This document shows, in pieces, positions 1 through 32,000 of a stretch of DNA of 32,000 bases. Source of the stretch: Candidatus Electronema halotolerans (lineage in GTDB: Bacteria; Desulfobacterota; Desulfobulbia; Desulfobulbales; Desulfobulbaceae); assembly GCA_942493095.1 (NCBI GenBank), contig OW818675.1, forward strand, positions 1-32,000. The letters are read 5' to 3'. A program made the position numbers and the translations under genes. The stretch's first letter is position 1, and the number at the start of each line of letters is the position of its first letter. The notes beneath the pieces were generated by a model. It saw only the letters and a program-made list of their open reading frames with translations, did no database searches and had not been told where the DNA came from.

Positions 1-1
1 C

Positions 2-1723
2 CTCTTTGCCCTGCTTTTCGGCGCAGCGGCAGAATGGCTGTTCTGGGACGAGTTCAGCACCCGCTTCAATTTCATTGCCGTGGATTACTTGGTCTATACG
101 GACGAGGTGATCGGCAATATCTGGGAATCCTATCCCATGCCTGCCATTTTGGCCGGGCTGCTGGCACTGTCAGCCCTGCTCCTCTTCCTGCTCTGGCAGA
201 CTGGTCTGCCAAAACTCTGGCTGGCTGGCGAGCATGAGTCCTTCCGGGGCCGTCTGCGCAACGGAGCTGTCTGGCTGACTGCTGTCCTCGTGCTCGGCCT
301 GACCGTCAGCTTGAATTGGCTGCCATCCTTTGCCAACAACTACAACCGCGAGCTGGCCCAGAACGGAGTTTGGTCCCTGTTTGCCGCCTTCCAAGCCAAC
401 CAGCTTGACTATGCCACCTTCTACACCTGCCTGCCGCACAAGCAGGCTCTGTCGCATCTCCAGAAAGAGCTGGTTGAGGACGGCTCAGTCCTGCTCAGAC
501 CGAATAAGAGCGACTCGCTGCGCTATGTCCGCAATGAAGGGCCGGAGCAACATCCCAACATCATTCAGATCACCGTGGAAAGCCTGAGCGCGGACTTTCT
601 CGGCGCGTGGAATCCTGCCTCTGACCTGACCCCGAATCTGGACGCGCTGGCCAAAAAGAGTCTGATCTTCACCCAGTTCTATGCCACCGGCACCCGCACC
701 GTGCGGGGCATGGAGGCGCTGACCCTGTCCCTGCCGCCCACGCCGGGCCGCTCAGTCCTGAAAAGGCCGCACAATGAGAACATGTTCACCTTTGGTTCTG
801 TGCTGCGCAGCAGAGGCTATGACACCGCCTTTCTTTACGGAGGCTTTGGCTATTTTGACAATATGAACTACTTCTTCGGCAATAACGGCTACCGGATTGT
901 TGACCGGGCCGCTGTCACGTCTGAAGATGTCACCTTTGCCAATATCTGGGGGGCCTGCGATCAGGATTTGTACCGCTGGACCATGCGGGAGGCGGACAAA
1001 GAGGCGGCGGCTGGCAAGCCCTTTCACTTCTTCCTCATGACCACTTCCAATCACCGGCCTTTCACCTTCCCGGACGGTCAGATTGATCTGCCGTCCAAAA
1101 CAGCAGGCCGCCAAGGCGGGGTCAAATATACAGATTACGCCATCGGCGAGTTCATCCGCAAGGCCTCGGCCAAGCCGTGGTTCAAGAACACCATCTTTGT
1201 GGTCGTGGCTGACCACTGCGCCTCAAGCGCGGGCAAGACCGAGCTGCCTGTGGCCAAATATCATATTCCCCTGCTGATCTATGCGCCGGGCGGCCAGATT
1301 GCCCCGGGCCGGAACCGCACCCTGATGAGCCAGATGGACTATGCTCCGACTCTGCTCGGCCTGCTCGGCTGGAGCTATCCCAGCCGTTTCTTTGGCCACG
1401 ATGTCCGCCGGATGCAATCTGCTGATGAGGCTCATGCCCTGATCGGCACCTATCAGAAACTCGGTCATCTGGAGGACGGCGAGCTGACCGTGCTTGCGCC
1501 CCGGCATATACAGTCTTTTTATACTGTTGATCTGGCCAGCGCAACCATGACTCCGCTCAAGAACGTGCCGCCGGAAGAGGAGAATGAGGCGATCAGCTAT
1601 TATCAGATGGCGGAGAGCATGTTCAATCAGCGCAGCTACAACGCGCTCAATGCGGCTGAGTTTGAACAGTGGGCCGAAAAGGGGGAGATGGTGACCTCTG
1701 CGAGAGTCTCCTGCCGTTTTTAA
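2..1723 (+). CDS. LtaS/MdoB-type sulfatase-like (alkaline-phosphatase superfamily) membrane transferase, 5' end cut by window edge
   Basis: The frame is open from nt 2 (LFALLFGAAAEWLFWDEFSTRFNFIAVDYLVYTDEV...), so the GTG at 80 in the ORF track is internal. Hydrophobic N-terminal segments are followed by a soluble domain with ITVESLSADFLG, YATGTRTVRGMEA, TSNHRPFTFPDG and FVVVADHCASSAGK. Stop TAA at 1721-1723. Confidence 0.8.
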   Translation, partial: LFALLFGAAAEWLFWDEFSTRFNFIAVDYLVYTDEVIGNIWESYPMPAILAGLLALSALLLFLLWQTGLPKLWLAGEHESFRGRLRNGAVWLTAVLVLGLTVSLNWLPSFANNYNRELAQNGVWSLFAAFQANQLDYATFYTCLPHKQALSHLQKELVEDGSVLLRPNKSDSLRYVRNEGPEQHPNIIQITVESLSADFLGAWNPASDLTPNLDALAKKSLIFTQFYATGTRTVRGMEALTLSLPPTPGRSVLKRPHNENMFTFGSVLRSRGYDTAFLYGGFGYFDNMNYFFGNNGYRIVDRAAVTSEDVTFANIWGACDQDLYRWTMREADKEAAAGKPFHFFLMTTSNHRPFTFPDGQIDLPSKTAGRQGGVKYTDYAIGEFIRKASAKPWFKNTIFVVVADHCASSAGKTELPVAKYHIPLLIYAPGGQIAPGRNRTLMSQMDYAPTLLGLLGWSYPSRFFGHDVRRMQSADEAHALIGTYQKLGHLEDGELTVLAPRHIQSFYTVDLASATMTPLKNVPPEEENEAISYYQMAESMFNQRSYNALNAAEFEQWAEKGEMVTSARVSCRF

Positions 1724-1762
1724 CGGCTCTGCATCAATCAAACAACATCAGGAGGAAGAATC

Positions 1763-2770
1763 ATGAACTGGCATGTTGCTGTCAACGGACAGACGCTTGG
1801 TCCTTTTCCGCAAAAGCAAATCGTGGCCGGGCTGCAGTCTGGTCAGTACAATCAAGCAACTATGGTCTGGCGGGAAGGCTTCAGCGACTGGCTGCCTGTG
1901 GCCCAAGTGCCGGAGCTGACCAATCCGAACGCAGCGGCGACAGCCCAGTCTGCGCCGCCACCTGCCATGTCTGGCTCCAGTGCGGATGAGATTGACTACG
2001 AAATTTTCGGTCATGAGATGCAGTTTGTCGAGATCGAGCTGGACCCGGAGGAAAGCGTGGTGGCCGAGGCGGGTGCTATGATGTACATGAGCGACAACAT
2101 CCAGATGCAGACCATTTTCGGCGACGGCTCGGCCTCCTCGCAGTCAGGCGGTTTTTTTGACAAGATGCTCGGCGCGGGCAAGCGGCTGATCACTGGCGAG
2201 AGCCTGTTCATGACCATGTTCACCTTCACCGGCTACGGCAAGGGCCGGGTCGCCTTTGCCGCCCCCTATCCAGGCAAGATCATTCCCCTTGATCTGCGCC
2301 GCTACAACGGGCGGATCATCTGTCAGAAAGATGCTTTTCTCTGCGCGGCCAAAGGTGTGGCTGTGGGCGTGGCCTTTCAAAAGCGGATCGGCACGGCCCT
2401 GTTCGGCGGCGAAGGCTTCATCATGCAGCGGCTGGACGGCGACGGCCTCTGCTTTGTTCATGCGGGTGGCACCATTGTCGAAAAACAGCTTGAAGCAGGC
2501 CAGAGCCTGCGGGTTGACACTGGCTGCCTTGTCGCCCTGACCCAGACCGTTCAGTATGACATTGAATTTGTCGGCGGGGTCAAGTCAGCCATCTTTGGCG
2601 GCGAAGGCTTCTTCTTTGCCAGCCTGCGCGGGCCAGGCCATGTCTGGCTCCAGTCCCTGCCCTTCTCGCGTCTGGCCGGACGCATCTTTGCCGCTGCACC
2701 CCAAGCTGGCGGCAAAAGCGTTGGCCAGGGTTCTGTGATCGGCAACCTTTCCACGCTCTTTGAACGATAG
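1763..2770 (+). CDS. GYF_2 (DUF4339-like) domain fused to AIM24/TIGR00266-family protein
   Basis: SD AGGAGGAA at 1750-1757 precedes the ATG at 1763. The N-terminus [13 protein letters not shown]...[13 protein letters not shown] is a GYF_2-type module. The rest ([64 protein letters not shown]) fits the AIM24/DUF124 family as I recall it. Confidence 0.7.
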
Positions 2771-2775
2771 CCCGG

Positions 2776-3264
2776 ATGTCCTTCCAACTGCGGAGCAGCA
2801 TCACTGCCGCCTATCTGTTCTGCCTCTACGCCAGTCTTGGCATTGCCCGGCCTGCGGCGGAATATCTGCGCGCCAGGAACCTGCTCCGACTGACCGTGCT
2901 GGCTCTGTTCACGCTTGCCCTGCCAGCCGTGCTGCGCTGGCGGGCTGCCGCCGCAGGCCGGACCAAGATGCTCCAGCGGCTGACCTTGGCTGCCTTGCTC
3001 CTGACAGCAGCGTTTGTTCTTGCCAAGACCCCGGAGGAGCGGCTTCATTTTCTCACCTACAGTCTCCTCGGCTGGCTGCTCGCCTGGAGTCTGGAAGAAA
3101 AAAAAGTCAGTCCGCTCCTGCCGCTGCTCTTGGTCTGGCTGGCCGGAACCGGTGACGAGCTGATTCAGGGCTGGCTGCCTGACCGCGTTTTTGATCTCCG
3201 CGACATTTTGTTCAACGGGCTGGCCGGAACAGTGGGAACAGCCCTGTTCGCCACAGGCTCATGA
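2776..3264 (+). CDS. VanZ-like membrane protein
   Basis: The ATG lies 5 nt after the preceding stop. The protein has several hydrophobic helices and the VanZ-type C-terminal pattern GDELIQGWLPDRVFDLRDILFNGLAGTVG. Confidence 0.6.
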   Translation: MSFQLRSSITAAYLFCLYASLGIARPAAEYLRARNLLRLTVLALFTLALPAVLRWRAAAAGRTKMLQRLTLAALLLTAAFVLAKTPEERLHFLTYSLLGWLLAWSLEEKKVSPLLPLLLVWLAGTGDELIQGWLPDRVFDLRDILFNGLAGTVGTALFATGS

Positions 3265-3322
3265 GAGAAATTTCAGGGACTGAAGTCTGTTTTTTCGCAG
3301 CAAAAATTCCCCGGCCTTTCCT

Positions 3323-3351
3323 TTGATAATCCTGTCGTCCCGTGGTACAAT
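3323..3351 (+). promoter_or_regulatory. sigma70-type promoter TTGATA-N17-TACAAT for the AAA/FGE-fold operon
   Basis: TTGATA at 3323-3328, an exact 17-nt spacer, and TACAAT at 3346-3351, all in the 175-nt gap after the VanZ-like gene. The TTG that the ORF track uses as the start at 3323 is the -35 hexamer itself. Confidence 0.5.
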
Positions 3352-3439
3352 AACCTTTCAAACAGCGGTGAAACAGCTGTCCGCTGTGCAGGAAAATTTC
3401 AATCACGATCAGGAGCTGCCGCCTCAGTGCGGCTTGGAC

Positions 3440-4750
3440 ATGAACAACACCCCGCCTGTTTCCCGCAGAATACGGGTCGGCTGCCGGATCCGGCTCGAAG
3501 CGTATCAGTCATGGGAAGAAAGTTTCCATGTCTTTGATGAGGAATCTGCTTTAGCCGTGGAAATGGCCTTGGCTGCCGGACGGCCTCTGCTGGTGCGGGG
3601 CGAGCCGGGCAGCGGCAAGACCCAGCTGGCTCGTGCCGCCGCGCAGGAGCTGAACCGTCATTTCATGGCCCAGATCATCAACGGCTCTTCTGAGGGACAG
3701 GACTTGCTCTGGACCTACGATCCAGTGGCCCGGCTTCATGATGCCCAGACCTTGGCGGCAGAGGCGGCAGTTAAGGCGGTTCAGCAGGATTTGTCTGCGG
3801 ATGAAGAAGCGCAGGAGGCGGAAGGGCAGGACCAGTCTCAAGCCTCATCGGCAAGATCGGGCAGAAAAAAGACAGCCCGCTACCGCAGAAAAAAATCAGC
3901 CAAGCAGCAGCGCGGAGACCGTGAGCAGCTGTTCAAACTGCTCCGCAGCGGCACGGCGACTGGGTCAAATCGGAACTGTCCGCTGGAGCGAAGCTGCGGC
4001 GGCAGTCTTGATCCGGGCAGCTATGTCAGCCCCGGCATACTCTGGTGGGCTTTGGACTGCGTCTCAGCCCGGCGGCAGCATGAGCAGTGCCGCTGCCCCG
4101 GTTATCAGCCTGCCTTTGGCTGCTGTCCAGCCGGAGACATGGCGGCAGCGGAACTCTTGGCCGCAGCCCGGCGCGGCTTTGTTCTCCTGCTCGATGAAAT
4201 CGACAAGGCCGAAGCCTCCCTGCCCAATGCCCTGCTGGAGGTGCTGGGCAATGGCAGCTTTCAGGTGCCGCTGCTCAACCATCTGGTCACTGTGCCGCCG
4301 GGCCGGGAAAAGCCCTTGGTGATCATCACCACCAACGAGGAGCGGGAGCTGCCGCCCGCCTTTGTCCGCCGCTGCTTGGTTCTCAATCTTCGCTTTGATG
4401 ATGAGCGGCATCTGCGCAACTGGTGGAACAAGCAGGCATATCAGAACCCGAATGCGTACAGGGCGGATCAGTTTCAGCCGGACCGCGCCTTGATCGGCTG
4501 GCTGGCCGAGCGGGGTGAAGTGCATTTTGAGGGCTTTTTTACTGCCAAGGTCAGGGAGCGGGCTGCCGAGCTGCTGGTCAGGGACCGCCGGGAGGCCAAG
4601 CAGCTTGGCATGGTCAGACCGGGACAGGCCGAATATCTTGATCTGCTCCGCGCCCTGCGCGAGATGACCGCCCCAGAGGACAGCAGCCAGCAGCTTGCCC
4701 TGCTGGAGCGGATCAGTCCTTATGCCTTGGTCAAGCATCCGCTGGAATGA
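3440..4750 (+). CDS. MoxR/AAA_5-like AAA+ ATPase with a large insertion between Walker A and Walker B
   Basis: Walker A GEPGSGKT (3599-3622), Walker B VLLLDEIDKA (from 4181), then LVIITTNEERELPPAFVRRCLVLNL. The start is uncertain: the first ATG after the promoter is at 3440, there is an in-frame TTG at 3434, and no well-spaced SD. The stop overlaps the next start (ATGA at 4747-4750). Confidence 0.75.
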   Translation: MNNTPPVSRRIRVGCRIRLEAYQSWEESFHVFDEESALAVEMALAAGRPLLVRGEPGSGKTQLARAAAQELNRHFMAQIINGSSEGQDLLWTYDPVARLHDAQTLAAEAAVKAVQQDLSADEEAQEAEGQDQSQASSARSGRKKTARYRRKKSAKQQRGDREQLFKLLRSGTATGSNRNCPLERSCGGSLDPGSYVSPGILWWALDCVSARRQHEQCRCPGYQPAFGCCPAGDMAAAELLAAARRGFVLLLDEIDKAEASLPNALLEVLGNGSFQVPLLNHLVTVPPGREKPLVIITTNEERELPPAFVRRCLVLNLRFDDERHLRNWWNKQAYQNPNAYRADQFQPDRALIGWLAERGEVHFEGFFTAKVRERAAELLVRDRREAKQLGMVRPGQAEYLDLLRALREMTAPEDSSQQLALLERISPYALVKHPLE

Positions 4751-6789
4751 GCCGCACACAGCTTGTCAGCCAGGCTGATCTGCTCCGCCTGTTGGCCAGA
4801 CAGCCTGCTGCGCCGCTGACCGAGGCGGCCCGGCTGGTCGGATATCAGCCCCTATTGCCCACGCTTCTGCCAAAAGAAGAGGCTGCTTATGAAACTGCTC
4901 CTGCCACAGCCCAAGAACAGCAAGGTCTTGTTGAGCCGGTTTTCTGGCATTTAGCCCGGCGCGAGCCGCTGCACATTCGTCCCAGTCTCAAGCCTGCTGC
5001 TGGAGCGCAGAATCTGCCTGCGAAACTGCGGCATGTCCAGCCCTTGCGGGCGCAGGAGCTGCAATTCTCCGTTCCTGACCTGCTGGCGGAACAAGCTAGG
5101 CTGACTCTGCGGAAGCGGCAAAGCAAACAGAGAGCACTTGCCCAAGCAGTGCGCAGCGCGGCCCGGCTGCGGCCTTTGCCGTCACAACCGATTCAGCAAA
5201 GCGTCAAATATCAGCGGCTGGAGCGTCTGCCGCCGCCGGTGCGTGCGCTGGAGCTGCTCCGCCAAGGCGGGTTGCTGGAGCGCAGTCAGTGCGACTGGCT
5301 GGAGCGGTTCTTTCTCCGTCTGGCCCGGACGTGGCTTGACCGGCCCAAGAACGCGGAACTTCTCGATTATATCAACGAACTGCTGGAGCTGCTGCCAGAC
5401 AGCCTGCGCCGCCAGCAGGACGGCCCGGCCTTTCTCTATGGCATTGCTCATCGGGACGAGCTGCGGGCTGGAGCGACCATTCCGCAGCCATATCTGGCCG
5501 AGGCCATAGCAAGCATGATTCAGCAGCCGCTGCCTGCGTCAGAATGGCTGTTGGTGCAGAAGGGCGAGGAGCTGTTTCTGCTCAACAGCCCTGACAACGG
5601 CATCTGTTTGCTGCACGGCAGCCGGATCGGGGCTTTGCAGCTTGAGGCGGACCTGCTTCTCCTGCACCAAGGCGGGCAGACTGAGACTGCGCCGGTGCAG
5701 GAGGCAAAACCGATTTGCATTCTCAAGCGGGCCGAAACGGTCTGTCTGCAAAGCCAGAGCGAACAGCTCGTTATTCAGCCCTGCGCCAAACCGGCTTGGG
5801 CCGCCCTGATCGGCAGGAACAGCCGCGATCTCTTCGCCGAAGTGCTGTGGCTGGGCCGGAGCTGCCGCCTGCACTGGCAGATTCCTGCTGCAAACAGCCA
5901 AGGCCGCTGGCAGAGCTATGGCAGACCAGTGGATATGGACAGTTTCGGCCTTACGGCCTGCATCAGCTTTCAGGGCAAGGTGATGCAGCGGTTCCGCTGG
6001 CTGGAGCCGGGCCAGTTTTTCATGGGATCGCCAGAGGATGAGCCGGAACGGGAAATTTGGGGCAAGGAGACCCGGCATGAAGTGCATCTGAGCAAGGGCT
6101 TTTGGCTGGCAGACACGCCAGTCACGCAGGAGCTGTGGCAGTTTGTCATGCAGAACAATCCCTCGAAATTTCGCGGCAAAGATCATCCGGTTGACAGCGT
6201 GAGCTGGGAGGAGGTGCAGATTTTTCTCCAGCGGCTCAACGCCCTGCTGCCGGGCCTCAATGCCCGCCTGCCCTTTGAGGCGGAATGGGAATATGCCTGC
6301 CGGGCCGGGACCAGCACCGCCTTTGCCTTTGGCAGCCGGATCACGCCGGAGCAGGTCAACTATAACGGCCAGTTTCCGTGCAGTTGCGCGACAAAAGGGC
6401 TGTTCCGCCGCCGCACCGTGCCAGTGCGGAGTCTGCCAGCCAATGGCTGGGGTTTATACGAAATGCACGGCAATCTTTGGGAGTGGTGTCAGGACTGGTG
6501 GCTGGAGGATTTGGGGCCGGAACCTGCGCTTGATCCGCACGGGCCGGAACAGGGCGAATTTCGGGTTGTGCGGGGAGGCTCTTGGTTTCTTGGCGGCAAG
6601 GGGGTGCGCTCCGCAGTCCGGGGCAAGTTCGGGCCAGCAGATTTCGGCAGCGACCGGGTCGGCTTCCGCATTGCCTGCGCTCAGGAATCCGGCAGCAGAG
6701 AAGAACCGATTCCTGCGGCAAAAACAGACAGTAAACCAAAAAAGACAGGCGGCAGTCTGCTCAAGCGACTGCTGCGGTGGCGGCAATGA
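4747..6789 (+). CDS. 680-aa protein: unassigned N-terminal ~410 aa plus a C-terminal FGE/SUMF1-fold (formylglycine-generating-enzyme-like) domain
   Basis: C-terminal domain at about nt 5989-6678: RFRWLEPGQFFMGSPEDE, HEVHLSKGFWLADTPVTQELW, PVDSVSWEEVQIF, RLPFEAEWEYACRAG, WGLYEMHGNLWEWCQDWW, RVVRGGSW, RVGFRIA. I recognise no motif in the N-terminal part (Leu/Arg/Gln-rich). The start is coupled to the ATPase stop by ATGA. Confidence 0.8.
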   Translation: MSRTQLVSQADLLRLLARQPAAPLTEAARLVGYQPLLPTLLPKEEAAYETAPATAQEQQGLVEPVFWHLARREPLHIRPSLKPAAGAQNLPAKLRHVQPLRAQELQFSVPDLLAEQARLTLRKRQSKQRALAQAVRSAARLRPLPSQPIQQSVKYQRLERLPPPVRALELLRQGGLLERSQCDWLERFFLRLARTWLDRPKNAELLDYINELLELLPDSLRRQQDGPAFLYGIAHRDELRAGATIPQPYLAEAIASMIQQPLPASEWLLVQKGEELFLLNSPDNGICLLHGSRIGALQLEADLLLLHQGGQTETAPVQEAKPICILKRAETVCLQSQSEQLVIQPCAKPAWAALIGRNSRDLFAEVLWLGRSCRLHWQIPAANSQGRWQSYGRPVDMDSFGLTACISFQGKVMQRFRWLEPGQFFMGSPEDEPEREIWGKETRHEVHLSKGFWLADTPVTQELWQFVMQNNPSKFRGKDHPVDSVSWEEVQIFLQRLNALLPGLNARLPFEAEWEYACRAGTSTAFAFGSRITPEQVNYNGQFPCSCATKGLFRRRTVPVRSLPANGWGLYEMHGNLWEWCQDWWLEDLGPEPALDPHGPEQGEFRVVRGGSWFLGGKGVRSAVRGKFGPADFGSDRVGFRIACAQESGSREEPIPAAKTDSKPKKTGGSLLKRLLRWRQ

Positions 6790-7577
6790 TGTTTCAGGAT
6801 GTGCCTGCCCCATTTCCGCCGCCGTGGGCTTCCAGCTGGGGCGAGGATGCCTTGGGCCTCTGGCTGACCCTCAGCCAGCATGGCATCCGCCAGCTCTTCC
6901 GCTGGATCAGGCCCTGCAATTTTCTGATGGGCGCGCCGGACGAGGAGACTGCCGGACTGCATCTGCCGGGTCGGGAGACGCTGCATGAGGTGCGTCTGAG
7001 CAAAGGCTTCTGGCTGGCCGAGACAACCGTCACACAGGAACTCTGGCAGGCGGTCATGCACAGCAATCCCAGCGGCTTCAGCAGGCCGCAGCAGCCAGTA
7101 GAGCGGGTGAGCTGGGAGGATGCGCAGCTCTTTTTTCAACGGTTAAATGCCATGCTGCCAAAATTGCAAGCCCGCCTGCCCTTTGAGGCGGAATGGGAAT
7201 GCGCCTGCCGGGCTGGAAGCAGGACAGCTTTCTCCTTTGGCGAACAAATCAGGCCGGAGCAGGTCAATTTCAACACCTCCCTTGACGGCTGGGAGGAGCT
7301 GTACCGGCGCAGGACCGTGCCGGTGCGCAGTCTGCCTGCCAATGCTTGGGGTTTATACGAAATGCACGGCAATGTCTGGGAGTGGTGCCAAGACTGGTGG
7401 CAGGAGAATTTGGGCGCAGCAGCTGCTGCGAAGCCGCAGGGGCCGGAGCAATGTGACCTGCGGCCCGTGCGCGGCGGCTCCTGGGTCTGCGATGCCGCCT
7501 CTGTCCGCTCCGCCAGCCGCGACCGCTATCCTGCTGATTACCGGGGTGCCAGCATCGGTTTCAGGATTGCGGTGTGA
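6786..7577 (+). CDS. Stand-alone FGE/SUMF1-fold domain protein, paralog of the C-terminus of the preceding gene
   Basis: Same motif series: LFRWIRPCNFLMGAPDEE, HEVRLSKGFWLAETTVTQELW, RLPFEAEWECACRAG, WGLYEMHGNVWEWCQDWW, VRGGSW, IGFRIA. The ATG at 6786 overlaps the upstream TGA (ATGA at 6786-6789). The ORF track's GTG at 6777 is an alternative start. Confidence 0.8.
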   Translation: MMFQDVPAPFPPPWASSWGEDALGLWLTLSQHGIRQLFRWIRPCNFLMGAPDEETAGLHLPGRETLHEVRLSKGFWLAETTVTQELWQAVMHSNPSGFSRPQQPVERVSWEDAQLFFQRLNAMLPKLQARLPFEAEWECACRAGSRTAFSFGEQIRPEQVNFNTSLDGWEELYRRRTVPVRSLPANAWGLYEMHGNVWEWCQDWWQENLGAAAAAKPQGPEQCDLRPVRGGSWVCDAASVRSASRDRYPADYRGASIGFRIAV

Positions 7578-7586
7578 CGGCCCTGT

Positions 7587-8729
7587 TCACTGATTCAGCA
7601 GCAAATGGAGCGTGGCTTGCAAGGCCGGGTGAAATGAGGACGGCTGCGCAAAGTACGGCTGTAGAAAAGCCATTGCCGCTTGGTCCGGCCCTTGATCAGG
7701 CTGGCCTAAATTTGTCGGCTCAAGGGTGAATTGATAATCATCATCCCACCACGGGCCGCCAGCCCACCACGTCCAGCCAAGCCATACATCAGAATTTTCT
7801 TTGATATAGGTGAGCATGTTGTAAATGACCTCATCACCAATTTGGTCTTCTGCTGTGCCAATTGTGGAATTAGCCACGGCAAATTCAGCAAGAAAACCTT
7901 TGAAGTTGTGTTCTTTCAGCCAGTTGGTGAATTCCTCAAACTTCCATGTAATATAGGGATCATTGTTGCAAATTTCAGATGACTGGCCGGAGCTGTCACA
8001 ATCCATATACTGGTGAACTTCAAAGGCAAAATTGTTTTCCGAATCAACAATATTGAGCATGGCCTCAGAATTGGCACCATCATACCATGTTGCTGTCCAT
8101 GACCAAGCCCCGGTCCACCCGTTGCCGGGCACTAATATCAGATTTTTTGCTCCCGCATCACGAATAGCGGCAATGGCAGCATTTTCAGACGTGACCAATT
8201 GTGCTGTGGGCATGCTATTTGGTTCATTCATCAAACCAAAGATGACTTGGTTATTTTCTTTATAGTGACTGGCAAGTTTACTCCAGAAATCAGCAAACGC
8301 GGAATCTGGCACTTCATCGGTTCCGACCAGTCGCTTTTGGACATCATTTGAATCAGGATAGTATCGTTGATAATTATGAGGGTCAAGAATCACATAAGCA
8401 CCCTTTTCTGTCGCATAGTCAACAAAGGCATCCATCCGTGCCAGTTCGTCTGCATCCAATGCAGCATTCTGAGATTGTTGCAGCCGTTCCCAGCGAAAGG
8501 GCAGCCGAAAGGTGTTCATGCCTTTGCCGAGATAGTAATCAATCTCGGCAGAGTTTGGATATATGTAATCGGTGCCGTAGGTGCCGGGGAGATTGGAAGG
8601 GGTAGAGTCGGCACCGGATAAATTGATGCCGGTATATTTAATTTTTGCCTGCAAAATTGCTGGAAAAAACAGTAAGGCTGTGATCGTAAGCAATAAAAAC
8701 AATATCTGATGGAAGCTGCTTTTCTTCAC
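7587..8729 (-). CDS. Secreted glycoside hydrolase family 5 (cellulase/endoglucanase-like)
   Basis: GH5 pattern: TFRLPFRWERL, VILDPHNY, the acid/base motif FGLMNEPN, HQY, and the nucleophile context GFLAEFAV. I place the start at the GTG at 8729, because AAGGAG (complement of 8736-8741) lies 6 nt upstream and gives a classic signal peptide (V/M)KKSSFHQILFLLLTITALLFFPAILQA. The TTG at 8759 in the ORF track has no SD. GC is lower than the neighbours: sample lines count 21/60, 25/60 and 32/60. Confidence 0.8.
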   Translation of the reverse strand: MKKSSFHQILFLLLTITALLFFPAILQAKIKYTGINLSGADSTPSNLPGTYGTDYIYPNSAEIDYYLGKGMNTFRLPFRWERLQQSQNAALDADELARMDAFVDYATEKGAYVILDPHNYQRYYPDSNDVQKRLVGTDEVPDSAFADFWSKLASHYKENNQVIFGLMNEPNSMPTAQLVTSENAAIAAIRDAGAKNLILVPGNGWTGAWSWTATWYDGANSEAMLNIVDSENNFAFEVHQYMDCDSSGQSSEICNNDPYITWKFEEFTNWLKEHNFKGFLAEFAVANSTIGTAEDQIGDEVIYNMLTYIKENSDVWLGWTWWAGGPWWDDDYQFTLEPTNLGQPDQGPDQAAMAFLQPYFAQPSSFHPALQATLHLLLNQ

Positions 8730-9003
8730 TGAATTCTCCTTGTGTAAATGCGGATTCAAGTTGCAAGAGCAACGTTTGCTGATTTAAAAAGAACGAATTA
8801 CAGCAGGATGATAACCCGATTTTTGCAAAATAGCAAGAGGAGCGCAGAAAATCAACTTACCGAAACAAAACGTGACCAGATAGATGTACGCCTTGAGGCA
8901 GGCAGGATTGAAGCTGTCACGAAAATTTCCTGGCTTCATCACACCCAAAAAGCTATTCTTGAGAGTGAGTTAATCCGCAATCTCTGACCGCAACTGAACC
9001 ACC

Positions 9004-10581
9004 ATGCAAACGCAACACATTGCCGTTGTCGGCACCGGCTACTGGGGCAAGAATCTTGTCCGCAACTTTCATAATCTTGGTGCCCTGCGCACGGTCTGCG
9101 ACATCAGCGAGGAAACAGTGCGCCGCTTCATCGAGCAATACCCCGGCACCTTGGGTCTTCATGCCTACAGCGAGGTGCTGGCTGACGAGGCGGTGCAAGG
9201 GGTGGTCTTGGCCACGCCTGCAATTGCTCATGCCGGGCAGGCAAAAGAAGCCCTGCTGGCAGGCAAGGATGTTTATGTTGAAAAGCCTCTCTGCCTGAGC
9301 GAGGAGGAAGGCGCGGAGCTTATTGAACTGGCGGAACAGAAAGGCCGCATTCTGATGGTCGGCCATCTGCTTTGGTATCACGCGGCAGTGCTGCGGCTCA
9401 AGGCTTTGATAGAAGCAGGCGCGCTGGGCCGCATCCAATACATCTACTCCAACCGCCTCAACCTCGGCAAACTGCGGCGGGAGGAGAACGTCCTCTGGTC
9501 TTTTGCCCCGCACGACATTTCCGTCATTCTCGGCCTGCTCGGCGAGATGCCGGAGTTCATCCAAGCCCAAGGCGGCAACTACCTGCACCGCAAAATCGCT
9601 GACAGCACGGTCAGTCTGCTCAATTTTGCCAGCGGGGTGCGGGCGCATATCTTTGTTTCCTGGCTGCATCCGTTCAAGGAGCAGAAATTAGTGGTGGTCG
9701 GCGACCGGAAAATGGCTGTCTTTGACGACACCGCGCCGTGGCCGCAGAAGCTGGCCCTGTATCCGCATTCGGTGGAGTGGTCAGGCAACGTGCCAATGGC
9801 GCACAAGGCTGAGGTGGAATACGTTGCTTTGGAGGAAAGCGAGCCGCTCCGGGCTGAGTGCCAAGCCTTCTTGGCGGCGATTGCCAGCCGCCAGCCGCCT
9901 TATACGGATGGGCGGGAAGGACTGAATGTGCTTAAAGTGCTGAACCGCTGCCAGCAGGCTTTGGAGAGCGGGGCAGCCGTGCCGGTTGAGCCGGGCAAGG
10001 AAGAGAAGAAATTTCAAGCCCATCCCAGTGCGGTGATTGACAAGGGCACGGTCATTGGCCAAGGCACGAGAATCTGGCATTTCAGCCACATTCTCTCTGG
10101 CTCGGAGATTGGCCCGGAATGCAGCATTGGCCAGAACGCGGTCATCGGTCCCAAAGTGCGGGTGGGCAAGGGCTGCAAAATTCAAAACAATGTCTCGATT
10201 TACGAGGGCGTGACCTTGGAGGATCAGGTCTTCTGCGGCCCGTCCATGGTCTTCACCAATGTCTATAACCCGCGCTGCGAATTTCCGCGCAAGAACCAAT
10301 ACCGGCAGACCTTGGTCAAGCGGGGGGCGACGCTGGGGGCCAACTGCACCGTGGTCTGCGGCATCACCATTGGCAGCTACGCCTTTATTGCCGCCGGTGC
10401 GGTGGTGAAAGAGGATGTGCCGGACTTTGCCTTGATGGTCGGCTGCCCGGCCCGGCAGATCGGCTGGATGAGCCGCTTTGGCGAGCAGCTCGACCTGCCC
10501 CTGAGTGGTGAGGGTGAGACCGTCTGCCCGCACACTGGCGAACGGTATCGGCTGCAAGACGGCAGAGTTGCCATTGCGTAA
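9004..10581 (+). CDS. Fusion of a Gfo/Idh/MocA-family NAD-dependent sugar dehydrogenase (WbpB-like) and a left-handed beta-helix hexapeptide N-acetyltransferase (WbpD-like)
   Basis: The N-terminus has the Rossmann motif [13 protein letters not shown] and EKPL typical of Gfo/Idh/MocA. From about nt 10015 come hexapeptide repeats ([59 protein letters not shown]...). It is one continuous ORF. Confidence 0.8.
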
Positions 10582-10604
10582 ATGCTGGCTTGCGGTGATG
10601 CCCT

Positions 10605-10619
10605 GTTGAAGCGTTCAAC
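10605..10619. terminator. Small inverted repeat GTTGAA-gcg-TTCAAC between convergent genes
   Basis: Perfect 6-bp arms with a 3-nt loop in the 98-nt gap between two convergent stops. The stem is short and there is no clear U-tract, so this call is weak. Confidence 0.2.
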
Positions 10620-10679
10620 CATGCCATGCTCCGCGTAATCTGAGACCGGGAAATCAACAGCGTTCCAAGACAAAAGCGA

Positions 10680-12221
10680 TCATATATCCTCCCTGACCAG
10701 AACCAGCTCGACCCGTGGCAGTCGGTATTCATAGGCCCGCTGCGACTCGCCGGGCTGCCGTGGCAGCGGCTGATTGCCGCCTAATCCCAGCGGACGCACC
10801 CGGTTCGGGTCAATATTATGGGTGATTTGAAGATAGCGGCTCACTGCCTCAGCCCGATCCTGCGACAGACGCAAATTCTCATTCGGGTCGCCGCGCAGGC
10901 CGGTGTGGCCTTTGATGACAATGCGGAAGTGCGGATAATGACTGAGCCGCTCCATAGCCGCATCAATGGTCTGCTTGCCAAGGATGTCCAAGGTCGAGGT
11001 GCCCTGCTGGAAGATGATCGGATCAAGCTTCAGGGTGCCCACTTCCTTGAGCGCAGCCCAGCCCGCGCTGTCCAAGGGAGCAAAGGTGGCTGCCGTGCTC
11101 TTGCCGCTCTTGGTGAAGCCGGTGCTGCCCTGAAACAGCTCCTCCAGAAAGCTGCGGTTGGTGAGCCGGTAGGGATTGCCATCAGGGATCGGGCTTGAAG
11201 CAAAGTCGCCCGCATTGACGAGAATGTCAGCCGTGGATTCAATCGCGGCAATAATGCCTTCCTCGCCCATGCCGCCTGTGGCAGTCAGGCCGAACCACTG
11301 CTCGCAGTTGTCCACGAGCGAGAGCCAGTTCACGCCCTTGAGCATGATGCGGGCCTGCTCCTCATCCAAGCCGGTTTCTTCGGTAAGATGGCGGACCAGC
11401 AGGGCTTGATCCTGGCGGTATTTCTTCAGGACCTTGAAATAGGTGTTGAGGAAGAGCTTGACTAACTGGGGATTCTTGTCGGCAAAGTCACGGCGGACAA
11501 GGAGGATGTCAACAATCAGCCGCTCCGTGTCCTCTGTGCCGAGCAGCTTGACAATGCCTTTGTTCTGGAGAGCCTGGGTCACATCCGGCTCCCAGAGCAC
11601 AGCCACATCCGCCTCGCCGGAGAGCAGAACTTTTTTGGCCTGCTCTGAGCCTTTGGTGGCAATGCGCAGCGGGCCGGGCGGCGGATGCAGCTCCGGGACA
11701 TTGAAGTGGTCAGCAGCAGCCTTGGCCAGATGCTCGCTGGGGCTGGCTGAAGTGAAGGCCACCTTGGCATCGAGCTTGCCCTTGAGCGCGTCAAGATTGG
11801 CCACCCGGTCTTTGCGGGCAAGGATGGCATCGCCGCCCTTGGATTCGTCAATGACCGCGACAATCACTGCCGGGTAGCTGAACTGCTTCGCATTGAGCAG
11901 GTACGAATCCACAGTGGCCACAGCAAAATCAAACTCGCCCTCGTCCAAGCGTTTCATGCGGCTCTGATAGTCAGCCTTGTCATCCTCATAAGCCAAGAGC
12001 CAGCCAGCCCGGTGCAGGGCGGTTTTCATCTCTGGCGAGCGGATGGGAAAATAGCCGATCCAATTATCCACAGCAAGGCGGAGCTTGCCTTGAGTTCCGG
12101 CGGCATCGCTGGTCGCCTCCTGCTGGCGGTCAAGCAGCACTGGCAGGAGCAGCCATATCCCGTAGGTGACACCCATGCCGAGCAGGAGCAGGAGCAGGGC
12201 GCCGATCAGTCTGTCCTTCAT
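10680..12221 (-). CDS. Membrane-anchored periplasmic-binding-protein-like domain fused to a C-terminal OmpA-like peptidoglycan-binding domain
   Basis: N-terminal TM helix LIGALLLLLLGMGVTYGIWLLLPVLL. An SBP-like region follows (LRLAVDNWIGYFPI..., FDFAVATVDSYLLNA, VIVAVIDESKGGDAIL). The C-terminus is OmpA-like: FRIVIKGHTGLRGDPNENLRLSQDRAEAVSRYL. The ATG overlaps the upstream stop (ATGA at 12218-12221). Confidence 0.75.
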   Translation of the reverse strand: MKDRLIGALLLLLLGMGVTYGIWLLLPVLLDRQQEATSDAAGTQGKLRLAVDNWIGYFPIRSPEMKTALHRAGWLLAYEDDKADYQSRMKRLDEGEFDFAVATVDSYLLNAKQFSYPAVIVAVIDESKGGDAILARKDRVANLDALKGKLDAKVAFTSASPSEHLAKAAADHFNVPELHPPPGPLRIATKGSEQAKKVLLSGEADVAVLWEPDVTQALQNKGIVKLLGTEDTERLIVDILLVRRDFADKNPQLVKLFLNTYFKVLKKYRQDQALLVRHLTEETGLDEEQARIMLKGVNWLSLVDNCEQWFGLTATGGMGEEGIIAAIESTADILVNAGDFASSPIPDGNPYRLTNRSFLEELFQGSTGFTKSGKSTAATFAPLDSAGWAALKEVGTLKLDPIIFQQGTSTLDILGKQTIDAAMERLSHYPHFRIVIKGHTGLRGDPNENLRLSQDRAEAVSRYLQITHNIDPNRVRPLGLGGNQPLPRQPGESQRAYEYRLPRVELVLVREDI

Positions 12222-12994
12222 GGCGCAAACGCAGCCGGATCAAAGGTTTCCGCCTCAGCCAAGACATCAGCCAGCCCTTGGCGCAGGGCGGCAGGATTGT
12301 CCGCCGCCTTATAGACCGTGCGGCCCGGCATGTTGAGGCTGTGGTTCGTGCCAATGCAGAAGCCGATGGTGTGCAGCTCCACTGGCGTGTTGTTCAGCAT
12401 CCAGTTGACTTTTGCCGCAGGATCCTGGTTGCCATCGGCCTGCCCGTCCGTGACCACCACCAGCACATAACGGCCATAGCCAAGCTGGCGCGCAGCCTGC
12501 TGTTCCAGATGCGCATAACCGGTGCTGATCGCATCTTTAAGCGGGGTGCCGCCGGAAGCAGAGGCGGACTGAACCGTCTCGGCAAACTGCTGCCGGTTGC
12601 CCGTGCCCAAGGGCACCAGCTCGTAAATCTTGCTGTTGGTGAAGAGGAGCAGGCCAAGGTTGGCATCTGCCGGAACATTGGCGGCAAACTCTTTGAGCGC
12701 ATCCTTGGCTGTTTCAAGTTTGCTTTGCCTGCCAGAACACTGGTTGTCCTGCATGGAGCCGCTGCCGTCCAAGACCACATAGTAATTGGCGGCCAGCAGG
12801 TTCTTGGCCAAATGCACCTCTCCCTGCGGCGCAGGCGGCCAAGCCTTGCCAGCAGAATTCAGTGCATTTGCTGTCTTAGTCGTAGTTGCAGGCAAACTGC
12901 GCTGCTGTTTTTTCGGTGGTGGCGGTGAATCCTTGCAAGCGGTCAATCCGCCGAACAGCAGGACGGCCAGCAAGGTTGCTGCAATGCGTTTCAT
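12218..12994 (-). CDS. von Willebrand factor A (vWA) domain lipoprotein
   Basis: Signal peptide plus lipobox MKRIAATLLAVLLFGGLTAC. MIDAS motif YYVVLDGSGSM, later GGTPL and VLVVVTDGQADG. I prefer the ATG at 12994, which has SD GGGAGAG upstream, over the GTG at 13012 in the ORF track. Confidence 0.8.
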   Translation of the reverse strand: MKRIAATLLAVLLFGGLTACKDSPPPPKKQQRSLPATTTKTANALNSAGKAWPPAPQGEVHLAKNLLAANYYVVLDGSGSMQDNQCSGRQSKLETAKDALKEFAANVPADANLGLLLFTNSKIYELVPLGTGNRQQFAETVQSASASGGTPLKDAISTGYAHLEQQAARQLGYGRYVLVVVTDGQADGNQDPAAKVNWMLNNTPVELHTIGFCIGTNHSLNMPGRTVYKAADNPAALRQGLADVLAEAETFDPAAFAP

Positions 12995-13008
12995 TCTTCT
13001 CTCTCCCT

Positions 13009-14721
13009 TCACAACGGCGTGAAAACAGAAGTTTCAGCCTCAAGCTGGAGGATGCGGAACTCAACCCGCATGTTGTCGCGCCACTCCTGCTCCGTCTTAG
13101 GAGCGCACGGCTCGCTGCCGCAGATGCCGGTCTTGGGCTTGGCAATGCCGTGGCCCACGACGGCGAACTGGCTTTCATCCAAGGTGATGCCCTTGGCCGC
13201 AGCAAAGGCGATGATGCTGTCGCGCACGGCATTGGCCCGCGACAGACTGAGATTCTTGGCTGCCTGCTTGATCTGCTTGAGCACCATCTCGGTGGCATTG
13301 TTCTTCTTTGCCTTGAGATATCCAAGCGGGTCAGAATGCCCTTCAATGGTGATCACTGCGCCGCCGTAGGTGCTGGCCAGCTCAATCACCTTGCTGAAGG
13401 CATCCGCATACAGGTCCGCAGCGAACTGGTTCTGATTGGGCTGGAAAAAGACCTCAAAGGAGAACAGCTCGCCTTGGCTCAGGGTGCCCTGCTGCTGCTT
13501 GCGCTGGATCACGCCTGCCACCTTGGCAGTGTCAAACTTGGGCACAGCCACGCCCGCTATATTGCTCAGACCTTGTTTCAGGGTATTGTAATCAAAACTC
13601 GCCGCTGCAAACGGAGTCTGCTTGCCGAGCAGGCCGAGCGTGACAAAGGCGCTTTGAATCTGCTTCTGGAGCTTGTCGAAGTTGCGCGGATAGTTCTTGT
13701 CAGTGAAGAACTTGACATTGCCGGGAAAGCCGACAAATTCGCAGTCTGCATGGAGCGATTCCGCATCAGCAGTCGCTGCCGGACTGTCGAGCAGTATCTG
13801 GGCTGAAGCCTTGATCATGGCGGTGTAGTCCTTCATCCGGCTGCTCTTGTCTTTGAACAAGGCGGTGAGCTGCTCCTCGCCCTGCATCAGGCCGTTGACA
13901 AACTGCTCCACCTCGCTGCGATGGGCCTTGAAGTAATCAGAACGCACAGCATAGACATCAGCAATGACCCGGTTGGCGGTTTTGGTGGAAAGCATGATCT
14001 CCGCCCCTTTGACCGAGCCTTCCGCGCCTGTGCCGACCGTGCCGCCAGAGGTCAGGGCCAGTCCGTCCGGGATGATCATCATGGCCGCGTCAATGCCCTG
14101 ATCGCGGAAGGCCTCTGCCGGAGTCTCATCCGTGCCGGTCAAATCCTTGACCCATTTGATGGTCACATCCTTCATGGTCAGCCCGGCATCGGCGAGCACT
14201 GTGGCCAGATAATCAGCATGCGGGCCGTAGGCTTGCAGGGCCACGGTCTTGCCTTTCAGGTCCTTGGCCGTCTTGATGCCCGGCTTGACCACCAGACAGT
14301 CGCCGCCGTTTGACCACGTGAGCTGATAAATAATCACTGGCGCGGTGCGCGGGTCACGGGCAAGCACCTCGGCGGCCATGCCGACCATGCCGAGCGTGCC
14401 GCGCAGATAGGGTGTTTCGCCGCGCAGGTAGGCTTCGACCTGCTTTTTAAAGTCATCCTCGCGCACCAGGTGCAGATTCAGCCCTTTTTTGGCAAAAATG
14501 CTGCCCGGCGCAGTCTTGACCGCATTGCCGTTGGCAAGGATGGTGGCTTCGTCGCCGCCCCACGTGATGAGCGGCACTTGCACCGCCGCTCCTGCTTTAA
14601 CCTCTCCAGCCGGAGCAGTGATGACCTTGGCCAATGGCGGCGATTCAACATACTGCACGGCTTGGGCCGCAGTGCCGCAGAGCGCAAGGCAGATGCAGAG
14701 CAACTGCGCAATTTTTTTCAT
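13009..14721 (-). CDS. Secreted periplasmic-binding-protein-like domain fused to a C-terminal OmpA-like domain
   Basis: The ATG at 14721 has SD GGGAGA 7 nt upstream and gives the signal peptide MKKIAQLLCICLALCGTAAQA. The 57 codons upstream in the ORF track run into the repeat array. SBP-like region: LKGKTVALQAYGPHADYLA... OmpA-like C-terminus: VITIEGHSDPLG...LSLSRANAVRDSI...VEFRI. Confidence 0.75.
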   Translation of the reverse strand: MKKIAQLLCICLALCGTAAQAVQYVESPPLAKVITAPAGEVKAGAAVQVPLITWGGDEATILANGNAVKTAPGSIFAKKGLNLHLVREDDFKKQVEAYLRGETPYLRGTLGMVGMAAEVLARDPRTAPVIIYQLTWSNGGDCLVVKPGIKTAKDLKGKTVALQAYGPHADYLATVLADAGLTMKDVTIKWVKDLTGTDETPAEAFRDQGIDAAMMIIPDGLALTSGGTVGTGAEGSVKGAEIMLSTKTANRVIADVYAVRSDYFKAHRSEVEQFVNGLMQGEEQLTALFKDKSSRMKDYTAMIKASAQILLDSPAATADAESLHADCEFVGFPGNVKFFTDKNYPRNFDKLQKQIQSAFVTLGLLGKQTPFAAASFDYNTLKQGLSNIAGVAVPKFDTAKVAGVIQRKQQQGTLSQGELFSFEVFFQPNQNQFAADLYADAFSKVIELASTYGGAVITIEGHSDPLGYLKAKKNNATEMVLKQIKQAAKNLSLSRANAVRDSIIAFAAAKGITLDESQFAVVGHGIAKPKTGICGSEPCAPKTEQEWRDNMRVEFRILQLEAETSVFTPL

Positions 14722-14802
14722 GATAAAATCTCCCTTGAGTTGGATGCAGGTGCATTCCCAGTTTTGGGCAGCTTCGCATGAATGACAGAGTATGTCAAGT
14801 TT

Positions 14803-14831
14803 TTTATAAGAGGAATTGCGAGTTTGGGCAA
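14803..14831 (-). promoter_or_regulatory. Possible sigma70-type promoter TTGCCC-N17-TATAAA for the envelope operon
   Basis: On the minus strand, TTGCCC is the complement of 14826-14831, the spacer is 17 nt, and TATAAA is the complement of 14803-14808. It lies about 80 nt upstream of the ATG at 14721 and directly abuts the repeat array. Confidence 0.3.
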
Positions 14832-14834
14832 CCG

Positions 14835-15087
14835 GTTCATGCCCATAGTCCAGAAAGTTCCATGCACATGAACCGGAGCGTTCCATGCACATACACCCGA
14901 CTCGTCCATGTGCTTAGGCGAGGTTCATCTATGTGCTTATGCGAGACCCATCTATGTACATAGTTCTGATTCCCCCATGCACATAGATGCCGGACGACCA
15001 TGTGCATGGATGAAAAAGTTCCATGCACGGTGGTCGGTTTTCCCATTGTGCGCATGGAGGGGCGGTTCATGAACCGCCCCTACGCCT
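14835..15087. repeat. Eleven degenerate tandem units in exact 23-bp register, conserved core YCATGYRC (often CCATG-YR-CATGG)
   Basis: The 8-mers at 14837, 14860, 14883, 14906, 14929, 14952, 14975, 14998, 15021, 15044 and 15067 are TCATGCCC, CCATGCAC, CCATGCAC, CCATGTGC, CTATGTGC, CTATGTAC, CCATGCAC, CCATGTGC, CCATGCAC, CATTGTGC and TCATGAAC. The linker sequence between cores is not conserved. Confidence 0.8.
15059..15080 (-). other. Perfect 22-nt palindrome GGGGCGGTTCATGAACCGCCCC touching the NACHT stop codon
   Basis: The sequence is self-complementary over all 22 nt (a 9-bp GC-rich stem with a 4-nt loop as RNA). Its last base is the first base of the complement of the TAG at 15080-15082. 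No U-tract follows on the minus strand, so it is not a canonical intrinsic terminator. Confidence 0.5.
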
Positions 15088-17692
15088 CCTTCTTTTCCAG
15101 GATGGTGCCGGTGAGAATAGCGTCATCTAAGATCGCTCCCTCTAAATTGGCCCCTTCAAGGTTTGCGTCGCGCAAATTCGCATAAATAAGGACTGCGCCT
15201 TTGAGATTCGCTCCTGTAAGGTTGGCATCTTGCAAATTGGCTCCAAAAATATCCGCCTTTTCAAGATGCACGCCTTGCAAGTTTGCTTTTGCAAGAATTG
15301 AAAAATGCAACTTTGCGCCTTCAAGACGAGACATGGCAAAATTTGCACCCGCAAAATTCTGCACTGCAAGATGATAGCCGGATAAATCTAAGTATCCCAA
15401 CCAGCCTGCACGAGCACGCGGTCCACTCACCCGCCTAAACCATTCCCCGAAGGCTTGAGCAGACTCCAGCTCCAGCCTCGAAACCTGCTTAGTCAGCTCC
15501 GCGATATGAAAATGCACGGCCAGAAACGTTTCTTCCGCATTCCGGGCCAAGCGCAGGTGCTCCTTAAAGCCTTTGCCCAAGAAGGCATCAGGAAAAGGCA
15601 GGCCCTGATTGATGGTGTAACTGAGCAGCCCGCGCACCATGCCCTGCAAATTTTTCAGATCCTCTTTCTGCATCGCCCGGAACTCGTTGCTGATAAAGCG
15701 CAGCAGGTCATAATCCATATACGTGATGGCACAAAAGCCGGTCCAGTGCTGCAAAGCCTCCTTGTCTGACCAGCCGTCATCCGGGTCTTCCTGCCGCCGT
15801 CTGCGCTGCTTCTCCATCTGCCGCAAAACCCGGACAATGCGCAGGGCTGTCAGGTATTCGCCGAAGCTCTTATGGGTGAACTCAAAGGTCGGGTCGCCGT
15901 CCTGGCGGCTGTCGCTCTGCCGGAAATAAAAGGCGGTGAGCAGGCGGGTCACGCCCGCTTTGGCCCCTTCTTGGAATCGCTCCAGATAGCGTTCAATGCC
16001 GCCGGACTTGCACTTTGCCCGAATCCCGGCAACCGTGGCCGTGCGTCCGTCACCATGCCAGACCGCCAGCGCGATTTCTTCTAATACCCGGATGAAGTCT
16101 TTCTCCTCCAGCCCGCCCGTGCAAGTACTCACCCGTCCGCCGTCTTCGTACTGACGGCAATAGACCGCCCGGATAAGGTCGGCATAGATTTGATTCAGGG
16201 TGGTCTCATCGGTAAACTCGATGGTCTTGCGGTCATAGCTTAACGCGACCAAGTAATTCAGGAGCGGCTGGGCCGTGATCTCAGCCAGATGCTGCCGCGC
16301 CAGTTCATCAGGCAGGCCCGCATAGCCTTTGCCCGCAGCCGTGCCGTACCGTTGCCACCAGTCCTGCCGCTGATCACGCTCAAGCAGCTTGGCCGGGTCT
16401 TCGTATTGCTTCCGCTCCTCTTCCGCAACAAAATAGGGCAGAACGTGAGTTATCTGCTTATGCTTCCGCAGCTTCGTCTCCACCGACTGAACAGCGATAG
16501 TCCGCCCGGTGATAATGACCTGCCATTGTTTATCATAGCCGTTGTATTCCCGGATGCTATTCAACACCTCGTCGATAAAGTTATTGGCTACTTCCGAGGC
16601 CGCCTTGCCTTGCTGGGCCAGTTCGTCCAAACCGTCAAAGATGAGCAGGAGCCGGTTTTTACCCTTCTTGGCATCAAGCGGATTGCTGGGCAGAAATGGT
16701 TTTTTCCTGACATAGCTCTCCATTGCATCGATCAGGTCGCCCGTAGCATCAAAACGATGCAGGGGAATGTACAGGCAGGGAATCTTGCCTTCTGCGGCTG
16801 TCTTGGCGGCGAATATCTTGGCAAAGGTCGATTTTCCTGAACCCGGCCCGCCACTGATAAAGCGCACTGCTTGAGCAGCGGTGAAGTTGTTCAGCCAGCT
16901 GCGGAACTCGCTTTCCAGATCAACCACAATCCGTTTGGCCCTATCCCGCTGCGGCGCAATCTCCGGGCTGCTGCCCTCGTCCCGCTCCTTTTCCTCGTAA
17001 TAGGCCCGCAGCGGCACATAGACCTTTTCGACACCGAATGCCTCGGCAAACATCCGGTCGCTGATCTGCCGTTGCAGCCATTGCTTGTAGAGCTGCCAGC
17101 TCCGCACTTCTTCTGTGGCACTGGTGAACGGACTGTCGAAATACTGGGTCAGGGCGGCATAGTCATTCGGTGCCTTGCGCCATGTTTCATGCAGGGCAAA
17201 GACAAAATAATCCGGCAGACGAGAGGCTATCTGTTCCGCATCAACAGCACTGGCACCCAAGCCTTGCAGCCAAGCAGATAACGGAACTTGCAATTCCTTC
17301 AGCAGAGGCAGGTCGCCGGGCCGGTTGAAGAAATCAAGGCTGATTGTTACGTCCGCCTTGCCCATTTCTTCTTCAAAGCGGGCGGAAAGCGTTTCCAGCT
17401 CCGCTTCTTCCGGGCGATTGCGGAACAAATCACGGTTGTTCTTCACCAACTCTGCTAAGGCGGCGAACAGTGCGCGGGAAATGAGCTGCCAAGCCAGCTC
17501 TTCGGGTTTCTTGCTCACGCCAAGGGCGGCAAGGGCATCCACGGCAGCCGAGCCAACGTCGCTCCAGTCTTGGCACACACCCTCGACAACCATTTTGCCA
17601 AGACTGACAAAGAATTTCCTTGGTTCAACCTTGATTGCTTTGTTCCAAGCAGAAACCGGTTTGCTGATGTTCAGCTCATTGGTGGAAGTCAT
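15080..17692 (-). CDS. STAND NTPase: unassigned N-terminal ~270 aa, NACHT domain, helical region, C-terminal pentapeptide-repeat domain
   Basis: Walker A ISGGPGSGKSTF (complement of 16826-16852), Walker B RLLLIFDGLDEL, and the NACHT-type FEFTHKSFGEYLTA. The last ~105 aa (about 15083-15397) are pentapeptide repeats (ANFAMSRLEGAKLHFSILAKANLQGVHLEKADIFGANLQDANLTGANLKGAVLIYANLRDANLEGANLEGAILDDAILTG). There is no obvious SD before the ATG at 17692. Confidence 0.85.
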   Translation of the reverse strand: MTSTNELNISKPVSAWNKAIKVEPRKFFVSLGKMVVEGVCQDWSDVGSAAVDALAALGVSKKPEELAWQLISRALFAALAELVKNNRDLFRNRPEEAELETLSARFEEEMGKADVTISLDFFNRPGDLPLLKELQVPLSAWLQGLGASAVDAEQIASRLPDYFVFALHETWRKAPNDYAALTQYFDSPFTSATEEVRSWQLYKQWLQRQISDRMFAEAFGVEKVYVPLRAYYEEKERDEGSSPEIAPQRDRAKRIVVDLESEFRSWLNNFTAAQAVRFISGGPGSGKSTFAKIFAAKTAAEGKIPCLYIPLHRFDATGDLIDAMESYVRKKPFLPSNPLDAKKGKNRLLLIFDGLDELAQQGKAASEVANNFIDEVLNSIREYNGYDKQWQVIITGRTIAVQSVETKLRKHKQITHVLPYFVAEEERKQYEDPAKLLERDQRQDWWQRYGTAAGKGYAGLPDELARQHLAEITAQPLLNYLVALSYDRKTIEFTDETTLNQIYADLIRAVYCRQYEDGGRVSTCTGGLEEKDFIRVLEEIALAVWHGDGRTATVAGIRAKCKSGGIERYLERFQEGAKAGVTRLLTAFYFRQSDSRQDGDPTFEFTHKSFGEYLTALRIVRVLRQMEKQRRRRQEDPDDGWSDKEALQHWTGFCAITYMDYDLLRFISNEFRAMQKEDLKNLQGMVRGLLSYTINQGLPFPDAFLGKGFKEHLRLARNAEETFLAVHFHIAELTKQVSRLELESAQAFGEWFRRVSGPRARAGWLGYLDLSGYHLAVQNFAGANFAMSRLEGAKLHFSILAKANLQGVHLEKADIFGANLQDANLTGANLKGAVLIYANLRDANLEGANLEGAILDDAILTGTILEKKEA

Positions 17693-17843
17693 TGTGAAAG
17701 AAGAGAAGTTGGAGTTGCGCAGTTGATTATTCGTGCCGCCATGTTACTCTGTTTTTCTCGGGAGGAGGGAGAAAAGGACGGAAGAGCTTTTGAAGAACGA
17801 CCTTGGTGGTTTCTGTGCGGATTCAGTGACGAGTTGAGTATAA

Positions 17844-17873
17844 TTCCCACGCCCTTGCCTTTGAGCGTGGGAA
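17844..17873 (-). terminator. Hairpin downstream of hcp (TTCCCACGC-N12-GCGTGGGAA)
   Basis: A 9-bp perfect inverted repeat starts 11 nt after the hcp stop. On the minus strand it is followed by TTATACTC, only a weak U-tract. Confidence 0.4.
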
Positions 17874-17883
17874 CAGATTCTTC

Positions 17884-19515
17884 TCAGCCCAAGATTGCCT
17901 GCAAGTCCTCCTCCGGCGTGGCCGCAATCGGCCTGATGCCAAAGGTGGCGACAAGGAAGTTGAGAATAGCCGGGCTGATGAAGGCGGGCAGGGACGGCCC
18001 CAGACGAATGTCCTTGATGCCGAGCGAGAGCAGGGTCAGGAGGATGGCTGCCGCCTTCTGCTCATACCAGGAGATGATCATCGAGAGCGGCAGCTCGTTC
18101 ACGCCGCAGTTGAAGGCTTTGGCCAAGGCCAGGGCGATCTGAATGGCGGAATAAGCATCGTTGCACTGACCCACGTCCAGCAGGCGCGGAATGCCGCCAA
18201 TTGTGCCAAGGTCTTTGTCAAAGAAGCGGAACTTGCCGCAGGCCAAGGTCAGCACCATGCAGTCCGCAGGCACCTGCTCGACAAAGCGGGTGAAGTAGTC
18301 ACGGCCTGGTTTGGCTCCGTCACATCCGCCGACCAAGAAAAAGTGGCGGATTTGCTTGCCCTTGACCGCCTCAATCACCTTGTCCGCCACACCCAGCACC
18401 GCATTGTGGGCAAAACCGACCATGACGCTGCCCTTGTCCGCATCATCTTGCCAACCATCCATTGCCAAGGCCTTGTCAATCACCGCGCTGAAGTCCTTGC
18501 CCTCGATGTGGGTCACGCCGGGCCAGCCCACCAGACCCGTGGTGAAGATGCGTTCCTTGTAGTCCTCACGCGGCTTCTGAATACAGTTGGTGGTGAAGAG
18601 CACCGGGCCGGGAAATTCCGGGAACTCCTTGTGCTGGTTCTGCCAGGCCGTGCCAAAGTGGCCGTAGAAGTGCGGGTGCTTTTTCAACTCCGGGTAGCCG
18701 TGGCAGGGCAGCATCTCGCCGTGGGTATAGATATCAATACCCTTGCCAGCGGTCTGCTGGAGGAGCAGGTCAAGGTCGCGCAGGTCATGGCCAGTGATCA
18801 GAATGCACTTGTTCTTGCGATGACCAAGCGGCACTGAGGTCGGCACCGGGTGGCCATAGCTGCCGGTGTTGCCCGCATCGAGCAGCTCCATTGCCCGCAG
18901 ATTGATCTGCCCAGCCTTCATGGCCACAGGCACGCACTGCTCAATGGTCAGCCCTTCGGCCAGCAGCACCGACAGAGCCTCATACATGAAGCCAGCAATG
19001 GCCGGGTCCTCCTGCCCAAGAATGGCGGCATGATCCGCGTAGGCGGCAATGCCTTTCAGGCCGTAGAGCAAGGTCTGCTTGAGCGAGCGGATGTTCTCGT
19101 CCGCATCCAAGGTCTCGATGAACTTGAGGGCCGCGCCCTGCTCGGCCAAGCCTTCCACCGTCTCCGCTGAAGCAAAGGAGGCTGCCGGATGAGCAAAGTC
19201 GGTCTTGCCGCCCTTTGCCGCAAGCTGCGCCTTCAAGGCCTCGCGCAGTTCAATCGTCTTGGTGATCAAGGCGATAAAGCGGTCAGGGTCAAAATTGACA
19301 TTGGTCAGGGTTGAGAACACCGCCTTCATGACAAAGCGGTCCAGCTCGGCATCGACCATGTCCTGCTGTCTTGCCTCGTGCGCATAAAGCGACAGGCCGC
19401 AGAGGGCGTGGATGAGCAGGTCTTCAATGTTGGCCAGCTCGTCGCTTTTGCCGCAGATGCCAGCCTTGGTGCAGGCAATGCCCTTGGCCGTTTGTTCACA
19501 CTGATTGCAGTACAT
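17884..19515 (-). CDS. hcp: Hybrid-cluster protein / hydroxylamine reductase
   Basis: Characteristic N-terminus MYCNQCEQTAKGIACTKAGICGK. Length and internal motifs are typical of Hcp (HGEMLPCHGYPELKK, TTNCIQKP, VGGCDGAKPGRDYFT, LDVGQCNDAYSAIQIA). SD GGGAGGAA precedes the ATG. Confidence 0.95.
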   Translation of the reverse strand: MYCNQCEQTAKGIACTKAGICGKSDELANIEDLLIHALCGLSLYAHEARQQDMVDAELDRFVMKAVFSTLTNVNFDPDRFIALITKTIELREALKAQLAAKGGKTDFAHPAASFASAETVEGLAEQGAALKFIETLDADENIRSLKQTLLYGLKGIAAYADHAAILGQEDPAIAGFMYEALSVLLAEGLTIEQCVPVAMKAGQINLRAMELLDAGNTGSYGHPVPTSVPLGHRKNKCILITGHDLRDLDLLLQQTAGKGIDIYTHGEMLPCHGYPELKKHPHFYGHFGTAWQNQHKEFPEFPGPVLFTTNCIQKPREDYKERIFTTGLVGWPGVTHIEGKDFSAVIDKALAMDGWQDDADKGSVMVGFAHNAVLGVADKVIEAVKGKQIRHFFLVGGCDGAKPGRDYFTRFVEQVPADCMVLTLACGKFRFFDKDLGTIGGIPRLLDVGQCNDAYSAIQIALALAKAFNCGVNELPLSMIISWYEQKAAAILLTLLSLGIKDIRLGPSLPAFISPAILNFLVATFGIRPIAATPEEDLQAILG

Positions 19516-19988
19516 GGTTCCTCCCGGAGTGTTGAATCGGCCTGCTGCCAGCAGCGGGCCGGTTGATTGCGCAGTTGCAGGAAAAAGGATACCTTTTGGA
19601 GCGGGAAAAAGAAAGAGCCATGCCGCTTATTTCCGGGCAGGACTCGTCGCGGCCATAGCCGATGCTGCTGTCGGGGAGAGTCTCTGCAAGGCAGGCTCAG
19701 GCAATGCAATCCGTGCAGGCATTCAGCGTTGCAACTGCCTGACTTGCGGAAGAACCTTCACTGAAACGTGACTCTTATGGCCAAAACCTGCTGGCCCGGT
19801 CAGGTGATCTTTTGTCGCAATAACAGATGAAAGTTGACATGGACAGACTTCCTGCGCAGATGGCCGGTGCTGGCCGAAAAAATTCGGAGAAAAAACAGTG
19901 CTGGCAATTCAGTCGATTCCTGAGTAGAATGCTGCATTTTTTCTTGAAAGCGCAAAGGAGGAGGAGCATAGCGGCCTTAGGAAGCTTC

Positions 19989-21203
19989 ATGTTTTCACAG
20001 CATCTCAAAAAGGAAACCGTTGTCTCGCTCATCAACACCATTGGCGAGCTGAATCAGCTCCAAGATGTGGACATGATTCTGGACAGCACTCTGCGGGAAG
20101 CCCGGCGGCTCGCCAATGCTGATGCTGGCTCCATTTTCCTGCTGCGGAACGGGAGGCTGGAATTCCGCCATGTTCAGAATGACACCCTGTTCGGTCCAAA
20201 AGGTGCCGGGGTTTTCCAGTACAGCACCGAGACCCTGCCGGTGAGCAGCAAATCCATAGTCGGTTATGCCGCCCTGACCAAACAGATGGTGGCCATTGAC
20301 AATGCCTATCAGATCAGCCCGAACTTGCCCTGCCGTTTCAACAGCTCCTTTGATGAGATGAACGGCTATCACACAGCCTCCATTCTGGCTGTGCCGTTGA
20401 TTTCCAAAAATCAAAGCATTGTCGGAGTGATGCAGCTCATCAACGCCAAGGACCGGAAAGGCGGGGCCACGGTCTTTTCCGAGGCGGTGAAAACGCTGGT
20501 CCCCATTTTCACCAACAATGCGGCGGCGATTATTGAGCGGGGCATTCTCAACCGGGAGCTGATCCTGCGCATGGCCAAAATGGCTGAACTGCACGACCCG
20601 GAGGAGACCGGCTCTCATGTGGAGCGGGTCAGTGCCTTCTCGGCTGAGATTTACCAGCGCTGGGCTGAGAATAGAAACCTGCCTGCCTGGGAAATCCGCC
20701 GCTTCCGGGACCTGATCAGTCAGGCGGCCATGCTTCACGACGCAGGCAAAGTCGGCATTCCTGATTCAGTCCTGAAAAAGCCTGGACGCTTGACGGATGA
20801 GGAATTTGCCCTGGTCAAGCAGCACACTGTCTATGGCGCCCAGCTGTTCAGCAATATTTCTTCTGAGCTGGATCAGGTCACGCATGACATCATGCTCCAT
20901 CATCATGAACGCTGGAACGGGGAAGGGTATCCGGGCCGTCTGGAGCCGTCTGGGCAGCGCCGCCCCTTGGCTGGCGAGGAAATCCCCCTGCCCGCCCGGA
21001 TCACGGCCTTAGCCGATGTCTTTGATGCGCTGGCCTCCAAACGCTGCTACAAGGAGCCTTGGGATGTTAAGGATATTTATACGGAAATCAGGTTGAAAGC
21101 AGGTTGTGACTTTGACCCGGAGCTGGTGGAGACCTTTTTTCAAATCACGGATATTTTGGAAGCGATTCAAAAAAAATTCAATAGAACGGAAAGGAGATGC
21201 TAG
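19989..21203 (+). CDS. GAF domain plus HD-GYP domain protein (putative c-di-GMP phosphodiesterase)
   Basis: HD-GYP signature: MLHDAGKVGIPDSVLKKPGRLTDEEFALVKQHTVYG ... HHHERWNGEGYPGRL. The N-terminal half is GAF-like (ADAGSIFLL..., VGVMQLINAKD). The start is set at the ATG at 19989. The upstream 54 codons in the ORF track are basic, non-protein-like, and contain promoter-like hexamers. Confidence 0.85.
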   Translation: MFSQHLKKETVVSLINTIGELNQLQDVDMILDSTLREARRLANADAGSIFLLRNGRLEFRHVQNDTLFGPKGAGVFQYSTETLPVSSKSIVGYAALTKQMVAIDNAYQISPNLPCRFNSSFDEMNGYHTASILAVPLISKNQSIVGVMQLINAKDRKGGATVFSEAVKTLVPIFTNNAAAIIERGILNRELILRMAKMAELHDPEETGSHVERVSAFSAEIYQRWAENRNLPAWEIRRFRDLISQAAMLHDAGKVGIPDSVLKKPGRLTDEEFALVKQHTVYGAQLFSNISSELDQVTHDIMLHHHERWNGEGYPGRLEPSGQRRPLAGEEIPLPARITALADVFDALASKRCYKEPWDVKDIYTEIRLKAGCDFDPELVETFFQITDILEAIQKKFNRTERRC

Positions 21204-21568
21204 AAAAAGCCATAGCTGAACTGAAAAAAATAGTTCCCTTTAAAGACACTGCCGAGATCGGCGACATCCTCCTGGTTCTTGCTGAGGAAGAGCAGCAGCC
21301 GACCCTGATTTACGCCCTGCTGACCGGCATTGAGCGCGATGAGACCCGCAAGGACGAGTGGTGGCATGTCTCCTTGCAGCTCCTGTCCGTGCCGCCCCAG
21401 CCCGTGGTCTGGACTCTGCGCACCCCGCAGTTCACAGGCCAGGAGAGCTTCACTATGGGCGGCAAGGGCCGGTTCATCAAGGCGGTGCGGATCGAGCGAC
21501 CGCAGCAGCCTGCGGCTCCGGCACCGCTGGAAAAGAAACGGAAGAGCGGGCTGCGTTTAGTCAAATGA
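21197..21568 (+). CDS. Small hypothetical protein (123 aa) coupled between HD-GYP and HPr
   Basis: This ORF overlaps the HD-GYP stop by 7 nt, and its own stop overlaps the HPr start (ATGA at 21565-21568). The composition is protein-like, but I recognise no motif. Confidence 0.45.
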   Translation: MLEKAIAELKKIVPFKDTAEIGDILLVLAEEEQQPTLIYALLTGIERDETRKDEWWHVSLQLLSVPPQPVVWTLRTPQFTGQESFTMGGKGRFIKAVRIERPQQPAAPAPLEKKRKSGLRLVK

Positions 21569-21837
21569 GCCGCAAGGCCTGGGAAGGCCGGGTTGCCAAT
21601 CCCAAGGGAGTGCATTGCCGGGTCGCATCCCGCCTGAGCGAGATTGCCGCTGCTCACGACGCGGCAGTGCAGCTTGCCAATGCGCAGGGCGAGACTGCGG
21701 ACTGCGCTTCAATGCTGGAAATTCTGAGCTTGGCTCTCACGCAGGGCAGCGTGGTCCGCTGCACCGCAGAAGGGCCGGAGGCGGCGCAGGCAGCGCAGGC
21801 CATTGAGCGGCTGCTCACCTGCCCAGAGGAGCAGTGA
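21565..21837 (+). CDS. ptsH: HPr-family phosphocarrier protein
   Basis: The 90-aa product has NPKGVHCRVAS (the His-15-type site context G-[LV]-H-x-R) and SMLEILSLAL (the Ser-46-type region). It lies immediately upstream of Enzyme I. The ORF track's longer 159-aa version starts inside the previous gene. Confidence 0.75.
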   Translation: MSRKAWEGRVANPKGVHCRVASRLSEIAAAHDAAVQLANAQGETADCASMLEILSLALTQGSVVRCTAEGPEAAQAAQAIERLLTCPEEQ

Positions 21838-21838
21838 C

Positions 21839-23647
21839 ATGGACACAGAGCTGGATTGGCAGCCAGATACTGGCGAACCAGAGACCCTGCGCGGCATCAG
21901 CGGCTCGCCCGGCATTGTCGTGGGCAAGGTGGTGGTCTTCAGCCCGCGCCCGGACGGCTTCATCCGCTACCGGCTGGAAGAGGGGGCTGAGGGCAAGGAG
22001 GAGGAGCGCTTCCGGGCGGCGGCGGAACGGGCCGAGCAGGGCCTGCTGGAGCTGCGGCGGCAGTTTGCGAGTGATCTCTCTGACACTTTGGCCATTGTTG
22101 ACTCCCATATCCGCATGGTCCGGGACCGGATGCTCTTTGACCAGACCCTGAACCTGATCCGCGAAAAGCAGCTCAATGCCGAATGGGCGCTTGCCCGCAC
22201 CCTTGGCCTGATCAAACGGAAATTTGATCATATTGCCGATGACTACATCCGGGGCCGCTTTGCTGATGTCGAATATGTGGCCCGGCTGATTGGTGAGCAG
22301 CTCTCCGGCCAAGGGCGGAATTTTCCAGCCGGCTTTGCCGAGCCGGTGATTGTGGCGGGCGAAGATTTCTCGCCGGTTGACACGATCAGGATGCACACGG
22401 ACAAGGTGCTCGGCTTTCTCACCGAAAAAGGCGGAGCCACCTCGCACACCGCCATTGTCGCCCGCTCGCTCGGCCTGCCGGCAGTGGTCGGGGTGAGCGG
22501 TCTGACCAACCGCTGCCGCACTGGCGACACCATCATTCTTGACGGCTACGAGGGCCGGGTCTGCCTGCATCCAACCCAAGACCAGCAGCGGCTTCATCTG
22601 GAATACGACCGCCAGCACCGGACGTTTTCCGAGGAAATGCGCTGGTACATCCGGCTGGCCTCGGAAACTGTGGATGGCCTGCGGGTGCGGCTCTCAGCCA
22701 ATATTGAAATCCCGGACGAGCTGGAGACCGCCATTTATTACGGAGCCGCAGGCATTGGCCTGTTCCGCTCAGAATTCGGCTATTTTCAGGGACGGGACCT
22801 GCCGGACGAGGAACGTCTGTTTGGTGTTTATCGCGACATGCTGACCGCCTTGAACCCGGAGCCAGTCACCATCCGCACTTTGGATGTGGGCGGCGACAAG
22901 CTGGCCGCGCATCTGCCCGGCAGCGGCATGCCCGTGGTCCGCGAGCGCAATCCAGCCTTGGGCCTGCGCTCGATCCGCTTTTCCCTGCATGAGAAGTCGC
23001 TCTTCATCACCCAGCTCCGCGCTCTGCTCCGGGCCTCTTGTCATGGCCGCCTGAAAATTCTCCTGCCCATGATTTCTTCTCTCAGCGAGCTGCGCCAAGT
23101 GCGGGCCGTGATTGCCGAAGTCATGGGCCAGCTGACCAAGGAAGATATTCCCTTCAATCCTGACCTTGAAATCGGCATCATGATTGAGGTGCCGAGCGCC
23201 GTGGTGCTGGCTGACACGCTGGCGGCGGAGGCCGATTTTTTCAGCATCGGCACCAACGACCTGATCCAGTATTCCTTGGCCATTGACCGGAGCAACGAGT
23301 ATGTGGCCGCGATGTACGACCCGCTCCATCCGGCGGTGCTGCGGCTGATCAGCCAGACCGTGGAGGCGGGCCACCGGCAGGGGATTGAGGTCTCGCTCTG
23401 CGGCGAGATGGCGGGCGATGTCTTCACGGCCCCAGTTCTGCTCGGTCTGGGCTTGGACGAGCTGTCCATGCGGCCCTCGGCCATTCCCCATGTCAAGCGG
23501 CTGCTGCGCCATTCCACCTTCAGCAGGTTGAGCGGTCTGACCAAGCAGCTCCTGCACTGCGGCGACAGCAGCGAGACTCATGCCGTGCTCAAGCAGTATC
23601 TGGCTGACAATTACCCTGACCAGTTTGCCGACTATGAAGGAACGTGA
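21839..23647 (+). CDS. ptsI: Phosphoenolpyruvate-protein phosphotransferase (PTS Enzyme I)
   Basis: Phospho-His region GGATSHTAIVARSLGLPAVVG, plus GIGLFRSEF, IRTLDVGGDK, NPALGLRSIR and FFSIGTNDLIQYSLAIDR. The ATG is 1 nt after the HPr stop. Confidence 0.9.
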   Translation: MDTELDWQPDTGEPETLRGISGSPGIVVGKVVVFSPRPDGFIRYRLEEGAEGKEEERFRAAAERAEQGLLELRRQFASDLSDTLAIVDSHIRMVRDRMLFDQTLNLIREKQLNAEWALARTLGLIKRKFDHIADDYIRGRFADVEYVARLIGEQLSGQGRNFPAGFAEPVIVAGEDFSPVDTIRMHTDKVLGFLTEKGGATSHTAIVARSLGLPAVVGVSGLTNRCRTGDTIILDGYEGRVCLHPTQDQQRLHLEYDRQHRTFSEEMRWYIRLASETVDGLRVRLSANIEIPDELETAIYYGAAGIGLFRSEFGYFQGRDLPDEERLFGVYRDMLTALNPEPVTIRTLDVGGDKLAAHLPGSGMPVVRERNPALGLRSIRFSLHEKSLFITQLRALLRASCHGRLKILLPMISSLSELRQVRAVIAEVMGQLTKEDIPFNPDLEIGIMIEVPSAVVLADTLAAEADFFSIGTNDLIQYSLAIDRSNEYVAAMYDPLHPAVLRLISQTVEAGHRQGIEVSLCGEMAGDVFTAPVLLGLGLDELSMRPSAIPHVKRLLRHSTFSRLSGLTKQLLHCGDSSETHAVLKQYLADNYPDQFADYEGT

Positions 23648-24635
23648 GCTGATAGCCTGGATTCAAGGCTTGACCGAACAAGGCGGCAAGGGGCTGCTGC
23701 AAGGCATTGGCGATGACTGTGCCGTGATTGAAAAAAATGCGGACACAGTCTGGCTGCTGACTATGGACAGCCTGATTGAGTCGGTGCATTTCAACTGCGC
23801 CTGGCATCCGCCGGAACTGCTGGGCCGCAAGGCGGTGGCCGTCAATTGCAGCGACATCGCGGCAATGGGCGGCCAGCCGCTCTTTGCCCTGATCGGGCTT
23901 GGTCTGCCTGCTGATTTTTCATCGGATTGGGCCGGGCGGCTCATGCAGGGACTCACCCAAGCCTGCCAGGAGCAGGGCTGCCTGCTCATTGGCGGCGACA
24001 CAGTGCGCAGCCCGGAACAGGTCATGCTGACCCTGACCGTGATCGGCGAAATGCGGAAAGAGCAGGTCCTGTACCGGCACAAGGCCCAGCCCGGCGACAC
24101 AATCTGGGTTTCCGGGCCGCTGGGTTGCTCTGCCGCCGGACTGGCTCTGCTTCAGGCAGGCAAATCAGCAATTGACCTGCAATGGCGGGACCTTATTCTG
24201 ACCCATCTTGACCCGCAGCCGCAGACCGGGCTGGGCCGTCTGCTGGCTGCAAGCACATTAGTTCACGCGATGATGGACATGTCTGACGGCTTGGCCACGG
24301 ATTTGGCCCATCTCTGTGAACAAAGCAAGGTCGGCGCGGTCATAGAGGCTGACCTCCTGCCCGGTGCGGCGGAACTGACAGCGGCTGCCGATCTGCTGGG
24401 ACAAGACCCGCTGACGTGGATGCTTTCTGGTGGTGAGGATTACACACTGCTCTTCACAGCTACTGCTCATGCCACAGAGGCAGTGCAGGTGCTGACAGCG
24501 GAACAGGGCTGGCGGATTCATCCGGTCGGCAGCATCAGGGCCGGACAGGGGCTGCGGCTGATCCGCAGTGATGGAGGAGAAGAGGACGTTCTCTTCCAAG
24601 GTTTTGATCATTTTCCAAGAGAGGTGGCACCATGA
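23634..24635 (+). CDS. thiL: Thiamine-monophosphate kinase
   Basis: MKERELIAWIQGL...GIGDDCAVI...MDSLIESVHF...AVNCSDIAAMGG...GGDT... is the ThiL/AIR-synthase-related pattern. The start overlaps the ptsI 3' end by 14 nt. Confidence 0.85.
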   Translation: MKERELIAWIQGLTEQGGKGLLQGIGDDCAVIEKNADTVWLLTMDSLIESVHFNCAWHPPELLGRKAVAVNCSDIAAMGGQPLFALIGLGLPADFSSDWAGRLMQGLTQACQEQGCLLIGGDTVRSPEQVMLTLTVIGEMRKEQVLYRHKAQPGDTIWVSGPLGCSAAGLALLQAGKSAIDLQWRDLILTHLDPQPQTGLGRLLAASTLVHAMMDMSDGLATDLAHLCEQSKVGAVIEADLLPGAAELTAAADLLGQDPLTWMLSGGEDYTLLFTATAHATEAVQVLTAEQGWRIHPVGSIRAGQGLRLIRSDGGEEDVLFQGFDHFPREVAP

Positions 24636-25087
24636 AGAAAAGCAAATGCAAATGTCTGATCGGGCTGACCGCCTTGGGACTGTCGCTGCTCGCCCTGCTG
24701 CTGGCAGTCTTCCCCTCCTGTTACATTCAGCAGAATATATTGAATATTGAGCCAATCTGCCACGATGAGCGCGCTCCCTTCTCCTTTAATCTGGAGAGAT
24801 GCGGCCAGCAGCTTATCTGCCCGACTGAGGCGGAACAGTGCGCGGCGGATATCAGACAATTGGACTGGCATCTCCGACTCTCCAACATACTCATGATCCT
24901 GGCTGCGGCAGCGGCAATCAGCACGGCTCTGTACGCATGGCGGAAGGAGCAGGCCAAGGAGTTCTGCCTGTTCAGCATTGTCGCCTCGCTGCTTGCGCTG
25001 TCATGGCAGCATGTCAACGCGCTGCTCTCGGTCAGCATGGCCCTGCTGCTCTTCATGATCCTGACCGCCCGCTCCCGGCTGAGTTAA
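24632..25087 (+). CDS. Hypothetical small membrane protein (151 aa, about 3-4 hydrophobic helices, Cys-containing loop)
   Basis: ATGA overlap with the thiL stop. Hydrophobic stretches: LIGLTALGLSLLALLLAVF, ILMILAAAAAISTALYA, FSIVASLLALS and SMALLLFMIL. Confidence 0.5.
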   Translation: MKKSKCKCLIGLTALGLSLLALLLAVFPSCYIQQNILNIEPICHDERAPFSFNLERCGQQLICPTEAEQCAADIRQLDWHLRLSNILMILAAAAAISTALYAWRKEQAKEFCLFSIVASLLALSWQHVNALLSVSMALLLFMILTARSRLS

Positions 25088-25123
25088 GCGGGGCAGAGGC
25101 CGCGTCCGCCGGAGCTGGCGGGC

Positions 25124-25146
25124 AGCAATTGGTGATTGCTTTTTTC
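25124..25146 (+). terminator. Possible intrinsic terminator AGCAAT-tggtg-ATTGCT followed by TTTTTT
   Basis: A 6-bp stem, 5-nt loop and T-run (25140-25145), starting 37 nt after the stop of the membrane-protein gene. The stem is short. Confidence 0.35.
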
Positions 25147-25220
25147 CTGTCTGGGGGGTAGTCTGCCCGGACAAAAGGGCACGGCAGCGTGGCTAAGGCA
25201 TTTCAACCAATTTTCAGATC

Positions 25221-26417
25221 ATGAGCAATTCAGACTGGACAGCACGGGGTGAGGCAGTGTTTGCAGGCACCTACAGCCGTTTTCCGGCGGCCATTGTCAA
25301 GGGCGAGGGCTGCCGTCTCTGGGACGCGGACGGCAGGGAATACGTGGATTTTCTTGCTGGGATCGCGGTCTGCTCCTTGGGCCACTGTCACCCGGCAGTG
25401 ACCGAGGCCATCTGCGCGCAGGCCAAGCAGCTCGTGCATGTCTCCAACCTCTTTCACACCCTGCCGCAGATCGAGCTGGCCGAGCTGCTGACCGCGCACA
25501 GCTTTGCCGAGCGGGTCTTCTTCTGCAACTCCGGGGCAGAGGCCAACGAGGCCGCAATCAAGCTGGCCCGTATCTGGAGCGGCGCAGGCAGGCATGAGGT
25601 GATCTCGCTGACCGGCTCCTTTCATGGCCGGACGCTGGCCACAGTCGCGGCCACGGGTCAGCCCAAGTTCCACAAGGGTTTTGAGCCGCTGCCAGCAGGC
25701 TTTGTTCATGCTGAGTTTGGCGAGCCGCAAGAGCTGGAACGGCTGATCCGCCCGCAGACCTGCGCTGTGCTCTGCGAACCCTTGCAGGGCGAGAGCGGAG
25801 TGCGGCCCTTGTCGCCGGATTATCTGCTCGCCCTGCGGCGCATCTGCGATCAGCATGGCCTGCTCCTGATCTTTGACGAGGTACAGACCGGCATTGGCCG
25901 CACCGGCACACTCTTCGCCTACGAGCAGTGCGGCGTGGTCCCGGACATCATGACCCTGGCCAAGGCCCTTGCCAACGGCCTGCCCATTGGCGCGATGCTG
26001 ACCCGGACTGAGATTGCCGCCGCCTTCACACCCGGCACCCATGCCTCCACCTTTGGCGGCAATCCGGTTGCGGCAGCGGCAGCCGTGGCCGTGCTCAAGA
26101 CCATGCTGGCGGACGGCTTTTGTGCTGATCTGCATGAACGGAGCAAGTATTTCATCGGGCGGCTGGAAGAGATTGCCCGGCAGTTTCCGCAGCTCTGCAC
26201 CGGGGTGCGCGGACGCGGCATGCTGCTTGGCTTGGTGCTGACCGAAAAAGGCATCACGCACGGACAGGATATTGTCCGGCTTATGTTTGAGCGCGGCCTG
26301 CTGATCAACTTTGCCGGAATGCAGGTGCTGCGCTTCATCCCGCCCCTGACCGTCAGCCGCGAGGAAATCGACATTGTCATTGCCGGGCTAACTGAAGTAC
26401 TGGCTGAACTGGGCTGA
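25221..26417 (+). CDS. argD: Acetylornithine aminotransferase (class III PLP aminotransferase)
   Basis: YSRFPAAIVKGEGCRLWDADGREYVDFLAGIAVCSLGHCHP, FFCNSGAEANEAAIKLAR, LLIFDEVQTGIGRTG, DIMTLAKALANGLP and THASTFGGNP. Confidence 0.8.
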   Translation: MSNSDWTARGEAVFAGTYSRFPAAIVKGEGCRLWDADGREYVDFLAGIAVCSLGHCHPAVTEAICAQAKQLVHVSNLFHTLPQIELAELLTAHSFAERVFFCNSGAEANEAAIKLARIWSGAGRHEVISLTGSFHGRTLATVAATGQPKFHKGFEPLPAGFVHAEFGEPQELERLIRPQTCAVLCEPLQGESGVRPLSPDYLLALRRICDQHGLLLIFDEVQTGIGRTGTLFAYEQCGVVPDIMTLAKALANGLPIGAMLTRTEIAAAFTPGTHASTFGGNPVAAAAAVAVLKTMLADGFCADLHERSKYFIGRLEEIARQFPQLCTGVRGRGMLLGLVLTEKGITHGQDIVRLMFERGLLINFAGMQVLRFIPPLTVSREEIDIVIAGLTEVLAELG

Positions 26418-26435
26418 CACCCAGTGCGGGACGAG

Positions 26436-26497
26436 CTGGCACCGGGTGGCAAAACCTCTGGCACCGGGTGCGAGACAGGCTGGAACCGTGGTGCCAG
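26436..26497 (+). promoter_or_regulatory. 13-nt direct repeat CTGGCACCGGGTG (x2, 22-bp period) plus an inverted partial copy
   Basis: Identical 13-mers at 26436-26448 and 26458-26470. CCGTGGTGCCAG at 26486-26497 carries the reverse complement of CTGGCACC. The element lies between the argD stop and the first ATG of the MFS gene. Confidence 0.35.
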
Positions 26498-26514
26498 CCA
26501 ATGCCATTTCTGCC

Positions 26515-27735
26515 ATGCAGGAAGACAAGATCAACCATCAGCAGGATCATTCATACTCCATGCCATCATCGCTGAAACAGGAGGACGGGCGCATCTGGCA
26601 GGACAGAAACCTCCAGATCATCTTTGCCATCACCCTGATGGCGGTCATGGGCGTGGCCAGCATCACCCCGGCCTTTCCCAAGATCATCAAAGAGCTGCGG
26701 ATACCGCCTCACAATATCGGCCTGCTCATCACCGCCTTCACTGTGCCGGGCGTGTTTCTGACACCAGTCCTTGGCGTGCTTGCCGACCGCTTTGGCCGCA
26801 AGAGAATCCTTGCTCCGTCCCTGTTCCTCTTCGCCCTTGCTGGCGGAGCCTGCGCCTTCAGCCAGAATTTTCATGCCCTGCTCATCCTGCGCTTCCTTCA
26901 GGGCATTGGCGCGGCAGCTCTTGGCTCCTTGAACGCCACCCTGATCGGCGACCTCTATGTCGGCAGTGAGCTGGGCGCGGCAATGGGCTGGAATGCCAGC
27001 GTCCTCAGCCTGGGCACGGCAAGCTATCCCGCGCTGGGCGGAGTCTTGGCTGCGGCAGGCTGGCAGTATCCGTTTCTCCTCCCGCTTCTCGCCATCCCGG
27101 TCGGCTTGCTGGTGCTCTTTGTCCTGCAAAATCCTGAGCCAAAAAACAGTCAGCCGCTCAGTGGGTATCTGCGCGGGATATGGAAGGTGCTGCACAACCG
27201 GCAGGTGGCTGGCCTGTTCATTGCCACCCTGGCCATTTTCATCATTCTCTACGGCTCCTATCTGACCTATCTGCCGCTGCTGCTCAATCACAGCTTCAAG
27301 GCCTCCTCGGTGGTGATCGGCCTGATCATGTCAGGCATGTCCTGCACTATGGCCCTCACCGCAGCGCAGATGGGCAGGCTGACCAAGATATATGCCAAGA
27401 AAACAATGATCCAAGCCGCCTTTGTCCTCTATGCGCTCTCCCTGCTCCTGATTCCCTTTGTCTCACAGCTCTGGCTGCTGCTCCTGCCCATTGCCCTGTT
27501 CGGGGCGGCAATGGGCATCAATGTGCCCTGCCTCCAAACCATGCTGGCTGGACTGGCCCCGCTCGAATACCGGGGCGCGTTCATGTCGGTCAACGGCATG
27601 GTACTGCGCTTGGGCCAGACACTGGGGCCGCTGCTCATGGGCGCGGTCTTTGCTGGTTACGGCATCAACGGGGTTTTCTATGCCGGGGCAGCCTGCTCCC
27701 TGCTCATGGTGCTGGCCATTGCCGCGCTGCTCTGA
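26515..27735 (+). CDS. MFS transporter
   Basis: About 12 hydrophobic helices and MFS motif A GVLADRFGRKR. The start is ambiguous: GTG 26446 (ORF track), ATG 26515 or ATG 26560. The first helix begins around LQIIFAITLMAV. Confidence 0.8.
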   Translation: MQEDKINHQQDHSYSMPSSLKQEDGRIWQDRNLQIIFAITLMAVMGVASITPAFPKIIKELRIPPHNIGLLITAFTVPGVFLTPVLGVLADRFGRKRILAPSLFLFALAGGACAFSQNFHALLILRFLQGIGAAALGSLNATLIGDLYVGSELGAAMGWNASVLSLGTASYPALGGVLAAAGWQYPFLLPLLAIPVGLLVLFVLQNPEPKNSQPLSGYLRGIWKVLHNRQVAGLFIATLAIFIILYGSYLTYLPLLLNHSFKASSVVIGLIMSGMSCTMALTAAQMGRLTKIYAKKTMIQAAFVLYALSLLLIPFVSQLWLLLLPIALFGAAMGINVPCLQTMLAGLAPLEYRGAFMSVNGMVLRLGQTLGPLLMGAVFAGYGINGVFYAGAACSLLMVLAIAALL

Positions 27736-27827
27736 GCAGCATCTGCATTGAACTTGTGCAATCGCGGCTGGATCCGGTATAATTGCCGCCCGCAACCGAC
27801 TCATTGAACGCTGAACAACGATCACAG

Positions 27828-28784
27828 ATGATGAAAAAGACTGCTGTCCTCTTTCCTGGGCAAGGTTCGCAATATCTTGGCATGGGCAGGGACTTTGCTG
27901 CCGCTGACCCGGATGCCGCCGCTTTGCTGGACATGGCCGAGTCCATTGCTGACATGCCCCTGCGCCGCCTCTGTTTTGACGGCCCGATGGAAGACCTGAC
28001 CAGAGTGCTCCATCTTCAGCCCGCTTTGACTGCGGTCAACCTGATCTGCTGGCAGCAGCTCGGCAAAATCCTGCCGGATTTCACCCCGGCCTGGGTCGGC
28101 GGGCACTCGCTGGGCGAATACTCGGCCCTGCACGCCGCCGGAGTGCTGTCCTCAGAGGACACGATCCGTCTTGTCACCAAGCGCGGCGAGCTGATGGAGC
28201 GGGAAAGCGCGGCTCATCCGGGCGGCATGCTGGCCGTGCTCGGTCTGACCATCGAGGAAGTCGAGAATCTGCTGGCGCAATACGAGGGGCCAGGCACCGT
28301 GGTGGTTGCCAATCACAACACGCCCCAGCAGATCATTATTTCCGGCGATCAGGAAGGCTTGGAATCCTTTGCTGATAGCTGCAAGGCTGCCGGAGCCAAG
28401 CGGGTCAAGCCGCTCAAAGTTGCAGGCGCGAATCATAGTCCGCTGGTCGCCGGGGCAGTGCCGGATTTTGCCGCCTTTATGGAGCAGATTGCCTTTCAGC
28501 CGCCGCACATTCCCCTGCTCTTCAATGTCACTGCGGCCCCGGAAACAGACCCAACAGCCATCCAGTCCATAATGGCCCAGCAGATCGCCTCGCGGGTGCG
28601 CTGGCAGGAGTCTGTCTCCCGAATGATTGAGGACGGCCCAGAAGTTTTTTTGGAGCTTGGCCCTGGTTCGGTGCTCAAAGGAATGATGAAAAAGATGCTC
28701 CCTGCTGGCGGTTCGGCGGTGTGTCTGCAAGCTGACACGCCGGAATCATTGGCAAAGGCCGCAGCTGTCATCCAAGGTGAATAA
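27828..28784 (+). CDS. fabD: Malonyl-CoA:ACP transacylase
   Basis: MMKKTAVLFPGQGSQYLGMG, the active-site motif GHSLGEYSAL, VVANHNTPQQIIISG, and ANHSPL. Confidence 0.9.
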   Translation: MMKKTAVLFPGQGSQYLGMGRDFAAADPDAAALLDMAESIADMPLRRLCFDGPMEDLTRVLHLQPALTAVNLICWQQLGKILPDFTPAWVGGHSLGEYSALHAAGVLSSEDTIRLVTKRGELMERESAAHPGGMLAVLGLTIEEVENLLAQYEGPGTVVVANHNTPQQIIISGDQEGLESFADSCKAAGAKRVKPLKVAGANHSPLVAGAVPDFAAFMEQIAFQPPHIPLLFNVTAAPETDPTAIQSIMAQQIASRVRWQESVSRMIEDGPEVFLELGPGSVLKGMMKKMLPAGGSAVCLQADTPESLAKAAAVIQGE

Positions 28785-28847
28785 GACTGCGGCCTTGCAG
28801 CCAAACCATTCGGAACTGCAAGAAAATCCGGCTCTTTTTCTTCCTGC

Positions 28848-28876
28848 TTGACAGAAACGCCCGCATCGGGTAAATA
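28848..28876 (+). promoter_or_regulatory. sigma70-type promoter TTGACA-N17-TAAATA upstream of ffh
   Basis: TTGACA at 28848-28853, a 17-nt spacer, and TAAATA at 28871-28876, about 80 nt upstream of the ffh ATG. Confidence 0.45.
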
Positions 28877-28957
28877 TTTTCTCTTTCTGTCATTGCCGCT
28901 CACAGAGCTGCTGTCTGAAGCTGTCCGCTTCCGAAGCCTTATCTATATCTTGTGATC

Positions 28958-30313
28958 ATGTTTGACAATCTTACTGAACGCCTTGAAGGAGTTTTCAAAA
29001 AGCTGCGCGGTCATGGCAGGCTGACTGAAGCCAATATTGAAGAGGCCATGCGCGAGGTGCGCACAGCCCTGCTGGAAGCGGATGTCAACCTTCAAGTGGT
29101 CAAGGATTTTGTCGCCTCAGTCACGGCCAAGGCCATTGGCCAGGAGGTGCTGACCAGTCTGGCTCCGGGCCAGCAGGTCATCAAGGTCGTGTATGAGGAG
29201 CTGGTCACCCTACTTGGTTCTTACGCCGAGCCGCTGCGGCTGGACGGACGGCAGCCAGTCCTGATCATGATGGCTGGTCTGCAAGGTTCAGGCAAGACCA
29301 CCACTTCGGCCAAGCTGGCCCGCCTGCTCAAGGAGAAAGGCCGCAAGCCCTTTCTCGTGCCTGCGGATGTCTATCGTCCGGCAGCCATTGACCAGCTCCA
29401 TGTGCTGGGCGAGCAGATTGGGGTGCCGGTTTTTGCCTCCACGGTTACGCAGAAGCCTGCGGACATTGCCCGCCAAGCTGAGGCGCAGGCCAAGGCCGAA
29501 GGTTATGACACGCTGATTCTTGACACAGCAGGCCGTCTTCATGTTGATGAGGAGCTGATGGCCGAGCTGCAAGAGATTGCCAAAACCGTGCCGCTGACTG
29601 AGGTGCTCTTTGTCGCCGATGCCATGACCGGCCAGGACGCAGTGGCCGTGGCAGCCAAATTCAGCAGCGATTTGGACATCACCGGCGTGATCCTGACCAA
29701 GATGGAGGGCGATGCCCGTGGCGGCGCGGCCCTGTCGGTCAATCAGGTCACAGGCAGGCCGATCAAGTTTGTCGGCATCGGTGAAGGCTTGGACGCGCTG
29801 GAAATTTTCCATCCAGACCGGGCCGCCTCCCGCATCCTCGGCATGGGCGATGTCCTCTCCCTGATCGAGAAGGCGGAAAAGGTTGTTGACGAGAAAAAGG
29901 CCAGGCAGTTAGCCAGCAAACTGCGCAAGAATACCTTCACGCTCGATGATTTTTTAGAGCAGCTCCAGCATATTAAGAAAATGGGCAGCATGGAGCAACT
30001 CATGAGCATGGTGCCGGGCATCAGCAAGCTCAAGCAGCTCAAGGATGCGCCCCAGCCCAGCGAGAAGGAGCTGTTCAAGACTGAGGCCATCATCCTCTCC
30101 ATGACGAAGAAGGAGCGGGCCAATTACAAAGTTATCAATGCCAGCCGCAGAATCCGCATTGCTGCCGGCTCCGGCACCACCGTGGCAGAGGTCAACCGGG
30201 TGCTGAAAAGCTACACCATGATGCTCAAAATGATGAAAAAAATCAGTGGCAAAGCGGCAGTGGTCAAAGATGGCCAACGGCGTAAGCTGCCCAAAGGCCT
30301 GCGTCGCCGCTGA
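28958..30313 (+). CDS. ffh: Signal recognition particle protein
   Basis: MFDNLTERLEGVFKKLRG..., GTPase motifs GLQGSGKTTT, DTAGRL and TKMEGDARGG, and a Met-rich M domain (MGSMEQLMSMVPG ... MMLKMMKK). I take the ATG at 28958 rather than the GTG at 28952. Confidence 0.95.
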   Translation: MFDNLTERLEGVFKKLRGHGRLTEANIEEAMREVRTALLEADVNLQVVKDFVASVTAKAIGQEVLTSLAPGQQVIKVVYEELVTLLGSYAEPLRLDGRQPVLIMMAGLQGSGKTTTSAKLARLLKEKGRKPFLVPADVYRPAAIDQLHVLGEQIGVPVFASTVTQKPADIARQAEAQAKAEGYDTLILDTAGRLHVDEELMAELQEIAKTVPLTEVLFVADAMTGQDAVAVAAKFSSDLDITGVILTKMEGDARGGAALSVNQVTGRPIKFVGIGEGLDALEIFHPDRAASRILGMGDVLSLIEKAEKVVDEKKARQLASKLRKNTFTLDDFLEQLQHIKKMGSMEQLMSMVPGISKLKQLKDAPQPSEKELFKTEAIILSMTKKERANYKVINASRRIRIAAGSGTTVAEVNRVLKSYTMMLKMMKKISGKAAVVKDGQRRKLPKGLRRR

Positions 30314-30364
30314 AAAACTACAACTCAGGGAACTGTTGATACCGACAAATACTCTGAGCCTGTC

Positions 30365-30379
30365 AAAAGGTGGCCTTTT
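30365..30379 (+). terminator. Small hairpin AAAAGG-tgg-CCTTTT after ffh
   Basis: A 6-bp stem with a 3-nt loop, 52 nt after the ffh stop and 25 nt before the next ATG. It is weak (AT-rich stem, short T-run). Confidence 0.25.
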
Positions 30380-30403
30380 CTGCTCTATAACAGGAGAAAG
30401 AAC

Positions 30404-31858
30404 ATGAAATCCATAAAACTGACAAAAAAAGCAAACGTATTGATAGCTATAGCATTTCTTTGCATCAGCTTGGATGGGAACCACGAGTTGTATGGTGAAA
30501 ACATGTTGCTCATGATTCCGCCTATTTTGGCAAAGAAAAAGGCAGAGGGGCCGTTGAGCGGATATTGGTATTACACCCATAATGGGTATGAACTGAATAT
30601 GTCTCAAAATGGAGATCAATTAACTGCAACTTATACAAATTTAAGCAGCGATGCGACGTTCAATATAGGCGACCAAGCATTTTACGGAACGTTGAAAGAT
30701 AATAATATTACTGGAAAAATAAGAAGCAGATTTCCTATTGAAATTAAAGAGGTATGCCCAAATAATTGGGAGATATGGGCTGATGTCAATATGACTCTTT
30801 CTGATGATCTTCATGACATTCAAGGGCAATATAAAACATATACAATATATTCATCAGATTGCCACGTAGAAGATGGAGATTGGCAGCCGATAAATGTTAC
30901 AAGAACATTTACCCCTATTCTTAGTCCTGCAAAAGCTATTGAAGTAAAAATTACAGGAGAGCCATCTGCTGTGATTATTCGAACTAAAGATCAAAAAATT
31001 GGAGCAATACTTAATGGTGAGCAAGATTCATCAGGGAATTTAAAACAAGTAACTGATATCACATATTTCAATACTGAAAACAATAATATTAATGATGTTG
31101 TTCATCTTCATATTGATCCTATCGAAAAAACATTAAAATTTGTTTCTCCGGATGGAAAATTTGTTGTAATTGATAATTACAATCCTGTTTCAAAAACAGT
31201 AACCAAAAAAACTGGTGATATAGATACTGATGGGACAGAACATGTTACTTCAACGGAAGAAAACATTAAGGTTGATGATACATACAACGATATTGTAAAT
31301 CCTGATGATACAGTATCAAATATTTTTGAAGGTTTGAATAAAGTATGGAATGGCCTTCAATTATTAGGTAAAAAAATGTTTCCTCCATGGATTAGCTGGG
31401 TCTTTACAGTCAAACCAGATATATCTCAAGAAGACAGGTGCATAATTGACAATGTGTCTGGGCTTGTCAATCTACTTAATATGACTAAAAATATAACAGG
31501 ATGGATACACTCTATTTTTATCTTGAAAGAAACTCCTGTTTTGTCTTTCATCAAGACATTAGTTGAGAACGTTGAGAAATTATTTAGCTTTGGCCAAGAT
31601 GATGGCGCAGACAAAGTTTTTAAAACATGTGGAGCGGGTGTAGTATGTTGCTACCAACTTCAAGAGTTATGCAGAAAATATGGAGATGAAATTTACTCCA
31701 CACAATGCACTTGCACAATACTTACTTATGATGAAGTAAAAAAAATACAAATTATGCAAGAATGCGAGTCAATAGGAGGAGTGTCTGAATCTGTGGGCGA
31801 TTTTGTATGGTGCAAACAGTGGGATTTAGAGCCTCCATCCAAATGCGAAAATCCGTGA
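30404..31858 (+). CDS. Low-GC orphan gene: secreted or anchored protein of unknown function with a Cys-rich C-terminus
   Basis: SD AGGAGA 7 nt upstream of the ATG. N-terminal hydrophobic signal/anchor KKANVLIAIAFLCISL. The 484-aa ORF stays uninterrupted despite low GC (22/60 and 13/60 in two counted lines, versus 37/60 in ffh). The last ~90 aa hold about 10 Cys. I recognise no family motif. Confidence 0.7.
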   Translation: MKSIKLTKKANVLIAIAFLCISLDGNHELYGENMLLMIPPILAKKKAEGPLSGYWYYTHNGYELNMSQNGDQLTATYTNLSSDATFNIGDQAFYGTLKDNNITGKIRSRFPIEIKEVCPNNWEIWADVNMTLSDDLHDIQGQYKTYTIYSSDCHVEDGDWQPINVTRTFTPILSPAKAIEVKITGEPSAVIIRTKDQKIGAILNGEQDSSGNLKQVTDITYFNTENNNINDVVHLHIDPIEKTLKFVSPDGKFVVIDNYNPVSKTVTKKTGDIDTDGTEHVTSTEENIKVDDTYNDIVNPDDTVSNIFEGLNKVWNGLQLLGKKMFPPWISWVFTVKPDISQEDRCIIDNVSGLVNLLNMTKNITGWIHSIFILKETPVLSFIKTLVENVEKLFSFGQDDGADKVFKTCGAGVVCCYQLQELCRKYGDEIYSTQCTCTILTYDEVKKIQIMQECESIGGVSESVGDFVWCKQWDLEPPSKCENP

Positions 31859-31963
31859 CAGAATAATAATTACAGATAGTTGACAGGCGACAAGCCCTCC
31901 CTAATGGAGGACTATCCACTATATCATTACCGGAACATCTTATTCACAGGAGACAAGAAAAAA

Positions 31964-32000
31964 ATGGCAGTACGAATCCGCCTGACCAGAAAAGGCCGTA
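31964..32000 (+). CDS. rpsP: 30S ribosomal protein S16, 5' fragment cut by window end
   Basis: SD AGGAGA at 31948-31953, ATG at 31964, translation MAVRIRLTRKGR, the conserved S16 N-terminus. The position downstream of ffh is expected. Confidence 0.8.
   Translation, partial: MAVRIRLTRKGR

Follow-up and report, generated by a model that had tools for sequence, protein, structure and literature searches.

An ATPase/C-type-lectin-fold operon of cable bacteria, probably descended from DGR-diversified conflict systems

The filamentous cable bacterium Candidatus Electronema halotolerans carries a three-gene operon that encodes a MoxR-like ATPase and two proteins with the fold of formylglycine-generating enzyme (FGE, SUMF1). 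The operon has its own promoter and ATGA overlaps between its genes. As no effector gene accompanies this triad, it raises the question of what the three proteins do and from which kind of system they derive. A preliminary description proposed an ATP-driven sensor of undescribed composition. Here, we analyzed the operon within a 32-kb stretch of DNA (hereafter the window) and compared it with homologous loci from other genomes. On balance, we favor the view that it descends from the MoxR-like-ATPase/C-type-lectin-fold conflict systems diversified by clade-5A diversity-generating retroelements (DGRs) and exists without retroelement or effector.

Operon layout and encoded proteins

The operon comprises the following features.

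3323..3351, + strand: sigma-70-type promoter, TTGATA-N17-(TG)GTACAAT, matching 10/12 consensus positions, with an extended -10
3352..3439, + strand: 5' leader containing AGGAG (about 3411) and, ahead of the start codon, a short GCCGC/GCGGC hairpin
3440..4750, + strand: gene 1, MoxR-like AAA+ ATPase, 436 aa (Pfam AAA_5, 1.8e-14)
3599..3622, + strand: Walker A of gene 1, GEPGSGKT, aa 54-61 (G54, E55, P56, G57, G59 and K60 invariant)
3761..4006, + strand: Lys/Arg-rich insertion of gene 1, ~80-90 aa, …RKKTARYRRKKSAKQQR…, in cable-bacterial ATPases only
4181..4204, + strand: Walker B of gene 1, VLLLDEID, aa 248-255 (D252, E253, I254 and D255 invariant)
4747..6789, + strand: gene 2, homologue of the 'long target', 680 aa (Pfam FGE at aa 418-643)
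4747..4851, + strand: N-terminal motif of gene 2, aa 1-35, VSxADLLRLL…GY, common to the long targets of DGR loci
5227..5997, + strand: alpha-helical and all-beta module of gene 2, aa 161-417 (pLDDT about 90)
5998..6675, + strand: FGE/C-type-lectin-fold domain of gene 2, aa 418-643, non-catalytic (structural match TvpA)
6583..6666, + strand: variable-region equivalent of gene 2, aa 613-640, WFLGGKGVRSAVRGKFGPADFGSDRVGF, aligning to the VR/TR of loci L008 and L005
6786..7577, + strand: gene 3, homologue of the 'short target', 263 aa, FGE fold only (Pfam FGE-sulfatase)
7482..7562, + strand: variable-region equivalent of gene 3, aa 233-259, fixed

The promoter, ATGA overlaps, 9-nt downstream gap, ATPase motifs and domain assignments of the preliminary description all proved correct on re-checking. 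Gene 2 starts at 4747 and overlaps the end of gene 1 at 4750, gene 3 starts at ATG 6786 and overlaps the end of gene 2 at 6789, and a convergent ORF ends at 7587, 9 nt beyond gene 3. The promoter is the best among 5 sites in 6.7 kb, where shuffled sequence gives 1.7. Both of its hexamers are invariant in the window and in loci L093, L094 and L002, with diverged flanking non-coding and synonymous sites; the -35 hexamer and TGGTACAAT are identical across four orthologous loci despite coding dS reaching >1.6. The 3' half of the leader is kept in L094 and L002. The leader fold is no more stable than that of shuffled sequence (z = -0.12) and no structural claim is therefore made for it. Alignment of the orthologues places the true start of gene 1 at ATG 3440, giving 436 aa. 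What had been listed as the ORF start, TTG 3323, coincides with the -35 hexamer. The GenBank-annotated start, GTG 3368, was rejected because a 10-nt indel in L093 and L094 disrupts its frame; GGACATGAACAA is conserved.

Gene 1 encodes a protein that matches P0121 of Ca. Electronema halotolerans with 100% identity. Its Walker A, Walker B, sensor and Arg motifs do not vary in the family alignment (n=24 members), and TTNEERELPPAFVRRC is likewise invariant across the family. Among solved sequences, the Midasin AAA ring comes closest (profile match 2.7e-15), and scores against Pfam AAA_3 and bpMoxR fall under threshold. The protein shares an AAA_5-type core with Midasin/Rea1 and the MoxR class, but it is a single module of 436 aa with no vWA/MIDAS partner detected. 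No vWA domain was found in the gene 2 protein or in 34 long targets (Pfam E<=1). As remarked earlier, the operon has neither a vWA nor an effector gene.

In the gene 2 protein, an N-terminal motif and a linker precede an alpha-helical and then an all-beta module, and an FGE/C-type-lectin fold follows (AlphaFold model pLDDT 75). Full-length orthologues are confined to cable bacteria. The C-terminal domain matches Pfam FGE-sulfatase (aa 418-643, 2.3e-43) and a Pfam search of aa 1-417 returned no match. The preliminary description could assign no motif to this N-terminal part. Structure searches with aa 161-417 gave no PDB or BFVD match (best E 0.2 and 0.15). A phmmer search of this module against 1.84 billion representatives matched 37 clusters only, always adjoining the N-terminal side of a C-terminal FGE domain. 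The N-terminal motif has a mean pairwise identity of 0.76 among cable orthologues with dN/dS about 0.1; it is a candidate site at which the ATPase may dock.

Gene 3 consists of the FGE fold alone (Pfam FGE-sulfatase, aa 42-262, 5.6e-46) and has orthologues in Electronema and Electrothrix; the paralogous FGE domains of genes 2 and 3 share 59% identity. The nearest structural match to the C-terminal domain of gene 2 is TvpA (Treponema denticola variable protein 1, PDB 2Y3C; E 2e-10), with human FGE and PvdO next in the structural ranking; TvpA is the best profile match as well (1.6e-46). It is a lipoprotein diversified by a DGR and is not known to have an ATPase partner. In TvpA the variable loop is flanked by GGSW and GFR, an arrangement also seen in the window proteins. 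In contrast to TvpA, the window proteins are cytoplasmic as judged from their sequences, none of the three having a signal peptide, and their loops are fixed. Alignment confirmed that the catalytic Cys pair is missing from both FGE folds: it is absent from gene 2, and in gene 3 one Cys aligns with FGE Cys336 and the second position is lost in a deletion. Together with the TvpA match, this suggests that both folds are binders rather than enzymes, and the earlier binder/sensor reading holds.

Relationship to DGR-linked conflict loci

The composition of the operon was previously taken to be undescribed. The same core, however, has been stated for clade-5A DGR loci: a MoxR-like ATPase, a long target with an unannotated N-terminal extension and a C-terminal C-type-lectin/FGE fold, and a short FGE-only target (Doré et al. 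2024, PNAS, PMC10907252). These systems, exemplified by DGR8 of Thiohalocapsa PB-PSB1, are enriched in multicellular and filamentous bacteria (PMC10907252), as is consistent with the present host. We identified clade-5A-type loci in L095, L008/L009 (Desulfosarcina), L005-L007 (Accumulibacter), L013 and L026. Their ATPases are orthologous to gene 1 (39-48% identity, all motifs common), those in the effector-ATPase-long FGE-HRDC-RVT_1-short FGE loci L005-7, L008/9 and L095 at 44-48%. The order ATPase, long target, short target is the same; the long target likewise has the VSxADLLRL N-terminal motif, an alpha/beta module and a C-terminal FGE fold, and the short target has the FGE fold only. Gene 2 is 42% identical across aa 332-646 to the bona fide DGR target of L008, and gene 3 shares 49-53% identity with the short DGR targets found in L008 and L005.

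In full, the canonical order is effector-adaptor, ATPase, long FGE target, HRDC, reverse transcriptase (RT), template repeat and short FGE target. The effector-adaptors combine TIR, trypsin, PNP, TCAD9 or esterase heads with a common C-terminal module. Relatives' loci contain three-copy VR/TR/VR repeats in which 10/11, 15/16, 11/14, 15/16 and 16/21 of the VR/TR mismatches fall at template adenines. This retroelement connection escaped the preliminary description: the nearest non-cable relative of the ATPase lies in a clade-5A-type locus with reverse transcriptase and template repeat. In an NJ tree, cable ATPases and L095 (Trypco1, trypsin, RT) form one clade with 100% bootstrap, nested among effector-bearing systems; the placement of L095 relative to Electrothrix is supported at 68% in this simple tree.

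Compared with these loci, the cable triad is reduced. It has no reverse transcriptase, HRDC gene or template repeat, and no upstream Trypco, TIR or peptidase effector gene: tblastn searches (E<=1) of the 32-kb window, L001, L002 and L010 were negative for RT, HRDC, Trypco and effector modules, and the window holds no third VR copy. The cable long target also lacks about 280 aa of N-terminus. Conversely, the cable ATPase carries two clade-specific insertions; the Lys/Arg-rich insertion occurs in Electronema and Electrothrix and in none of the DGR-linked relatives in the family alignment, including the sister L095/P0172. The preliminary description was right that an effector is missing. An effector gene lies immediately upstream of the ATPase, co-oriented with it, in 14/14 non-cable loci examined, and its absence is therefore a derived loss rather than a primitive feature. 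Some loci outside cable bacteria likewise show no RT within +-10 kb (L014, L015, L017-L019, L021, L022 and L032); hence, retroelement loss is recurrent or, alternatively, the ATPase/FGE/FGE core may predate DGR recruitment.

A link to NTP-dependent conflict systems, drawn in the preliminary description, is borne out by the VMAP/MoxR-vWA ternary systems of Kaur, Burroughs, Iyer and Aravind (eLife 2020, PMC7159879). These comprise, in order, a variable effector protein, a MoxR-like ATPase, and a large protein that sometimes ends in FGS (FGE) and is sometimes DGR-diversified (PMC7159879). Their logic and gene order match the canonical relatives of the triad, one of which bears the Pfam domain TCAD9 ('ternary complex associated domain 9'). 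Unlike the ternary systems, the window operon has no VMAP gene and gives its ATPase two partners, both lectin-fold.

Fixed binding loops and selective constraint

The binding loops of the cable proteins are conserved, whereas those of clade-5A loci are hypervariable. Across 16 cable orthologues, the gene 2 loop has a mean identity of 0.81 versus 0.77 in the FGE core; the same columns are hypervariable in non-cable relatives. The gene 3 loop shows identities of 0.59 versus 0.63 in the core within the cable clade, compared with 0.43 versus 0.66 in non-cable relatives. It has dN = 0 against L093 and L094 at dS 0.23-0.38. DNA similarity between genes 2 and 3 ends at 6585/7484, which is the VR boundary. 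Adenine content is 0.12 in the gene 2 loop (core 0.19) and 0.10 in the gene 3 loop (core 0.20). These adenine-poor loops and their NNC codons are suggestive of past DGR mutagenesis, though not proof of it.

Purifying selection acts on all three genes (dN/dS 0.06-0.28), with values of 0.06-0.09 for gene 1, 0.10-0.28 for gene 2 and about 0.15 for gene 3. The triad is a conserved neighbourhood: both Electronema and Electrothrix have it, and at least three different contexts surround it in their genomes. The surrounding genes are less informative. The window otherwise contains housekeeping genes (e.g. ffh, ptsI) and is not a defence island. A NACHT gene (15080-17692) and the low-GC gene abutting the operon, a GH5 cellulase with 44% GC, had been offered as context; neither is conserved with the triad, and they therefore say nothing about it.

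Proposed function and alternatives

The triad is best read as a fixed-specificity, ATP-driven binder/sensor derived from a DGR-diversified conflict system. In the canonical loci, the retroelement rewrites the ligand-binding loop in both targets. The cable lineage has lost the HRDC-RT-TR cassette as well as the effector gene, its long target is shorter by about 280 aa, and its two binding loops have become fixed and are maintained by purifying selection. Today, the two non-catalytic FGE folds may bind one fixed ligand. An ATPase hexamer would engage the long protein, probably via its N-terminal VSxADLLRL peptide, and use ATP to remodel or oligomerise it. Because no executioner domain remains, the output would be one of three: the ligand is sequestered or neutralised, a signal passes to a partner encoded elsewhere, or the clade-specific Lys/Arg-rich insertion of the ATPase plays a role. 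As the published literature contains no experiment on any family member, canonical or derived, this sensor/ATPase mechanism is drawn from architecture.

The foremost alternative, which we consider rather unlikely, is that the triad was co-opted from conflict to a cable-specific housekeeping role no longer linked to invaders. It could, for instance, act as a chaperone or assembly device driven by ATP, in which the lectin-fold subunits would bind some conserved self molecule that belongs to the filament. Such a role would fit the presence of the triad in seemingly every Electronema and Electrothrix genome sampled, the strong purifying selection (binding loops included), the loss of a suicide effector, the insertions in the ATPase, and neighbours such as the thiamine genes in L010 and ffh and ptsI in the window. 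No functional link to neighbouring genes is conserved, however, and wherever the context of a relative can be interpreted, the locus is of the conflict type. A direct part in the periplasmic conductive fibres is unlikely because the three proteins lack signal peptides.

It is improbable that the triad belongs to a complete defence system with an effector-adaptor, and possibly a retroelement, acting in trans from elsewhere in the genome. DGRs can act on remote targets, several non-cable loci keep the effector though no RT lies within +-10 kb, and the present analysis covers 32 kb of a 3.2-Mb genome. Nevertheless, the invariable upstream position of the effector in non-cable loci and the strict gene order of the analogous ternary systems (Kaur et al., PMC7159879) argue against a remote effector, and diversification in trans is contradicted by the conserved loops, above all by that of gene 3.

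We regard it as very improbable that genes 2 and 3 are true FGE/EgtB/PvdO-type enzymes serving the sulfatase at 80-1723, with the ATPase as activase. Pfam and NCBIfam do place both in the FGE/PvdO/EgtB superfamily, with which they share the fold and many scaffold residues, and the sulfatase lies 1.6 kb upstream in the window and likewise in L002. Yet all NCBIfam scores are far under cut-offs (e.g. PvdO 68-93 bits versus 500), the Cu-binding Cys pair is absent, and the nearest relatives are DGR variable proteins. In addition, the triad is set apart from the sulfatase by its own promoter and by two unrelated genes, and the two are not linked in L001 or L010. It is equally improbable that the triad has lost its function and is decaying after the dismantling of a DGR locus: the RT, template repeat and effector are gone, as is a portion of the long target, but intact reading frames, the dN/dS values, invariant ATPase motifs, a conserved promoter and retention across two genera at about 50-60% identity contradict decay.

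While the composition of the operon is already known from clade-5A loci, cable bacteria provide a new form of it, one that exists without effector, retroelement or hypervariability.

The three-gene unit and its surroundings

The triad consists of genes for a MoxR-like AAA+ ATPase (gene 1, 436 aa) and for a long and a short homologue of the targets of diversity-generating retroelements (DGRs; gene 2, 680 aa, and gene 3). The genes form a single co-directional transcription unit. Every element of the operon read from the sequence in the preliminary description was found again, namely the promoter, the ATGA-coupled ATPase/FGE/FGE genes, and the 9-nt gap between the end of gene 3 and that of a convergent ORF.

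Features of the triad
3323-3351, + strand: sigma-70-type promoter, TTGATA-N17-TACAAT with TG extension, the strongest such site in 6.7 kb
3440-4750, + strand: gene 1, Pfam AAA_5, ATGA overlap with gene 2
4747-6789, + strand: gene 2, Pfam FGE-sulfatase at aa 418-643, ATGA overlap with gene 3
6786-7577, + strand: gene 3, Pfam FGE-sulfatase over nearly its whole length of 263 aa

Four orthologous loci have both promoter hexamers unchanged even though their synonymous sites are saturated. The same alignment of orthologues shows that ATG 3440 is the true start of gene 1. It rules out both a TTG inside the -35 box and GTG 3368, the start implied by the 460-aa database protein P0121. A hairpin in the 5' leader was rejected as a structured element, its stability being no greater than that of shuffles, and no Rfam families or tRNAs were found in the window.

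The host, Candidatus Electronema halotolerans, is a filamentous cable bacterium, and the products of genes 1 and 3 match its database proteins at 100% identity. The triad is a conserved neighborhood, its gene content and order recurring at five further loci from cable bacteria: Electronema sp. PJ (L001), the Electronema-type contigs or MAGs L002, L093 and L094, and Electrothrix communis (L010). It occupies at least three unrelated genomic settings in cable bacteria. Protein searches named orthologues of each triad protein from many Electronema and Electrothrix assemblies; its spread within cable bacteria is described from these searches and the six loci.

Neighboring features
80-3264, + strand: sulfatase, GYF_2+AIM24 fusion and VanZ-like protein, upstream of the triad also in L002 and L093
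7587-8759, - strand: GH5 cellulase with hydrophobic leader (Pfam 3.6e-55), 44% GC in a ~60% GC region
10680-14892, - strand: three-gene block of an OmpA-C protein with periplasmic-binding-like domain, a 264-aa vWA protein and an NMT1/OmpA-C protein
15080-17692, - strand: NNH3-NACHT-pentapeptide-repeat STAND protein, 870 aa, of bacterial NLR-like architecture

A NACHT gene and a low-GC gene had been pointed out earlier as neighbors; neither is conserved with the triad in other cable loci, and the GH5 cellulase, NACHT and vWA genes of the window are not kept beside it there. The cellulase gene looks like a recent horizontal insertion. At its place, L002 and L094 carry a dCache-PAS hybrid histidine kinase. 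The upstream sulfatase, GYF-AIM24 and VanZ genes are common to the closest relatives only: L094 has just GYF-AIM24 and VanZ, and none of the three is present in Electronema PJ or Electrothrix (L010). The vWA gene at 10680-14892 is the only one in the window, and its 264-aa product has no relation to the triad. Housekeeping genes (ffh, ptsI, hcp, aminotransferase) make up the remainder of the window. GC content drops to 35-43% at 30300-32000, and a 484-aa ORF at 30404-31858 has no Pfam match; a comparison showed this ORF to be unrelated to the 483-aa gene that follows the triad in Electronema PJ.

Anatomy of the three proteins

Gene 1 belongs to a large group of ~320-aa "MoxR-like" proteins. 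The Walker A, Walker B, sensor-1 and Arg residues of its AAA_5/MoxR-type core are all intact, and both Walker motifs, TTNEERELPPAFxRRC and others do not vary among 24 family members. Pfam AAA_3 and bpMoxR gave sub-threshold matches only. The closest solved sequence is the Midasin AAA ring. Assignment to the NCBIfam MadB family ATPase was rejected (73 bits against a cut-off of 475), and a literature search on MadB gave only papers on other subjects. The cable ATPases bear two insertions, one Lys/Arg-rich and of ~80-90 aa, the other of ~30 aa.

The AlphaFold model of gene 2 (pLDDT 75) comprises short N-terminal helices, a disordered linker, an all-alpha region (aa 112-258), an all-beta region (aa 261-418) and the FGE fold. 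No motif had been assigned to the N-terminal part by eye, and Pfam is likewise empty over aa 1-417. A dedicated AlphaFold model of the N-terminal 420 aa (pLDDT 78) had no structural relative in PDB or BFVD. By sequence, this part was found in 37 protein clusters only, always directly before a C-terminal FGE domain. Having no match, it is therefore called simply a module specific to these long targets.

The FGE fold proposed for genes 2 and 3 was recovered with Pfam PF03781 (2.3e-43 and 5.6e-46) and Foldseek (human FGE, ~4e-10). For gene 2, the best match of the fold is the DGR variable protein TvpA, followed by human FGE and PvdO. The FGE domains of the two genes are paralogues (59% aa identity, 76-80% DNA identity). 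Both are missing the catalytic Cys pair (Cys336/Cys341 in human FGE), in agreement with the earlier suggestion that they lack it: gene 2 has zero Cys within RGGSWFLGGKGVRSA, and gene 3 has one Cys that aligns with the first FGE copper site, the second site falling inside a 3-residue deletion. True FGE chemistry, that is, a role in sulfatase maturation, is rejected since neither protein has the pair. The public name of gene 2 is [quoted passage not shown] and that of gene 3 "Serine/threonine-protein kinase pkn1". Both are misleading for Cys-less, DGR-target-type lectin folds, and the annotations "formylglycine-generating enzyme" and "Ser/Thr kinase Pkn1" are corrected here for these proteins.

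Relation to DGR loci and MoxR systems

The preliminary description regarded the operon as a candidate undescribed system. This does not hold for the kind, which is already known from comparative genomics (Kaur et al. 2020; Doré et al. 2024). Its canonical, non-cable relatives are exemplified by three sets of loci.

Gene orders at non-cable DGR loci
L005-7 (Accumulibacter): TIR_2 protein (480 aa), ATPase, FGE protein (1014 aa), HRDC, RVT_1, FGE (296 aa)
L008/9 (Desulfosarcina): Trypco1, Trypsin_2 protein (501 aa), ATPase, FGE (988 aa), HRDC, RVT_1, FGE (282 aa)
L095 (locus of the ATPase P0172): Trypco1, trypsin, ATPase, FGE (940 aa), HRDC, reverse transcriptase (RT), template repeat (TR)

The Accumulibacter and Desulfosarcina loci are bona fide DGRs, because they hold a repeat in three copies, as a variable region (VR) in the long gene, a TR past the RT and a VR in the short gene, and because the TR-to-VR mismatches lie at template adenines (10/11, 15/16, 11/14 and 15/16). 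At L095, 16/21 mismatches are at adenines. The same layout is described for clade-5A DGRs, which have a second short lectin-fold-only target and nearby Trypco, TIR or peptidase genes (Doré et al., PNAS 2024, PMC10907252). It also echoes the VMAP-MoxR-vWA ternary systems, in which gene order is strict and FGS (FGE) domains are DGR-diversified modules (Kaur et al. 2020, PMC7159879).

Each of the 14 non-cable loci that were examined has, directly before the ATPase gene, a gene for a protein of 460-770 aa. A recognizable, swappable head (TIR or SEFIR, trypsin, PNP_UDP_1, TCAD9, or DUF676 esterase) is present in 12 of these proteins; no domain was found in the remaining two (L023, L097). The trypsin and TIR proteins that were compared have a C-terminal module in common. 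Some loci have no RT within +-10 kb and keep the effector, including those of Thiothrix, Nitrosomonas, Holophagae, planctomycetes and others.

Several further observations concern the non-cable loci. Interchangeable heads (PNP_UDP_1, SEFIR, TCAD9, DUF676 esterase) occur on the upstream gene among L013, L014, L015, L017-L019, L021-L023 and L032, and in the L021 protein the TIR domain is C-terminal, not N-terminal. Repeat arrays with 76-124 nt units, tandem or dispersed, adjoin the ATPase/FGE systems of a Holophagae MAG (L017, 15260-17268) and Algibacillus agarilyticus (L032, 7225-7717 and 13626-16073). In Accumulibacter meliphilus (L016, 13636-17652), the DGR part looks rearranged, with duplicated HRDC fragments and several VR/TR-like copies, and tblastn found no intact RT. 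An alignment that includes canonical long targets (L008 aa ~130-400, L005, L014 and others) reveals a conserved, beta-alpha-beta-like region of ~270 aa with near-invariant Asp residues and the pattern …VLLID…R..PF..D… / …LIISDLG…. This region, which the window protein has lost by deletion, may be a MIDAS-less vWA-like domain, which sequence methods do not confirm.

The cable triad has three features of a clade-5A locus: a MoxR-like ATPase directly upstream of the long target in the same orientation (ATGA overlap); a long target with an N-terminal extension lacking known domains, shorter in the window, and a C-terminal FGE-type C-type-lectin fold; and a second, short FGE-only target, gene 3. 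Unlike such a locus, the window has no DGR reverse transcriptase, accessory gene or template repeat. No RT or HRDC was found by tblastn at E<=1 in the window, L001, L002 or L010, and no window ORF has an RVT Pfam match. Genes 2 and 3 adjoin without an intervening cassette, and no third repeat copy was found in the window, where neither a search for repeats nor low-stringency blastn from both 3' ends returned anything beyond the gene 2/gene 3 paralogy. Adjacent effector or adaptor genes (Trypco1/2, TIR, trypsin- or caspase-like peptidase) are also missing. As proposed at the outset, there is no effector gene: the upstream genes are VanZ, GYF-AIM24 and sulfatase, and tblastn with effector and Trypco queries was negative. 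No counterpart of the 460-770-aa effector-type protein lies upstream of the cable ATPases compared. In addition, ~270-280 aa between the VSxADLLRL motif and the alpha/beta module of canonical long targets are deleted in the window protein and degenerate in Electrothrix.

In a neighbor-joining tree of the ATPases, the cable clade and L095 are joined at 100% bootstrap, inside effector-bearing systems. The nearest non-cable ATPase, P0172, has 48% identity and one of the two cable-type insertions. The nesting of the cable clade argues that the differences of the cable version from canonical loci are losses. RT-less loci elsewhere keep the effector, whereas the cable version is distinguished by its effector-less state.

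VMAP/MoxR-vWA systems have a vWA component downstream of the MoxR gene and a VMAP gene (effector or EAD head plus VMAP-C) upstream of it; the triad has neither. The reported absence of a vWA partner was borne out, with no VWA Pfam match in gene 2 or in 34 long targets at E<=1. No hidden vWA emerged either: the gene 2 model has no alpha/beta Rossmann-like domain, a PDB profile search matched the FGE domain only, and hhalign against the window's own vWA protein gave a probability of 0.2%. No system in PADLOC-DB v2 was matched; genes 2 and 3 had zero matches, and gene 1 had weak P-loop-region matches only (mad8, TRIP13, IetA; E 3e-5 or weaker).

A literature search found no experimental study of any family member. 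The cable form is not mentioned by Kaur et al. (2020) or Doré et al. (2024), and the searchable cable-bacteria literature makes no mention of the triad genes, DGRs or MoxR. The cable form goes beyond the known kind in having no retroelement, no effector, a truncated long target, frozen loops and clade-specific ATPase insertions.

Frozen loops and their interpretation

By alignment with the L008 and L005 repeats (TR and VRs), the VR equivalents, here called loops, were located at aa 613-640 of gene 2 (6583-6666) and aa 233-259 of gene 3 (7482-7562). The ligand-binding loops of clade-5A loci are hypervariable; those of the cable version are conserved among orthologues.

Comparison of the loops with the FGE core
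Mean identity, cable orthologues, loop vs core: gene 2, 0.81 vs 0.77; gene 3, 0.59 vs 0.63
Mean identity, non-cable relatives, loop vs core: gene 2, scrambled at template-Asn positions; gene 3, 0.43 vs 0.66
Divergence from the two closest orthologues: gene 2 loop, omega 0.16-0.32; gene 3 loop, dN = 0 at dS 0.23-0.38
Adenine content, loop vs core: gene 2, 0.12 vs 0.19; gene 3, 0.10 vs 0.20

Taken together, the loops have dN of 0 to 0.05 at dS of 0.10-0.38. For the whole genes, dN/dS values of 0.06-0.09 (ATPase), 0.10-0.28 (gene 2) and ~0.15 (gene 3) were obtained. Continued diversification by a trans-acting DGR is contradicted by the loop conservation and dN/dS, and pseudogenization of the triad by the dN/dS of 0.06-0.28. 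The DNA similarity of genes 2 and 3 ends exactly at the Trp codon that opens each loop (6585 and 7484). This break and the adenine-poor loops would be expected of former VRs and are not proof of them.

The ancestry, anatomy, losses and constraint of the triad are established. Its mechanism can be outlined conditionally. The two lectin-fold domains would be binders of one fixed specificity, and the ATPase would work on the long protein, for which the conserved N-terminal peptide (omega ~0.1) would be the obvious handle. Because no executioner domain is present, the system may act by sequestering its ligand, by passing a signal to a partner whose gene lies elsewhere, or through a new role of the basic insertion.

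We tentatively suggest that an immune receptor that once hypermutated was domesticated across the entire cable-bacterial clade into a germline-encoded, ATP-driven recognition device; with all its parts taken jointly, this scenario is possible but doubtful. It would have involved discarding the retroelement and suicide effector, fixing one "snapshot" of each binding loop, and retaining the core of one ATPase and two lectin-fold proteins over hundreds of millions of generations. The ligand would be conserved and lineage-specific, perhaps a component of the multicellular filament itself or else a persistent parasite, and the new Lys/Arg-rich ATPase insertion could serve as the replacement output. 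Alternatively, the present role might be a co-opted, cable-specific function instead of defense, which we consider unlikely.

In multicellular bacteria, DGR-diversified MoxR/lectin-fold systems have been proposed to act as "antigen sensors". A natural variant whose loops are fixed and which lacks a toxic effector offers a simpler and safer way to approach them: the ligand of a frozen loop is open to pull-down, and the interaction of the ATPase with its target could be rebuilt without killing the cell. The triad is also a conserved, unannotated three-gene module for the short list of genes common to cable bacteria. It documents what follows the loss of the retroelement, namely purifying selection on a single specificity, and is a useful, tractable and evolutionarily instructive case. 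If the domestication scenario is true, it would be a prokaryotic case of an adaptive-type receptor reverting to an innate one of fixed specificity.

Follow-up and report, generated by a model that had tools for sequence, protein, structure and literature searches.

What is the array of short, regularly spaced palindromes that separates two minus-strand genes in the 32,000-nucleotide stretch of DNA from the cable bacterium Candidatus Electronema halotolerans analysed here (the window), and what protein might it serve? Upstream of the array, in the direction of transcription, lies a gene for a STAND NTPase with NNH3, NACHT and pentapeptide-repeat domains. Downstream lies an envelope operon encoding an NMT1/SsuA-like periplasmic substrate-binding domain fused to an OmpA-like domain (SBP-OmpA), a VWA protein and a second SBP-OmpA protein; this operon is the transcription unit on which the array would act. 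An earlier note described eleven units in 23-bp phase and read them as sites for a dimeric DNA-binding protein, with selection on the cores rather than slippage as their source, or alternatively as a structured 3' UTR or leader.

The array is a real, highly non-random feature of the window. Nine units keep an exact 23-bp phase from 14837 to 15032, the cores starting at 14837 + 23n (n = 0 to 8), and their 12-bp consensus is C-Y-A-T-G-Y-R-C-A-T-R-G. The self-match at a lag of 23 reaches 48 of 69 in the array, compared with a window-wide mean of 17.4 (standard deviation, 4.2) and a best value outside the array of 33. All five exact matches to the 10-mer CCATGYRCAT in the 32 kb fall within the array. 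Within the array the cores are 69% identical and the linkers 35%, and because the linkers differ, Tandem Repeats Finder detects only two short pieces. All units share one orientation without alternation, the minus strand being the canonical one, as in arrays upstream of HU-DUF4469 genes (described below). The GC content across the array is 0.46 to 0.53, with no AT-rich block.

Unit-by-unit inspection reduced the reported number of units (Table 1). The core readings at the nine register positions were exactly as the earlier note gave them, and the perfect palindrome at 14998-15009, CCATGTGCATGG, was confirmed. The unit at 15044, however, contains an indel, and the supposed eleventh unit at 15067, which was thought to overlap the NACHT stop codon, is not a unit: it is the loop of a perfect 22-nt palindrome, GGGGCGGTTCATGAACCGCCCC, which abuts that codon. 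Separate from the array units, this palindrome is a strong hairpin and lacks a U tract.

Table 1. Coordinates of the array, its units and the neighboring features in the window.
Feature	Position	Strand	Sequence or remark
Second SBP-OmpA gene	10680-12221		follows the VWA gene
VWA gene	12218-13012		second in the envelope operon
SBP-OmpA gene	13009-14721	-	first in the downstream operon; NMT1/SsuA-like periplasmic substrate-binding domain fused to OmpA-like domain
-10-like element	14770-14775	-	GAAGCT, 17 nt past the -35; predicted from ortholog comparison
-35-like element of the SBP-OmpA operon	14793-14798	-	TTGACA, preceded by an A-tract; conserved in L032, L033 and L034 (predicted promoter)
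Array	14837-15057	-	nine clear units and one degenerate unit in 23-bp register; from self-comparison and unit-by-unit alignment to L022, L172 and L173
Core 1	14837-14848		TCATGCCCATAG; weak; unit nearest the promoter
Core 2	14860-14871		CCATGCACATGA
Core 3	14883-14894		CCATGCACATAC
Core 4	14906-14917		CCATGTGCTTAG; AAGCAC-type on the minus strand, compare L174 and L009
Core 5	14929-14940		CTATGTGCTTAT
Core 6	14952-14963		CTATGTACATAG; perfect palindrome
Core 7	14975-14986		CCATGCACATAG
Core 8	14998-15009		CCATGTGCATGG; perfect palindrome
Core 9	15021-15032		CCATGCACGGTG; right half decayed
Unit 10	15044-15057		CATTGTGCGCATGG; degenerate; 1-2-nt indel, right half out of register
22-nt palindrome	15059-15080	-	GGGGCGGTTCATGAACCGCCCC; perfect; directly after the NACHT stop codon (TAG, 15082-15080)
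NNH3-NACHT-pentapeptide-repeat STAND NTPase gene	15080-17692	-	upstream of the operon

The first SBP-OmpA gene has its true start at the ATG at 14721. A promoter-like element of the form TTGACA-N17-nAAnCT is kept upstream of the orthologous genes at three loci (L032, L033 and L034), where the -10-like hexamer reads GAATCT, CAATCT or CACTCT. The last core of the array lies about 45 bp from the TTGACA (14798-14793). It had been suggested that the array ends at the -35 hexamer of a promoter at 14803-14831; the hexamer pair in question, TTGCCC-17-TATAAA, is present, but the conserved promoter is situated about 33 bp downstream.

To find related arrays, we scanned 185,579 species genomes for pairs of cores at a 23-bp spacing. 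Thirty loci were recovered against about 17 chance matches expected by our own estimate, and most contained two units only. Multi-unit arrays were found in Ca. Electronema sp. KV (loci L017 and L022), a Desulfobulbaceae metagenome-assembled genome (MAG; L009), a Kiritimatiellaeota gut MAG and the rumen MAG RUG12514. Among these, the gene contexts of the Electronema and Desulfobulbaceae arrays are unrelated, and the cable-bacterial copies have the array in common and not the flanks. GTAG or CGTC occurs in the linkers of the Kiritimatiellaeota and RUG12514 copies, and the cable-bacterial arrays have neither such tags nor common flanks. A scan of metagenomes for three cores at 23 bp returned at least 120 loci; among the matches listed were large groups of three- to four-unit arrays with cores ACATG-YR-CATGT and AGATG-YR-CATCT, on low-GC contigs (about 30-55% G+C), many of them from human-gut metagenomes. 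In viral contigs, the pattern scan returned mostly plain tandem repeats and the protein scan two loci only.

Unit for unit, and in the linkers too, the window array can be aligned with those that precede the HU-DUF4469 genes at L022, L172 and L173. Its linkers are 56% identical to those of L022, and the minus-strand linker at core 9, AACTTTTTCATCC, matches the first linker of the L022 and L173 arrays at 13 of 13 positions. The linker pattern is collinear in all four arrays, with A/T-rich AACTTTTT linkers on either side of GC-rich central ones, and linkers such as AACTTTTTCATCC, TCGTCCGGCATCT and AACGCTCCGGTYC recur in the same order in the window and in the other Electronema and Desulfobulbaceae arrays. 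Since linkers match in order across unrelated gene contexts, they are inherited from a parent array rather than free. Thus, the linkers are unrelated, as the earlier note held, only within the array; between loci they correspond, and the whole array of about 200 bp behaves as one copied element.

Immediately downstream of the L022 array is a gene that encodes 361 aa and weakly matches the HU-HIG family. At least 822 homologs of its product, of about 358 aa, occur in Electronema, Electrothrix and Desulfobulbus; they are annotated DUF4469 and show scattered HU Pfam matches. A HU-DUF4469 remnant consisting of a C-terminal fragment only is found at the contig end of L032, one of the orthologous operon loci.

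The association between arrays and HU-HIG/DUF4469 genes was examined from both sides. Starting from DNA, we searched for Pfam domains among 150 open reading frames (ORFs) flanking 94 nontandem arrays; HU-HIG (PF18291) was the commonest family among the matches listed (n = 9). Every HU-HIG ORF among the matches listed for these DNA-pattern loci lay 25 to 243 bp downstream of the array and was transcribed away from it, and these ORFs represent five or more independent groups (L061-type, L116-type, L113, L125 and the viral contig L035). Starting from protein, we fetched seven cable-bacterial loci by the protein alone (L169, L170, L171, L172, L173, L174 and L180). Six of the seven carried a clear 23-bp array in the approximately 300 bp upstream, and that of L174 was degenerate and below the scan threshold. 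The gene-linked arrays end just before promoter-like sites of the form TTGACA-N17-TAnnnT. Multiples of 3 aside, lag 23 clearly dominated an unbiased scan that covered 195 kb of cable-bacterial DNA, lag 22 appearing in a few windows, and lag-23 arrays were found only at HU-DUF4469 genes and at two orphan positions, those of the window and L017. Arrays and HU-HIG/DUF4469 genes are linked in tests in both directions. No second gene was conserved beside the arrays among the loci examined.

The core sequence differs between paralogs and is kept in close orthologs. L022 and its orthologs L172 and L173 (78-90% protein identity) have the core ATGTACAT, and L174, at 70% identity to the L022 protein, has a decayed core of the AAGCAC type. 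Three paralogs of the L022 protein follow cores of CAC-YR-GTG (L169), GYCAC-N5-GTGRC (L170) and ATCAYG-NN-CRTGAT (L180), and the syntenic gene of L171, only 55% identical to the L022 protein, follows GATA-SS-TATC. Cores are uniform within an array while linkers differ, and cores differ between paralogs. This pattern indicates that selection acts on recognition by a factor co-evolving with the array, for which the product of the adjacent gene is the simplest candidate.

The linkage extends to Bacteroidales. The loci fetched by protein belong to B. finegoldii, Phocaeicola massiliensis and Parabacteroides distasonis. L177 and L179 contain arrays, of GACACCCGGGTGTC at 23 bp and GGACGTACGTCC at 22 bp, and none was found at L178. 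Among 12 further Bacteroidales loci, a lag of 21 to 22 was the strongest periodicity of the whole 4.6 kb in nine and lay no farther than about 200 bp in front of the HU gene; the remaining three had weaker arrays upstream of the HU gene.

As a class, HU-HIG-linked arrays are defined here by three or more palindromic cores of 8 to 14 bp in a strict 21- to 23-bp register with linkers not conserved within the array, by an end a short way before a sigma-70-like -35 element (canonical orientation), by homology to an array directly upstream of a HU-HIG/DUF4469 gene and by a HU-HIG gene immediately downstream. The array of the window has all these features, its promoter being predicted, except the last. 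A family HMM search found no HU-HIG-like ORF anywhere in the 32-kb window, so that the cognate paralog of the host is not among the window genes and the window copy is an orphan, as are L017, L009 and the array at 6444-6583 of L171.

The cable-bacterial protein is predicted to have an HU-Ig fold. The AlphaFold2 model of a family member (P0122; pLDDT, 83.7) gave as its top Foldseek match 4FMR, an HU-Ig protein of Bacteroides (E = 5e-11), with classical HU/IHF structures next. When PDB sequences were searched by profile, HU-family proteins alone were retrieved, and the cable-bacterial and Bacteroidales family HMMs detect one another. The beta-arm region is acidic and proline-rich (consensus, GRLDSPDDPLPPVEE), whereas the arms of HU and IHF are basic. 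Burroughs et al. (2017; PMC5499826) described HU-HIG proteins as HU fused to an Ig-like domain, with lineage-specific expansions, rapid divergence and no conserved neighbor genes. They treated the clade as a Bacteroidetes radiation, reported no linked DNA element and, arguing that the Ig domain in 4FMR occludes the DNA clasp, considered HU-HIG proteins unlikely to be sequence-specific transcription factors (PMC5499826). Given the occlusion argued from 4FMR, any contact of HU-HIG proteins with DNA would have to be nonclassical. The family studied here is the same as that of Burroughs et al., but its large expansion extends to cable bacteria, and almost all members examined follow a private phased palindrome array. 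Neither DUF4469 nor these core sequences nor an HU-HIG-linked DNA element was described in the literature searched, in agreement with the earlier statement that no element of this form has been described, and no account of the array-gene link was found in the literature on cable-bacterial repeats and on 4FMR/BVU_2165.

We propose that the window array is an orphan copy of the phased arrays found at HU-HIG/DUF4469 promoters and consists of sites for an ATG-YR-CAT-specific paralog, a reading to which we assign a probability of roughly 0.6. Homodimers of this paralog would bind one to each 12-bp palindrome, adjacent dimers would touch at the fixed 23-bp spacing, and nine to ten dimers would build a continuous nucleoprotein structure of about 220 bp. 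At the HU-HIG protein's own gene, such a structure would abut the -35 element and provide feedback control. In the window, it would stop some 45 bp short of the envelope operon's conserved TTGACA, and the promoter, or the local DNA architecture, would come under the control of a paralog encoded elsewhere in the genome. The window array has the same orientation as the gene-linked arrays and a similar distance from a TTGACA. At 10.5 bp per turn, a spacing of 23 bp would rotate successive dimers by approximately 69 degrees and give a superhelical filament, and underwinding to about 11.5 bp per turn would place all dimers on one face of the DNA. We infer the binding of the HU-HIG protein to the array, the dimer-dimer cooperativity and the sign of any regulation. 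The comparative evidence thus favors the earlier view of a phased array of dimer sites with selection on the cores, now with HU-HIG/DUF4469 paralogs as candidate binders, but not the part of it that took the linkers to be free. For the family as a whole, we consider it about an even chance that HU-HIG/DUF4469 proteins are sequence-specific, array-forming DNA binders, with one private palindrome per paralog every 21 to 23 bp, which regulate their own genes and, through orphan arrays, control or structure other loci.

The window was compared with three orthologous SBP-OmpA operons, those of L032 (95% identical at the protein level), L033 (83%) and Ca. Electronema sp. TJ (L034; 80%). None of them has the array or the NACHT gene, and the NACHT gene therefore belongs to the same rearranged segment as the array. 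Since both are missing in the orthologs and the promoter is kept, the array is a recent arrival and not an ancestral operator. Thus, it is not a conserved cis-regulatory operator of the SBP-OmpA operon, and if the array controls that operon at all, it has come to do so only recently.

The same absence would be expected if the window copy were a functionless by-product, that is, DNA from upstream of an HU-DUF4469 gene that was duplicated, or brought in with the NACHT gene, and is now decaying with no effect on the flanking units. The degeneracy of units 1, 9 and 10 also fits this account, as does the fact that no mechanism for copying arrays is known. However, relative to the parent-type array the cores are better kept than the linkers (72% versus 56% identity), the exact register is intact over nine units, and the orientation and promoter distance mimic the arrangement at an HU-HIG protein's own gene, as they also do in the orphan L017. 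We regard a functionless by-product as unlikely.

It is also rather doubtful that some other factor, such as a helix-turn-helix regulator or a nucleoid protein, binds the arrays, HU-HIG genes being merely its commonest targets and the window array another. The acidic arm region and the occluded clasp do oppose DNA binding of the classical HU type, and the window lacks an HU-HIG gene. Yet a private core for each paralog would then need a separate, unlinked regulator for each, and no second gene is conserved beside the arrays.

The array could instead act as RNA, through read-through from the NACHT gene or an upstream start, its tandem hairpins forming a structured 3' UTR or leader that would stabilize mRNA or bind the HU-like protein; E. 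coli HU is known to bind some RNAs. The minus-strand RNA folds at -146 kcal/mol (z = -7.0) and turns several mismatches of the cores into G-U pairs, compared with a folding energy of -134 kcal/mol (z = -4.6) for the plus strand, and the NACHT stop codon is followed by a strong hairpin. However, palindrome arrays fold well on both strands, and by our own reading the minus-strand tolerance of G-U pairs is not reproduced in L017, so that strand asymmetry was rejected as a signature of RNA function. The array of L009 runs opposite to its flanking genes, 35 bp from a start codon, and neither the window nor 16 related loci matched an Rfam 15 covariance model at the gathering score. The 3' UTR or leader envisaged in the earlier note loses ground because, at HU-HIG genes, the predicted promoters come after the homologous arrays, and we consider an RNA element very unlikely.

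Least credible is a selfish repeat of the REP/BIME or MITE kind, or a set of iterons of an origin or partition site, since, although the arrays are dispersed and intergenic, those of Kiritimatiellaeota and RUG12514 (same core and period) have repeated flanks of 50 to 250 bp and sit near contig ends, and a period of about 22 to 23 bp is typical of iterons, there is no consistent GTAG/CGTC tag, no alternation of units, no transposase, rep, par, DnaA box or AT-rich unwinding region nearby, and no flank shared among the cable-bacterial copies.

Several specific identities were rejected. The array does not fit REP/BIME elements, which are GC-rich imperfect palindromes of 20 to 40 nt, often alternating in orientation and present at high copy number along with a RAYT transposase: its palindrome is a 12-bp core only, CGTC/GACG stands beside two of nine units and GTAG beside none, and the orientation is single. 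The neighbors expected of iterons are missing, the array being flanked by the NACHT NTPase gene and the SBP-OmpA operon with no DnaA box within 2.7 kb and no AT-rich block. A CRISPR array, in which repeats of about 23 to 50 nt alternate with unique spacers of similar length, is excluded by the 12-nt core and 11-nt linker, by linkers that are inherited and not unique and by the lack of cas genes among the neighbors tested. The KV arrays at L022 and L017 are inverted and about 7 kb apart, which would suit transposon ends, but EF-G and ordinary genes, and no transposase, lie between them. CATG-YR-CATG is a perfectly alternating pyrimidine-purine 10-mer of a kind that might adopt Z-DNA or be unusually flexible; since other paralog cores, such as GATAGGTATC and GACACCCGGGTGTC, are not alternating, alternation is not the general constraint.

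By analogy, the proposed HU-HIG arrays appear most like lambdoid operator sets, iterons and ParR or omega arrays, in which phased sites lie beside the gene of their binder. The lambdoid OR and OL operators are palindromic dimer sites about 23 to 24 bp apart, center to center, bound cooperatively at CI's own promoter in autoregulation. Lambda CI, however, is a helix-turn-helix protein that uses three 17-bp sites in a phage immunity region, whereas here 3 to 10 sites of 8 to 14 bp accompany a protein with HU fold and Ig domain, on the chromosome, with private-core paralogs and orphans. Iterons (RK2, R6K, P1 and F) comprise four to seven repeats in a phase of about 22 bp, are bound by the product of an adjacent gene and, as extra arrays, titrate or regulate. 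They are direct, nonpalindromic repeats in an origin that also contains DnaA boxes and an AT-rich region; neither accompanies the arrays described here, which occur in chromosomal housekeeping contexts. In ParR-parC and omega arrays, many short phased repeats lie upstream of the binder's own promoter, and dimers coat them into an autoregulating nucleoprotein structure, but the proteins are of the ribbon-helix-helix type, the repeats are 7 to 20 bp, and a plasmid partition ATPase is the partner, for which there is no counterpart gene here. Within the HU/IHF superfamily, IHF at the BIME-1 (RIP/RIB) sites, Hbb and TF1 recognize dispersed repeats or specific sites. An IHF-type site is single, asymmetric and about 30 bp long and is gripped by basic beta-arms, in contrast to tandem symmetric 12-bp sites every 23 bp and an acidic arm region.

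Few families of unknown function are as expanded in Bacteroidales, a dominant order of the human gut, as the HU-HIG proteins, and the family is greatly expanded in cable bacteria too. Its sole published analysis found no genomic linkage and proposed a vague role in biological conflict. The link between arrays and genes provides a predicted DNA target for each protein and a predicted regulator for each orphan array, and points to a first testable function for the family, with a substantial chance that this function is thereby revealed. If HU-HIG proteins do bind their arrays, a code of one paralog, one palindrome would be common to cable bacteria and human-gut Bacteroidales, and the published inference against sequence-specific HU-HIG regulators would be overturned. 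In the window, the link accounts for an odd stretch of intergenic repeats, and the prediction is that an envelope operon of substrate-binding, OmpA and VWA proteins has recently been brought under one HU-HIG paralog.

In Ca. Electronema sp. V4, an orphan array, that is, a phased palindrome array with no gene of the HU-HIG/DUF4469 family directly downstream, is flanked by a 230-aa gene and a His_biosynth-family (PF00977) gene. The HU-DUF4469 gene of this locus is located 3.4 kb from the array, and its own core (GATA-SS-TATC) is different.

The smaller second array of the window occupies a gap of about 97 bp between a gene end at 26417 and the ATG (26515) of a probable transporter gene. Its palindromic core, GGCACC-GGGTGC(C)-like, is similar to the cores of the gene-linked arrays at L169 (CAC-YR-GTG) and L170 (GYCAC-N5-GTGRC), and given this similarity, a further HU-DUF4469 paralog may have an orphan site here.

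Phased arrays and a separate palindrome
Feature	Location	Source	Description
Orphan array	L171:6444-6583	Ca. Electronema sp. V4	six units, 22-bp period, core CGACAGCYTRTCG
Smaller second phased array	window 26418-26499	window	four units, 22-bp period
ACATG-YR-CATGT arrays	L053, L054, L056, L067, L092, L095, L104 and others	metagenome contigs, several from human gut	four units
CCATGCGCATGG arrays	L002, L004, L013, L019	Kiritimatiellaeota MAG CAKTYZ01	
CCATGCGCATGG arrays	L003, L012, L018, L057	rumen MAG RUG12514; L057, similar metagenome contig	
Perfect 22-nt palindrome	window 15059-15082	window	starts at last base of NACHT stop codon

Two HU-DUF4469 paralogs are present in L169 (1-909 and 10001-11077), with about 9 kb between them. 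At L173, the HU-DUF4469 gene is directly preceded by a second gene of similar size (360 aa; the two genes span 6787-7869 and 8273-9346), which gave no match to the family HMM. Gyrase, topoisomerase, and clpB are encoded on the PLSDB "plasmid" records of strain set TSDC17.2-1.1, which are thus evidently pieces of the chromosome.

The four-unit ACATG-YR-CATGT arrays are flanked by inverted repeats, so that the entire element of about 130 bp forms one long palindrome. Several copies occur per assembly, adjoining genes as varied as those for GH3, PLD, a TonB-type receptor, and DUF6377. These elements probably represent orphan arrays belonging to the HU-HIG paralogs of Bacteroidales that L061 and L116 typify. 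The CCATGCGCATGG arrays consist of 3 to 9 units at an exact 23-bp spacing, have repeated flanks, and are often located at contig ends; within the short flanks fetched, no HU-HIG gene was seen beside them. In the Kiritimatiellaeota copies, the linkers on either side of the central core are complementary to each other, making the element one long hairpin.

The palindrome at the stop codon of the NACHT gene, upstream of the main array, is a strong hairpin that lacks a U tract. Its loop, TCATGA, falls coincidentally in the 23-bp phase of the main array.

At L113, the DNA separating the ATG-YR-CAT array from the HU-HIG gene contains about four copies of a second repeat family, ATGGAGnCTTTTnTATATAAA (1095-1260). 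In the B. finegoldii locus, the 22-bp periodicity is strongest (L190:2682-2750) just 3' of the HU-family gene and 5' of an "ATP-binding protein" gene. An HU gene is likewise followed by an AAA/ATP-binding gene at L183 and L184, and this shared gene order hints that the two form a recurrent gene pair.

Follow-up and report, generated by a model that had tools for sequence, protein, structure and literature searches.

An NNH3–NACHT–pentapeptide protein of a cable bacterium, a probable member of clade 9 of the bacterial NACHT proteins

The window, a 32,000-nt stretch of DNA from Candidatus Electronema halotolerans, carries a complete gene for an 870-aa protein that is probably a cytoplasmic, single-polypeptide NLR-like STAND ATPase of the NNH3–NACHT–pentapeptide group (clade 9) with an immune role, a reading that we hold with moderate confidence from combined domain, structural and comparative analyses. 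The domains follow one another in the order NNH3, NACHT, helical region and pentapeptide β-helix, and the full-length AlphaFold model has a pLDDT of 84.9 and a pTM of 0.82. The NCBI entry 'NACHT domain-containing protein [Candidatus Electronema halotolerans]' is 100% identical to it. This layout, including the N-terminal domain, was catalogued in 2022, which makes the gene one more ordinary member of a group already described.

The gene and its surroundings

15080..17692, minus strand: NACHT-pentapeptide gene, complete, 870 aa, ATG start (ORF listing)
17843..17874, minus strand: hairpin with a 12-bp stem, directly past the hcp stop codon, between hcp and the NACHT gene (RNA fold)
15058..15081, minus strand: perfect palindrome AGGGGCGGTTCATGAACCGCCCCT across the TAG stop codon of the NACHT gene; 3' hairpin without a U-tract

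The translation check agrees with the reading frame and the motifs given in the initial annotation, and the same holds for three further features described there. The gene lies alone between hcp, which is upstream (Prismane, E = 1e-159), and a downstream repeat array with a period of 23 bp; direct reading of the 40 nt preceding the ATG reveals no purine-rich SD sequence; and the palindrome across the stop codon is perfect. RNA folding places a hairpin on either side of the gene, which forms a stand-alone unit. The hairpin past hcp folds at −26.8 kcal/mol (z = −4.15) and the palindrome at −23.9 kcal/mol (z = −3.2), the latter not being called by the terminator scan. The 23-bp array was considered as a component of the NACHT system and rejected, since it is missing at 13 of 13 related loci.

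The NACHT switch and the helical region

16436..16861, minus strand: NACHT nucleotide-binding domain, residues 278–419 (Pfam PF05729 at 36.1 bits, gathering cutoff 26.7)
16826..16852, minus strand: Walker A, GGPGSGKST, residues 281–289 (translation check, invariant columns)
16619..16651, minus strand: Walker B with the NACHT signature D-G-L-D-E (LLLIFDGLDEL), residues 348–358 (translation check)
15413..16435, minus strand: helical/winged-helix part of the NACHT module and a further helical linker, residues 420–760 (DSSP of the model)
15845–15886, minus strand: FEFTHKSFGEYLTA, containing the invariant H607 (translation check)

By sequence, the protein is a member of the NACHT clade of the STAND P-loop NTPases, and its NACHT switch is intact, with Walker A, a D-G-L-D-E Walker B, the sensor-1 arginine and the winged-helix histidine all in place. 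Walker A fits the pattern GxxxxGK[ST], and the Walker B residues D353-G354-L355-D356-E357 fit the D[GAS]hDE signature as defined in the preprint of Kibby et al. (bioRxiv 10.1101/2022.07.19.500537). Across 105 homologs there is no variation at G284, G286, K287, S288, D353, D356, E357 or R397, and the C-terminal helical/winged-helix extension carries a conserved histidine (FEFTHKSFGEYL; H607 invariant). All three core motifs named in the initial annotation (GGPGSGKST, LLLIFDGLDEL and FEFTHKSFGEYLTA) were located by the translation check, and DSSP of the model bears out the helical middle region that it had placed behind the ATPase domain. Within this region, residues 441–620 form the most conserved segment of the protein (85% identity among cable-bacterium orthologs, dN/dS 0.11–0.20), and no Pfam model matched residues 441–760 at E ≤ 10.

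Compared as a whole, the model comes closest in structure to NLRP3-ΔPYD (E = 2e-9 over 841 aligned columns), with NLRP9 next. The likeness to these animal NLRs comprises the NACHT nucleotide-binding domain, the helical and winged-helix module and the DGxDE Walker B, whereas sequence identity is 12%. The terminal domains differ: the sensor of NLRP3 and NLRP9 consists of LRRs where this protein has a pentapeptide β-helix, and their N-terminus is a PYD or CARD death-fold domain where this protein has NNH3.

The N-terminal NNH3 domain

16883–17692, minus strand: extended N-terminal region, residues 1–270
17033..17629, minus strand: NNH3 domain, residues 22–220, all-α (Pfam PF22735, E = 3.2e-44)

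The N-terminal ~270 residues had been described as unassigned and as lacking any nuclease, TIR, protease, kinase or pore signature. The second part of this description stands, as neither Pfam at E ≤ 10 nor hydropathy gave a signal for a nuclease, TIR, protease, kinase or membrane segment in residues 1–270. The first part does not, because residues 22–220 match the named Pfam family PF22735, 'NACHT N-terminal helical domain 3' (NNH3), with 151.9 bits against a cutoff of 27, and NNH3 is the only Pfam family found in residues 1–270 at E ≤ 10. The effector domain of a new type that had been proposed for this end of the protein is thus a published domain. A structural model of residues 1–275 (pLDDT 82.4, pTM 0.77) contains ~11 helices. 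Foldseek, the comparison suggested in the initial annotation, returned no match for this model at E ≤ 1e-3 in the PDB (best E = 0.41, TM ≤ 0.25) or in BFVD (best E = 0.5).

NNH3 identity among cable bacteria is 70%. Comparison of homologs identified E217 as the sole invariant charged residue of NNH3 and found no conserved set of His, Cys or Asp residues; with no conserved catalytic residues in NNH3, its output is most likely non-enzymatic. A role as a membrane anchor or pore was also considered and is unsupported, as the domain has no hydrophobic segment (the top 19-residue hydropathy in residues 1–270 is 1.2) and its helices are just moderately amphipathic. NNH3 begins within residues 1–35 throughout the best 150 of 1299 family clusters, which is the place held by effectors in NLRs. 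Some relatives listed in Table S1 of Kibby et al. carry an EAD10 adaptor ahead of NNH3 or a C-terminal toxin domain. NNH3 may on that account serve as a constant scaffold and not as the effector.

The pentapeptide-repeat domain

15101..15400, minus strand: pentapeptide β-helix, 20 units in ~5 coils, residues 765–864 (Pfam PF00805, E = 2.8e-20)

The ~100 aa of C-terminal pentapeptide repeats reported earlier correspond to these 20 units, in which strands return every 5 residues (DSSP of the model). Among cable-bacterium orthologs the outward repeat positions are 46–54% identical and the inward positions 86–89%, and the repeat domain has the highest dN/dS in the protein (0.27–0.60). No part of the protein thus evolves faster than the solvent-exposed face of the β-helix, whose core is conserved. 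Across the family the repeat region ranges from 85 to 407 aa in length. The variable surface fits a ligand sensor, which is the presumed function of the β-helix here, and the Kibby et al. preprint classes pentapeptide repeats as an 'antigen receptor type' sensor.

In sequence, the repeat domain comes closest to the cyanobacterial proteins HetL, Np275/Np276, Rfr23 and Alr5209, with PDB sequence matches to Np275/276, HetL and Rfr proteins. The scores (Np275-276, E = 7e-19; HetL (All3740), 1e-17; Alr5209 family, 5e-15) all lie under the family cutoffs, indicating generic repeat similarity. These are small stand-alone proteins, unlike the ATPase-fused domain described here.

The rod surface of MfpA and Qnr is strongly and consistently anionic, and these proteins dimerise via a C-terminal helix. 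With the DNA mimics Qnr, MfpA and AlbG the repeat domain shares the right-handed quadrilateral β-helix of A(D/N)LXX repeats, and MfpA and Qnr structures occur among the structural matches of the full model. The domain differs from them in being fused to an ATPase rather than free-standing, in its weak and variable charge, in family scores well under cutoff and in the absence of a predicted dimerisation helix. Its net charge is −3 over 110 aa, with about −4 on the outward positions, and family members lie anywhere between −13 and +7 per 100 aa. Against cutoffs of 240–500, the models for Qnr and MfpA reach 22–25 bits (NCBIfam Qnr, 22.6 against 240; MfpA, 22.1 against 360), the AlphaFold model has no helix beyond the last coil, and the five coils span only ~25 Å. 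These properties argue against the DNA-mimic bait put forward in the initial annotation.

Distribution, selection and related loci

At least 14 assemblies from both genera of cable bacteria contain full-length relatives at 69–82% identity, and filamentous cyanobacteria, methanotrophs and Leucothrix have relatives at 41–47%. The proteins of Nostoc, Anabaena and Calothrix share this 41–47% identity over their full length and have the same Pfam content. Family members come mainly from bacteria that are filamentous and multicellular, in line with the link between NACHT paralogs and bacterial multicellularity reported before. The family is nearly absent from plasmids and was not found in phage records. 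Overall dN/dS is 0.16–0.29, with purifying selection along the whole protein. Retention in the cable-bacterium assemblies, together with the level of cyanobacterial identity, points to slower change than defence genes with a fast turnover usually show. A pattern-based scan of genome contigs gave 5 loci, a number that is not a basis for paralog counts or for presence and absence.

In Electrothrix the gene is syntenic in three genomes and 73% identical, compared with 74–88% for the flanking housekeeping genes. In Electronema V4 it overlaps ddl by 4 bp, and in Electrothrix scaldis it begins 7 bp past ubiE. Frame changes interrupt the copies of Electrothrix GW3-4 and YB6, a sign that the gene may be dispensable. 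Across 12 related loci no conserved partner gene was found. The position of the gene differs in almost every cable-bacterium genome, and we considered this as a sign of mobility; however, the neighbours of hcp also differ in three close relatives, showing that gene order is generally scrambled, and the argument was dropped.

Defence context and clade 9 membership

The window neighbours of the NACHT gene are housekeeping genes, and ten of them gave no defence match bar a generic one to OmpA/MotB. PADLOC models, which include Avs and some bNACHT types, did not recognise the 870-aa protein (best match E = 0.012), and no Avs family model was among its PADLOC matches. NCBIfam and PHROGs gave just generic P-loop and pentapeptide matches. 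Toxin–antitoxin or TIR-type neighbours occur at only 3–4 of ~12 related loci (L001, L004, L006 and L014) and at none of the others. The single-gene immune sensor proposed in the initial annotation is thus retained in part: the stand-alone NACHT/STAND layout and an architecture filed as presumed anti-phage speak for it, while the lack of defence neighbours and of a PADLOC match speaks against it.

In Table S1 of Kibby et al. the combination of NNH3, NACHT and pentapeptide repeats is entered under bacterial NACHT clade 9, to which all six NNH3 rows of that table belong, and the layout is filed there among bacterial NLR-related, presumed anti-phage proteins. Both terminal features are present in our protein (N-terminal NNH3, E = 3.2e-44; 20 C-terminal pentapeptide units, E = 2.8e-20), and on its architecture and its similarity to cyanobacterial proteins it probably belongs to clade 9. 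The domain order is identical to that of clade 9 members (NNH3/NNH4, NACHT and pentapeptide; NJO80537.1, WP_168505314.1 and WP_118166576.1). The protein differs in coming from a cable bacterium (Desulfobulbaceae), a host absent from the Table S1 rows compared, and in its short repeat domain, with 20 units compared with up to ~80.

The validated proteins bNACHT01, 02, 09, 11 and 12 and Avs/AVAST are likewise single-gene STAND NTPases with the same logic of sensor, switch and output, but they belong to other clades and have other terminal domains. According to the preprint, validated bNACHT proteins need Walker A for defence. The tested bNACHT genes considered from its Tables S1 and S2 are enterobacterial or Vibrio proteins without a clade 9 label, and no clade 9 member is among them. 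A literature search on clade 9, pentapeptide NACHT proteins and NACHT proteins in cable bacteria found only Kibby et al. and Kaur et al.

Discussion

Under the immune reading that we prefer, the β-helix surface would bind a protein ligand, either an invader protein or a guarded host protein, and binding would lift autoinhibition and permit ADP/ATP exchange. The NACHT modules would then oligomerise and cluster the N-terminal NNH3 domains to give an output, in which NNH3 would either recruit a separately encoded effector or act directly through its clustered helices. The likely role would be counter-invader or altruistic-death signalling in the multicellular filament. Invariant ATPase motifs in 105 homologs, NLRP3-ΔPYD as best structural match and the variable repeat surface stand on the side of an immune function; on the other side stand the missing PADLOC match, the housekeeping neighbours, the few related loci with TA/TIR neighbours, the near-absence from plasmids and the absence from phage records.

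In an alternative that we consider unlikely, the protein would be a signalling STAND ATPase of filamentous bacteria that has no immune role and is retained by lineage. As a developmental or housekeeping switch it would govern, for example, the fate of cells, the integrity of the filament or a programmed death that no invader sets off, and its pentapeptide domain would have its partner within the cell, much as heterocyst regulators are bound by HetL. Retention in both cable-bacterium genera at 69–82% identity, Electrothrix synteny with an identity near that of the flanking housekeeping genes, full-length purifying selection, positions amid housekeeping genes such as ddl and ubiE, a window without defence neighbours and the nearness of the repeat domain to HetL, Np275 and Rfr-type proteins are all consistent with such a switch. 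Against it, all NACHT clades of known function serve immunity or cell death; fast evolution of the exposed repeat surface and a varying number of repeats recall arms-race sensors; the interrupted GW3-4 and YB6 copies point to possible dispensability; and relatives in Table S1 bear EAD10 adaptors or toxin domains, as conflict systems typically do. A more elaborate version of the immune reading, which we regard as improbable, holds that NNH3 is a non-enzymatic effector of new fold switched on by oligomerisation, that clade 9 is a vertically retained NLR of filaments and that the β-helix guards a conserved host protein, so that a single infected cell would die and the filament be protected. The multicellular filamentous bacteria meant here are cable bacteria and Nostocales, and the helical CC domain of the plant resistosome and the fungal HeLo domain would follow a comparable logic.

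The remaining alternatives turn on DNA mimicry. In one, which we judge very improbable, the polarity is reversed: the β-helix would be the effector, a DNA mimic that once activated blocks a DNA-binding enzyme, gyrase for one, of the host or the invader, and NNH3 would be the sensing or regulatory end. Kaur et al. 2020 place pentapeptide repeats in effector positions of other conflict systems and consider that they could inhibit DNA-binding proteins, and both the MfpA and Qnr structural matches and the lack of effector-like features in NNH3 (Foldseek, Pfam) agree with this polarity. However, the repeat charge is weak and unconserved, the five coils form a short rod with no dimerisation helix predicted, the Qnr and MfpA model scores are 10- to 20-fold under cutoffs, a surface aimed at a conserved enzyme should itself be conserved but is here the most variable part, and NNH3 is well conserved, unlike a typical sensor. 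Least probable of all, and in our view highly doubtful, is the version of the initial annotation, with the repeats as DNA-mimic bait for an invader's DNA-binding protein and NNH3 as an effector of a new enzymatic type. A C-terminal sensor and N-terminal output, the variable repeat surface and an NNH3 fold that matches nothing in the PDB or BFVD would suit it, but net charge indicates no polyanionic surface and charge is not conserved, the single invariant charged residue of NNH3 (E217) and the missing His/Cys/Asp set argue against an enzyme, and NNH3 is an already described family.

What our analysis adds is one cable-bacterium ortholog for a catalogued NLR-like clade, and neither a new domain nor a new system. 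As clade 9 and NNH3 have no demonstrated function or solved structure, a confident NNH3 model without structural neighbours marks a real gap. With its concentration in multicellular filamentous bacteria and its retention across cable bacteria, the family is reasonably suited to testing whether suicide signalling of the NLR type goes along with multicellularity in bacteria, and the variable surface over a conserved β-helix core provides a defined place in which to search for the ligand.

Domain architecture of the NACHT protein

The NACHT gene is a single open reading frame encoding 870 residues, as initially described from the sequence, and sub-range translation confirmed its NACHT core motifs and C-terminal pentapeptide repeats at the following positions:

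15080-17692, minus strand, NACHT gene
16826-16852, minus strand, Walker A motif, GGPGSGKST
16619-16651, minus strand, Walker B motif, LLLIFDGLDEL
15845-15886, minus strand, core motif FEFTHKSFGEYLTA
15101-15400, minus strand, 20 consecutive pentapeptide units

The NACHT domain matches Pfam PF05729 (36.1 bits, cutoff 26.7) and the repeats match PF00805 (E = 2.8e-20). Residues Gly284, Gly286, Lys287 and Ser288 of Walker A, Asp353, Asp356 and Glu357 of Walker B, Arg397 of sensor 1 and His607 of the winged helix are invariant in a 105-sequence alignment. The best PDB match of the full-length AlphaFold model (pLDDT 84.9, pTM 0.82) is human NLRP3-deltaPYD (E = 2e-9, 841 aligned columns), followed by pentapeptide proteins and NLRP9. 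All of the defining features tested were found, which makes membership of the NACHT clade firm. An NCBI entry annotated as a NACHT domain-containing protein of Candidatus Electronema halotolerans has the same sequence (100% identity), which places the window in a cable bacterium.

Kibby et al. (bioRxiv 10.1101/2022.07.19.500537) define the NNH and Pp (pentapeptide) domains in their figure legends. In their Table S1, "NNH3" appears 12 times, corresponding to six rows that all belong to clade 9 of the bacterial NACHT proteins. Rows of this clade list NNH3+NACHT+Pentapeptide, EAD10+NNH3+NACHT+Pentapeptide_4, NNH3+NACHT+Pentapeptide+REC, NNH4+NACHT+Pentapeptide and NNH4+NACHT+Ntox49, and in the supplementary discussion pentapeptide repeats count among C-terminal sensors of the "antigen receptor type". 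Architecture and similarity suggest that the window protein belongs to clade 9; judged by its sequence, it is recognisable from Pfam at once to a specialist and its architecture is already catalogued. The tested genes in the examined part of Table S2 are enterobacterial or from Vibrio, and none of the clade 9 rows in the examined parts of Tables S1 and S2 carries a tested "bNACHT##" label, so that clade 9 is known from bioinformatics only.

The N-terminal NNH3 domain

Residues 22-220 match Pfam PF22735, "NACHT N-terminal helical domain 3" (NNH3), (151.9 bits, cutoff 27; E = 3.2e-44), and scanning residues 1-270 alone gave the same result. The central point of the initial annotation, an unassigned N-terminal domain, dissolves on this one hmmscan. 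The predicted structure of residues 1-275 (pLDDT 82.4, pTM 0.77) is an all-alpha fold of about 11 helices and has no structural match at E<=1e-3 in the PDB (best E = 0.41, TM<=0.25) or in BFVD. Glu217 is the only invariant charged residue within residues 1-270, the remaining invariant positions being aromatic, aliphatic or proline, and no hydrophobic segment in this region reaches transmembrane hydropathy values. The earlier remark that the N-terminus bears no known effector signature therefore holds, and a non-enzymatic role is more likely for NNH3 than a new enzyme.

Among 1.84 billion cluster representatives, an NNH3-region profile matched 1299 clusters at E<=1e-3, of which 587 reach E<=1e-30. 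The domain starts within residues 1-35 in every one of the best 150 of these 1299 clusters; together with the cluster counts, this indicates the N-terminal domain of a modest-sized family. In some relatives an EAD10 adaptor precedes NNH3 or a toxin sits at the C-terminus (Kibby et al., Table S1), and EADs are proposed to recruit effectors via homotypic contacts. Two roles are thus possible, and NNH3 may be either the effector or a constant scaffold in need of a partner.

The pentapeptide repeat domain

Repeat positions were assigned as inward or outward from the repeat strings. Among cable-bacterium (Electronema and Electrothrix) orthologs, identity to the window protein is 89% at the inward-pointing Leu/Phe (i), 86% at the inward-pointing Ala (i-2) and 46-54% at the outward-pointing positions (i+1, i+2, i-1). 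The dN/dS ratio is highest in the repeat domain (0.27-0.60, versus 0.11-0.20 for residues 441-620), and family members have repeat regions of 85 to 407 aa. Variation of this kind is expected when a binding surface changes on a rigid scaffold, but a relaxation of constraint would give a similar picture.

The proposal that the repeats act as a DNA-mimic bait was not supported. The repeat domain contains 12 acidic and 9 basic residues (net -3, outward positions summing to about -4), the charge across the family runs from -13 to +7 per 100 aa, and the Qnr and MfpA family models score the window protein at 22-25 bits against cutoffs of 240-500. MfpA and Qnr dimerise, as their structures show, whereas the predicted model of the window protein has no helix after the last coil to mediate dimerisation. 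The nearest sequence matches of the repeat domain are generic cyanobacterial repeat proteins.

Elements flanking the NACHT gene

The flanking features that had been described were all recovered: the upstream hcp (Prismane family, E = 1e-159), the downstream repeat array with its 23-bp period, a perfect 24-nt palindrome over the TAG stop, and the absence of a Shine-Dalgarno-like purine run from the 40 nt 5' of the ATG (GAATAATCAACTGCGCAACTCCAACTTCTCTTCTTTCACA).

14837-15030, 23-bp array between the NACHT stop and the downstream minus-strand gene, 8-9 units of exact period
15058-15081, stop-codon palindrome, fold -23.9 kcal/mol, z = -3.2
17843-17874, second strong hairpin directly 3' of the hcp stop, fold -26.8 kcal/mol, z = -4.15

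Given the two hairpins, the NACHT gene looks like its own transcription unit; a sigma-70 scan of the 190-bp spacer between hcp and the NACHT gene found no promoter. The array core is near-palindromic, C[CT]ATG[CT][AG]CAT, with matches at 14860, 14883, 14906, 14929, 14952, 14975 and 14998. The array was found in none of 13 related loci examined and therefore does not belong to the NACHT unit; possible readings are an array of operators or a small repeat element lying upstream of the binding-protein gene. Inverted 9-mers, CGGTTCATG (14833-14841) and CATGAACCG (15068-15076), bracket the entire ~250-bp intergenic region; CATGAACCG falls within the palindrome and GGTTCAT-type half-sites are repeated inside the array, so that palindrome and array may be one element.

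A mechanical ORF at 13009-14892 on the minus strand begins inside the array. A signal-peptide-like start, MKKIAQLLCICLALCGTAAQA, lies at its codon 58 (start codon 14719-14721), so the real gene, encoding an NMT1-like binding protein, is probably 13009-14721. It forms one minus-strand cluster with the vWA (12218-13012) and OmpA-domain (10680-12221) genes.

Genomic neighbourhood

The window neighbours of the NACHT gene are hcp, genes for a GAF-HD protein, PtsI and the NMT1-like binding protein, and vWA and OmpA genes. They gave no defence-model match except generic MotB/OmpA, and the NACHT gene itself gave no PADLOC match. No conserved partner gene was found across the related loci examined.

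Position of the NACHT gene in related genomes
Electrothrix scaldis, Rat3, GW3-4: after mqnA-ubiE
Electrothrix YB6: after DUF2868/DUF3482 genes
Electronema V4: after ddl
Electronema TJ: after lptF/G
Electronema JM: after pgi, before mfd
Electronema KV: before relA
Syntrophorhabdaceae MAG: near an ORC/Cdc6-like gene, a CAP12/PCTIR TIR gene and ParE/PIN genes
Methylomonas, Calothrix: amid housekeeping genes

The varying position was dropped as a sign of mobility: in three close relatives the neighbours of hcp (89-95% identical) differ too, so position says nothing on this point. These hcp neighbours (cytochrome c554, relA-smr, grpE-dnaK; relatives' loci L016, L017 and L018 against window 17884-19515) are completely different in each relative, and gene order in cable bacteria is thus heavily scrambled. 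Electronema aureum has a type I-C CRISPR-Cas cluster about 6 kb away.

The slot directly 3' of the NACHT gene varies in three Electrothrix genomes (L001 12699-14213, L004 12944-15915, L014 8548-10216), holding PIN/PhdYeFM and MazE/PIN toxin-antitoxin pairs or an SLFN_AlbA_2-HATPase_c_4 gene between conserved outer flanks (ubiE, a flavoprotein gene and a Zn-peptidase gene), and looks like a small variable hotspot. In the window, G+C dips to 0.44 at 8001-9000, covering a GH5 cellulase gene (7587-8759, minus strand), and to 0.35-0.43 at 30001-32000, versus 0.56-0.63 elsewhere; both segments may be horizontally acquired.

Distribution and evolution

The homolog search gave 1671 matches at E<=1e-5 among 8000 scored candidates. 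Full-length relatives occur in Electronema (V4, JC, TJ, JM, PJ, KV) and Electrothrix (scaldis, Rat3, AX5, YB6, GW3-4, GM3_4) at 69-82% identity, in the Syntrophorhabdaceae MAG at 52%, and in Nostoc, Anabaena, Calothrix, Microcoleus, Symploca, Methylobacter, Methylomonas and Leucothrix at 41-47%. The family was not found in phage records and is almost absent from plasmids (3 distant matches at 24-27% identity among 72,556 records).

The NACHT gene is syntenic in two Electrothrix genomes and 73% identical between them, versus 74-88% for eight flanking genes. In other cable bacteria hcp is 83-90% identical to that of E. halotolerans and tracks the genus split (85-90% to Electronema, 83-84% to Electrothrix), while the NACHT protein is 70-78% identical, with Electrothrix scaldis as its best named match (78%; Electronema species 70-76%); a fragment from Electronema KV is 82% identical. 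The lower identity and the best match outside the genus hint at faster or partly non-vertical evolution, and the similarity pattern may mean that cable bacteria have exchanged the gene or that evolutionary rates are uneven.

The orthologs of Electrothrix sp. GW3-4 (L014 6001-8533) and YB6 (L015 6001-8537) are frame-split into NNH3-NACHT parts of 572 and 686 aa and pentapeptide parts of 212 and 158 aa, respectively. Nearly the whole protein is still covered by tblastn in both copies, which may be real pseudogenes or (long-read) assembly errors.

Proposed mechanism

These results show that the switch is intact, that the helical domain at the N-terminus is conserved and that the C-terminal beta-helix varies at its surface. 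If the protein works like NLRs, Avs proteins and the tested bNACHT proteins, the beta-helix would bind a ligand, nucleotide exchange in the NACHT switch would follow, and oligomerisation would cluster NNH3, whose output would be non-enzymatic. Walker A is required in the tested bNACHT proteins, according to Kibby et al.

The main rival holds that the NACHT protein has a non-immune signalling role in filamentous bacteria. Its conservative evolution and context of housekeeping genes favour such a role, but three points speak against it: the sensor surface is variable, two of the copies may be pseudogenes, and relatives carry conflict-type domains. We consider this rival unlikely.
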